Source: Candidatus Lokiarchaeum ossiferum (GTDB lineage: Archaea > Asgardarchaeota > Lokiarchaeia > Sigyniarchaeales > Promethearchaeaceae). Taken from it: a stretch of 32,000 nucleotides of DNA. Both the position numbers and the translations under genes were made by a program. The notes below the pieces were generated by a model, which was not told the origin of the DNA, did no database searches, and saw only the letters and a list, made by a program, of their open reading frames with translations. The DNA is taken from positions 4,680,001-4,712,000 of the forward strand of contig CP104013.1 in the NCBI GenBank assembly GCA_025839675.1, in the 5' to 3' direction. Every line of letters starts with the position of its first letter. Within the stretch, counting starts at the first letter, position 1. Below, piece after piece: positions 1 through 32,000 of this stretch.

Positions 1-1666
1 TTGGAATTCCTGTGCCAGTATCACTAATTGCAATTTGAATATATTTTCCGTCAGGTAGGGGAATTGATGATTGATTCTTTAGGATTATTTCTGAAGCATA
101 AGTCTTGATTATTCCTCCTCGAGGCATAGATTGATCTGCGTTAATCACTAAATTATTGAGAACTTGACTTATTTGACTTGCATCGACTTCCACTTGAGGT
201 AAATTTTCATCATGATGTGATTCATGGCGTGATTTTGATCCCCTAAGCACAAAAGAAACGGATTCTTCAATAATATCAGTAATATTTGCAAAGATTTTTT
301 GTGGGATACCTCCTTTTGAGAAAGTTAAAAGCTGTTTGGTTAAATCTCTTGCACGAAGGGTTCCTTGCTCCAAATCTGCTAAAATATCATATTGTTCTGA
401 ATTTAGTTCTTCTAGTTGGAGCAAATTTATGTTTCCTAAAATTGCAACTAGTATATTGTTGTAATCATGAGCAATACCTCCAGCGAGCAAATTAATGGAT
501 TCTAATTTTTGCTGTCGAATTCTCTCTTCATCAATTTTTTTACGTTCTGTGATATCCCGAACAATTGCCTGAATTCCTATTGGTTCTCCCTCTCGTTTCA
601 ATATTCTACTGTTCATTTCCACTAAGATGGTGGTTTCATCCTTTTTTAATAATTCTATCTCATATAGTGTGCTTTGAGAATTTCCAAATATTTTTTTATC
701 GCCATGCATATCCATGACAGGATGAAACTCTGTAGGGACAAAATCTCTAAAATCATGGCCAATCATTTCATTAAATGAATATCCTAATATTTTAGCGCAT
801 GCTGGATTAATTGAGGTGATAATTCGCTTCATATCTACTCGAATTATCATATCACTTGCATCTTCAACAATAGCACGAAATTCTTTTTGCTGGTCTCGGA
901 TGATTTGTTCGATTTTTTTTTGTTCAGTAATATCATATCCAACAGTCACCTCATATCCATCTTCAATTTTCACGTCTCGAAAAACGATAATCTTATGGGA
1001 TCCATCCTTACATGTTACTTCTCTAATTCGACTTGAACTGAAGTCATTGTTTTGATAGTTTCCTTCAGTGGGGATTGTCCTTCGATACTCATTATTTGGA
1101 TATGCAAGTTCCATCCATTTTTGTTCCGTTGGAATATCCTGAAGATCATAACCAAGTGTTTCAATAAATGCTTCATTTAAATATACAAGATTTCCTTTAT
1201 CATCAGAAATACCAATTGGAAAAGGAATAAGCTCGACGATCTTATCAAATCTTTGTTGGTATTTTTTAGCAGTTTTTTGGTTTTGGAGTTTTTCCGTGAC
1301 ATCTTCAAAAATTGTTATGAATTCATGGTCAGTGATATTTACATCCTGAAAAGTAACTTGTTTTACTGTTCCATCCTTGCAAGTTACGCTTGAAATTCGT
1401 TGATCTGTGATTGTGTTTGATATTTCTGGGGCATTCTTTTTTATTTTAGCTCGGTACAATTCATCAGGATAGGCGAGATTAGTCCAATGATCTGTTGTGG
1501 GAATATCTTCAATAGTATATCCAAAAATATGAGTGAATTTAGGATTAACATAAAGATTTCTATCCTCGTTATCGCTGATAGCTATGGGAAAAGGGAGTTG
1601 TTCAAACAAAATTCTGAAATCTTTGCTTGAACCTTTTTTGTTTGTTTGATTTTCAGTTTCACTCAT
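1..1666 (-). CDS. Multi-PAS sensor histidine kinase; C-terminal end cut by the window edge
   Basis: My own reverse-strand translation from ATG (complement of 1664-1666) stays open to position 2. An in-frame stop lies upstream at 1688-1690. It begins MSETENQTNKKGSSKDFRILFEQLPFPIAISD. Three PAS-like units are present; the first two are paralogous (LPFPIAISDNEDRNLYVNPKF / IPFPIGISDDKGNLVYLNEAF, each followed by VTCKDG...). H-box is LLAGGIAHDYNNIL, N-box is VLNNLVINADQSMP, G1-box is ISDTGTGIP at the edge. It is absent from the ORF track, presumably because no stop lies inside the window. Confidence 0.85.
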   Translation of the reverse strand, partial: MSETENQTNKKGSSKDFRILFEQLPFPIAISDNEDRNLYVNPKFTHIFGYTIEDIPTTDHWTNLAYPDELYRAKIKKNAPEISNTITDQRISSVTCKDGTVKQVTFQDVNITDHEFITIFEDVTEKLQNQKTAKKYQQRFDKIVELIPFPIGISDDKGNLVYLNEAFIETLGYDLQDIPTEQKWMELAYPNNEYRRTIPTEGNYQNNDFSSSRIREVTCKDGSHKIIVFRDVKIEDGYEVTVGYDITEQKKIEQIIRDQQKEFRAIVEDASDMIIRVDMKRIITSINPACAKILGYSFNEMIGHDFRDFVPTEFHPVMDMHGDKKIFGNSQSTLYEIELLKKDETTILVEMNSRILKREGEPIGIQAIVRDITERKKIDEERIRQQKLESINLLAGGIAHDYNNILVAILGNINLLQLEELNSEQYDILADLEQGTLRARDLTKQLLTFSKGGIPQKIFANITDIIEESVSFVLRGSKSRHESHHDENLPQVEVDASQISQVLNNLVINADQSMPRGGIIKTYASEIILKNQSSIPLPDGKYIQIAISDTGTGIP

Positions 1667-1718
1667 ATTTCTTTTCTTCCAAGATTCCTAGGTTGAATCA
1701 ACCTAAAAATTTCATGGA

Positions 1719-2759
1719 TTAAATAGCGATTTTTGTTGTTGAAAATGACATATCTGGAATTGAAAAAATTATCGAAAACGGATAACTTAACACAGTCAAA
1801 TTTATTGTTATGTTCTCTAAATTAATTTCGATTTGCTCTTCATCCAAACAAAGTAATAATAGTATTGGTGTCTCATAACTTTCAAAATGTCCAGAGAAAG
1901 TAAAATTATGACTGAAAATCTGGTTTTTTTTTATAATGAGTGGTTCATCTAGCCAAGTATAATTGAGCTGAGCCAAATGGATATTATTCAAGGGAGGATT
2001 ATCTTCCCCTAATTCGTACATATTAAAACTTATATTTCCTCCTATCGAACAAATTCTGACATCAATATTCATGGGATTAAAGAATATTGTTGAAAAATCA
2101 ATGGAGTAGGAAAGATCTGCATAGTTAAAATCCAGATCGTTAATAGTAAAGTTGAAATCATTGAATAATTCAGGAAATAAATTCTCTTTAGAAAAACTTA
2201 ATGTGAAATTAAAGTCAAAAGGGGGATAAATTGCCCCCGCTTTGAGTAAATGAAACTCTCCGAAAAAAGTAAGATTAATATGGTTATTAGCAATGAAATC
2301 CTGGAGGGTTCGGTTATAAAAATTGGGGTTTGGAAGGGAAATGTTGAATTCTTTTGACAATGGTTCTTGTTGAAAATCAAAAATTTCCTCTGAAGGATCA
2401 ATTTGAACGATTCCAGCAGTCAAATTTTGGAAACCAACATTAAACTTGGATAATTTGAATTTAACATCAGAAAATGATGAATTAACCTTGCTTTCGAAAG
2501 CAATATTACAAATAAGATTTGTTTCCGATAGACTGGTAATGTTCGCGCCTAAAATAGTGAGAAACATATTTTCAAAAGTTAGATTTTCGAGTTTTTCATC
2601 AATTTTTGACTGAACAATTCCATAAGATCCTCCATAGGATGCACCTATAACGATTAGAAGGAGAATGGATGCATAGACTTTTTTATTTTTCAGTAGATTT
2701 TGAAACGTTGTTTTTTTTCCATTCTCCTCTCGCATGATATAATGATGGTTCGTGAACAC
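1719..2759 (-). CDS. Hypothetical N-terminally anchored/secreted protein rich in N-glycosylation sequons
   Basis: 346-aa ORF. One N-terminal hydrophobic helix (VYASILLLIVIGASYGGSYGIV) follows a basic stretch. I counted 14 N-x-S/T sequons. I recognise no family motif. Confidence 0.6.
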   Translation of the reverse strand: MFTNHHYIMREENGKKTTFQNLLKNKKVYASILLLIVIGASYGGSYGIVQSKIDEKLENLTFENMFLTILGANITSLSETNLICNIAFESKVNSSFSDVKFKLSKFNVGFQNLTAGIVQIDPSEEIFDFQQEPLSKEFNISLPNPNFYNRTLQDFIANNHINLTFFGEFHLLKAGAIYPPFDFNFTLSFSKENLFPELFNDFNFTINDLDFNYADLSYSIDFSTIFFNPMNIDVRICSIGGNISFNMYELGEDNPPLNNIHLAQLNYTWLDEPLIIKKNQIFSHNFTFSGHFESYETPILLLLCLDEEQIEINLENITINLTVLSYPFSIIFSIPDMSFSTTKIAI

Positions 2760-2788
2760 ATAAAATTATTCAATGCGATTTCTTTTAG

Positions 2789-2795
2789 TTATATT
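2789..2795 (+). promoter_or_regulatory. TATA-like element upstream of srp54
   Basis: TTATATT is centred about 25 nt upstream of the ATG at 2817. This fits an archaeal TATA box with a very short or absent leader. Sequence pattern only, in AT-rich DNA. Confidence 0.25.
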
Positions 2796-2816
2796 GTAAT
2801 CAATTTGTGAAGAAAT

Positions 2817-4256
2817 ATGGTGCTTGAAGGATTAGGGAAATCACTGGATGGGCTTATTAGGAAGGTTAGAAGACTCCCCGAGATTAACAAAGATGTTATT
2901 AACGCTTTAATTAAGGAATTGCAGCGTAGCTTGTTAATGGCTGATGTCAATGTTGAGATATGTTTACAAGTGACAGAAATAATTAAGAAACGGGCTATGG
3001 ATCAAAAAATAAATGAAAAAATTAACCGGAAAGACTATATAATTAAAATTCTCCATGATGAATTAATAAATCTATTAGGTGGGAAAGATGCACCGAAAAG
3101 AATTAAAACGGGTAAGGAAACAATCATTCTTTTAGTTGGTATTCAAGGGTCTGGGAAAACCACGACCGTTGGCAAGCTCGCTAATTTCTATAAGAAAAAA
3201 GGATTCAAGGTTGGAGCAGTATGTACCGATACGGATCGACCTGGAGCATATGAACAGATGGCTCAAACGATGGATTCTATTGGTGTAGCTCACTTTGGGA
3301 ATCCAAAAGAAAAAAGTGCCCTCAAGTTAGCTAAAAAAGGATTAAAACAATTTACCAAATCAGGAAAAGACAAAAAAGATCTTATTATCGTTGATACCGC
3401 TGGGCGTCATAAAGAAGAATCGGGTTTAATGAAAGAAATGCAAAAACTCGAAAATGTAATTAAGCCCAATGAAACCATACTCGTGATCGATGGAACTTTG
3501 GGGCAACAAGCCTATTCCCAAGCTAAAGCTTTTTCTGAAACGACCCATGTGGGAAGCATTATTATTACAAAACTCGATGGTTCTGCAAAAGGGGGTGGTG
3601 CTCTTTCCGCGGCAGCTGCTGCCAAAGCACCCATTAAGTTTATTGGGGTGGGAGAAAGAGTTGACGATTTGGACGAATTCAGCCCCACTTCTTTTGTTGG
3701 AACATTAATGGGCATTCCTGATTTAGAAGGACTCTTGAAAAAGATTGAAGAGTTGGGAATTGAACCCGATGATGATCAGATTTCCCGGATGAAAAAAGGG
3801 AAATTTACCCTAAATGACATGTATGATCAAATGAAATCTCTCCGCAAGATGGGAGGTTTTGGAAAAGTACTTGCTATGATGGGGGGTGCCAATATTCCGA
3901 AGGAAGTCAAAGAAATGGCGGAAGGGAACATGGATCGTATCGAAGTAATGATGAAATCTATGACTCCCCATGAGCGGGATAATCCAGAAGTGATTCGAAA
4001 AACTCGAATTACCCGAATTTCTCGAGGAAGTGGTACAACCTATACCGAAGTTAAGGGTTTATTGAAGCAATGGTCACAAATGAATTCTATGATGAAAGGA
4101 ATGCTCGGTAGAAAACGACGTGGTAAACGGGGTCAGCAAGTGCCAGGGATGGATGGTGGAATGCCTGGAATGGATGGAGGAGGCATGCCTGATCTGGCTC
4201 AAATGCAACAAATGATGGGTAATCAGAAGAAAAAACGTAAGAAATACCTTTGGTAA
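2817..4256 (+). CDS. srp54: Signal recognition particle protein SRP54 (GTPase)
   Basis: 479 aa. SRP GTPase motifs are [10 protein letters not shown] (G1), DTAGR (G3) and TKLDG (G4), plus GGGALS. The C-terminal M domain is Met-rich ([23 protein letters not shown]) and ends in a GMDGG/basic tail. Confidence 0.95.
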
Positions 4257-4288
4257 TTTTTTTTTGCACAATTTTCAATCAATTTCAA

Positions 4289-4615
4289 ATGGTTACTAAA
4301 ATGCCTACACCTTTTACAATGCGAGTTATCGAAATCATCCAAAACATCCCTGTAGGAAAAGTTTCAACATATGGATCCATAGCGCGGTTAGCAGGAAGTC
4401 CTCGTGGAGCGCGCCAAGTTTCATGGGCCCTTCATTCTATGACCGAAAAATATGCTTTACCATGGCATCGCGTGATTAATTCTCAAGGGAAGCTTGTACT
4501 CAAATCTGATGCTTCTTGCGAAACCCAAAAAGCCCTTCTTGAGAAGGAGGGTGTTGAAGTAGGTCGAAATTTTAAAGTAGATCTTAAAAAATATCTCTGG
4601 GATGGAAATTCATAA
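4289..4615 (+). CDS. atl: Alkyltransferase-like protein (ATL; MGMT DNA-binding fold without the acceptor cysteine)
   Basis: VSTYGSIARLAGSPRGARQV...LPWHRVINSQGKL...ALLEKEGVEV...DLKKYLW resembles E. coli YbaZ/Atl as I recall it. The PCHR active-site motif reads PWHR (Cys to Trp). The track ORF starts at 4250 and overlaps the srp54 stop, giving an implausibly hydrophobic N-terminus. ATG at 4289 or 4301 is more plausible. Confidence 0.8.
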   Translation: MVTKMPTPFTMRVIEIIQNIPVGKVSTYGSIARLAGSPRGARQVSWALHSMTEKYALPWHRVINSQGKLVLKSDASCETQKALLEKEGVEVGRNFKVDLKKYLWDGNS

Positions 4616-4633
4616 GAAATTCAAAAGAATATT

Positions 4634-6145
4634 ATGAATGAATTCCTTTTTTTCCATATGAAGCTTTTATACAATGCCCAGATTTTTACCGCAAATAAAT
4701 TAATGCATGGACATTTAGTAATTAAAGAAGGAAAAATTGACTTTATCGGAAAAGGACATCCTTCTTCTGAAATGCTTTCTTCAATTGGAGACCCTAATTC
4801 TCGGATAGATTGTGAAAATGCCCTTTTACTTCCGGGATTTATTGATGCTCATGTTCACTTTCGGGATTCCAAGCAAGCTTATAAGGAAACTCTCACAACT
4901 GGTTCTAAAGGTGCTATTGCAGGGGGAGTCACTACCGTACTTTCAATGCCGAATACTGATCCACCTCTTTCTACCTTTGATGCTCTTTCAGAATATAAAA
5001 CCATGGCGGCTTCAAAATCATTATTTTGTAACATTGGGCTGTATACTACTGTTAAGGAAGGTTTTTCTTTCGAAGAATTGAAGCAAATATCTTCTCTTGG
5101 TGTTTTTGGGATCAAAATATATCCTGGAGATCAATCCCAAGATGTACCCCTTGAATGGACTCCTGGATGGGTTAACGATGCTGATCCTGAATTTTTTGCG
5201 GAATCTGTTCCTAAAACTCTTAAGCATTTCATGAATACTTATCCAAATTGGACACAATTAATGCTCACAGCCAAGCAGATGAATCTCCCATTGATTTTCC
5301 ATCCCGAATACCCTCGAGATCCTAAAATTTTGCAACGTATGTGGGACACCGGTGTAGCAATTGCCTCTGCTGAAAAAGCCCCAAATCCCAATTTATTTGC
5401 TCATGATGTTCATCATCCAATTTATACAAATGAGTTAGCCTGTGTCGAAATGATCGCCACATTATTACGAAAATATTTTCCGAATCCTAAAGATGCTCCT
5501 CATGTTCATTTTGTTCATGTGTCCCATCCCGATCCAGTTCAAGTGGTTAAAAGAGTGCTATTGGATCATGGATATTCTGCATCGGTAGAGGTTTCTCCCC
5601 ATCATGCCCTATTGCATAAGTCAATGTCGTTTCCCGATGAAAATTTCGCGAAAGTCTTAGTTCCTTTACGAGCGCAAAAATTCCAAAAGGCGATGTATGC
5701 TTTGATCCAAAAAGGCGACATACATTCGATTGGCACAGATCATGCTCCTCATACTTTGGAAGAAAAACAACAACCTTTTGAAGTGGCTCCTTCAGGCTTT
5801 CCGTATATTGATTTCGCCAGTCGCATTCTTTTGACCGAAGTATTTGCAGAACGTTTAACTTTAAAGACAGTAATAAACTATTATGCAACCCAACCAGCAA
5901 AACTCTTTGGAATTGCAAATAAGGGTGAGATTTCAGTTGGGTTTGATGCTGATTTAGTTTTGATGAAAGAAGTGGATGCTTATCCGATAAAAGGTACTGA
6001 AATGTTGAGTAAACAGAAATGGACTCCTTGGGAAAATCACCCAATAACCGCTCAAGTACAAAAGGTGTTTCTGGAAGGAAACCTTGCCTATGATAACATC
6101 CATGGGTTATCTTCTCCCTTTGGAAAAATTCTTATAAAAAACTGA
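4634..6145 (+). CDS. Dihydroorotase-like cyclic amidohydrolase (PyrC/allantoinase/hydantoinase superfamily)
   Basis: 503 aa. Metal-ligand motifs occur in the canonical order: LPGFIDAHVHFRD, GIKIYPG (candidate carboxylated Lys), LIFHPE, HFVHVSH, GTDHAPH. An alternative start is the Met at 4658. Confidence 0.75.
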   Translation: MNEFLFFHMKLLYNAQIFTANKLMHGHLVIKEGKIDFIGKGHPSSEMLSSIGDPNSRIDCENALLLPGFIDAHVHFRDSKQAYKETLTTGSKGAIAGGVTTVLSMPNTDPPLSTFDALSEYKTMAASKSLFCNIGLYTTVKEGFSFEELKQISSLGVFGIKIYPGDQSQDVPLEWTPGWVNDADPEFFAESVPKTLKHFMNTYPNWTQLMLTAKQMNLPLIFHPEYPRDPKILQRMWDTGVAIASAEKAPNPNLFAHDVHHPIYTNELACVEMIATLLRKYFPNPKDAPHVHFVHVSHPDPVQVVKRVLLDHGYSASVEVSPHHALLHKSMSFPDENFAKVLVPLRAQKFQKAMYALIQKGDIHSIGTDHAPHTLEEKQQPFEVAPSGFPYIDFASRILLTEVFAERLTLKTVINYYATQPAKLFGIANKGEISVGFDADLVLMKEVDAYPIKGTEMLSKQKWTPWENHPITAQVQKVFLEGNLAYDNIHGLSSPFGKILIKN

Positions 6146-6152
6146 TCACTAC

Positions 6153-6161
6153 TTTTTTTTT
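6153..6161 (+). terminator. Oligo-T run downstream of the amidohydrolase gene (archaeal-type terminator candidate)
   Basis: Nine consecutive T residues begin 8 nt after the TGA at 6143-6145. A 105-nt gap follows before the next gene. Confidence 0.35.
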
Positions 6162-6250
6162 GCAAAAATTTTTTACTATAGCTAAAAAAGCTATAACTAA
6201 ATCAATTTATTCTTAGGTTTATTTGTCCTTCACTTGATAGGGGAACTACA

Positions 6251-6886
6251 ATGACTCAACAATGGACATTAGAAGATGGCGAAAAATTAATCCGCTATGC
6301 TCGGGCAAATATCGAAAACTACCTAACTTTAGGTCTTCGCTTAGATATTCCGGATGATCTTATCAATCGTTTTGGGATTAAAGGGGGAGCTTTTGTAACC
6401 CTTAATAAATATTCTATTCTTCCGGGTAATCCTTTACGGGGTTGTATCGGAATTATTTTACCTCATTATGCATTGATTGAGACTGTTCAAAATGTTTCTA
6501 TTTCTGCAGCAACTGAAGATCCGCGCTTTCCTAAAGTAAAGTATGAAGAAATGGATAAAATTCTTGTAGAAATCTCTATTCTCTCCATTCCCGAAAAAAT
6601 AACAGTGACTGATCCCTTAGATTATGAAAAAGAAGTGGTTATTGGACGGGATGGATTGATCATTTCCAAAGGACATCATCGGGGATTATTACTCCCCCAA
6701 GTCCCGGTTGAACATGATCGAAACTGGACTCCTATCCAATTTTTAGAACAAACCTGTCAAAAAGCATGGTTGGCTCCAGATGCTTGGAAGGATATAAAAA
6801 ATACAACTGTTGAACGCTTTACTGCCACTATTTTTGAAGAAACGGAACCTCGGGGGTTAGTTCGCCGAAAAGAAATAGGTGAATAG
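6251..6886 (+). CDS. AMMECR1 domain protein
   Basis: 211 aa. Family signatures are LRGCIGII and RGLLLPQVP, with a length typical of archaeal AMMECR1 homologues. Confidence 0.9.
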   Translation: MTQQWTLEDGEKLIRYARANIENYLTLGLRLDIPDDLINRFGIKGGAFVTLNKYSILPGNPLRGCIGIILPHYALIETVQNVSISAATEDPRFPKVKYEEMDKILVEISILSIPEKITVTDPLDYEKEVVIGRDGLIISKGHHRGLLLPQVPVEHDRNWTPIQFLEQTCQKAWLAPDAWKDIKNTTVERFTATIFEETEPRGLVRRKEIGE

Positions 6887-6949
6887 AATTAATTGATTAT
6901 TTTTTAAATACGACAGATTCTTTTTTTAAGAAAATTTTATTCACCTACG

Positions 6950-8728
6950 ATGATTAGCACTGAACCCTTACCTTCGAAAGACCAATCCTATGATATCATT
7001 TTAATCTCGGGAGAATTTTGGGCAGATCATCCCCATTCTGGGGTGGGAGTTATTGCCCGGGTTTTGGAAGCAGAAGGGTTCTCGGTTGGAATTATTGAAA
7101 AACCCAATTGGAAATCTTCCGAGGATTTTCTTAAGCTCGGTTTTCCCCGCCTTTTTTATGGGATTACTTCGGGTTCTATTGATAGCATGCTACAAAATTA
7201 CACTCCCTTAAAAAAACCACGCGCTTCAGATCCCTATAGTCCTTTCAACTCGGAGATTCCTGACCGAGCAGTTATTGTGTATTCTCATAAAGTTAAAGAA
7301 ATTCAGAAACACTTTCTCAATTCTAAACAAAGTGAAAAATCAGGAGATATGTCTACTTCAAAGAGAAAATTCATCCCCATTGTTCTTGGGGGGGTAGAAG
7401 CGTCCCTTCGGAGGTTTACCCATTATGATTATTGGGATAATAAACTACGTAGATCAATTCTATTGGATTCTAGAGCAGATATTTTGGTCTATGGTCCTGG
7501 AGAATTGCAAATCATTGAAATTGCTCATCGTTTAGACGACCATCAATCATTGATGGGAATTCCTGGAACATCCATTATTTCATCCGAATTCTTAGAAGAT
7601 CTTCAAGGATCTTCGTTCATGGGAAAAAAATTCACTCTTCTTCCCTCCCATGAAGAAGTTCTTCAATCCAAAGAAGCATTTTGTTTAATGCAACTTCAAT
7701 TTTCCAATCAAGCGAATCTCATTCAACCCGCTGGAAATCGTTTTATTGTGAAGTATCGAATGCCTGATTATACTACTGCAGATCTGGACCGAATCTATGA
7801 TCTTCCCTTTACCTATGTCATCCCTAAAAAATTCAAAGAATTTGAAATGGCGCGGTTTTCCATCATTACTCACCGGGGATGTTTTGGGAATTGTCATTTC
7901 TGTGCTATTGCCCTCCACCAAGGAACTAAAATTGTTTCTCGTTCCGAAGCCAATATTTTACGTGAAATTGACACCATGGCCCAATTACCTGAGTTCAAAT
8001 CGTATATTTCTGATTTGGGTGGCCCTTCCGCCAATATGTATGGGATGGATTGTATTCACAGGTATAATTGTTCTAAAAACTGTTTGGAATGTTCCCTCTT
8101 AGATCGTTCTCATCATCAAAATATCTCCTTGCTCCAAAAAGCCCGCCAAATTGCTGGCATTAAGAAAATTTTTGTGCGAAGCGGTATTCGCTATGATTTA
8201 GCTTTAGATTCCCTTCCATACCTTAAAGAGATCTCCAAATATCATATCTCAGGTTCCTTGAAAATTGCTCCTGAACATTTTTCTCCCAAGGTCTTAACTC
8301 TGATGAATAAGGATAATTCCCGGTTTGATGAGTTCAAGCAAAAATTTGATCAAATTAATCAACCTCTCAAACAAACCCTTAAATATTATTTCCTTACAGC
8401 TCATCCTGGAAGTACTATGCAAGACGCGCTCATCCTTCGACGTCAGATCAAGCATTTACATTATGAAAATTGTGAGAGTATTCAAATCTTTACCCCAACC
8501 CCGATGTCAATTTCTTCTTGCATGTATTATACCGGACTTAATCCTTTCACCATGGAACCCGTTTATGTTCCCTATGGATATAATGAGAAAAAGAAACAAA
8601 AAAATGTCCTTTACCCTCAGAATTTTCAACAACATAAGAAATCTCCCACATCTTCACGAAAAAAATCATCCAAAAGTTTCTACTCGAAATATTCTAAACA
8701 TCCAAAAAGGAAGAAAAACAAACCCTAA
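6950..8728 (+). CDS. ygiQ: YgiQ/UPF0313-family radical SAM protein
   Basis: 592 aa. The N-terminal region DIILISGEFWADHPHSGVGVIARVLEAEGFSVGIIEKPNW matches the YgiQ N-domain pattern. The CX3CX2C cluster motif is HRGCFGNCHFCAI. The C-terminal tail is Lys/Ser-rich. Confidence 0.85.
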   Translation: MISTEPLPSKDQSYDIILISGEFWADHPHSGVGVIARVLEAEGFSVGIIEKPNWKSSEDFLKLGFPRLFYGITSGSIDSMLQNYTPLKKPRASDPYSPFNSEIPDRAVIVYSHKVKEIQKHFLNSKQSEKSGDMSTSKRKFIPIVLGGVEASLRRFTHYDYWDNKLRRSILLDSRADILVYGPGELQIIEIAHRLDDHQSLMGIPGTSIISSEFLEDLQGSSFMGKKFTLLPSHEEVLQSKEAFCLMQLQFSNQANLIQPAGNRFIVKYRMPDYTTADLDRIYDLPFTYVIPKKFKEFEMARFSIITHRGCFGNCHFCAIALHQGTKIVSRSEANILREIDTMAQLPEFKSYISDLGGPSANMYGMDCIHRYNCSKNCLECSLLDRSHHQNISLLQKARQIAGIKKIFVRSGIRYDLALDSLPYLKEISKYHISGSLKIAPEHFSPKVLTLMNKDNSRFDEFKQKFDQINQPLKQTLKYYFLTAHPGSTMQDALILRRQIKHLHYENCESIQIFTPTPMSISSCMYYTGLNPFTMEPVYVPYGYNEKKKQKNVLYPQNFQQHKKSPTSSRKKSSKSFYSKYSKHPKRKKNKP

Positions 8729-8739
8729 ATAACCTTACG

Positions 8740-9618
8740 GTGATCCCCATGGTTCCACAAAATCATCCCTTTTCGATTCCAAAACCACTTTTATTACAAA
8801 AACTCCGCAATTATCTGAATATTGACATCGGATTTGGAGATCTTTCCAGTGGGTTAATTCCCGCAGATTCACTTCGCTCGGCTCGAATTTTTGCAAAATC
8901 TTCTGGAATTGTGGCAGGCGCAGAAGAAGCACGCCTCTTGTTTGAAGATCTTGGAGTGCAAGTCGTTCAGGAGAAATATGATGGGGAATCTATTTCTAAG
9001 GGAGAAAATGTCTTCCAAATTGAAGGTAATTTGCGGAACATTTTGATGATCGAACGAACGGCTTTGGATTTTTTGATGATCCTTTCATCCATAGCGACCA
9101 GCACTCATGATTTGGTTTCCAAGGTAAGAGCTGCTCAGTTCCCTACTATTATTGCGACTACTCGAAAAGTGACTCCCGGCTTTGGGTGGTTTGAAAAAAA
9201 AGCAGTCTTTTTCGGCGGAGGCGATACACATCGCTGGAATCTCAGTGATATGGTCATGTTTAAAGATACCCATTTAGCGTTTTATGGGGGCGATGTATCC
9301 CGTTTATTATTGGATGCCAAGAAAACGATTAGTTTTTCCAAAAAAATCGAAATTGAACTGGAGAATTCGGAAGATATTATTCCTGCTATCGAAAGCGGGG
9401 CTGATATTATTATGCTTGACAATATGTCTCCTGATGAGATTAAAAAGGCTCTTTCATCTCTAAAAATTGCCCGCAAAGGGGTTCTTTTTGAAGCATCTGG
9501 CAATATCACCCCTGCTTCAATACTCGAGTATGCCCAAAGCGGAGTTGATATTATTAGTACCTCTTCAACGGTTTTGCAACCTCATAAACACTTGGATTAT
9601 TCTTTACGCTTGCTATAG
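8740..9618 (+). CDS. nadC: Nicotinate-nucleotide pyrophosphorylase (carboxylating) / quinolinate phosphoribosyltransferase
   Basis: 292 aa. Motifs seen are ERTALDFL, TRKVTPG, HRWNLSDMVMFKDTH, IMLDNM and EASGNIT. The track start at 8740 is GTG; an ATG lies at 8749. Confidence 0.9.
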   Translation: MIPMVPQNHPFSIPKPLLLQKLRNYLNIDIGFGDLSSGLIPADSLRSARIFAKSSGIVAGAEEARLLFEDLGVQVVQEKYDGESISKGENVFQIEGNLRNILMIERTALDFLMILSSIATSTHDLVSKVRAAQFPTIIATTRKVTPGFGWFEKKAVFFGGGDTHRWNLSDMVMFKDTHLAFYGGDVSRLLLDAKKTISFSKKIEIELENSEDIIPAIESGADIIMLDNMSPDEIKKALSSLKIARKGVLFEASGNITPASILEYAQSGVDIISTSSTVLQPHKHLDYSLRLL

Positions 9619-9694
9619 ACTTTCGACCACAGTGGTTTCAATTTCACAAGAAATTTCTTTTATTTACAAATATGAAGTCGAAAAAAGGAGGTTA

Positions 9695-10105
9695 TTACTC
9701 AATATGATCCTTTTCTGGGATGATAATGTATGTGATCGTGCATTTAAACAAGCGATCGCCGCTTAAACTGTGGAAAAAATCATCAATTTCTGTCCCAGAC
9801 CCGGCTACCATGATTGATTTAATGATAATATTTTTTAAATTATATTGACCAATTGATTTGATAATAGATTCATGTTGTTCAGTAAGACCAAGAAAGCGAT
9901 CGTAGATATCTTCGCGTACTTCATGATGAACTGTAATACATGCAATTCTGTGAGATTCTGAAGGAGCTTCCTTTTGGTTTTCCCGAATCAAATTATTAAT
10001 TGCCATGCGTAAAATTTCACTACGGGAGGTAACTCCTAATTGCTTTTGAATTCCATCCAATTCGTTTATCAACTGTGCATTCACTTGTAGACTTATCATG
10101 GGCAT
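9695..10105 (-). CDS. NikR-like regulator: ribbon-helix-helix N-domain plus ACT-like C-domain; nickel ligands not conserved
   Basis: 136 aa. The N-terminus MISLQVNAQLINELDGIQKQLGVTSRSEILRMAINNLI fits an RHH. The C-terminal about 80 aa align in pattern with the NikR metal-binding domain. The HxH...C ligand set I recall from E. coli NikR is absent. Confidence 0.6.
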   Translation of the reverse strand: MPMISLQVNAQLINELDGIQKQLGVTSRSEILRMAINNLIRENQKEAPSESHRIACITVHHEVREDIYDRFLGLTEQHESIIKSIGQYNLKNIIIKSIMVAGSGTEIDDFFHSLSGDRLFKCTITYIIIPEKDHIE

Positions 10106-10180
10106 TTTGATATTCTCCGATGTAAATTTAGGTGGGGAGGCTTAAATTTGTTTGGATCTCCCCTTAGTTTTCAAAAAACC

Positions 10181-10552
10181 TTAAAGTAATTTTAATTTAC
10201 TGGTAATTCTATCTACTTGTTCGGCTTTGGCGGGTCCAATTGCAACTGCGGTTTTAGATCCTGGTTCTAACTGTGTTAGTCCTGCATCTTGAATCAAACT
10301 GCATGGAAGCCCCGCATCTTTCGCTTCTTGATAAATTTGGAGAAGATCCGTTTCGCTGGTTACTTTGAGTGCAATTTTTTTTTGCCCCTCTTTCCCCCAA
10401 GCTTGATGGATGGCGGGTGTATATTTTCGAGCATATTCCACCGCAATAACCGATGCGTGGGCACCTTGGGCAACTTTCTTTCCTGTAGACATTTTCAAAT
10501 CTGTTCGTAAAATAAGTGCTTGTTTGTATTGATGATTTACTTTGATTTTCAT
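10181..10552 (-). CDS. pth2: Peptidyl-tRNA hydrolase, archaeal/eukaryotic type (Pth2)
   Basis: 123 aa. LILRTDLKMSTGKKVAQGAHAS..., KIALKV, DAGLTQLEPGSKTAVAIGP are typical Pth2 patterns. Confidence 0.9.
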   Translation of the reverse strand: MKIKVNHQYKQALILRTDLKMSTGKKVAQGAHASVIAVEYARKYTPAIHQAWGKEGQKKIALKVTSETDLLQIYQEAKDAGLPCSLIQDAGLTQLEPGSKTAVAIGPAKAEQVDRITSKLKLL

Positions 10553-10641
10553 GGGGATAACCTTGGGAAAATTAAGAAAGTAGTTAGAAAAAAGAATACG
10601 AGAAAAATAATTCGTTTCACTTTATTTTGAAAAAAAACGAA

Positions 10642-10839
10642 TTAAATTTCAACTTGTTCTATTTCAATTTGTTTCAATAACTCTTCTGCTTTGGCAGGAG
10701 TGGTTTTGAAGGTAAATAAATGCTTTGGAGTTCGTAATTTGAGTTTCACGATGTCTTTAGATTTTTTAATACGACATAAATCTGCGGAGGTTTGAGCAAT
10801 TTTGATAAATTCTGCTTCTTCAAATATTTCTACGGGCAT
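10642..10839 (-). CDS. rpl38e: Ribosomal protein eL38
   Basis: The 65-aa MPVEIFEEAEFIKIAQTSADLCRIKKSKDIVKLKLRTPKHLFTFKTTPAKAEELLKQ aligns by eye with eukaryotic eL38 (MP..I.E...F......DA....IKK.KD.VKFK.R....LYT......KAEKLKQ). Confidence 0.85.
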   Translation of the reverse strand: MPVEIFEEAEFIKIAQTSADLCRIKKSKDIVKLKLRTPKHLFTFKTTPAKAEELLKQIEIEQVEI

Positions 10840-10863
10840 GTTTTTTTCAACTCACTAAATAGA

Positions 10864-11019
10864 TTATCGCTCTCTTTTCTTGGCTCGTAAATCTTTGCTT
10901 CGGCATCGACGACATTTTTTAGCACGAAATGGATTGCGGGCTCCACACTTTCTGCAGAGATAGACGTAGAGGTGATAATGATCTGCCACTCTTCTGAGAT
11001 AAGGATCTGTAACTGGCAT
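10864..11019 (-). CDS. rpl40e: Ribosomal protein eL40 (stand-alone, no ubiquitin fusion)
   Basis: Not in the ORF track (51 aa). My translation is MPVTDPYLRRVADHYHLYVYLCRKCGARNPFRAKKCRRCRSKDLRAKKRER. It has the C-x2-C...C-x2-C zinc ribbon and strong likeness to archaeal L40e (MP.TDP...CRKCGA.NP.RA.KCRRC.S..LR.KK). It ends 24 nt upstream of eL38. Confidence 0.9.
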   Translation of the reverse strand: MPVTDPYLRRVADHYHLYVYLCRKCGARNPFRAKKCRRCRSKDLRAKKRER

Positions 11020-11036
11020 AGTTTTCACATTTTTAT

Positions 11037-11059
11037 TTTAGCAAGATTGACTTGCTAAA
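11037..11059. promoter_or_regulatory. Perfect 9-bp inverted repeat with 5-nt spacer in the eL40 upstream region
   Basis: TTTAGCAAG-ATTGA-CTTGCTAAA. It lies 18-40 nt upstream of the eL40 ATG on the minus strand and abuts an A/T-rich TAAAATAAAAAT stretch. Confidence 0.3.
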
Positions 11060-11414
11060 TACATTGAGTTGTAAAATACAGCATGAAATAAAATTTTTTT
11101 GGATACGCTTAGTTTTTTTTCCCGCAAAATGCAATAATCTTCATTTCCCGCTTTAATTTATTAAAGATCATCTTTTCAAAAAATTTTTCCTATATCACTT
11201 CTTGATTAAAGTGCTCTCTTACCTTGAACCTATGGAATCCACAATTTTAATGAAAAAACCGACTTAACCTCTCAAATTTCATTCTGTTCAATAACCTTCC
11301 CTTTTTCAGAGAAAAAAACTGGTGGTCTTTCATGTTTCTAAAGTAGTTTTACCCATCTTTCAGGGTTGGTCCAAATTTGGTTCCTCGGGAGAAAGGGGGG
11401 AAAAAAAGTGACTA

Positions 11415-12560
11415 TTAATCATTCAACATTTTCTTAATATCTGCAACATTATCTTTTGATGTATTCGTTTCTATTTCAGGTTCATCTTCAATTGTTGGTT
11501 GTTTTTGGGGTTTTTGAACTTCCTTCTTCTTTCCTGGGAAGGGTGGAAGATCTAATTTAGTGGCACTCGGTTTTGCCGATTCTGGAGATTTATCTGATTT
11601 AAGTGTTTGAGCTGTGAATTGAAGTTGGTTCACTTTTTCCGTGAGTTTAATCAAAGATGGGACCAAGGTTGCTAAAGCATTATTCATACTTTCTAATCGA
11701 TGTTCAAATTTCCCAACCGTTTTATCAATATTCATCAAGCGAGTTCGGGATTCAATATTCAAGTTTTCAACTTTTTGCTCCATGCTATTGAGTCGCTCAA
11801 CGGTATTTTTTGCTAAATTCGTTATTTTCTCATCCGCATTAAACTTAGATAATCTATCTTCAATTTTACCTAATCGATTGTCCAGACGATTCATATCCAA
11901 CGTATCTAATTTTGATTTAATCCTGGAAACATCTTCCGTAGTGGCTAAATTAGAGATTTTCATGTCTATTTGGGATTGATAATGTTCCATCTTATCCGAT
12001 AACTTGTTTACTGCTTCATTTGGTGAATTTTCTTTTAATTCTTTGCTTAAATCTTTGATTTGATCTGTAAAATGAACTTCGCCGAATAAAGCATTCAACT
12101 TATATTCCACTTTTTCAAATCTTCCTTGGAGATCAAAACCGTCTAATTTTTGCTCTAGATTGTCTATTCGTTCTAAAACAGGTTTATTATCTAAAGATTG
12201 GGCTTCGATTTGGGGTGACTGATAACTACTTTGAGAATAGGTGGGTATTGGTGCTTGCGGCTGTGTATTTGGTTCCATGGCAGTTACCATTGGAGTTCGT
12301 TGCGGGTATTGGGCTGAACTGGTGCGTTGCGTGGTGCTTTGTATTGGATTTTGAGCGATAGTTGGTGTTTGAGGTGTTGCTCCATAGTTTTGAAAGGATG
12401 CCGTTCTTGGAACTGTGGTAGGAGAAACTCGTTTTTTAGGTGTCAATTCTTTCTTTTGACTCACGGGTTTTCCACATTTTGTACAAAATTTCTGGGAATC
12501 CTTCAATTCTGCACCGCAACCCCAGCAAAATTTTGGGGGACGTTTTTGGGCCATTTTCAT
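11415..12560 (-). CDS. Zinc-ribbon protein with Q/P/T-rich disordered linker and long coiled-coil region
   Basis: 381 aa. The N-terminus CWGCGAELKDSQKFCTKCGKP is a C-x2-C...C-x2-C ribbon. About 100 aa of low-complexity P/Q/T/S follow. Then about 200 aa carry recurring RL(D/N/E)x(L/M)ExK(L/V)-type heptad-like motifs. The tail is acidic/basic. No TM segment. Confidence 0.6.
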   Translation of the reverse strand: MKMAQKRPPKFCWGCGAELKDSQKFCTKCGKPVSQKKELTPKKRVSPTTVPRTASFQNYGATPQTPTIAQNPIQSTTQRTSSAQYPQRTPMVTAMEPNTQPQAPIPTYSQSSYQSPQIEAQSLDNKPVLERIDNLEQKLDGFDLQGRFEKVEYKLNALFGEVHFTDQIKDLSKELKENSPNEAVNKLSDKMEHYQSQIDMKISNLATTEDVSRIKSKLDTLDMNRLDNRLGKIEDRLSKFNADEKITNLAKNTVERLNSMEQKVENLNIESRTRLMNIDKTVGKFEHRLESMNNALATLVPSLIKLTEKVNQLQFTAQTLKSDKSPESAKPSATKLDLPPFPGKKKEVQKPQKQPTIEDEPEIETNTSKDNVADIKKMLND

Positions 12561-12959
12561 TTAGTTCTCCGGATTACTCGAAGATGATTATTCTTAGATA
12601 ATATATAGTGCGCTACTTCTTAATTGTTTTAGGAGGCCAATATTTGGAAAAGAGTAAAATAAAATCTCTAGAAATCTCGTCATTGTGAAATTAATTATGC
12701 AGTAATATGATTGAAATCATAAAAATAGTCAAGAATATGTTTTTTTTTTATTATTCCAAATTAATAGGGCGGGGAAATATGCCACTCTTTTTTCTCTCCA
12801 AATCGAATAAAAAATAACCGATAATTGGATAGATCATAATATTGTTCATGAATATAAGTTTAAATAATCGGAAATTAACTCCAACAGAATATTACCATCC
12901 CTTCCGTTTATACTGAAATAACTGAAGGATAAAATGTGTGGAACATTCAAAAATCACGA

Positions 12960-13508
12960 TTATTTAGAATAGGGCTTCTTCCAAATGTGGATGTCCATGA
13001 GCTGATTATTTAAATCGTCGAAACAAATGTCCACATTCTTCGCTTCTTTCGCCGAAGTTTCATAATAGGATGCGCGCAATTCTTGTGCCAATGCTTCCCC
13101 TTCCGTTTTCGACACCACCCGCTCTTCGATCAAATCAACCTTATTTCCCAGTAATATTCGAGGGACTCCAGGCGCATATTGTTCTGATTCTTCCACCCAG
13201 TTCTTCACGTGTTCGTATGACTCTCTGCGGGTTAAATCAAACACAAAAATACATGCGAACGCTCCTCGGTAAAAGGATGGTCTTACAAATTGAAAGTGTT
13301 TTTGACCCGCCAAATCCCAAATCTGGAGTCGAATTGCCAAATTTTCTTCAGGTTTATTGATCATCTTAATTGCAAAATTGGCCCCGATGCTCATAATGTA
13401 ATTTTCATTGAATTTTCTTTCCGTAAACTGGAGAACAAGAGATGTTTTACCAACCGCACCATCACCAAGTACAACTACTTTGAAGATATATTCTTTCGGG
13501 CCAGACAT
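12960..13508 (-). CDS. Rab/Ras-superfamily small GTPase (Rab-like)
   Basis: 182 aa. G1 is GDGAVGKT, switch I is SIGANF, G3 is RLQIWDLAGQ, G4 is GNKVD, G5 is ETSAK. Rab-like segments are FYRGA and FVFDLT. There is no C-terminal Cys prenylation motif (ends HIWKKPYSK). Confidence 0.9.
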   Translation of the reverse strand: MSGPKEYIFKVVVLGDGAVGKTSLVLQFTERKFNENYIMSIGANFAIKMINKPEENLAIRLQIWDLAGQKHFQFVRPSFYRGAFACIFVFDLTRRESYEHVKNWVEESEQYAPGVPRILLGNKVDLIEERVVSKTEGEALAQELRASYYETSAKEAKNVDICFDDLNNQLMDIHIWKKPYSK

Positions 13509-13705
13509 TCAAGTATCACAACGGTTTGATCTGTTTTTTTATTGATGATATTTGTATTGCAGATCGTATTAATTCATATTCTGATGAAATATGTTATATA
13601 GATTTTGCTTTGTTTAATAGATTTTGGGGATGAAGATTGAGGGATCGAAGGGCTTTTTTTAAAAAACAGAAAAAATAAATTAAGAGAACAAAAAAGTTCA
13701 ACAAT

Positions 13706-14407
13706 TTAGGAATGTAAGAACCCACGATAACTAAAATAAAAGCCTAACATCATGAAGAATGATGCGAACCATGTGAAAAAACTAGGGGAATCACTTAAAT
13801 TGGCTAATGTAAAGAGGATGAATAGAAGTATGAAGCTAATTCCCATTAATTGGAACGATCGAAACTTAGTTTTGTATTTGGCATCATCCATACGGTGTAA
13901 AATTCGAGTGCTGCTAATTGTCCATAACCCGAAACAGAGGATGGACAATAGTAGAAAAATTACATTTTGCAGTAAAATTACCCGAGGCCAATGAAATGAA
14001 TAATAGGTCATAATCAAAGTGGAAGAACCAAGCATTAATATCGCGTAGCTTGCCCACAATATATAATGGGATGTATTCCAGTTCTCTTTGACCCGAAAAA
14101 TTTCGAGATATAATGCAATAAAAGCAGTATTGGCACAACCAACGAAAATTTGGCTGAAACCAAAACCTAACCATGTATTTTCTCCTAATAGATCATCCCA
14201 TCCTAAAAAATTATCAAACCCCGAAAAAATCATCCCGAGAGAAGTGAAGATATAAGTAAAGAGAAGGAAAATGGTGATTTTTGATTTTTTCTGCTTATAT
14301 TTTGGGATTAAAAGGAAAGCATATATTAAAGCAACCACACCAATGATTAACTTTAATAAACCATGAAAGAAAATGAGAGTTTCTGGGACCGGTAAAATAT
14401 CAGCCAT
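13706..14407 (-). CDS. Seven-transmembrane-helix membrane protein of unknown function
   Basis: 233 aa. I count 7 hydrophobic segments of about 20 aa. No retinal-type Lys in helix 7 and no family motif recognised. Confidence 0.6.
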   Translation of the reverse strand: MADILPVPETLIFFHGLLKLIIGVVALIYAFLLIPKYKQKKSKITIFLLFTYIFTSLGMIFSGFDNFLGWDDLLGENTWLGFGFSQIFVGCANTAFIALYLEIFRVKENWNTSHYILWASYAILMLGSSTLIMTYYSFHWPRVILLQNVIFLLLSILCFGLWTISSTRILHRMDDAKYKTKFRSFQLMGISFILLFILFTLANLSDSPSFFTWFASFFMMLGFYFSYRGFLHS

Positions 14408-14492
14408 AGTTAAGTATGAGAAATTGAATTTATAAAGATATTTTTACGTTTTAGAACGAATTAAGTTGGGTGATCGAAGAAAAAAAAGAAAA

Positions 14493-15665
14493 TTACTCAA
14501 TAATGGTATTTTCGTTGAGTGTTTGAGCATCTAAAACCGTATTGGGTTTGAGAATTTTGCAGTTTGGACCAATTACTGTATTTGATCGGATGATACAATG
14601 ATCGGCAATTTCTACATTATTAGCGATGATGGATTGTTCTACTCTGACTCCATTCCCAAGTTTCACATTATCCCAAATAACACTACGATCGATATAAACG
14701 TGATTAGAGAATCGGCAATTGGAACCAACTGTGGTAAGTTCTTTGATGAAATTACTGGTCCCATATTGATTATTCTTACCTAAACTTACATAAGGGCCAT
14801 GAGATAAATTGGATGTGGGTTTTTCATTATCAAGATACCAAATGTGTGCATCTCCTTGTCGTACTCCTTTAGGTGAAATTGGAAATCCATAGAGTCGAAG
14901 CATATCCCAGTTACTCCATAAATATGTGGTGGGATTTCCAACATCTAACCAGTAATAATTGGAAGTAGGGAGAAATCCATAAAGGCGGTAATTATTTTCT
15001 TTCAAATAGGGAAATACATCTTTTCCAAAATCCATCATTTCATTATTATTTAGAAAATCGATAATCTCCTTCTTGAAGCAATAAATTCCAGTATTGATTA
15101 TTGGCAAGGATTCTGCCCCTCCTCCAGTTAATGCTGACAAGTAAATTTCTTCAGAAGAGGGTTTTTCTAAAAATCGCAAAATTTTTCCATCTTCGGCAAG
15201 CATCGTATTTCCATATTTGGTAGCCATTTCTTCAATTCTTTTCATGCTAACCGTGGATTGTGCTTTTTTTTGGATGTGAAAATTCATCATGGCTTTCATG
15301 TCCAATGATGTAATGATGTCAGCCATCGAAATAACGACATTTTCTGAATCTATATGTTCGGAAACCATACGTACTGCATCAGCAGTTCCCTTGGAATCAT
15401 TCTTTGGAATAATTATTTCTAAGCCCATTTTTTCCAGATATTCTGGTGTCCATGTTGTTTGAATTTGTTTTCGGAGCTGGTCTCCAAATTTTTTGACGCA
15501 CACAATGATTTTAGAAATCCCTGCATACCGCAAATGGTCGATGGCGTAGTCTATCATGGGACGATTCGCCACGGAAACCATTGGTTTACACATTTCTGCT
15601 GTAAGCGGGTTTAATCGAGACCCCAATCCTCCCGCGAGGATAACTGCGTTCCACTTTTTTGGCAT
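14493..15665 (-). CDS. Sugar-1-phosphate nucleotidylyltransferase with C-terminal left-handed beta-helix domain
   Basis: 390 aa. The N-terminal signature is AVILAGGLGSRLNPLTAEMCKPMV. The C-terminal third has hexapeptide-like repeats (IGPNCKI, IADHCII, VKLGNGV). Sugar and nucleotide specificity cannot be told from sequence by eye. Confidence 0.8.
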   Translation of the reverse strand: MPKKWNAVILAGGLGSRLNPLTAEMCKPMVSVANRPMIDYAIDHLRYAGISKIIVCVKKFGDQLRKQIQTTWTPEYLEKMGLEIIIPKNDSKGTADAVRMVSEHIDSENVVISMADIITSLDMKAMMNFHIQKKAQSTVSMKRIEEMATKYGNTMLAEDGKILRFLEKPSSEEIYLSALTGGGAESLPIINTGIYCFKKEIIDFLNNNEMMDFGKDVFPYLKENNYRLYGFLPTSNYYWLDVGNPTTYLWSNWDMLRLYGFPISPKGVRQGDAHIWYLDNEKPTSNLSHGPYVSLGKNNQYGTSNFIKELTTVGSNCRFSNHVYIDRSVIWDNVKLGNGVRVEQSIIANNVEIADHCIIRSNTVIGPNCKILKPNTVLDAQTLNENTIIE

Positions 15666-15829
15666 TTCGTTCTCATTTTTTTGTTAGTTTAATAAATAAT
15701 GTATAGATGTTATTTATTCTCCTCTTCCTTAAAAATCTTATTTCTCTAAAGAAAATATATCAATAACGGGGAAAAATTGTAAAATAAAAAAAAAACTTGC
15801 ATAGTTTAAGCTTTAATATTCAAAACCTT

Positions 15830-17227
15830 TTACAATATGGGTTGAATTAAATCTTCCGCGTATCTTATCAAGTCTTCCGACTTTTCTGGATCATTTCCTT
15901 CTGCTTCAAGTTCAATTGCGTTAGCATGCACAGACGGGGTGATGGTCACCCATCCTTTCTCCTTTAACACAATTTTCGTTCCGATCATAATATCTTGGTA
16001 ATCCATCCCTTCGATTTCGGTAGTCCGAAGCAATTTTCGTAATTGTTCTTTAAACCGGTTTAGTTTTTCTTCTGTTAGTGGAACCGTTTTATATGCGTGG
16101 ATTGTTCTTGGAAATGCACGAATTAATGCGGAAAGGGGTAGATTCTCCCGAGCGAGAATTTCAATGATTTTTAAAGTGGTAAACGTGGCATCTGAAAAGG
16201 GTCCGTATTGTGGAAAATAATATTTCATGGTATCGGCTCCTCCGAAGGCTGCCCGTTCTTCTCGAAGTCCTCGAGAGATTTCACCGGGGAAATTTTGAGT
16301 TTTAATCATGGTAAATCCACAATTTTCGATGGCAAATTGATCGAGAATTTTGGAAGATGACTCCGTCGCAATGATGGGGGATCCCTTGAGTTTGGATATT
16401 TTTTCTTCATATTTGAGGAAAAACATCATTAATTCCTCATACGAGAGAATGCGTCCTGTTTCATCAATATAAAGCGCTCGAGATCCATCCGTATCCAGTA
16501 CTACTCCCAAATCGGCATTAATTGCCTTCACAATATTGATTACATCTTTAATTGATCGCAAATTTGGAAACATTTCGGTTGCTTTTTGATCATTTTGATA
16601 GGCGTTGATGGCAATCACATCATTTTTCAAATCGGTTAGGATAGATGGGATAACAATTGCACCGGGACCGTATGAACAGTCTACCACAATATGTAAATTC
16701 TTTTGTTTCATTAATTTTCGATTAACAAATTGCGGAAGGGCCTTTTTATAAATGTCCTGAGTATGTGGAATATCCGATATCGCCCCAACTTCGAGGGGTT
16801 TTGCGCGGTAAATTTTGTTGTTCTTAAAATATTCGTTGACACTATCAATCGAAGCGCGATTAAATTCGATACCAGAAGAATCATAAAAGCGAATTTGATT
16901 TTGCAGTTTACCAGAAGAAACCGAAGAAAAATAGACTCCTGCACTGGCTCCAAAACGCCGAATGCAAAATTGTAAAACAGGGGCGGGAGCGGAATGTAAA
17001 TTTAATATATCTATTCCGGCACTCATTACTCCCCCAATGAATGCTCGTTTTAACATGCGATTATTATTTGAATATTCTCGTGCGACAACTAAAATCCCTT
17101 TGGGACCTAAATATGATCCTAATGCCGCTCCAATCTTTGCGGCGGCTTCTGGTGTGAGCACTTCATTTCCAGTGGCTTGAATTCTACCTCGTTCCATAAT
17201 TTCGGATAAATCTAAGATTTCTGTCAT
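15830..17227 (-). CDS. Phosphoglucomutase/phosphomannomutase-fold protein with degenerate catalytic loops
   Basis: 465 aa with four-domain alpha-D-phosphohexomutase layout and length. The phosphoserine loop reads GVYFSSVSSGKLQNQIRF (expected ..(T/S)ASHNP..NGIK.). The metal loop is DTDGSR (expected DGDxDR). The sugar loop is GGADTM (expected GEESG). The phosphate loop is ITPSVHAN (expected R.SGTEP). Confidence 0.65.
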   Translation of the reverse strand: MTEILDLSEIMERGRIQATGNEVLTPEAAAKIGAALGSYLGPKGILVVAREYSNNNRMLKRAFIGGVMSAGIDILNLHSAPAPVLQFCIRRFGASAGVYFSSVSSGKLQNQIRFYDSSGIEFNRASIDSVNEYFKNNKIYRAKPLEVGAISDIPHTQDIYKKALPQFVNRKLMKQKNLHIVVDCSYGPGAIVIPSILTDLKNDVIAINAYQNDQKATEMFPNLRSIKDVINIVKAINADLGVVLDTDGSRALYIDETGRILSYEELMMFFLKYEEKISKLKGSPIIATESSSKILDQFAIENCGFTMIKTQNFPGEISRGLREERAAFGGADTMKYYFPQYGPFSDATFTTLKIIEILARENLPLSALIRAFPRTIHAYKTVPLTEEKLNRFKEQLRKLLRTTEIEGMDYQDIMIGTKIVLKEKGWVTITPSVHANAIELEAEGNDPEKSEDLIRYAEDLIQPIL

Positions 17228-17475
17228 ATAAATATCATCTCTCTTCCAATAATATTCATATTTTTTAAAACTTAAAACCTTATCTTTGAAATTGCAGATA
17301 TTCAGAAAAAAGAATTTCAGCCTTTTTTGGATTCTAATGAAACCTCGTTCTTTAAATTTCTAATATCCTAATAGGAAATTTCCTTTTTGAGAATTAATAA
17401 TTTAACTGGTTCAGTGAAAATGTCCACCAAATTCATTCAAGAAACTATAAAGGGTACAAGCGTATTTATTTAATC

Positions 17476-20400
17476 ATGAAGATTTCCAGACATGCGCGTG
17501 ATAAATATCAATTCCATGAGGAGTATTTTGCAGAAAATGGGGATGCACTATTTTCAGGGGATGTGCATAAAGTCAGAAAATTTGTTCAACAACTTAATCA
17601 AAAGCGGGATCTTATTTCATATCCCGAACTTGCTGCAAAAACAAGCGATGTTTATACATTAACTTTAATTTCAGAAATTAAAGGGTATGTGTACCAATTA
17701 TATTTGGATCAAATTCAAAATTCAAATTTGGCTCAAGAATTATATGAACATTTAGAAAAAGAATTTGATTCCAAAACCCTTCTTGAATGCACAAAATCCT
17801 TAATAGAAGAATTTCCTCCAGATCCCGTTTATAAAAATCAAATTGAAAGTGAAAAATTTCTGGAAATGGAAGAAAATGGAATTAAAAATAACATTAAATA
17901 TTTGCCTGGGTTTATCGAGCTCTGGCTTATAAATTCCAATCCTGCCTTTTCACAATATATGGAATTATATGATGATGAAAATTTAGAAAAACGGACACAA
18001 TATCTTGCCATTGTTGAAAATATCCGAACTTTTATGGAATCCAAACCCAAATTTACTTTTTCTGGTACCAATATTATTGATACTCTTCGAAATCCGGAAT
18101 TAAAGAGTCCACATTCAATTCGTGATCAATTGAAATATATTCAAGAAAATTGGTCCGAATTTATTGGTAAATGGGGATATTTAGTTCTAACCGGTATGGA
18201 TTTGATTCAAGAAGAAGAAAAAATGCGAGGATTTGGTCCAGGAAAAATCCAACCAATGGATTTTTACGGATTAGATATTGAAAACTATACTGCTGACAGT
18301 GCTTGGATGCCTAATGTCATCATGGTTGCTAAGAATGCATATGTTTGGCTAGGGCAGCTCTCTAAACAATATAATCGGGAGATTATTTATTTAAATCAAA
18401 TTCCAAATGAAGAGTTGGATCAATTGGTAAAATGGGGCTTTACATCCTTATGGTTAATTGGATTGTGGGAAAGAAGTCCTGCCTCAAAAACAATAAAAAA
18501 TTGGTGCGGTAATTCAGATGCGGAAGCTTCTGCATATTCCCTCTACGATTATGAAATTGCAGCGGATTTAGGTGGCTATCTTGCGTATCAAGATTTGAAA
18601 GATCGAGCGAGTCAGCGAGGGCTTCGCCTGGCGAGTGATATGGTCCCCAATCACACTGGCATCGATTCAAAATGGATGCGTGATCATCCAGATTGGTATG
18701 TTCAACTTCCTTATCCTCCATTTCCTTCTTATCAATATTCTGGGGCGGATCTATGTGGTGATTCGAATATTGGTGTTTATTTAGAAGATAAATATTTTTC
18801 CCGAACCGATGCGGCTGTGTCTTTTAAACGAGTGGATTTTCGTTCCGGTGATACGAGATATATTTACCATGGGAATGATGGCACGAGTATGCCATGGAAT
18901 GATACTGCTCAATTAAATTTTCTGAATCCTGAAGTACGTGAAGCTGTAATCCAAAAGATTTTGGATGTTGCTCGAATGTTTCCCATAATTCGATTTGATG
19001 CTGCCATGACCTTAACTCGAAAACATTTTCAACGATTATGGTTTCCAGAACCTGGAACTGGAGGGGATATTCCATCGCGTGCGGGAATGGGCATGACTAA
19101 AGAAGAATTTATGAAAAAAGTCCCAGAAGAATTTTGGCGGGAAGTGGTGGAACGTATTCGGACAGAAGTACCTGATACTTTACTTTTGGCTGAAGCTTTT
19201 TGGTTATTAGAAGGTTTTTTTGTTCGAACCTTAGGAATGCATAGAGTATATAACAGTATTTTTATGAACGCATTACGGGATGAGGAAAATTCGCTCTATC
19301 GAGGGTCCATCAAGAAAGCCCTTGAATTTGATAGGCGGATGTTGCAAAGGTTTGTAAATTTCATGAATAACCCTGATGAAGAAACCGCCTCAGTTCAATT
19401 TGGCACTGGGGAGAAGTATTTTGGAATTTGCTTATTATTAGTTACCATGCCTGGATTGCCAATGTTTGGTCATGGTCAAGTTCAAGGATATAAGGAAAAA
19501 TATGGGATGGAGTTTAGGCGAGCTTATTGGGACGAAACGGAAGATCGGGCTCTTCTTCATCACCATGAGCAAACCATCTTCCCAATTATGCAAAAGCGCT
19601 ATCTTTTTGCTCAAGCGGATAATTATTATTTATATGATTTCTGGGCTGGGAATGTTGTAAACGAAGATGTATATGCTTTTTCAAATATGGTTGGAAATGA
19701 ACGCGGTTTTGTTGTTTATAATAATCGATATAGTGAAACTAGCGGTTATGTGAAGAATTCGGTGGGTTATAATGAAAATGGGATCATTCTTCAAAAAGAA
19801 CTTGCTTCCGCTATGAATATTCCACGCGAAGGATATTCAATATTTAAAGATTATATGAGTAAGCTGGAATACATTCGTAAAAATCAAGAAATTCAAGATA
19901 AGGGGTTATATTTTGAGCTAAAACCATATCAAAGCATGTGTTTTTTGGAGTGGAAAAGTGTACAAGATAATGAATTTTCTCACTATTCTCAACTTTACAA
20001 TATGCTGGGTGGAAAAGGAGTACATTCCATTGATGATGCTTTAAAAGAGATGGTCTATAAACCAATTTTAACACCATTCCGTGAATTATTCAATGCTGGT
20101 CTGTTGAAACAAATACTGGTTGAAAAAACCAGTTTTATTGAAATTAAACCAAAAATAGAACATCAATTAAAGTTGTTAATTAATGAAACTCGAAGGTTTG
20201 TGGGGTTGGATTCCAATGGGGACGCTTTAGTTTTAGAAATCCTTAATAAATTGCACAATTTCATAGAATTTGCACAAAACCCTCCATCTCTCGATAATGT
20301 GGATGATCTCACACCTTCAACTCATGCTAAATGGGCAATGTTCTTTGGATGGGTTTTAACTCGTGAACTCGGAAAAGTTAAGAATCCAACTGATTTTTCC

Positions 20401-20847
20401 CTTTTGAGTCGAAGCTGGGTAGAAGAATGGCATCTTGGTAGTGTCATTCATTGGGTGTTAGGTGAAATTTGTCAGGAAAATGAAAAAATTGAAGAATATA
20501 TCTATTTATTGAAAATTTTAATTGGGTATCAAAATTGGGACACTGTTTTGGATTCACAAAAAGCAAACCTGTCATATTTCTCCTTGAAACCCTTGCTTTC
20601 AGACCCTGAAGTCCAAAACTTCCTTGGCTTTAATAGGTATCAAGAATCTTTGTGGTTTAATGAAGAGCGTATGCGGGAACTTTTAAAGGGGTTATTCATG
20701 GTATCCTATTTGAAAAATTATTCTGAAGATCATCTGCATCCCAATCCAGTTTTAGTAAAAATTTATCAAAAATGGAAGGAATCAGTCTTGAAATCCAAAT
20801 TTAAACTAGCTTCCTTCATAGATAACATAAAAAATGGCAACAATTAG
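17476..20847 (+). CDS. Large GH13-like (alpha-amylase superfamily) glycoside hydrolase/transglycosidase
   Basis: 1123 aa. GH13-type conserved regions occur in order: GLRLASDMVPNHTG (I), IRFDAAMTL (II, candidate nucleophile Asp), LLAEAFW (III, candidate acid/base Glu), FVNFMNNPDEE (IV, with NPD in place of the usual NHD). About 300 aa precede and about 450 aa follow the catalytic core. Confidence 0.7.
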   Translation: MKISRHARDKYQFHEEYFAENGDALFSGDVHKVRKFVQQLNQKRDLISYPELAAKTSDVYTLTLISEIKGYVYQLYLDQIQNSNLAQELYEHLEKEFDSKTLLECTKSLIEEFPPDPVYKNQIESEKFLEMEENGIKNNIKYLPGFIELWLINSNPAFSQYMELYDDENLEKRTQYLAIVENIRTFMESKPKFTFSGTNIIDTLRNPELKSPHSIRDQLKYIQENWSEFIGKWGYLVLTGMDLIQEEEKMRGFGPGKIQPMDFYGLDIENYTADSAWMPNVIMVAKNAYVWLGQLSKQYNREIIYLNQIPNEELDQLVKWGFTSLWLIGLWERSPASKTIKNWCGNSDAEASAYSLYDYEIAADLGGYLAYQDLKDRASQRGLRLASDMVPNHTGIDSKWMRDHPDWYVQLPYPPFPSYQYSGADLCGDSNIGVYLEDKYFSRTDAAVSFKRVDFRSGDTRYIYHGNDGTSMPWNDTAQLNFLNPEVREAVIQKILDVARMFPIIRFDAAMTLTRKHFQRLWFPEPGTGGDIPSRAGMGMTKEEFMKKVPEEFWREVVERIRTEVPDTLLLAEAFWLLEGFFVRTLGMHRVYNSIFMNALRDEENSLYRGSIKKALEFDRRMLQRFVNFMNNPDEETASVQFGTGEKYFGICLLLVTMPGLPMFGHGQVQGYKEKYGMEFRRAYWDETEDRALLHHHEQTIFPIMQKRYLFAQADNYYLYDFWAGNVVNEDVYAFSNMVGNERGFVVYNNRYSETSGYVKNSVGYNENGIILQKELASAMNIPREGYSIFKDYMSKLEYIRKNQEIQDKGLYFELKPYQSMCFLEWKSVQDNEFSHYSQLYNMLGGKGVHSIDDALKEMVYKPILTPFRELFNAGLLKQILVEKTSFIEIKPKIEHQLKLLINETRRFVGLDSNGDALVLEILNKLHNFIEFAQNPPSLDNVDDLTPSTHAKWAMFFGWVLTRELGKVKNPTDFSLLSRSWVEEWHLGSVIHWVLGEICQENEKIEEYIYLLKILIGYQNWDTVLDSQKANLSYFSLKPLLSDPEVQNFLGFNRYQESLWFNEERMRELLKGLFMVSYLKNYSEDHLHPNPVLVKIYQKWKESVLKSKFKLASFIDNIKNGNN

Positions 20848-20861
20848 TTATTATACCCTTC

Positions 20862-20868
20862 TTTTTTT
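20862..20868 (+). terminator. Oligo-T run after the GH13-like gene
   Basis: Seven T residues begin 15 nt after the TAG at 20845-20847, in a 292-nt convergent intergenic region. Confidence 0.3.
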
Positions 20869-21139
20869 CGATTATTATTATAACAAATCGCAAGCAGTGT
20901 CATTTTCAAATAAGATTTAAACTAAGCTTCAGCCTATCATTTAATTAAGCTGTTTTTTATTTCAATTATTTATAAGGAAAACTTCCGTGAGTTATAGGTG
21001 GTCAAATTAGATCTTAAATAGATCTTAGGTCAACCTATTAAACGCTTTTGTTGGATATGATCACAATATTGCTCGGAAATAACTAAGTTTGGCTTGAAAA
21101 TTAGTTTAAAATAAAGTAAAAAATGAAAAAATCAATGAT

Positions 21140-24100
21140 TTAATCTGGATTTACAAATGTTAAAATATTCCATCCGTTCGATATGATATCCCCTGAATCC
21201 AAATCAATAAGATCAAACTTAATATAAATGGATAAAGATGGACCGTTTAAGGATTCTGATGGATTAAGTTTTAGAGTTATCATTCGTCCTTCTCCTGGGA
21301 ATATTGCGGTTGTGTCGTTCCAAACTCCTAATGTATGATTCCACGCGACAATATTCTCGGTAAAATTGTACTGATATCCTGGTTTTATACTGTTGAATAC
21401 TTTAACATCAATATCAACATCGGTTCGGACAGATAAATTGAGCATTAAATTTTTCTGTGGAAGGCTGTCATTTGTAGTGAAGTATTCGAAATAAGTTCGA
21501 ATTTCTGCCCAACTTGTCGGACTGTACTGAAATTCATCATATTCCTCTACTTCAAGCATCAAACCAGTTATATTTGTTTCAGTGGTTGTATCATTTAGTT
21601 GTAGATCAATTTTCAGTTCATTGTACGCTTCAGTTAAGGTAGGTCCATAATATGCGTCTTGTGTAAATGCATTTACTAAACCTGCCAAAGAAAGAGATTC
21701 CAAATTACCATCTTGAGAATATACTGGGATGTAGTAATATAATGATGATGCCAATGGATATAATAAGATATTTCCATATCGTTCATTCTGAATTGTGAAA
21801 ATTTCATTCGTTGCTTGATTTCCAAGCTCACCCATGGCTGTAGTTGGCCCAATTATATTATTTGAACTCTGGGTTTTATAAAATATTGTTTCTCCAAAGT
21901 GATTTCCCTGACGAATGATATACAGTCCCGCTAATTTAACTGAATCAACTTGATCATATTCCACAATATCAACTCCTACAAACTCTAATCCTTCTCCTAA
22001 GTCTGTTTCAATATAGAAGACATCTCCATTTTCAGGCCGTTTATAGAAATCAGACTTAAGCTTCCATGTTTCCTTATTTGTAACGTGATATTTATAATCT
22101 ATAACCAGTTGTTTTTCCCATAAAGACTCGGGATATCTTAATTGATCTAAAAGCCAATCTTCTGCGACCTCAAACTGGTAAATGCTCATATATACACCCC
22201 AAATACTGGAAAGTGGATCTTCTGAACCTGCGGGGAGTCCTGGGTTTCGATACCATGACAATTCGCCCGTTTGAACATCAATCAATACTGTACCTAAGAA
22301 ACGGTGTAAAAATGAATCAGTATACGCCCCCATAAATATTTCCGTATAGATTGAAACAGCATAAAACATTTTGCTATTATTTCTATCAAACACTAAATAT
22401 GGATCATCATCAATCTTTAGACCAGGCATCAAAATGGATTCAACTCGCGTTCGTATATTTCTGTTTATTAAAAAGGATTTATCTTCACCGTCAAAAGCAT
22501 TTTTTGTTAATCCCATATTTGCAGTAAACCATAAAGCTTCTAAACCAGTAATTGTCCCATCTGGGTCTCCTTCGTACTTATATTTCATTGATTCGTTACT
22601 TTCCCATCCGGTGTTTAATAAGATATCATTATCATATGCATCAATTGAAAGTGGGACTGAATAAAAGTCTGTGTTTGTTGTCCCTTCTAAATATGATGTA
22701 TCCTCCTCTTTCTCACCAAAGAAAATGGGGTGATCATTACCAACTCCAAAAATATCTTGGTAATCTTGACTATCTTGCAAAATTTTTCCTGTGGAAGTAT
22801 CTAAAGCTATAAATCCTTCTACATGATCATAGATTTCCGTATGTTGGTTAACATTTGATTCTAACAACTTTTTTGTTTGTAAAGTTTTTGGGGCTACCCA
22901 GAATTCACCCTTACCTTGTACAAAAACAATATCACTATCAGCCATCGTTTGGAAAGAATTGGTTATCAACGGCTTAATCTTTTTTGCCGAATTTATTTTA
23001 TCATGCTGCCGAATAACGTCAAGGATTGTATTATCTTCTTCAATTACATTTTGGGGATAGTTATCAATTGAATAAGTCATAAACAGATCATTGTCCCCAA
23101 TGGTAATACCTGCTGCTGCTCGTGTCCATTCTATCTGTTTTCCATCTTTAATATCCCAAACTTCTTCGGTCCACGTTTCGGGAGTTGACAATCCAATAGT
23201 TTTTGGGATACTGATAAATACTGGGATTAAGATGATAAAAATAGTTAAAACTGCTGCCATAATGGTCTTTTTTTGGATATTTCGACTGAATTGATGAATT
23301 TTGAGTTGATTTTGTTTCCTTCCATAAACTAAAAAGGCTATTCCAAGACCAAGAAAGCTAAATATTCCCAAATAAATACTCCAAACTTGAGTTAAATCAA
23401 TACCATTTTGTGCTTGTAATGGTCTGTCGATTAAACTCAGTATGAAAAATATTGCAATGATAAAACTCGCATTTGCTGCTATTTGAAACTCATCTTTTAC
23501 TAAATAAGCATAATATACAATGGTTGAAATAAGTCGGAAAATTATTACCCCAAGAACAAATCTTAATATTGGTAAGGTTACCGCTGCATATAAAAAGATA
23601 TCCAATTGTGATACGGATGCAGGATTTGAGATCGCATTTAATGCAGTCAAGAATGAACCCAAATTACCCTCAATTGTTCCTTCATCTATCATTTTCATGA
23701 CTAAATCAAAATAACCACTTCCCATGGCTTGACCAATAATGAAGAAAAATACAAACCCTATCGTCCACCATATGATTAAAGTCTTCACTTTGGAAGGTTT
23801 TCCCCATCCGAATTTTTGACCGACAATTGTGATTAACGAATCGTCTGGTGGAATACTCATAATTAGTGATCCCAATATCGCTCCGATTAATCCTATTTTA
23901 TTGAAGAAAAAGTTGGTGCTCCACCCATTTAATGTAAAAATTTCCCAATAATTAAGTCCGCTTTTAGTGTCATAGAGTTGGTTTTGGAGATTAATTTTAG
24001 CATGCCACACGGGGTATATATAGAAAATACTTATCAAAATAATAACTACTGCAATAATCCCTACGATGTAGAGTTTTTTTTTGAAATTAGGCGAATTTGA

Positions 24101-24370
24101 TCGAGTATAGGTAAACCGATTTGGTCGTGATGGTGCATCATGGTAGGATGGACCATTTTCAATATTTGGAATTTCCGGTCGACGTGGTGGGGTATCATTT
24201 TTTGAATTTGAGAAATCTTCGTAATTAAAATCTTCTATGTTTACATCATCATACAAGCGTTTTCTATCTGAATCATCTTCGGTTTCAGCATTTAAAGCTT
24301 GACATTCAGAGCAATTTGCCACAAACCGATAATGTTTATCGCAATGTTTTTTTTTTACCATTTCATTCAC
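21140..24370 (-). CDS. UPF0182-family membrane protein (7 TM plus large extracytoplasmic domain) with an N-terminal Cys-rich extension
   Basis: 1076 aa with 7 hydrophobic helices in the first about 390 aa. Several blocks match UPF0182 (e.g. M. tuberculosis Rv3193c) as I recall it: IEWTRAAAGI, HTEIYDHVEGFIA, HPIFFG, FLINRNIRTRVESILMPGL..DPYLV, LRYPESLWEKQLVIDYKYHV...SDFYKRP, ERYGNILLYPLASSLYYYIPVY. The track start is GTG at 24370; an ATG lies at 24361. Confidence 0.8.
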   Translation of the reverse strand: MNEMVKKKHCDKHYRFVANCSECQALNAETEDDSDRKRLYDDVNIEDFNYEDFSNSKNDTPPRRPEIPNIENGPSYHDAPSRPNRFTYTRSNSPNFKKKLYIVGIIAVVIILISIFYIYPVWHAKINLQNQLYDTKSGLNYWEIFTLNGWSTNFFFNKIGLIGAILGSLIMSIPPDDSLITIVGQKFGWGKPSKVKTLIIWWTIGFVFFFIIGQAMGSGYFDLVMKMIDEGTIEGNLGSFLTALNAISNPASVSQLDIFLYAAVTLPILRFVLGVIIFRLISTIVYYAYLVKDEFQIAANASFIIAIFFILSLIDRPLQAQNGIDLTQVWSIYLGIFSFLGLGIAFLVYGRKQNQLKIHQFSRNIQKKTIMAAVLTIFIILIPVFISIPKTIGLSTPETWTEEVWDIKDGKQIEWTRAAAGITIGDNDLFMTYSIDNYPQNVIEEDNTILDVIRQHDKINSAKKIKPLITNSFQTMADSDIVFVQGKGEFWVAPKTLQTKKLLESNVNQHTEIYDHVEGFIALDTSTGKILQDSQDYQDIFGVGNDHPIFFGEKEEDTSYLEGTTNTDFYSVPLSIDAYDNDILLNTGWESNESMKYKYEGDPDGTITGLEALWFTANMGLTKNAFDGEDKSFLINRNIRTRVESILMPGLKIDDDPYLVFDRNNSKMFYAVSIYTEIFMGAYTDSFLHRFLGTVLIDVQTGELSWYRNPGLPAGSEDPLSSIWGVYMSIYQFEVAEDWLLDQLRYPESLWEKQLVIDYKYHVTNKETWKLKSDFYKRPENGDVFYIETDLGEGLEFVGVDIVEYDQVDSVKLAGLYIIRQGNHFGETIFYKTQSSNNIIGPTTAMGELGNQATNEIFTIQNERYGNILLYPLASSLYYYIPVYSQDGNLESLSLAGLVNAFTQDAYYGPTLTEAYNELKIDLQLNDTTTETNITGLMLEVEEYDEFQYSPTSWAEIRTYFEYFTTNDSLPQKNLMLNLSVRTDVDIDVKVFNSIKPGYQYNFTENIVAWNHTLGVWNDTTAIFPGEGRMITLKLNPSESLNGPSLSIYIKFDLIDLDSGDIISNGWNILTFVNPD

Positions 24371-24372
24371 TT

Positions 24373-24440
24373 ATCTAAGATATGTATATATTAATAGGGT
24401 ACACAAGATATCTAAAGATATATATATTAATGGGTATACA
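24373..24440. promoter_or_regulatory. Imperfect direct duplication (about 31 bp x2) of a TATA-rich element in a divergent promoter region
   Basis: ATCTAAGATATGTATATATTAATAGGGTACACA (24373-24404) and ATCTAAAGATATATATATTAATGGGTATACA (24410-24440) lie between the UPF0182 gene (minus) and the small ORF (plus). Confidence 0.4.
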
Positions 24441-24447
24441 ATAAAAA

Positions 24448-24744
24448 GTGAGTAATATGTTTAAGAAACGAGGCCAGAAGAAAGGAACGAAGGAAAATGA
24501 TTTATACAGTGTTCTTGCTGCTCTAGGTGTTATGGAGGACGAATTTTGCGGAGCTGCTCCAATGGATGAAATTCATTTCTGTCTTCGAGTTGATTTCAAA
24601 CGCAAAATGAAAGATACTCAAATGATTACTTTTCTCGAAAAAGGAATCGAACTTGGCTATTCTCTTCGAGCTGATAAGGGATGGAAACTAACTCCTCAAG
24701 GCGCTCAAATTGTAGATGAATATTTATCATCTTTAGCAAATTAA
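24448..24744 (+). CDS. Small hypothetical protein, possible winged-helix DNA-binding fold
   Basis: 98-aa ORF from GTG 24448; ATG at 24457 is more likely. The pattern is helix-helix-helix then GYSLRADKGWKLTPQGAQIV, resembling a wHTH wing. Fold is guessed from the pattern only. Confidence 0.4.
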   Translation: MSNMFKKRGQKKGTKENDLYSVLAALGVMEDEFCGAAPMDEIHFCLRVDFKRKMKDTQMITFLEKGIELGYSLRADKGWKLTPQGAQIVDEYLSSLAN

Positions 24745-24809
24745 CAATATTTTTTCAATTTATTATAAATCTAAGATAATTATGAATATGAAACTCCTTT
24801 TTTGATAAA

Positions 24810-24815
24810 GGGTGA
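24810..24815 (+). promoter_or_regulatory. Shine-Dalgarno-like GGGTGA upstream of the 2274-aa gene
   Basis: GGTGA lies 7 nt before the ATG at 24823. It matches the core of the canonical archaeal SD (GGAGGTGA). Confidence 0.35.
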
Positions 24816-24822
24816 CTAATCG

Positions 24823-27800
24823 ATGCTGAAAACACGGGAAGAAGTAAATCAACTAATTATTGATGCTGACAAATTGATTCAACAAGAAAAAATTTCAGAA
24901 GGACTTGCATTATTCGATAAAGCAAAAAAGCTTGCGATTGCATTAGATTGGGCTGAAAGAGAATCGCAAATATCTCAAATGATTTCTGATGTGCATTTTA
25001 ATGTAAAAAAAAGACGATTTCTTGAAGAAAAACAAAAAAAAATCGAAGAAAATCTCAAGAAACAGCAAGATGATGAAAATAAATTAGTCGCTGCTCAAAA
25101 AAGGGTATTTGATAAACAACAACAAAATAAACAATTGAAATTAGATCAGTTAAAACAGAAGAAGGAATTTGAATCCCAACAATCCGAAAAAGCTTATAAT
25201 CAATTAGAAATTGGCTCTAAATTTGTTTCTCAAAACCAGTTTGGGGAAGGATTGAATGCTTTTCAAGAAGCGCTAAGAATATTTACTGAAATACATTGGT
25301 CCGCAGAAATTATGCGTACTAAAGAATTAATTTCAGACACGAAAAATAGAAAAAATGAATATGATGTGAAACTTCTCAAGGAAAAACGAAATGTTGAGAC
25401 TCTCCAAAAATCTATTCAACAGGAAAATAAAATTATTGATTCAGAACGAGAAAAAAAAATTTTGGAAGATCAAAAGAAGAACTCAATAAATGAAGAAAAA
25501 ACAAAGAAACAATCTTTTGAAAATCAACTTTCAGATGAAATGTATGATGAAATTTCAAAATGGGAAAAAATTGGTGATGAATACCTTAAGCAAGTTAAAT
25601 CTGGAAATATACTTTCTACTGAGTGCCCATATCCACAAATTATTGAAATTTACTCCCAAAATTACAAAAAAGCAAAGAATCTTGGCTGGACAAATCAAGC
25701 AAATCGATTTTTTGAGGGTATCTCTTTATATAAGGAAAAAATGGTAAGAGATCAAAAACTCAGAGTTATTGAAGAAAGAAAAATATCTAAATCCAAAGCA
25801 GATCAAGATTATATCAATAAAAAAATTAAAACTTCTAAGTTATTGCAACAGGAAAGACAACAAAAAATAGCTTCTAAACGTCAAGAAGAAGAATTGAAAG
25901 CTCAACAAGAGCAAGCTATCGCGGATGAAGTATTGAAATCCATTGATACGATTGAGTCTACAATTAAGCTATATGAAAATCGTGCTGATCGCATTCCCTA
26001 TGAGTGTCCATATGCCCAAGCCATTGAAATTTATAAGGCGGGTGCGAACCGTTTAAAGGAACTCGGTTGGACGGAGCAATCTCAACGTCTTTATGATGGA
26101 ATGAATACATATCGCGAAAAATTAACCAAAGATCAACAATATAGAGAATCCGAAGCCAATCGTATTGCAAAAACCAAAGAAGAAGCGGAAATGTTAGAAA
26201 AACGGGCGACTCTTTCCAAACAATTACAGGAAGAAAAACAACAAAAACTCTTGTCCCAACGTCAAAAAGAAGAATTGAAAGCCCAACAAGAACAAGCAAT
26301 CGCGGATGAAGTGTTTAAATCCATTGATGCGATTGAGTCTACAATTAAGCTATATGAAAATCGTGCTGATCGCATTCCCTATGAGTGTCCATATGCCCAA
26401 GCCGTTGAAATTTATAAGGCGGGTGCGAACCGTTTGAAGGAACTCGGTTGGACGGAGCAATCTCAGCGTCTTTATGATGGAATGAATACTTACCGGGAAA
26501 AATTGACCAAGGATCAACAATATAGAGAGTCCGAAGCCAATCGTATTGCAAAAACCAAAGAAGAAGCAGAAATGTTAGAAAAACGAGCGGCTCTTTCCAA
26601 AAAATTACAAGAAGAAAAACAACAAAAACTCCTGTCCCAACGTCAAGAAGAAGAATTGAAAGCTCAACAAGAGCAAGCTATCGCGGATGAAGTGTTTAAA
26701 TCCATTGATGCGATTGAGTCTACAATTAAGCTATATGAAAATCGTGCTGATCGCATTCCCTATGAGTGTCCATATGCCCAAGCCATTGAAATATATAAGG
26801 CGGGTGCGAACCGTTTAAAGGAACTCGGTTGGACGGAGCAATCTCAACGTCTTTATGATGGAATGAATACATATCGCGAAAAATTAACCAAAGATCAACA
26901 ATATAGAGAATCCGAAGCCAATCGTATTGCAAAAACCAAAGAAGAAGCGGAAATGTTAGAAAAACGGGCGGCTCTTTCCAAACAATTACAGGAAGAAAAA
27001 CAACAAAAACTCTTGTCCCAACGTCAAGAAGAGGAATTGAAAGCTCAACAAGAGCAAGCTATCGCGGATGAAGTGTTTAAATCCATTGATACGATTGAGT
27101 CTACAATTAAGCTATATGAAAATCGTGCTGATCGCATTCCCTATGAGTGTCCATATGCCCAAGCCATTGAAATTTATAAGGCGGGTGCGAACCGTTTGAA
27201 GGAACTCGGTTGGAAGGAGCAATCTCAGCGTCTTTATGATGGAATGAATACTTACCGGGAAAAATTGACCAAGGATCAACAATATAGAGAGTCCGAAGCC
27301 AATCGTATTGCAAAAACCAAAGAAGAAGCGGAAATGTTAGAAAAACGGGCGGCTCTTTCCAAACAATTACAGGAAGAAAAACAACAAAAACTCCTGTCCC
27401 AACGTCAAAAAGAAGAATTGAAAGCCCAACAAGAACAAGCTATTGCGGATGAAGTGTTTAAATCCATTGATGCGATTGAGTCTACAATTAAGCTATATGA
27501 AAATCGTGCTGATCGCATTCCCTATGAGTGTCCATATGCCCAAGCCATTGAAATTTATAAGGCGGGTGCGAACCGTTTAAAGGAACTCGGTTGGACGGAG
27601 CAATCTCAGCGTCTTTATGATGGAATGAATACATATCGCGAAAAATTAACCAAAGATCAACAATATAGAGAATCCGAGGCCAATCGTATTGCAAAAACCA
27701 AAGAAGAAGCGGAAATGTTAGAAAAACGGGCGGCTCTTTCCAAACAATTGCAGGAAGAAAAACAACAAAAACTCCTGTCCCAACGTCAAGAAGAGGAATT

Positions 27801-30800
27801 GAAAGCTCAACAAGAGCAAGCTATCGCGGATGAAGTGTTTAAATTCATTGATACGATTGAGTCTACAATTAAGCTATATGAAAATCATGCTGATCGCATT
27901 CCCTATGAGTGTCCATATGCTCAAGCCATTGAAATTTATAAGGCGGGTGCGAACCGCTTGAAGGAAATCGGTTGGACGGAGCAATCTCTGCGTCTTTATG
28001 ATGGAATGAATACATATCGCGAAAAATTAACCAAAGATCAACAATATAGAGAATCCGAAGCCAATCGTATTGCAAAAACCAAAGAAGAAGCGGAAATGTT
28101 AGAAAAACGGGCGGCTCTTTCCAAACAATTACAGGAAGAAAAACAACAAAAACTCCTGTCCCAACGTCAAAAAGAAGAATTGAAAGCCCAACAAGAACAA
28201 GCTATTGCGGATGAAGTGTTTAATTCCATTGATACGATTGAGTCTACAATTAAACTATATGAAAATCATGCTGATCGCATTTCCTATGAATGCCCATATA
28301 CGCAAGCCATTGAAATTTATAAGGTGGGTGCGAACCGCTTGAAGGAACTCGGTTGGACGGAGCAATCTCAACGTCTTTATGATGGAATGAATACTTACCG
28401 CGAAAAGTTAACCAAAGATCAACAATATAGAGAGTCTGAAGCAATGAAAGTGCTAAAGACCCAAAAAGATACCGAATTGCTGGAAAAACGCTCCCTTTTA
28501 TCCCATCAACTAGAATTAGAAAAAAAGCAGCAAAAATTGCGTCATGAACAAGAATTAAGAGAAAAAGCCAGAAGAGAGAAATTACTAGGTGAAAGTGTTT
28601 TTAATGAAATCGATAAAATTGAAGCTGTTATAAAAAAATATGAATCCTTAGAGGATATTATCCCATATGAATGTCCATACTCTGAAGCCATAAATGTTTA
28701 TAAAAAGAGCGCAAATCGGTTGAAAGATTTGGGTTGGCTTGAACAATCTTTACGATTGTATGATGGAATGAATACTTATCGAGAGAAACTTGCAAAAGAT
28801 AAGCAATTTCGTTTAAATGATGCAAAAAGAATCGTAAAGACGAAGAAAGATGCCGAGATGTTAGAAAAAAGAGCAGCTATCTCCAAAAAATTACAACAGG
28901 AAAAAGAACAACGTATAATTAAGGAAAGAGAAGCAGAAAAGGCAAAACTTGATAATCAAACTACTATTGCAAATGAAATTTTTAGACAAATTGATGAAAT
29001 TGAAGAAATTGTCAAGAATTATGAAAACAATGTTGATATCTTTTCGATTGAATGTCCCTACTCTATTGCAATAGAAAAGTATCAATATGGTTCAAGGAAA
29101 TTGCAAGAGATTGGGTGGATTGAAGAATCAACTAGGTTGTTAGATGGGGTTGAGCTATATCGTGAAAAATTGATTAAAGACAATACTTTTCGCCAACTCG
29201 AGAAAAAACGAATTGAGAAAATTCAAGAAGATGCTGCTTTAATTGAACAACGTGTAAATTTATCTAAAAAATTGAAAGAAGAACGAGAAAAGATAGAAGA
29301 AGAGCAAAGATTCCGAGAATTGGAGAGTAAAAAACAAAAAGAGTCTTTAGCTCAAAAAGTTTTTTTGGAAATTGATGAAATCGAAAATCAAGTAAAACAA
29401 TATGAAAATCAACCGGATAGAATCCCATATGATTGTCCTTATCAAAAAGCTATAAATATATATCAAGAAAATGCGTCAAAATTGCGTGATATTGGTTGGG
29501 GCGAGGAAGCTGCTCGATTATTTGATGGTGTGAATACTTATCAACAAAAATTAGCTGCAGATAAAAGTTATAGAAAGTTGGAAATGCTGAGAGTTGCAAA
29601 GACCAAAGAAGAATCTGAAATGCTCGAACGAAGAGCTAAGCTGGCCAAAGAAATTGCTGAAGCAACTAAAGCTAAACAAAAAGCTGCAGAACTTCAAATA
29701 GAAAAGGAAAACCAATATAAAAAAGAACAAAGTGATATTGCTTTTGAATTAATGGATAGGGGAAATTTGCTTGCTAATGAACATAATCTTTTTGATCAAG
29801 CAATAGAAAAATTCAAGGAAGCTCAAGAAATTTTTCGTAATATTCATTGGTTTGCAGAAGAAGAGAAAGTTTTGATGCAAATATCTCATTTTCGGGAACG
29901 AAAGCTTCAAAAACAATTAGAAGAGCAGAAAAATAAAGAAGCTTACTTTAAACAACAAAAAGAAATCGAAGAAATAGAGCAACTTGCGAAATTGAGCCAA
30001 GAAATCCAAAATAAAAAATTAAAAGAAGAAGAAACTAGAAAGAGAATTGATGCTGAAGATAAACGAAAACAAGCTGAAATTGAATTTCAAAAACGAATCG
30101 AATTATCCCAAAAGCTAGAAGCAAAAAAATTACAAGAGCGACAGAAAGCTTTACAAGAAGAAATTAATAAAGAAATGCATAATAAGCAAATTCATGACGA
30201 ATGCCTGGAACTTCTAGAAAAAGCACGCGTTTTCGTGACTGATCAGAAAATTGAAGCAGCATTAAAAATTTATAATACAGTGATTGAAAAATATGCTTCA
30301 ATTGACTATTTTGACGGGATTAGACTAACAAAAGATACTATTCTTAAGGTAGAACAAGATTTTGAAGAATTTAAGAAGCAAGAAATGTTAAAACTCAAGT
30401 CTATTCAGGAAAGAAAGGAAGAAGAAGCGAGATTGGAAAAATTGATTTTAGCTGCTAAAGAAGAGTCGGAACGACAAAAGCTTGAAGAACAAAAAAGATT
30501 TTTGCAAGAAGAAGTAGAAAGGGAGGAAAGAGAGCAAATTCAAGATGAAATTATTACTTTAATTGCAGATGCTGGAAATCTTGCACAAAGTAATAATTTT
30601 GAAAAATCACTTGAAATCTATCAAAAAGCTTTAAAATTATTTGATAAAATTTCTTGGCCGTTAAAACATCAACAAGTAAAAAGCATCATTAATGAAGTTA
30701 AATCAAAGAAAAAAACTTATGAAGAAAATCTTCGCCTTAAAAAAATCCAGAATGAAAAGTTGGAGGCTGAAAGGAAAGAATTTGAAGAGATGATGGCTCA

Positions 30801-31647
30801 ACAAGAAAGAAAAAGAAAATCACAAGAAGAACTCGCTGAGCAGCAATCTATGGAAAGACAGATTGAGATCGCTCGTCAAAAAGAAATGGGTGATAATGCA
30901 TATCGCATGTTAGAATTAGCTGAGAATTCAAGCGAGTCTCGTAAAAAATATCTTGGTTTACATTATTTTCACTATGCTCTATTTAATTTCAAGACTATTG
31001 GATGGGATCGTGAAGCAAAAACTACCAAAAAAAGGTTTATTGGTATATATAATTCTATTCAATCTCCATTAATTGATGTTAATGAACTTTTGATGAACGA
31101 AAAACTTGAAAAGGAGTTTCACATAATGAATTCTTTAACGCAAGTTATTAAATGGAAGAATAGAAACGATTTTTCCGCTGCCCAAACCGAAATTAAGACG
31201 ATCATTCATCTGGTTCAAGAATTTGGGTGGGTTAAATCCTTAAAGTTACTCCAATCATTTCAAGACCAATTGAAAATTGAAGAAAAATTGTATCTGAAAG
31301 AATTGGAATCTGAACAATCTAAACCAAGTGAAGAAAAAGCAAATAAATTAATAAAACAAGCTACATATCAAATAAAACAATTATCCTATGATAAAGGAAT
31401 TAATTTGGCTGAAGAAGCTCACGAAATGCTTGTCCAGATTGGAAGGGCGAGAGAAGCGAGAACTGTGGAGCAAGAATTGTTGAGGTGGAAATTGAAAGCG
31501 GAAAAAGCGTTACAAAAGAAAAATTCATCCGATAGATCGGAATCTCCAAAAATATCTCAATATTTAACTGATGAAGAACGAAGAAGAGCAATTATTGATG
31601 AAAGAAAGCGTAGGAGAAGAGAAGCTCGCAAAAAATTTCAGAAATAA
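24823..31647 (+). CDS. 2274-aa soluble repeat protein: helical-hairpin mini-domains separated by long E/K/Q/R-rich helices; family unknown
   Basis: One uninterrupted 6.8-kb ORF with no hydrophobic TM segment or signal peptide. It has 11 modules with an (E/D)CPY...GW signature plus about 8 related hairpins with a conserved aromatic (e.g. EALRIFTEIHW, EAQEIFRNIHW, ALKLFDKISW, ALFNFKTIGW). The C-terminal tail is basic (RKRRRREARKKFQK). Confidence 0.85.
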   Translation: MLKTREEVNQLIIDADKLIQQEKISEGLALFDKAKKLAIALDWAERESQISQMISDVHFNVKKRRFLEEKQKKIEENLKKQQDDENKLVAAQKRVFDKQQQNKQLKLDQLKQKKEFESQQSEKAYNQLEIGSKFVSQNQFGEGLNAFQEALRIFTEIHWSAEIMRTKELISDTKNRKNEYDVKLLKEKRNVETLQKSIQQENKIIDSEREKKILEDQKKNSINEEKTKKQSFENQLSDEMYDEISKWEKIGDEYLKQVKSGNILSTECPYPQIIEIYSQNYKKAKNLGWTNQANRFFEGISLYKEKMVRDQKLRVIEERKISKSKADQDYINKKIKTSKLLQQERQQKIASKRQEEELKAQQEQAIADEVLKSIDTIESTIKLYENRADRIPYECPYAQAIEIYKAGANRLKELGWTEQSQRLYDGMNTYREKLTKDQQYRESEANRIAKTKEEAEMLEKRATLSKQLQEEKQQKLLSQRQKEELKAQQEQAIADEVFKSIDAIESTIKLYENRADRIPYECPYAQAVEIYKAGANRLKELGWTEQSQRLYDGMNTYREKLTKDQQYRESEANRIAKTKEEAEMLEKRAALSKKLQEEKQQKLLSQRQEEELKAQQEQAIADEVFKSIDAIESTIKLYENRADRIPYECPYAQAIEIYKAGANRLKELGWTEQSQRLYDGMNTYREKLTKDQQYRESEANRIAKTKEEAEMLEKRAALSKQLQEEKQQKLLSQRQEEELKAQQEQAIADEVFKSIDTIESTIKLYENRADRIPYECPYAQAIEIYKAGANRLKELGWKEQSQRLYDGMNTYREKLTKDQQYRESEANRIAKTKEEAEMLEKRAALSKQLQEEKQQKLLSQRQKEELKAQQEQAIADEVFKSIDAIESTIKLYENRADRIPYECPYAQAIEIYKAGANRLKELGWTEQSQRLYDGMNTYREKLTKDQQYRESEANRIAKTKEEAEMLEKRAALSKQLQEEKQQKLLSQRQEEELKAQQEQAIADEVFKFIDTIESTIKLYENHADRIPYECPYAQAIEIYKAGANRLKEIGWTEQSLRLYDGMNTYREKLTKDQQYRESEANRIAKTKEEAEMLEKRAALSKQLQEEKQQKLLSQRQKEELKAQQEQAIADEVFNSIDTIESTIKLYENHADRISYECPYTQAIEIYKVGANRLKELGWTEQSQRLYDGMNTYREKLTKDQQYRESEAMKVLKTQKDTELLEKRSLLSHQLELEKKQQKLRHEQELREKARREKLLGESVFNEIDKIEAVIKKYESLEDIIPYECPYSEAINVYKKSANRLKDLGWLEQSLRLYDGMNTYREKLAKDKQFRLNDAKRIVKTKKDAEMLEKRAAISKKLQQEKEQRIIKEREAEKAKLDNQTTIANEIFRQIDEIEEIVKNYENNVDIFSIECPYSIAIEKYQYGSRKLQEIGWIEESTRLLDGVELYREKLIKDNTFRQLEKKRIEKIQEDAALIEQRVNLSKKLKEEREKIEEEQRFRELESKKQKESLAQKVFLEIDEIENQVKQYENQPDRIPYDCPYQKAINIYQENASKLRDIGWGEEAARLFDGVNTYQQKLAADKSYRKLEMLRVAKTKEESEMLERRAKLAKEIAEATKAKQKAAELQIEKENQYKKEQSDIAFELMDRGNLLANEHNLFDQAIEKFKEAQEIFRNIHWFAEEEKVLMQISHFRERKLQKQLEEQKNKEAYFKQQKEIEEIEQLAKLSQEIQNKKLKEEETRKRIDAEDKRKQAEIEFQKRIELSQKLEAKKLQERQKALQEEINKEMHNKQIHDECLELLEKARVFVTDQKIEAALKIYNTVIEKYASIDYFDGIRLTKDTILKVEQDFEEFKKQEMLKLKSIQERKEEEARLEKLILAAKEESERQKLEEQKRFLQEEVEREEREQIQDEIITLIADAGNLAQSNNFEKSLEIYQKALKLFDKISWPLKHQQVKSIINEVKSKKKTYEENLRLKKIQNEKLEAERKEFEEMMAQQERKRKSQEELAEQQSMERQIEIARQKEMGDNAYRMLELAENSSESRKKYLGLHYFHYALFNFKTIGWDREAKTTKKRFIGIYNSIQSPLIDVNELLMNEKLEKEFHIMNSLTQVIKWKNRNDFSAAQTEIKTIIHLVQEFGWVKSLKLLQSFQDQLKIEEKLYLKELESEQSKPSEEKANKLIKQATYQIKQLSYDKGINLAEEAHEMLVQIGRAREARTVEQELLRWKLKAEKALQKKNSSDRSESPKISQYLTDEERRRAIIDERKRRRREARKKFQK
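25498..29688 (+). repeat. Array of 11 tandem 127-codon coding modules (1 diverged, 7 near-identical, 3 diverged)
   Basis: Module starts in register are about 25498, 25879, 26260, 26641, 27022, 27403, 27784, 28165, 28540 (6-nt deletion), 28927 (6-nt insertion) and 29308. Each carries ...Y(E/D)CPY..AI..Y......L...GW.E...R...G...Y..KL. Confidence 0.85.
25879..28443 (+). repeat. Near-identical 381-bp tandem repeat core (about 6.7 copies), in frame
   Basis: The string cgtcaaRaagaRgaattgaaagc recurs at exactly 381-nt spacing (25879 to 28165). Copies 1 and 3 differ at about five positions that I could find by eye. Identity is lost after about 28443. Confidence 0.95.
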
Positions 31648-31667
31648 TTCAATTTTTTCAAATTTTT

Positions 31668-31847
31668 TTAGTTTTCCCCTTTATTTTTCCTATTTTCAAT
31701 CAATTTTTTGAGTTGAATTTCATTACGTATTAAATCTCTAACTGCAGTACGAATAGCTTCGCTTCTGTTGGGGAACAATTTTTCATTTACTAATAAATCA
31801 AGCGTTTCAATATAAGCTTCAGGTATGTAAACAGTTAACATTTTCAT
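31668..31847 (-). CDS. Ribbon-helix-helix (CopG/Arc/MetJ-type) protein
   Basis: Not in the ORF track (59 aa). My translation is MKMLTVYIPEAYIETLDLLVNEKLFPNRSEAIRTAVRDLIRNEIQLKKLIENRKNKGEN. This is a classic RHH pattern: beta strand, then LD.LV, then (P/N)RSEAIR.A(V/I)RDL. It is convergent with the 2274-aa gene, with stops 20 nt apart. Confidence 0.8.
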   Translation of the reverse strand: MKMLTVYIPEAYIETLDLLVNEKLFPNRSEAIRTAVRDLIRNEIQLKKLIENRKNKGEN

Positions 31848-32000
31848 AATTCTCTAATTTTAGAAAGATTTTTATCGATTAGTAGTTTTTCATAAAATTT
31901 TAAAAAATTTCCAACCCCTTGCCCGTACACGTTACAAAATTATTATATACCGCGTAACACATAAGATACTTTGAAAATATATTTAAAAAAAATGTGATTT

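Follow-up and report, generated by a model that had tools for sequence, protein, structure and literature searches.

The giant gene of Candidatus Lokiarchaeum ossiferum B35 contains an array of 11 in-frame units of 127 codons each. Recombination between units (gene conversion or unequal exchange) keeps the copies in the interior of the array near-identical, and the units at its edges have drifted. The gene lies on the forward strand at positions 24823..31647 of the window, i.e., the whole stretch of 32,000 nucleotides that was analysed. It encodes an all-helical protein of 2274 amino acids without a signal peptide or membrane segment, and its sequence matches the hypothetical protein NEF87_004034 of the same strain at 100% identity. 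The protein is quite probably a cytoplasmic scaffold or spacer, in which the homogenised repeats build a segmented rod of MIT/TPR-like modules and the number of units sets the length of the rod.

The 11 units span positions 25498-29688 in an exact 381-nt (127-aa) register, and the frame of every unit start is frame 0 of the ORF 24823-31647. The first-pass annotation had described seven near-identical tandem repeats of 381 bp that preserve the reading frame. Tandem Repeats Finder confirmed the period (25877-28442, 381 bp, 6.7 copies, 95% matches, 0% indels), whereas only six of the seven are full near-identical copies. In an ungapped comparison in the 381 register, the units at 25879, 26260, 26641, 27022, 27403 and 27784 have 94.0-98.7% mutual identity; the first and third of them differ at 5 of 381 nt, just as had been estimated by eye. 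For the unit at 28165, overall identity is about 83%; near-identity extends as far as unit position ~278, and the sequence diverges beyond it. Thus, the homogenised block (25879..28442, forward strand), delimited by repeat finding and unit comparison, comprises six full units and about 0.7 of a seventh, i.e., its first ~278 nt.

The array is larger than annotated, as it includes four diverged units in the same exact register. Unit 0, the first (25498..25878, forward strand), has 49% nucleotide identity to the homogenised units; the unit HMM matches it at aa 226, and it is closest to an edge unit of another species. Downstream of the block, register comparison and the unit HMM identified the diverged tail of unit 7 followed by the units at 28546 (63%), 28927 (55%) and 29308 (57%), which together occupy 28443..29688 on the forward strand.

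A second strain, B36, has a closed genome. Its giant gene likewise comprises 6825 nt and encodes 2274 aa, without indels relative to B35. There are 70 differences between the two genes, 48 of them inside the homogenised block, and for 40 of these 48 the variant can already be found at the corresponding position of another unit; they form conversion-like tracts. One new B36 variant is common to three adjacent units. Divergence per site between the strains is 1.87% in the block versus 0.26-0.32% in the diverged units or the C-terminal region (0.32% in 28443..29688), a 6-7-fold excess. Because 40 of the 48 block differences pre-exist in other units and indels are absent, gene conversion is ongoing and copy number is stable. 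The ongoing homogenisation suggested by the first-pass annotation is therefore well founded; its expectation that copy number may vary between strains or cells was not supported, as the number is the same in B35 and B36, the sole other strain available; between species it does differ (4-18 units in the orthologues). Two signs of concerted evolution were found, namely likeness of units within a genome and transfer of variants between units, whereas the third, variation of copy number between close strains, was absent. The giant gene represents a clear archaeal case of concerted evolution within a gene.

An artefact of assembly, in which the repeats or their number result from collapse or expansion, would be conceivable for a 2.6-kb block at 94-99% identity, which is beyond short reads and may be collapsed in the short-read MAGs of relatives. 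However, B35 is a single contig assembled from Nanopore and Illumina reads, and B36, which was separately cultured and assembled, has a gene of the same length, free of indels, with its own pattern of unit variants. Since two independent long-read assemblies agree, and the reading frame is unbroken and evolves under purifying selection, this explanation is extremely improbable.

The purifying selection is seen in the variable columns, 22 of which are synonymous and 12 non-synonymous. The pN/pS ratio is 0.10 among units and 0.12 between strains B35 and B36, and therefore the repeat sequence is constrained as coding. The gene that holds the repeats is real and intact. On the reverse strand, the ORF listing contains the six antisense ORFs of 64-68 aa that had been noted at 381-nt spacing (starting at 26345, 26726, 27107, 27488, 27869 and 28250, within 26345..28444); these are a mechanical by-product of the repeat and not genes. 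The GC content of the homogenised block is 0.40, versus 0.31 in the remainder of the giant gene, and GC3 is 0.30-0.35 versus 0.18-0.23. GC-biased gene conversion was considered as the source of the GC-rich block and rejected, as the homogenised units of MK-D1, H. repetitus and three other species lack the elevated GC3 seen in L. ossiferum.

The protein family is rare and occurs only in Asgard archaea (159 matches among 1.84 billion representatives). Orthologous loci were collected by a genome scan anchored on the conserved 107-aa neighbour of the giant gene. Unit pairs at least 90% identical were present in 8 of 60 orthologues (species), including that of P. syntrophicum MK-D1; they are always interior and arose independently. 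Thus, long near-identical repeats are unusual in general, as had been remarked, but recurrent in many species of this family. The interior units of the L. ossiferum protein are 95-99% identical to each other, and none exceeds 54% identity to a unit of another species. Edge units have their best matches in other species, i.e., they are orthologous, and interior units most resemble those of their own protein. The length of the unit is constant: exactly 127 aa in L001-L003 and 130 aa in MK-D1. In short-read Asgard MAGs, this locus is likely to be collapsed or broken, and therefore copy numbers derived from such assemblies are lower bounds. The contig of one related MAG (L008) carries the neighbouring genes without the giant gene, so the protein may be dispensable. 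No description or mention of the family was found in the papers and supplements searched; UniRef labels the giant protein 'tetratricopeptide repeat protein'.

For each unit, a short bundle of three helices akin to MIT/TPR modules is predicted with high confidence. An AlphaFold2 model of one module (pLDDT 94.4, pTM 0.82) has helices at residues 2-24, 36-52 and 56-92, which form the up-down-up three-helix bundle of about 70-80 residues that characterises an MIT domain. In a model of two units (pLDDT 93.1; helices 2-33, 45-61, 65-160, 172-188 and 192-253), the 96-residue helix 65-160 passes unbroken from the first bundle into the second. As the third helix thus continues via a charged linker and becomes helix one of the following bundle, the array is predicted to be a segmented alpha-helical rod. 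An 11-residue loop predicted within the unit bears a conserved (E/D)(C/S/P)PY motif.

In Pfam scans of the whole giant protein and of single units, nothing exceeded any cut-off; among 67 units, MIT was the most frequent weak match (4 units, best E 0.011). When the unit profile was compared with the PDB, the two best sequence matches were MIT domains (2w2u_A and 1wfd_A), both weak. The canonical module of the orthologues P0014 and P0015 does pass the Pfam MIT (PF04212) cut-off, with 31.8 and 30.2 bits versus 30, and hhalign aligned the unit core with the canonical modules at 94% probability (E 9e-8). Canonical modules also match the MIT domain of VPS4A in the PDB (E 7e-4), as well as consensus TPRs. 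The best natural geometric match of the module model is the MIT domain of MITD1 (4a5x_A; rmsd 2.3 A, TM 0.67), with a Foldseek E of 1.9, which is not significant. Foldseek gave no significant match in the PDB for either the two-unit model (E at least 0.27) or the one-module model (E at least 0.83). The MIT assignment for the modules of the L. ossiferum protein itself is weak, and the three-helix bundle is a generic fold.

With the MIT domains of Vps4, MITD1, katanin and spastin (PF04212), the module shares the small up-down-up three-helix bundle and the motif Y-x-x-A-I-x-x-Y-x-x-A. Unlike the proteins that contain those domains, the giant protein has about 19 modules per chain on continuous helices and no ATPase or other catalytic domain; and the 127-aa unit has a longer first helix and the 11-residue loop with its conserved PY. 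With TPRs it has in common the helix-hairpin signature, the canonical modules matching consensus TPR designs over 19 residues. However, TPRs stack back to back into a superhelix, whereas the 1.5-repeat modules of the giant protein are isolated from one another by helices of about 55-60 residues. A TPR domain has at least three contiguous 34-residue repeats in a superhelix; here there are single matches to TPR_2 and TPR_12, of 16.5 bits versus cut-offs of 27-30, both in the C-terminal region.

Spectrin, alpha-actinin and dystrophin are built as rods of tandem three-helix bundles; the last helix of each repeat runs on into the first helix of its successor, and the number of repeats determines the length of the rod. 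The predicted model of the giant protein links consecutive bundles in the same way. Similarity to spectrin in sequence was not found, with no Pfam spectrin match; the unit has 127 aa versus about 106 in spectrin, and the bundles are short and set apart by a long naked linker helix. This helix can also be likened to ER/K single alpha-helix spacers and golgin coiled coils, in which a long charged helix separates binding modules; but with about 45% charged residues, abundant Q and a conserved hydrophobic patch, it is a clean example of neither an ER/K helix nor a heptad coiled coil.

Across the profile of 68 units, hydrophobic positions are conserved beyond the bundle, at 88, 91, 96, 105, 106, 112 and 116. 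Those at 96, 105, 106, 112 and 116 have no partner in the monomer model, and therefore the real assembly may be a dimer or a complex that this model misses. These positions, the richness of the long helices in E, K, Q and R and the exactly held length of the unit could mean that the protein acts mainly as a structural element that associates with itself (as a dimeric coiled coil or a filament former), with bundles serving as knuckles rather than docking sites and the number of repeats tuning filament geometry. Such a function is possible but on the whole unlikely. For the linker, the unit profile gives no clear heptad signal of a canonical coiled coil (a period of 3.5 residues has no more power than one of 3.3 or 4.0); positions 117-127 and 1-13 of the unit have no conserved hydrophobic residues; and the bundles share homology with MIT/TPR modules, whose role in known proteins is peptide binding. 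A motif of the MIM1 type, (D/E)xxLxxRLxxL(K/R), was also sought by eye and is matched neither by the linker patch (MLxxRxxLxxxL) nor by the C-terminal helix of the protein.

Outside the array, the giant protein has further modules. At the N-terminus, positions 24835..25347 (forward strand) encode two canonical three-helix modules of MIT/TPR-like type, at about aa 5-60 and 120-175 and with a charged helix between them; these can be aligned with the modules of orthologues that pass the Pfam MIT threshold. The C-terminal region (29689..31554, forward strand) has, judging by the module sequences, about six more, again with charged helices between them, and W and Y positions that are conserved in the full-length alignment. 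The protein ends in a conserved basic helix (31555..31644, forward strand; …EERRRAIIDERKRRRREARKKFQK); the same Arg/Lys-rich terminal motif (…RIAARREERRKKVL…) was present in every unit-bearing orthologue inspected.

The residues E, K, Q, R and D make up 48% of the protein, the maximum Kyte-Doolittle value in a 19-aa window is 0.74, and a scan of the sequence found no signal peptide and no membrane or hydrophobic segment; because no hydrophobic segment is present, the protein is taken to be cytoplasmic. Long near-identical in-frame repeats are typical of secreted or surface proteins, and in many bacterial proteins with such repeats a varying repeat number serves antigenic or phase variation. 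In SasG/Aap (128-aa G5-E repeats) and in Rib/alpha C, intragenic recombination keeps in-frame DNA repeats near-identical, and the number of repeats sets the length of the protein. Those proteins are secreted, wall-anchored, beta-rich and variable in repeat number between strains, whereas the giant protein is archaeal, cytoplasmic and all-helical, with equal numbers in two strains. A secreted or surface protein (adhesin or S-layer-associated) that undergoes antigenic or phase variation through its repeat number would account for the type of repeat and for the differing copy numbers of species. It is nevertheless very improbable for a chain that is half charged, without export or membrane signals, with modules of cytoplasmic type and the same copy number in B35 and B36.

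As a cytoplasmic scaffold or spacer, the rod would present regularly spaced MIT-type docking modules along its length. In known proteins, MIT modules bind short helical motifs, and in eukaryotes such modules read the tails of ESCRT-III. About eight canonical MIT/TPR-like modules flank the array, and the conserved basic helix is at the protein end. Candidate partners for docking would be ESCRT-III-type tails, the winged-helix protein encoded alongside, or the linker patch of the giant protein itself. Each unit would add about 12 nm to the rod, an estimate from helix geometry and not from coordinates, and lineages could lengthen or shorten it by duplication or deletion of interior units. Repeat number varies between species and gene conversion is in progress in two strains; thus, the gene is a natural experiment in tuning protein length. 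The protein joins MIT/TPR-like modules to spectrin-like rod building, and it is conserved yet unannotated in both Lokiarchaeum ossiferum and Promethearchaeum syntrophicum, the cultured models in which the archaeal roots of eukaryotic cell architecture are studied.

A more specific and rather unlikely proposal is that of an Asgard-specific rod of adjustable length with a cytoskeletal or tethering function, in which the regularly spaced MIT-like modules would be docking sites for a polymer or for multiple copies of a partner (e.g. ESCRT-III-type tails), the basic C-terminal helix would act as an anchor and the winged-helix protein would cooperate. If so, it would be a prokaryotic counterpart of eukaryotic scaffolds of the spectrin or golgin type, and the number of units would determine a physical distance in the cell. 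A golgin-like tether, anchored by the basic helix to a membrane or to nucleic acid and capturing partners regulated by small GTPases along its length, is still less probable. The conserved basic helix would suit such a tether, as would the Ras-family GTPase genes just upstream of the gene pair in distant orthologues and a 204-aa GTPase-like gene downstream in the Lokiarchaeum clade; but these neighbours vary by clade and none is adjacent in the window, where a Ras gene is 11 kb away.

The giant gene belongs to a conserved cluster of four genes. A resemblance of its 107-aa neighbour to SRP14 found no support in a PDB profile search or in Pfam. Directly upstream of the giant gene, on the same strand, is a small conserved gene of 95 aa (24457..24744 from the ATG at 24457; the ORF list starts it at the GTG at 24448). 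It is 38-48% identical to the gene in the same position in L001, L002 and L004-L006, and was upstream on the same strand at 49 of 51 assessable Asgard loci. This gene has no Pfam match; its product probably has a winged-helix domain at its end, as indicated by weak similarity (E 0.0045) to the C-terminal winged helix of eS19. A ribbon-helix-helix gene (Pfam RHH_1, 29.1 bits versus a cut-off of 20.5) lies at 31668..31847 on the reverse strand, convergent with the giant gene, and is present at 60 of 65 Asgard loci.

The giant gene (24823-31647, + strand) is an open reading frame of 2274 codons whose product matches, at 100% identity, the hypothetical protein NEF87_004034 (UYP47749.1) from Ca. 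Lokiarchaeum ossiferum B35. Tandem Repeats Finder detected a 381-bp period at 25877-28442 (6.7 copies, 95% matches, no indels), with a second, looser row reaching 28778. When the sequence was cut in the 381-nt register and compared without gaps, six units (starting at 25879, 26260, 26641, 27022, 27403 and 27784) were 94.0-98.7% identical to one another. The two approaches agree with the exact, in-frame repeat of 381 nt described in the first-pass annotation, and the distance of about five nucleotides that it reported between copies 1 and 3 was counted as 5 nt. Of its seven near-identical units six stand, as the seventh (28165) resembles the others only to about unit position 278 and diverges beyond, giving about 83% identity overall. 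Four further, diverged units (49-63% identity) start at 25498, 28546, 28927 and 29308; because they share the exact register of the homogenised ones, the array comprises 11 units, spanning 25498-29688 (amino acids 226-1622 of the giant protein). A hidden Markov model (HMM) of the unit likewise found 11 near-full copies at positions matching the register exactly, and all 11 are in frame with the 2274-codon reading frame. The periodic antisense reading frames noted earlier are present and merely mirror the repeat. The homogenised block (25879-28442) is GC-richer at every codon position than the rest of the gene, with GC3 of 0.30-0.35 in the homogenised units versus 0.18-0.23 in the diverged units and both gene ends; this rise is absent from the homogenised units of P. 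syntrophicum MK-D1, Ca. Harpocratesius repetitus and three other species.

In strain B35 the genome forms one contig (6,035,313 bp), assembled from Nanopore and Illumina reads (PMC9834061), and strain B36 comes from a separate culture and assembly (CP163304; preprint 10.64898/2026.02.13.705702). The giant genes of the two strains were compared base by base, using the B36 locus L007. The gene is 6825 nt long in both, the B36 orthologue also has 2274 amino acids, and there are 70 differences and no indels. The explanation that the repeats, or their copy number, are an artefact of assembly is poorly supported, and such an artefact is very unlikely. Within the homogenised block lie 48 of the 70 differences (1.87%), against only 0.26-0.32% in the diverged units and the C-terminal region, and 40 of the 48 are variants found in B35 at the same unit position of another unit. 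They occur in runs: counting the unit at 25498 as unit 0, ten consecutive variants are switched in unit 2 (positions 7-177) and six in unit 4 (positions 231-270), and three adjacent B36 units share a new variant, C>T at position 120. Thus, as pre-existing variants are shared in runs and the length is equal, gene conversion between units has occurred since the split of B35 and B36, with copy number constant. Recent expansion or ongoing homogenisation had been proposed, and the pre-existence of these 40 differences in other units bears out the homogenisation; the accompanying suggestion that copy number may vary holds between species but not between the two strains, in which it is equal.

Among the six B35 units there are 34 variable columns, 22 of them synonymous and 12 not, and pN/pS is 0.10 pooled among units and 0.12 between B35 and B36. 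The repeats are real, in frame and homogenised by inter-unit conversion, and the units are clearly under purifying selection. At synonymous sites the units differ more from one another (0.13) than the strains do (0.035), which implies that the expansion is older than the B35/B36 split. The N-terminal, non-repeated 675 nt (24823-25497, compared with L007 3001-3675) differ between the strains by 1.78%, a rate about as high as that of the repeat block and about six times that of the C-terminal region; seven of these differences are amino-acid changes.

A search of 5.8 billion proteins yielded 48 relatives of the giant protein (P0001-P0048), all from Asgard MAGs labelled Loki-, Thor-, Hod-, Hermod- or Promethearchaeota. 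By the unit HMM, P0001-P0023 have 5-18 units each and P0024-P0048 have none, the latter being a paralogous family of giants. This second Asgard giant family (1640-2930 amino acids) has many Pfam TPR and MIT matches and has in common with the giant protein the canonical type of MIT/TPR-like three-helix module that flanks the array. The profile of the unit core has only 159 matches among 1.84 billion representative proteins, and these look like members or fragments of the giant-protein family. In the closest orthologues, P0002 (18 units), P0003 (13) and P0004 (9-10), the interior units are closer to each other than to any unit from a different species; for the units at the two ends of the array, the best match is in other species.

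Genomes were scanned, one for each species, with a conserved neighbour of the giant gene as anchor, which gave 65 loci with the giant gene and 4-15 units where the reading frame is complete, the counts from short-read MAGs being lower bounds. Unit pairs at least 90% identical occur in 8 of 60 genes, in the interior every time, including those of P. syntrophicum MK-D1 (13 units, period 130 amino acids) and Ca. Harpocratesius repetitus (15 units). Thus, interior expansion and homogenisation are recurrent in the family, and the comparison of copy number across related genomes that the first-pass annotation had recommended gave 4-18 units between species. Unit length is strictly kept, at 381 nt in L. 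ossiferum and nearly throughout the loci L001-L003, and at 130 amino acids in MK-D1. The MK-D1 orthologue (locus L011, reading frame 1907-9559) has an exact period of 130 amino acids, not 127, and six of its 13 units share 82-98% identity with an adjacent unit, an independent case of a homogenised block in a second closed genome. One contig (L069, DATKTW010000079.1) is labelled as a Candidatus Nanopelagicaceae bacterium but has the Asgard cluster, including a giant gene of 7 units, and is probably a binning error.

An AlphaFold2 model of two consecutive units, built on an alignment of 63 double units from seven species, has a mean pLDDT of 93.1 and helices at 2-33, 45-61, 65-160, 172-188 and 192-253; a one-module model has a pLDDT of 94.4 and a pTM of 0.82. 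From these helix boundaries, the predicted unit consists of helix 1, an 11-residue loop, helix 2 (17 residues) and helix 3, which continues for 96 residues without a break to become helix 1 of the next unit. All three bundle helices are lined with hydrophobic positions, and Y32, P44, Y45, Y52, W64, Y78 and K81 are near-invariant. At 1.5 Å per residue the 96-residue helix would be about 14 nm long, and helix geometry gives an estimated advance of some 12 nm per unit. The array is thus predicted, with high model confidence, to be a segmented helical rod of three-helix bundles.

No Pfam model matches the giant protein at cut-off. The top two PDB sequence matches of the unit profile are weak and both MIT, namely Sulfolobus Vps4 (2w2u_A, E 0.11) and mouse MITD1 (1wfd_A, E 0.49), and the Pfam family matching most single units, also weakly, is MIT. 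The giant protein has canonical modules on both sides of the array, two N-terminal and about six C-terminal; in the orthologues P0014 and P0015, one upstream of the array covers the whole Pfam MIT model and scores above its cut-off. The canonical modules match the VPS4A MIT domain (E 7e-4 over 50 residues), as well as MITD1 and consensus TPR designs, and hhalign aligns them with the unit core (94% probability, E 9e-8) with a single gap, the 11-residue loop insertion. Foldseek searches with the unit models gave no significant match; the best natural superposition, itself non-significant in Foldseek, is the MIT domain of MITD1 (rmsd 2.3 Å, TM 0.67). Several independent weak signals therefore agree on an MIT/TPR relation and, from the convergence of the PDB, Pfam, hhalign and superposition signals, we conclude that the unit is probably a derived MIT/TPR-like three-helix module.

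The giant protein is without a hydrophobic segment and 48% of its residues are E, K, Q, R or D, which points to a cytoplasmic location; a role as a surface adhesin is poorly supported. Its last 25 or so residues form a basic helix, kept in all unit-bearing orthologues. We infer that it serves in the cytoplasm as a length-adjustable scaffold or spacer, along which MIT-like docking modules would be placed at regular spacing. The chief alternative, that the protein is a structural filament formed by self-association, is compatible with a conserved hydrophobic patch in the linker, the charged helix between bundles; unit positions 117-127 and 1-13 are charged and contain no conserved hydrophobic residues.

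The gene is part of a conserved cluster. In 49 of 51 loci it is immediately preceded, on the same strand, by a small gene (24457-24744, + strand; 95-133 amino acids across loci); in 60 of 65 a convergent ribbon-helix-helix gene (31668-31847, - strand) lies downstream, and beyond it comes a 107-aa gene that is highly conserved. Neither the module folds nor the concerted evolution of in-frame tandem repeats is new. The literature was searched for the architecture of the giant protein, and no described counterpart was found for many isolated MIT/TPR-like bundles on continuous helices, with a fixed period, confined to Asgard archaea and set in a conserved four-gene cluster.

The 107-aa gene, just past the end of the window (10184-10507 in L007) and also present in L001-L006 and L008-L087, trails the giant and ribbon-helix-helix genes almost everywhere. 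Its identity across Asgard lineages is 52-80%, far better kept than that of the giant protein, and it has no Pfam or PDB matches. On a related MAG contig (L008, 3376-3871), the small upstream gene lies 8 nt from the ribbon-helix-helix gene and the giant gene is absent, either by real loss or by an assembly skip (contig coverage 4.6x). Other genes of the window encode SRP54, AMMECR1, a Ras-family small GTPase and a UPF0182-like membrane protein, and fit an Asgard archaeon. The GTPase gene (12960-13508, - strand; Pfam Ras, E 4e-51) is 11 kb from the giant gene; in distant orthologous loci, a Ras-family GTPase (L004 8099-8533, L005 8021-8572, L006 7998-8555) and a proteasome alpha subunit are encoded immediately upstream of the pair of small and giant genes. 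In a 381-aa protein (11415-12560, - strand), a zinc ribbon at the N-terminus precedes coiled-coil-like sequence, with weak matches to DUF7310 and others. Between the divergently oriented UPF0182-like gene and small upstream gene lies a 36-nt AT-rich direct repeat (24372-24441; 1.9 copies, 85% match), which may be a duplicated promoter element.

Follow-up and report, generated by a model that had tools for sequence, protein, structure and literature searches.

A 127-residue tandem module of an Asgard family, with a predicted TPR-like bundle and a continuous linker helix, in a giant protein of Candidatus Lokiarchaeum ossiferum

The stretch of the Candidatus Lokiarchaeum ossiferum genome analysed here (32,000 nt of contig CP104013.1, hereafter the window) contains a gene for a 2274-residue protein in which one module recurs eleven times, which raises the question of what this module is and what a protein built from so regular an array might do. 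An earlier note, written from the letters of the DNA, had described the unit as an 11-copy module of 127 residues that belongs to no assignable family.

A tandem array of fixed spacing

The CPY motif occurs 11 times in the protein, at residue 268 + 127k (k = 0 to 10), and all ten spacings are exactly 127 residues, with no indels. Tandem Repeats Finder detects a period of 381 nt at 25877-28778 (6.7 copies, 95% match, score 4642), and this periodicity together with ten equal spacings could not have arisen by chance. The copy number and unit length first proposed are therefore correct, and the range given with them (25498-29688) holds 11 units of 381 nt without remainder and describes the same array as 25528-29718, in a phase shifted by 30 nt. 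The division into a young core, one older copy upstream and three older copies downstream also agrees with the identities of the individual modules to the core, which are 95-100% for modules 2-7 and 75% for module 8 (93% in its bundle portion), with lower values for modules 1 and 9-11 (Table 1). The DNA of modules 2-7 is 94-98% identical, although their number, six near-identical copies of 381 nt, is only as reliable as the assembly, and the linker of module 8 has diverged. Variants common to alternate copies of the young core indicate a 762-nt higher-order unit. Module 1 has a loop three residues longer, and its helix 1 is displaced by three residues. Synonymous codon differences between young copies exceed non-synonymous ones (such as 16 vs 2 for modules 3 and 4 and 13 vs 3 for modules 5 and 6), showing that the frame is translated and under purifying selection.

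Numbered from the module start at aa 363, the residues C33, P34, Y35, I39, Y42, G53, W54, R60, G64, Y68, K71, D75 and R79 are constant in all 11 copies. The whole protein is all-alpha and rich in E (15%), K (13%) and Q (9%), with 440 K+R against 438 D+E; it contains no hydrophobic stretch of at least 15 residues, and no signal peptide or transmembrane segment was seen in it. Eleven of its 12 cysteines lie within the CPY motif. Units without CPY at both ends of the protein resemble single TPRs followed by a capping helix. That at aa 121-183 is a weak match to the module profile, a distant and more TPR-like relative of the module, and a second N-terminal unit of this type lies around W43 (aa ~10-60). 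In the whole protein Pfam TPR_2 matches aa 1920-1940 alone, outside the modules and below threshold (15.3 bits against a cut-off of 27), and TPR_1 scores 9.4 bits. The basic C-terminal tail is shared by the orthologue in Ca. Harpocratesius repetitus.

Table 1. Features of the giant gene and its surroundings, in window coordinates
Feature	Position	Strand	Basis
Giant ORF, 2274 aa, with 11 modules	24823..31647	+	translation
N-terminal unit without CPY, aa 121-183 (...FGEGLNAFQEALRIFTEIHW...)	25183..25371	+	module-profile match, conditional E 5e-4; kept in homologues
Module 1, aa 236-362, oldest copy, 37% identity to core	25528..25908	+	module alignment
Modules 2-8, aa 363-1251, young core, 7 x 381 nt	25909..28575	+	Tandem Repeats Finder and module alignment
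Ordered part of module 4 (example), aa 617-698, first 82 aa	26671..26916	+	AlphaFold2
Free linker of module 4 (example), last 45 aa	26917..27051	+	AlphaFold2 three-module model and composition
Module 9, aa 1252-1378, 60% identity to core	28576..28956	+	module alignment
Module 10, aa 1379-1505, 46% identity to core	28957..29337	+	module alignment
Module 11, aa 1506-1632, 47% identity to core	29338..29718	+	module alignment
C-terminal unit without CPY, aa 1655-1697 (...AIEKFKEAQEIFRNIHWFAEEE...)	29785..29913	+	module profile, conditional E 2e-6
C-terminal unit without CPY, aa 1917-1965	30571..30717	+	module profile and sub-threshold Pfam TPR_2
Basic C-terminal tail (TDEERRRAIIDERKRRRREARKKFQK)	31567..31644	+	translation
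Small ORF, 98 aa, 78 bp upstream of giant gene	24448..24744	+	homologues in related loci
UPF0182-like membrane protein, 1076 aa, divergent neighbour	21140..24370	-	syntenic in 7 loci
Ras-family small GTPase	12960..13508	-	Pfam Ras, E 4e-51

Predicted fold of the module and its linker

AlphaFold2 predicts one module as a three-helix bundle of ~82 residues (pLDDT 96.5, pTM 0.84), with helix 1 at 2-23, a loop at 24-34 that contains C33-P34, helix 2 at 35-51, an L-G-W turn at 52-54 and helix 3 at 55-81. In a model of three modules (pLDDT 89.1), helices 55-151 and 182-277 run unbroken across the linkers, helix 3, the E/K/Q/R-rich linker and the next helix 1 forming a single helix of ~96 residues; this is a monomer prediction with a pTM of 0.38, in which the orientation of bundle to bundle is undefined and no inter-module packing is reported. 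The earlier description of a TPR-like hairpin that departs from the TPR consensus holds in that the unit is TPR-like and fails the TPR models, but the predicted unit is a three-helix bundle of which the 'ID.IE..IK.YEN' segment is helix 1. A long helix does follow the G-W turn, as had been suggested, but it is no separate tail of 85 residues: that stretch opens with helix 3 (~27 residues) and closes with the following bundle's helix 1 (~22 residues), and only ~45 residues of it are free linker.

Across the family the linker consists of E (22%), K (21%), Q (12%), L (10%), R (9%), A (8%), G (0.2%) and P (0%), with 64% E+K+R+Q, a charged fraction of 41-57% and 0.14-0.24 opposite-charge i/i+4 pairs per residue. 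It resembles the ER/K single alpha-helix spacers of myosin VI/X and caldesmon in having no Pro and almost no Gly, in being rich in E/K/R/Q and in being predicted as an isolated helix that would fix the distance between units. Classical ER/K helices have a higher charge fraction, whereas the linker is Q-rich and carries a partial hydrophobic stripe in its first half, semi-conserved to about column 106, some 25 residues past the bundle (columns 84/86, 95/96, 102 and 106; spacing 11-7-4). The lower charge and the stripe leave room for dimerisation as a coiled coil or for a chain folded back on itself. In a golgin-like or intermediate-filament-like coiled coil the ~96-residue helices would pair in parallel with a second chain and the bundles would be hinges or stutters rather than binding knobs, an arrangement that would also suit a GTPase-recruited tether, given the gene neighbourhood described below. 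We regard it as rather unlikely, since columns 107-130 (the last ~24 residues) contain no conserved hydrophobic position, the monomeric linker helix is itself predicted with a pLDDT of 88-95, and helices 1 and 3 are taken up by the intramolecular bundle, which would break a continuous two-chain register. Judged from the models, the 2274-residue protein is probably a rod on which the bundles sit as beads.

Within the modelled bundle, C/S/P33-P34-Y35 would lie at the N-terminal end of helix 2 and G53-W54 would make the tight turn into helix 3, Y22, Y35, Y42, W54 and Y68 may form an aromatic core, and E16/E23 of helix 1 could make polar contacts with K71/D75/R79 of helix 3. The Cys of CPY would be dispensable. 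Of the structural or binding role first suggested for the signature, the modelled helix boundaries favour a structural one, at the helix ends and in the aromatic core, over a ligand site.

An Asgard family set against known domains and rods

An exhaustive HMMER search for homologues of the module, with counts given as cluster representatives, returned 128 proteins at E<=1e-3, of which 37 reach E<=1e-30, and the number of modules in a protein ranges from 3 to 18. The named full-length members checked in this phyletic survey, a check proposed in the earlier note, are all from Promethearchaeota and all annotated 'hypothetical protein'; the family includes DSAG12_01611 of the cultured strain MK-D1, of which we found no mention in the literature. 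All 11 modules of the window score 77-89 bits against a profile of 60 diverse family modules and carry the family signature Y22-E23 ... [CSP]-P-Y-x-x-[IAV]-I-x-x-Y ... G-W-x-[ED]-[QE] ... Y-x-x-K-x-x-x-D-x-x-x-R. By sequence the module represents an unnamed family observed solely in Asgard archaea, one cultured species among them.

Pfam and NCBIfam gave no match on the modules, and neither the PDB sequence search nor Foldseek with the single- and three-module models gave a significant one, so that the module cannot be assigned, as first stated. A confident profile match or a unit predicted without order had been named beforehand as findings that would speak against the proposal; no such match was obtained, and the predicted unit is ordered. 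The resemblances to TPR, SNAP, MIT and spectrin are weak. The best Foldseek matches are TPR proteins and gamma-SNAP (non-significant, query TM-score up to 0.67), whose hairpins, like the module, pair two antiparallel helices through small and aromatic residues and add a capping helix. It is improbable, however, that the array is an ordinary TPR or Sel1 solenoid disguised by its composition. The sub-threshold TPR_2 match, the weak similarity to a designed consensus TPR (E = 2) and the TPR-like end units would fit such a solenoid, but no module reaches the Pfam TPR or Sel1 threshold (TPR_12 in 2 of 60 modules, E >= 0.038), and Sel1 families are absent both from the matches of the whole protein at E <= 10 and from the top families of the 60 modules. 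The tight TPR turn is also replaced by a long loop that contains Pro and joins helices 1 and 2 (11-17 residues, 11 in the modelled bundle). The bundles are predicted to be held apart by the ~45-residue helices rather than stacked into a superhelical solenoid, and a superhelix of at least three stacked repeats is not seen in the three-module model (pTM 0.38).

The size and three-helix topology of the bundle are also those of the MIT domain (PF04212), an isolated, asymmetric bundle of ~75-80 residues, although this likeness is generic and common to many folds. An array of MIT domains, each binding the C-terminal MIM motifs of ESCRT-III, would make the protein a polyvalent binder of ESCRT-III filaments, and six of the 17 weak PDB profile matches are MIT domains (MITD1, Sulfolobus Vps4-like, calpain-7; E 0.14-3.3). 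Pfam MIT is matched by more modules than any other family, yet by just 3 of 60 (best E 2.5e-4), and hhalign of the 60-module profile against an alignment of three MIT sequences (VPS4A, VPS4B and yeast Vps4) gives a probability of 4.6%. Foldseek places TPR, SNAP and designed bundles above MIT, none of them significant, and the conserved neighbourhood contains no ESCRT or Vps4 gene, all of which makes the MIT assignment very improbable. MIT domains are not known to occur in long tandem arrays with continuous helices between them.

Spectrin rods (spectrin, alpha-actinin, dystrophin; PF00435) likewise string three-helix bundles in tandem, the last helix of each unit running unbroken into the first of the next to make an elongated rod, and beta-spectrin repeats 13-16 are among the best Foldseek matches of the three-module model, non-significantly (E 0.24-0.5; TM 0.13 at E 0.24). 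Pfam spectrin matches neither the whole protein nor the 60 modules. The in-bundle helices here are 22, 17 and 27 residues long, compared with ~30 for each heptad helix of spectrin, the unit is 127 residues rather than ~106, the bundles are separated by ~45 residues of free helix where spectrin repeats abut, and the family is confined to Asgard archaea. The rod of Staphylococcus aureus Ebh reportedly consists of 126-residue repeats of alternately connected three-helix bundles, which would make it another giant prokaryotic protein with bundles strung on long shared helices. Ebh, however, is a bacterial adhesin, secreted and associated with the cell wall, whose repeats reportedly contain two bundles each and lack a free single helix, and our analysis detected no sequence relationship between it and the module.

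Over 331 homologous modules the most conserved positions are Y22 (97%), Y42 (95%), Y35 (94%), R79 (91%), K71 and D75 (89% each), P34 and Y68 (86% each), W54 (85%) and G53 (81%). Of the CPY and GW signature called invariant in the earlier note, P-Y and G-W are thus general to the family, whereas the Cys is strictly kept in this protein but not across the family (position 33 is C in 46%, S in 27%, P in 15% and A in 5%), in line with the doubt expressed there about a zinc site. We give next to no credence to a metal or redox site, or to disulfides such as might join modules or chains, since the Cys, constant though it is in the 11 copies here, is replaced elsewhere: the closest orthologue has SPY and PPY modules, with QSPY, TPPY and EPPY seen in the syntenic orthologue. 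The modelled bundles also lie far apart along the rod.

The period across the family is 116-136 residues (mode 127). Measured from W54 to the following Y22, the helix has preferred lengths of 95, 92, 87-89 and 84-86, with troughs between and a step of about one helical turn, whereas free variation is seen in the loop that joins helices 1 and 2 (13, 15, 16 or 19 residues); the helix-length counts are not independent, as tandem copies inherit their length. In a rigid helical connector an indel would rotate and shift all later bundles, which would account both for a unit length that persists as the sequence changes and for the gain of entire units through unequal recombination. In an orthologue (L001) a separate 381-nt amplification, of 5.4 copies, has taken place, and copy number shifts by independent events of this kind.

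Gene neighbourhood and possible function

In 27-28 of 41 related loci a homologue of the small ORF, which has no Pfam family, immediately precedes the giant gene (gap 44-274 bp). A Ras-like GTPase is linked in about 25 loci. Homologues of the GTPase in the window (46-57% identity) are co-directional with the giant gene and 1.4-2 kb upstream of it in ~22 loci elsewhere; in the window itself the distance is 11 kb and the GTPase lies on the opposite strand. In three loci (L003, L005, L010) a two-module paralogue of ~220 residues starts 14 bp downstream of a divergent Ras-like GTPase. As Asgard genomes encode many small GTPases, some adjacency is expected by chance, and the conserved neighbourhood of the long family (Sir2, GTPase, proteasome alpha, the small ORF, an RHH protein, GNAT and three RFC subunits) includes housekeeping genes and may be plain conserved synteny. 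The UPF0182-like protein is context, and nothing ties its function to the giant gene.

On balance, and with slightly better than even confidence, we read the module as an unnamed, Asgard-specific TPR-like domain whose arrays form a polyvalent rod or scaffold that may be coupled to a GTPase. The ~82 residues of each module would fold into the compact bundle and the ~45 that follow would carry helix 3 into the next helix 1, so that eleven modules and about six more canonical TPR-like end units could form a cytoplasmic rod with bundles at regular intervals, rising by an estimated 11 nm or so per module. The most likely function, we infer, is that of a polyvalent scaffold or tether whose bundles would bind partner proteins, with the small protein encoded upstream and the Ras-like GTPase as candidates.

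A more speculative extension, which we consider unlikely, is that small GTPases control the family, whose members would act as tethers over long distances or as membrane-skeleton elements, each a phase-locked rod of about 0.1-0.2 um in which helices of quantised length would hold identical bundles in one azimuthal register and allow them to bind a periodic partner, either a filament or a membrane-bound GTPase array. If this were true, the rod would be a prokaryotic functional counterpart of eukaryotic spectrin, golgin or nebulin-type rulers, and the occurrence of the family in the cultured Promethearchaeum syntrophicum MK-D1 makes it directly testable.

The repeat array and its gene

The whole repeat region lies within a single long ORF encoding a giant protein of 2274 aa, in which the C-P-Y tripeptide occurs 11 times (residues 268, 395, ... 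1538) with all ten spacings exactly 127 residues. Tandem Repeats Finder independently called a 381-nt period over 25877-28778 (6.7 copies, 95% match, score 4642), and the 11-copy array described from sequence alone in an earlier note on this DNA is thus real. The range given there (25498-29688) is the same 11 x 381 nt, slightly shifted in phase from 25528-29718, which we cut into 11 units of 127 aa (m1 to m11) for comparison. The layout proposed there, a young core flanked by older copies, is borne out by identity to the core copy, which is 95-100% for m2-m7 (the number of near-identical copies being as in the assembly), 75% for m8 (93% in its bundle part), 60% for m9, 46% for m10, 47% for m11 and 37% for m1. 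Alternate young copies have variants in common (pattern AGAGA), which shows that a 762-nt unit of two modules was the one most recently amplified. Between neighbouring young copies, synonymous codon changes outnumber non-synonymous ones by 16 to 2, 12 to 3 and 13 to 3, a ratio opposite to that expected from neutral change; translation of the frame, and purifying selection on it since the copies arose, follow from this. An antisense ORF inside the repeats (25964-26299) was taken as spurious.

Units lacking the CPY tripeptide are found at both ends of the protein, around W43, W159, W1676, W1945, W2061 and W2136, and are conserved in homologues. They have the appearance of a single TPR plus a capping helix and are weakly matched by the module profile, and the CPY module appears to have arisen from them by specialisation. 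No transmembrane or signal-like segment was seen in the giant protein, and no tRNA or Rfam element was found within the window.

Predicted structure and unit length

An AlphaFold2 model of the 82-residue ordered part of the module, built with a 60-module alignment, is a three-helix bundle (pLDDT 96.5, pTM 0.84) whose elements are listed in the table, numbered within the module. C33 and P34 directly precede the first residue of helix 2, and G53 and W54 form the turn into helix 3. In this model the [C/S/P]-P-Y motif would cap the N terminus of a helix, G-W would serve as a C-cap with a hydrophobic staple, and the bundle core would be filled by five aromatic residues. Contacts between helices and with the loop would come from the conserved E16/E23 of helix 1 and from K71/D75/R79, which share one face of helix 3 (i, i+4, i+8). 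A second model, of modules 9-11 (381 aa, 16-row alignment), was likewise ordered (pLDDT 89.1), with helices at 2-23, 35-51, 55-151, 162-178, 182-277, 289-305 and 309-380, so that helix 3, the whole linker and the next helix 1 make up one helix of approximately 96 residues; its pTM of 0.38 leaves the relative orientation of the bundles undefined. The 45-residue free segment contains no Pro and almost no Gly, and E, K, R and Q account for 64% of it.

Across the family the module period ranges from 116 to 136 aa with a sharp mode at 127 (71 of about 270 spacings), and it is uniform within lineages and differs between them (127 in the window's protein and in the family proteins P0001-P0004, 130 in strain MK-D1, 120-123 in others). 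The loop that links helices 1 and 2 is free to vary in length (13, 15, 16 or 19 residues). Measured from W54 to the next Y22, the continuous helix has preferred lengths of 95, 92, 87-89 and 84-86, separated by troughs at 90-91 and 93, a step of about one helical turn. This is suggestive of a constraint on the azimuthal register of successive bundles, the counts being phylogenetically non-independent. Copy number is labile (3-18 modules among family members), and the orthologue in Candidatus Harpocratesius repetitus carries its own 381-nt array of 5.4 copies founded on a different module.

Taken together, the repeat with its predicted fold and continuous helix, the conservation of length, the taxonomic restriction and the gene neighbourhoods suggest that the giant protein is most likely a cytoplasmic rod in which the bundles would be regularly spaced docking sites, serving as a polyvalent scaffold or tether. 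The connector would be a rigid spacer, and evolution would therefore alter the number of units and not their length. From helix geometry (1.5 Å per residue, a helix of ~96 residues and an overlap of ~22 residues) we estimate that each module advances the rod axially by about 11 nm and that the array exceeds 100 nm. The main rival to the scaffold rod is a dimeric coiled-coil tether, which is consistent with the moderate charge density of the linker and with a partial hydrophobic stripe in its first half; hydrophobic conservation in the linker stops at about column 106, and the last ~24 residues are purely polar.

Relation to known families and distribution in Asgard archaea

The earlier note could not assign the module to a family, and our searches agree: Pfam and NCBIfam gave no match on the modules, the module profile found nothing significant among PDB sequences, and Foldseek searches of the PDB with both AlphaFold2 models returned nothing at E < 0.19. 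When 60 diverse family modules were scanned singly against Pfam, no family matched more than three of them. Because the top family was MIT (3 of 60, best E 2.5e-4) and MIT domains made up 6 of the 17 weak PDB matches of the module profile, this lead was tested, and membership was rejected at a profile-profile probability of 4.6% against an alignment of the VPS4A, VPS4B and yeast Vps4 MIT domains; an MIT-like binder of ESCRT-III is accordingly disfavoured. A plain TPR solenoid would fit the TPR-like appearance of the bundle and is also disfavoured, as the giant protein's sole TPR signal falls outside the array (TPR_2, aa 1920-1940, below threshold) and the modelled bundles are joined by the ~96-residue helices. 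Matches of the whole protein to PuuR and YebB (NCBIfam) and DUF7458 (Pfam) were rejected as compositional, being far below the cut-offs and in charged helical segments. Small TPR-like three-helix bundles are already known as a fold class, and the joining of bundles via shared helices is a building principle known from spectrin. The family itself is undescribed in Pfam, NCBIfam, the PDB or the searchable literature (including that on the MK-D1 locus tag and on spectrin-like or GTPase-effector proteins of Asgard archaea), as are isolated TPR-like bundles separated at a fixed period by free helices of ~45 residues.

When 1.84 billion cluster representatives were searched exhaustively with HMMER, 128 proteins matched at E <= 1e-3, of which 81 reached E <= 1e-10 and 37 reached E <= 1e-30. 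The strong matches are large proteins with 3-18 tandem modules, reaching 2910 aa and 18 modules, and are among the largest proteins of their genomes. All named strong matches that we looked up are 'hypothetical proteins' of Promethearchaeota, Lokiarchaeota or Harpocratesius, including DSAG12_01611 (QEE15784.2, UniProt A0A5B9D9F8; 2547 aa, 12 modules) of the cultured Promethearchaeum syntrophicum MK-D1, and three named proteins among the ten weakest matches are again Promethearchaeota 'hypothetical proteins'. The three named non-Asgard proteins among those weakest matches ('fibronectin-like' from a hemichordate, a TPR protein from Flavilitoribacter, and a helicase) are non-members, with only 25-30 profile columns matched. 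The exact 2274-aa protein is absent from a collection of 15 billion proteins, where its closest relative is ~39% identical; a word-indexed search is therefore insensitive here, giving no matches with the module alignment and one with a 336-aa segment against the 128 found by HMMER, and 'no hits' in such an index should not be taken to mean an orphan for fast-evolving, compositionally biased repeat proteins. Scanning one genome per GTDB species with a 10-sequence module alignment gave at least 41 loci, a lower bound since that alignment yields a single peptide pattern. By title, 33 are from Promethearchaeota/Promethearchaeia, three from Hodarchaeota, four from an 'uncultured archaeon' and one from a 'Nanopelagicaceae' bin, and the named full-length members checked are all Promethearchaeota. 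The 12-kb contig of that last bin (DATKTW010000079.1, 'Candidatus Nanopelagicaceae bacterium' MAG) encodes proteasome alpha, a UPF0182-like protein, the small ORF, a 1752-aa giant protein, an RHH regulator and a 106-aa protein; its gene order is that of the Asgard loci, and it was therefore probably misbinned into an actinobacterial MAG.

Six distinct module variants of the window's protein have 17 invariant positions in common, including C33, P34, Y35, I39, Y42, G53, W54, Y68, K71, D75 and R79. Over 331 near-complete modules from the HMMER-found proteins, the conserved residues include Y22 (97%), Y42 (95%), Y35 (94%), R79 (91%), K71 and D75 (89% each), P34 and Y68 (86% each), W54 (85%), I39 (84%), G53 (81%) and E23 (80%), whereas C33 is kept in 46% (S 27%, P 15%, A 5%) and the Ca. 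H. repetitus orthologue has modules with QSPY, TPPY and EPPY. The CPY...GW signature reported as invariant holds for the window's modules, but the invariance of its Cys is confined to this one protein, which argues against a metal, redox or disulfide role and disfavours a Cys-based site.

Gene neighbourhoods and candidate partners

Clustering of all ORFs from the 41 loci and the window revealed a conserved block in about 22 loci (among L006-L041; e.g. L023, 4260-17802). Its first part comprises Sir2 on the opposite strand, then a Ras-like GTPase, proteasome alpha, a small protein of ~130 aa and the giant protein, and its second part an RHH regulator on the opposite strand, then a 106-aa protein, a 95-aa four-Cys zinc-ribbon protein, a GNAT acetyltransferase, three RFC genes and a membrane protein. 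Much of the block is housekeeping synteny and is therefore weak functional evidence, and it is broken up in the window and in Ca. H. repetitus. The small-protein gene lies directly upstream of the giant gene in 27 loci (gap 44-274 bp), even where, as in the window, the remainder is rearranged; the window's small ORF is shorter than the family and only ~45% identical. The small-protein family shows unusually high conservation: 598 clusters match at E <= 0.001, and the best 120 of these share 80-96% identity with the query, from bins labelled Loki-, Hod-, Hermod-, Thor- and Odinarchaeota. The family has neither a Pfam domain nor a PDB relative, and its C-terminal half resembles a winged helix by eye.

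Short paralogues of ~220 aa with two modules start 14 bp after a divergent Ras-like GTPase in three loci (L003, L005, L010); the two genes are adjacent in L004 and within 0.8-1.1 kb in L009 and L013. This GTPase has a degenerate G3 (W-I-L-R-F-D, compared with W-D-L-A-G-Q in the long-family GTPase) and GKLD instead of NKxD as G4, so that a non-canonical switch or a pseudo-GTPase is possible. Its divergent neighbour is a PAS-like protein of 179 aa. In a published survey, small-GTPase genes of MK-D1 were generally outside the operons of their known regulators (PMC10933270), and GTPase linkages are therefore worth testing. The upstream small protein and the Ras-like GTPases would be the candidate partners of the rod.

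The window also encodes SRP54, PTH2, AMMECR1, a radical-SAM enzyme, QRPTase, a sugar nucleotidyltransferase and phosphoglucomutase. It is syntenic with the best of the 41 loci, that of Ca. H. repetitus, where a divergent membrane protein (1072 aa, 52% identical to the window's 1076-aa ORF) is followed by the 2417-aa giant-protein orthologue. The window is therefore from an Asgard archaeon of Lokiarchaeia type that is related to Harpocratesius, though not closely. The 233-aa ORF beside the window's GTPase was rejected as the proteasome-alpha gene of the conserved block, being unrelated. The AT-rich intergenic sequence that separates the small ORF from the divergent UPF0182-like gene contains 1.9 copies of a 36-nt unit (TATCTAAGAGATATATATATTAATGGGTACACAAGA; 24372-24441, 85% match), which could be a duplicated promoter or operator element.

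Table. Positions of the genes discussed (nt of the window or of the named locus) and of the AlphaFold2 structural elements (module residues)
Feature	Position	Strand	Details
Window, giant-protein gene	24823-31647	+	2274 aa
Window, small ORF	24448-24744	+	98 aa; 78 bp upstream of giant gene
Window, alpha-amylase-like neighbour	17476-20847	+	1123 aa; weak alpha-amylase catalytic-domain match, E 1.6e-7; 66% identical to syntenic Ca. H. repetitus gene
Window, Ras-family small GTPase	12960-13508	-	Pfam E 4e-51; 11 kb from giant gene, other strand
Window, ORF beside Ras-family GTPase	11415-12560	-	381 aa; N-terminal zinc ribbon, then helical region
Window, ORF beside Ras-family GTPase	13706-14407	-	233 aa; no Pfam match
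L023, small-protein homologue	5719-6111
L012, small-protein homologue	6189-6581
L005, divergent Ras-like GTPase	9009-9575		precedes two-module paralogue
L005, two-module paralogue	9590-10258
L010, divergent Ras-like GTPase	9006-9572		precedes two-module paralogue
L003, divergent Ras-like GTPase	11639-12205		precedes two-module paralogue
Module, helix 1	2-23
Module, loop	24-34		11 residues
Module, helix 2	35-51
Module, turn	52-54		three residues
Module, helix 3	from 55

To our knowledge, the cytoskeletal and trafficking parts of Asgard archaea catalogued so far are only those recognisable via homology to eukaryotic proteins. The present family was missed by Pfam, NCBIfam and PDB searches, yet it is giant, under purifying selection and strict in unit length. 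Its module cleanly illustrates how a natural repeat can keep its length and not its sequence, because the connector would be a rigid helix. Should the family prove to be a rod-like scaffold or a GTPase effector, the Asgard cell-architecture toolkit would gain a structural element specific to this lineage, and cryo-tomograms and proteomes of MK-D1 (DSAG12_01611) and Lokiarchaeum could be searched for a concrete candidate. The family would represent an Asgard-specific giant structural protein with a testable link to GTPases and a homologue in a cultured strain.

Follow-up and report, generated by a model that had tools for sequence, protein, structure and literature searches.

A giant Lokiarchaeum protein of repeated MIT/TPR-like three-helix modules joined by predicted long helices

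Several described systems resemble parts of the protein reported here. MIT domains (PF04212), found in Vps4, spastin, katanin, calpain-7 and Vta1/LIP5, are stand-alone three-helix bundles of ~70–80 aa that resemble 1.5 TPR repeats, and the MIT proteins known to us carry one or two such domains attached to an enzymatic or adaptor domain. TPR proteins (PF00515, PF07719) work through stacks of at least three adjoining 34-aa repeats, which form a superhelix. The spectrin-repeat rods (spectrin, alpha-actinin, dystrophin and the plakins) are tandem three-helix bundles in which the last helix runs into the first helix of the next repeat; the repeat is 106 aa long, all three helices have about 30 residues, and there is no free linker. 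Staphylococcus aureus Ebh (FIVAR-GA) is a giant rod with an ~126-aa repeat of three-helix bundles and long helices, and is a bacterial, cell-wall-associated extracellular adhesin. Single-alpha-helix (SAH) domains such as those of myosin X and myosin VI are long exposed helices rich in E, K, R and Q, without Pro or Gly.

The gene NEF87_004034 of Candidatus Lokiarchaeum ossiferum lies on the plus strand at positions 24823–31647 of the window (the whole 32,000-nucleotide stretch of contig CP104013.1 that was analysed), and the coordinates of all features within it refer to that strand. It is an intact ORF encoding 2274 aa, with 18–19 MIT/TPR-like three-helix modules and long connecting helices. 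The ORF product is 100% identical to NEF87_004034 (P0001), so the original prediction of an Asgard-like genome, made from the DNA itself, was right. A second complete genome (CP163304.1, 99% nucleotide identity) has an ORF of equal length with 70 nucleotide differences and no indels, which excludes an assembly artefact as the source of the module count. Purifying selection acts on the gene (pN/pS is 0.22 when units 2–8 are pooled), and although the original prediction had considered that orthologues might prove to be fragmented pseudogenes, there are intact ones with lengths from 1876 to 2910 aa, including DSAG12_01611 of P. syntrophicum. A pseudogene or junk-repeat reading was rejected on these three grounds: the selection, the intact orthologues and the second strain. 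A Shine-Dalgarno-like motif, GGGTGA, can be read in the sequence 7 nt upstream of the ATG (24810–24815, plus strand), and we infer a role for it in translation initiation. No mention of NEF87_004034, NEF87_004033, DSAG12_01611 or DSAG12_01610 was found in the literature searched, and the locus tag is absent from the supplements of a 2026 chromatin preprint.

The module array has eighteen members located by an iterated HMM and a weak nineteenth. Eleven, the number originally predicted, are of a CPY/GW subtype, with cores spanning aa 233–1585 (25519–29577) at an exact 127-aa (381-nt) period; CPY occurs eleven times, at aa 268, 395 and so on to 1538, with GW 20 residues after each CPY, and TRF reports a period of 381 nt over 25877–28778. 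Each core consists of three helices, with an 11-residue loop (DKIPYxCPY) between the first and second and an IGW turn between the second and third. Units 2–7 (25870–28155) are recently amplified copies that are 93–98% identical in DNA in an identity matrix (TRF period 381, 95% matches), and a short-read assembly breaks exactly at these units. In orthologues the CPY cysteine gives way to S, P or A, and a metal or redox role for it was rejected on this lack of conservation.

The remaining modules are simpler and were located with an HMM seeded on one of them. Two are N-terminal (aa 3–74 and 118–190; 24829–25392), with domain E values of 8.5e-7 and 2.1e-14 and anchors 116 aa apart, a spacing also present in the orthologue P0003. 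Five more are C-terminal, at aa 1634–1707, 1788–1861, 1904–1975, 2020–2080 and 2169–2236, with a weak sixth at aa 2093–2166 (29722–31530 for all six). The earlier count of about eight simpler hairpins, with the later ones all beyond 29.7 kb, thus agrees in number and location, and the linker string and the LAIALDW and IFTEIHW motifs that it quoted are all present in the protein; the hairpin shape did not hold, as the units are three-helix modules of ~70–80 aa. AF2 models one CPY/GW module with a pLDDT of 96.2 and a pTM of 0.84, with helices at residues 2–23, 35–51 and 55–79. By profile comparison the simple and CPY/GW modules are one family (hhalign probability 96.4%, E 1.2e-9), and the HMM seeded on a simple module matches the CPY/GW units at about 1e-16.

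Sequence comparison places the modules in the TPR-related helical families, with MIT as the best Pfam match at the level of the family. Against a gathering score of 30 bits for Pfam MIT, two relatives score well above the cut-off (P0024 at E 1.3e-36, 124.9 bits; P0029 at 2.9e-18, 66.1 bits), and a third, P0014, matches the full length of the domain (2–66 of 66, 31.8 bits). Half of the single family modules (28 of 56) match MIT at E ≤ 0.01, and 12 match TPR_2. The whole of NEF87_004034 matches TPR_2 alone in Pfam (E 0.022, aa 1920–1940) and has no MIT match; only three of 41 CPY/GW modules match Pfam MIT, at E values of at least 0.005 and below the MIT threshold, and the link from this protein to MIT is transitive, through the family HMM. 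Matches of the module profile in the PDB include the MIT domains of VPS4A (E 2e-4 over ~50 positions) and of archaeal Vps4 and calpain-7 (2–3e-3). Consensus TPR proteins match it over 23 positions only (profile positions 14–36), which is one helix-turn-helix, and MIT and TPR are hard to separate at this divergence. The modules contain the 34-residue helix-turn-helix of TPRs, and their sequences show its helix A/B consensus, G-x-Y-x(2)-A-I-x(2)-Y-x(2)-A.

The arrangement of the modules differs from that in each of these systems. Unlike in TPR proteins, the TPR-like hairpins occur singly, each closed off by a third helix; neighbouring modules lie 116–127 residues apart, and in an AF2 model of three of them they stand alone, unstacked. 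Compared with known MIT proteins, the 18–19 modules make up the whole protein at a fixed period, with predicted continuous 96-residue helices between them, and the CPY/GW subtype has its extra 11-residue loop. The likeness to spectrin-repeat rods, predicted here and an analogy only, is to their tandem three-helix bundles and through-running helices. There is no Pfam match to the spectrin repeat (PF00435), and the beta-spectrin match in Foldseek has E about 0.3 and a TM score of 0.12–0.20; Foldseek gave no significant match for either the single module or the three-module model. The period here is 116 or 127 aa, and the bundle helices have 22, 17 and 25 residues, with 47 helix residues outside any bundle. 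Ebh is unrelated in sequence, no search of NEF87_004034 or its family matched Ebh or FIVAR-GA, and the similar repeat length is probably a coincidence.

The segments between the modules are charged, and 47 aa per period lie outside the bundle, not the 85 aa first estimated for the linker. They are also more than plain spacers, since in 39 non-redundant 127-aa units from four orthologues the first ~25 linker residues form a conserved motif and the last 22 columns are variable. In the AF2 model of the three-module fragment (aa 1205–1632), an unbroken helix of 96–97 residues starts as helix 3 of one module and passes through the linker to become helix 1 of the next, with linker pLDDT of 79–91, as the original prediction of helical segments had supposed, although AF2 tends to draw charged sequences as long helices. 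The first such helix (aa 1306–1402; 28738–29028; model residues 102–198, mean pLDDT 85.8) joins unit 9 to unit 10, and the second (aa 1433–1528; 29119–29406; model residues 229–324) joins unit 10 to unit 11. Pro and Gly are nearly absent from the linkers of the 39 units, and these units contain no indels despite their variable last columns; rigid connectors therefore fit better than disordered ones. The three-module model aligns to compact structures in Foldseek only at 50–80 Å rmsd and is therefore very elongated, and the extended length of more than 100 nm suggested earlier is a reasonable estimate; its pTM is 0.35, so the relative orientation of the modules is not predicted.

Two specific helix types had been proposed for the linkers, and neither fits well. 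Like SAH domains they are predicted to be long, exposed, E-, K-, R- and Q-rich helices, but they are not canonical, with 43–57% charged residues and 16–23% strong hydrophobics. On a simple home-made i/i+4 salt-bridge score (not Waggawagga) they reach 0.14–0.28, against about 1.0–1.2 for ideal E4K4 and 0.41–0.66 for approximate myosin SAH sequences. As for a coiled coil, neither half of the linker has much Fourier power at period 3.5, and no heptad periodicity of hydrophobics is sustained; the columns show only four hydrophobic or Ala positions in a short stripe.

Module spacing is kept across considerable divergence. In four orthologues that are 34–39% identical the flanking spacings of 116, 153/154, 116, 116, 75 and 68–72 are retained, and the C-terminal anchor spacings of 154, 116, 116 and 147 (75+72) agree with those of the orthologues P0002–P0004 within about one residue. 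A period of ~116 aa runs through the superfamily: among 439 spacings in a distant paralogue group the mode is 116 aa, and 87% are between 112 and 120 aa. In the more distant group P0005–P0023 the linkers contain Gly and the period varies from ~121 to 134 aa. That spacing was kept while identity fell to about 35% points to selection on geometry (distance and rotational phase), a hallmark of a structural ruler or scaffold. Judged from database matches, NEF87_004034 is in an undescribed family so far seen only in Asgard archaea: it is rare, accounting for 162 of 1.84 billion cluster representatives, and all named matches sampled are Asgard, including P. syntrophicum MK-D1.

The protein is predicted to be cytoplasmic on the absence of a TM-like segment (maximum of 0.74 in a 19-aa Kyte-Doolittle window), and the N-terminus is hydrophilic; the original prediction of no TM helix and no signal peptide is in line with both. 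It had also described the extreme C-terminus as basic, and the last 30 residues (aa 2245–2274; 31555–31644), ending DEERRRAIIDERKRRRREARKKFQK, have a net charge of +7. P0005–P0023 share a conserved tail of related sequence, L[RK]xRIAARRxERRKKVLxLLKK. The idea that the tail or the linker motif is an MIM1 bound by the protein's own modules was rejected, as a relaxed MIM1 pattern has no matches in nine family members.

The genes on either side are small. NEF87_004033 (95 aa; 24457–24744, plus strand) lies directly upstream on the same strand in four loci and is 47%, 44% and 34% identical to its counterparts in L001, L002 and L004, respectively. It has no Pfam match and no PDB sequence match, and is probably a winged-helix protein from its UniRef name ('ArnR1-like winged ...'). 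Downstream, a convergent 59-aa ribbon-helix-helix (CopG-type) gene (31668–31847, minus strand; Pfam RHH_1 E 9e-7) shares 67–71% identity with its positional counterparts in L004 and L001 and 51% with the one in L002. A gene for a 107-aa protein is a further conserved neighbour. The rest of the window has housekeeping genes and a Ras-family GTPase 11 kb away. Small GTPases are near two relatives of the giant gene as well, but such genes are very common in Asgard genomes, and we judged their presence uninformative. There are no ESCRT genes in the window or the four related loci, and the context of these regions indicates no binding partner.

We consider it about an even chance (roughly 50%) that NEF87_004034 is a cytoplasmic all-alpha rod, a semi-rigid multivalent scaffold or spacer that displays MIT/TPR-type modules on continuous helices, as modelled. 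Helix 3 of each module would run unbroken through the 47-residue charged linker into the next helix 1, and each period would therefore be one ~96-residue helix, one short helix and a loop. With an up-down-up bundle the incoming and outgoing long helices would point the same way, so that the chain could not easily fold back. The product would be a staggered semi-rigid rod; at an advance of ~11 nm per period, the 127-aa array would measure ~110 nm and the protein as a whole roughly 200 nm. Along such a rod many grooves able to bind peptides or helices would recur in equivalent form, at constant distance and rotational phase, and together they would engage a partner that is itself repetitive or polymeric; one end may be anchored by the conserved basic helix at the C-terminus.

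The other readings differ from this rod in what they make of the linkers, the modules or the tail. The long helices could pair between chains, parallel or antiparallel, to give dimers, bundles or a lattice and not a monomeric ruler, as in alpha-actinin and spectrin dimers or intermediate-filament-like proteins. In the first half of the linker, hydrophobic residues or Ala at columns 86/87, 95/96, 100, 102/103 and 106 form a short, conserved amphipathic stripe that could serve such a self-assembling cytoskeletal element, and E, K, Q and L are abundant; spectrin-repeat rods are also among the nearest Foldseek matches, although not significantly so (E about 0.3). But hydrophobic periodicity at 3.5 residues is not sustained in either half, the variable half has no hydrophobic seam, and the three-helix knots would break any long coiled coil every 116–127 residues, and we regard this reading as unlikely. 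At the opposite extreme, disordered or marginally helical linkers would make the protein a flexible polyampholyte tether, an entropic string of beads with no defined spacing. The near absence of Pro and Gly, the invariant linker length in close orthologues, the conserved motif that takes up half of the linker and the pLDDT of 79–91 make this improbable, even with the low salt-bridge score (0.14–0.28), the three-module pTM of 0.35, and the Gly-containing linkers and variable period (~121 to 134 aa) of P0005–P0023 in its favour.

Readings that turn on the identity of the modules or on the tail are also of low probability, to different degrees. Were they true MIT domains, they could bind the C-terminal MIM helices of Asgard ESCRT-III, and the rod would engage many polymer subunits, or compete with or recruit Vps4. 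The Asgard Vps4 MIT domain binds both MIM1 and MIM2 of Asgard ESCRT-III (PMC7240154), the best Pfam family of the superfamily modules is MIT, the PDB profile matches include the MIT domains of VPS4A, archaeal Vps4 and calpain-7, and the modules stand alone without stacking as MIT domains do. Against this, the modules of NEF87_004034 itself are below the Pfam threshold, the MIT/TPR distinction is difficult at this divergence, and ESCRT genes are missing from the window and the four related loci; we therefore hold an ESCRT-III scaffold to be rather unlikely. An ordinary TPR-repeat protein, a compact superhelix acting as a generic platform for protein-protein interactions, is suggested by the UniRef name ('Tetratricopeptide ...'), the weak TPR_2 match and the match of the module profile to consensus TPR proteins. 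It is very improbable, however, since that last match covers 23 positions and one helix-turn-helix, the modules never abut but are 47 residues of helix apart, and the three-module model is elongated with no superhelix. Finally, the Arg/Lys-rich C-terminal tail could bind DNA or RNA in a nucleoid- or nucleic-acid-associated scaffold with the flanking genes as functional partners; the basic tail is conserved, and four loci keep both neighbours, the winged-helix gene on the upstream side and the RHH gene on the downstream side. The small flanking genes may equally be mere transcriptional regulators, the body of the protein is nearly balanced in charge, and the Pfam search of the giant protein found no nucleic-acid-binding domain, which leaves this quite improbable.

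A more specific form of the semi-rigid rod is rather unlikely: an Asgard invention in which MIT-type modules build a spectrin/plakin-like rod that would serve as a ~100–200 nm ruler. Its phase-locked grooves would bind the C-terminal helices of a polymer, with ESCRT-III as the first candidate and Lokiactin- or tubulin-associated factors as alternatives, and would template or cross-link it every ~11 nm beneath the membrane that bounds cell bodies and protrusions.

The family is among the large proteins of Asgard archaea. It occurs in the two cultured species that have been studied well, L. ossiferum and P. syntrophicum MK-D1, for which cultures, antibodies, cryo-ET pipelines and proteomes exist, so that the idea is directly testable. 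Even if its function is mundane, the family offers protein design a clear case from nature of a helical repeat rod whose length is locked. It bears on how Asgard archaea form protrusions that are constricted and branched, and on how their cytoskeleton and ESCRT machinery are organised. If the MIT-like modules bind ESCRT-III or another polymer, the rod would add a new organiser to the Asgard cell, and MIT-type recognition would have been used multivalently before eukaryotes arose.

The open reading frame at 24823–31647 on the forward strand is single and intact, and its 2274-aa product is 100% identical to the Candidatus Lokiarchaeum ossiferum hypothetical protein NEF87_004034; the original prediction, which took the genome for Asgard-like, was therefore correct. 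The protein is rich in Glu (15%), Lys (13%), Gln (9%) and Leu (9%), and, as also predicted, it lacks a transmembrane helix (maximum Kyte-Doolittle mean of 0.74 over all 19-residue windows) and has a basic extreme C-terminus (net charge +7 over the last 30 residues). The eleven CPY/GW modules are likewise present: the CPY tripeptide occurs eleven times (residues 268, 395, and so on to 1538) with a period of exactly 127 residues, and GW follows 20 residues after every one (11/11). The DNA has a 381-nt period across 25877–28778 (TRF), with units 2–7 sharing 93–98% identity and unit 8 about 84% identical to these, while units 1, 9, 10 and 11 are just 46–64% identical to other units, still in perfect register. 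Because units 2–7 are near-identical and the four diverged units keep the register, the array is an old structure with recent amplification on top.

The module count is confirmed not to be an assembly artefact. A second complete genome, from a close strain (CP163304.1), is 99.05% identical across the shared 17.5 kb, and its ORF has exactly the same length, with 70 nucleotide and 24 amino acid differences and no indels. A short-read assembly (Logan SRR22273277, contig 912) loses the giant gene from about residue 361 onwards, at the first of the near-identical units. That sample also contains a second, related Lokiarchaeon, since contig 105 of the run encodes P0002, an orthologue with 38% identity and 17 CPY/GW modules.

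The units had been described as short hairpins, but are predicted to be three-helix modules. The AlphaFold2 model of the CPY/GW module (pLDDT 96.2, pTM 0.84), built from an alignment of 41 non-redundant modules of NEF87_004034 and its three closest orthologues (A1), has helices at 2–23, 35–51 and 55–79, and an 11-residue loop bearing the (D)KIPYxCPY motif. Near-invariant positions are I12, E16, Y22, E23, P34, Y35, Y42, W54, Y68, K71, D75 and R79. The Cys of CPY is variable (CPY, SPY, PPY or APY among orthologues), and a metal or redox role is unlikely because Ser, Pro or Ala replaces it. Starting from a single simple module taken from a distant relative, an HMM iterated over 49 homologues finds 18 modules in NEF87_004034: two N-terminal simple modules (aa 3–74 and 118–190), the eleven CPY/GW units (each at about 1e-16), and five C-terminal simple modules (aa 1634–1707, 1788–1861, 1904–1975, 2020–2080 and 2169–2236). 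A nineteenth (aa 2093–2166) is weak here, but two orthologues have a significant match in the corresponding place. The roughly eight simpler units with an F/Y-x2-A-x3-F-x2-I-x-W pattern are thus recovered, as members of the same family as the CPY/GW units, predicted to be three-helix modules and not hairpins; profile-profile comparison of the two types gives a probability of 96.4% (E 1.2e-9).

The most striking result is length locking. The three closest orthologues, P0002 (2910 aa), P0003 (2394 aa) and P0004 (1876 aa), are 34–39% identical to NEF87_004034 and have 17, 12 and 8 high-scoring CPY/GW modules, with a 127-aa period in all three, and the alignment of 39 non-redundant units contains no indels; copy number is variable and spacing is fixed. 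In NEF87_004034 and the orthologues the flanking simple-module spacings are also kept essentially to the residue (116 and 127–131 N-terminally; 116, 153/154, 116, 116, 75 and 68–72 C-terminally). The 127-aa period equals 116 plus the 11-residue CPY/GW loop, and of 439 spacings in the distant paralogues P0024–P0049 (about 23% identity), 87% are 112–120 aa, with a mode of 116; the 116-aa period is ancient. Because the connecting helix is predicted to be continuous, an indel would alter how far apart the modules lie as well as their rotational phase, and strict length conservation is expected if this geometry is under selection.

Against Pfam, the whole of NEF87_004034 has only a weak TPR_2 match (E 0.022). 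In its relatives P0024 (E 1.3e-36), P0029 (2.9e-18) and P0014, MIT (PF04212) is the top family, above the gathering score, and the P0014 match is full-length (profile positions 2–66 of 66). When 56 simple modules are scanned singly, MIT is matched by 28 (best E 6.4e-7), TPR_2 by 12, TPR_1 by 11 and SNAP by four. In PDB sequences, the similarity of the simple-module profile to consensus TPR proteins is confined to 23 positions, corresponding to one helix-turn-helix, and that to VPS4A MIT extends across some 50 positions (E 2e-4); MIT of archaeal Vps4 and of calpain-7 is matched at 2–3e-3. The best match of the CPY/GW profile is 2w2u_A (E 0.058), which we take to be an archaeal Vps4 MIT domain. 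We read the modules as TPR-related three-helix units for which MIT is the closest described family; NEF87_004034 itself is a putative MIT member, assigned through its relatives.

Just 47 residues per 127-residue period lie outside the HMM core, and the 85-aa linkers of the original prediction are not borne out. The first 25 or so linker residues are conserved like the core (R-(I/V)-A-K-T-K-E-E-x-E-(M/L)-L-E-x-R-A-x-L-A-x-x-L) and the last 22 or so are variable. In an AlphaFold2 model of three modules with their linkers (aa 1205–1632, alignment A3; mean pLDDT 85.8), two helices run unbroken from helix 3 across the linker to helix 1 of the following module (H102–198, 97 residues; H229–324, 96 residues); the pTM is 0.35, and relative module orientation is therefore not predicted. 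One period is predicted to comprise a long helix, a 17-residue helix and a loop, connected as in spectrin-type rods, a resemblance that is analogy only. Beta-spectrin repeats are among the nearest Foldseek matches (E about 0.3), whose rmsd of 50–80 Å indicates a very elongated model and nothing more. The bundle is up-down-up, so the long helix entering it and the one leaving it would run in the same direction. Each period would add about 11 nm (96 x 0.15 nm, less an overlap of about 22 residues), so that the 127-aa array would measure about 110 nm and the whole protein of the order of 200 nm.

Pro and Gly are essentially absent from the linkers of 39 units, which favours helix over disorder. 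The linkers are 43–57% charged with 16–23% strong hydrophobics, and score 0.14–0.28 by a simple i/i+3/i+4 salt-bridge measure, against about 1.0–1.2 for ideal E4K4 and 0.41–0.66 for approximate myosin single-alpha-helix sequences; they are not canonical single alpha helices. Power at period 3.5 is low, with no heptad coiled coil in the linkers, only a short hydrophobic/Ala stripe (columns 86/87, 95/96, 100, 102/103 and 106) that could serve as a packing surface for a partner or for another chain. The extended, helical array of more than 100 nm that had been envisaged is thus retained as a prediction, although its linkers are neither of the two helix types proposed.

Pooled pN/pS among recently duplicated units is 0.22, and sequence comparison gives good support for purifying selection on the giant gene. 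Among 1.84 billion cluster representatives searched exhaustively with the module profile (HMMER), just 162 match (107 at E <= 1e-10), almost all with several modules. Organisms were looked up for 20 matches spread over the ranking, and all 13 clusters with an organism name are Asgard, including DSAG12_01611 (2547 aa, Promethearchaeum syntrophicum MK-D1), Ca. Harpocratesius, and L. ossiferum NEF87_004398. The last (P0198, 1077 aa), outside the window and named a tetratricopeptide repeat protein in UniRef, matches the CPY/GW profile at E 6.6e-5 and has five weak modules; L. ossiferum has at least one smaller paralogue of the giant protein. The literature searched contains no mention of the locus tags and no description of such a family.

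Directly upstream is NEF87_004033 (24457–24744, rightwards; 95 aa; UniRef 'ArnR1-like winged ...'), for which the ORF call starts at GTG 24448 and ATG 24457 matches the NCBI product. A small gene of this kind lies directly 5' of the giant gene on the same strand in 4/4 loci examined, the products being 34–48% identical between loci even with giants at about 27%; at the distant locus L002 the values are 44% and about 27%. A GGTGA motif lies 7 nt before the giant gene ATG. The divergent neighbour in L. ossiferum, P. syntrophicum and the P0002 contig, absent there in L002, encodes a UPF0182-family membrane protein (21140–24370, leftwards; 1076 aa), whose Cys-rich N-terminal stretch (HCDKHYRFVANCSEC) looks like a small zinc-binding motif. 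The intergenic region between the UPF0182 and winged-helix genes contains a tandem 36-bp duplication (24372–24441; 1.9 copies, 85% match) of a TATA-rich element (…TATATATTAAT…), spaced suitably for a promoter whose transcript, leaderless or with a short leader, would begin near ATG 24457. The gene for an unusually large alpha-amylase-family protein (17476–20847, rightwards; 1123 aa) keeps its synteny with UPF0182 in the P0002 contig.

Converging on the giant gene 3' end is a ribbon-helix-helix (CopG-type) gene (31668–31847, leftwards; 59 aa), 67–71% identical to the same-position genes in P. syntrophicum and the P0002 contig, and 51% in L002. Past the window end is a conserved rightwards cluster (L005, the same genome, 17550–20026; L004, P. 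syntrophicum, 16083–18553; L001, the P0002 contig, 17109–19613) of genes for proteins of 107, about 180, about 280–306 and about 204 aa, of which L002 keeps only the 107-aa gene. The 107-aa protein is without a Pfam match and shares 52–74% identity across L001, L002 and L004; the protein of about 204 aa is GTPase-like (GTP_EFTU 24–25 bits, just under cut-off). Elsewhere in the window are genes for a Ras-family small GTPase (12960–13508, leftwards; Pfam Ras E 4e-51) and a 381-aa protein (11415–12560, leftwards) with an N-terminal zinc ribbon (E 5.6e-8) and otherwise weak helical-family matches only. Arf/Ras-like small GTPases lie two genes from giant-gene relatives in L002 and in L003, another relative's locus; this proximity may be chance, since such genes are very common in Asgard genomes.

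The repeat architecture first noticed is real, and the interpretation first given to it is supported in part. There is good support for a length-locked array and for an Asgard origin of all relatives named so far, and the models lend good support to homologous three-helix modules of MIT/TPR-like type, strung along long helices that run on unbroken. Such a chain may form a semi-rigid rod of about 100–200 nm, a multivalent scaffold or spacer that would offer a repeating partner a series of equivalent grooves for binding, set at a constant distance and phase, with the basic C-terminal helix as a possible anchor. An attractive variant is that the modules would recognise ESCRT-III MIMs, as Asgard Vps4 MIT domains do (PMC7240154); a self-binding MIM1 was looked for in the giant protein and not found, and there are no ESCRT or cytoskeletal genes nearby, the rest of the window being housekeeping.

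Pairing of chains into a dimer or bundle, forming a cytoskeletal element, is a rival for which the linker stripe could provide the contact with a second chain, whereas a flexible tether is disfavoured by the scarcity of Pro and Gly. An ordinary TPR protein would share the TPR matches, but TPR repeats stack and these modules do not, standing alone as MIT domains do; a nucleoid-associated scaffold is a further rival. A scaffold or ruler role for the predicted extended helical chain is plausible. The family is a new architecture made from a known kind of module, and is of note because it is testable in two cultured Asgard archaea.
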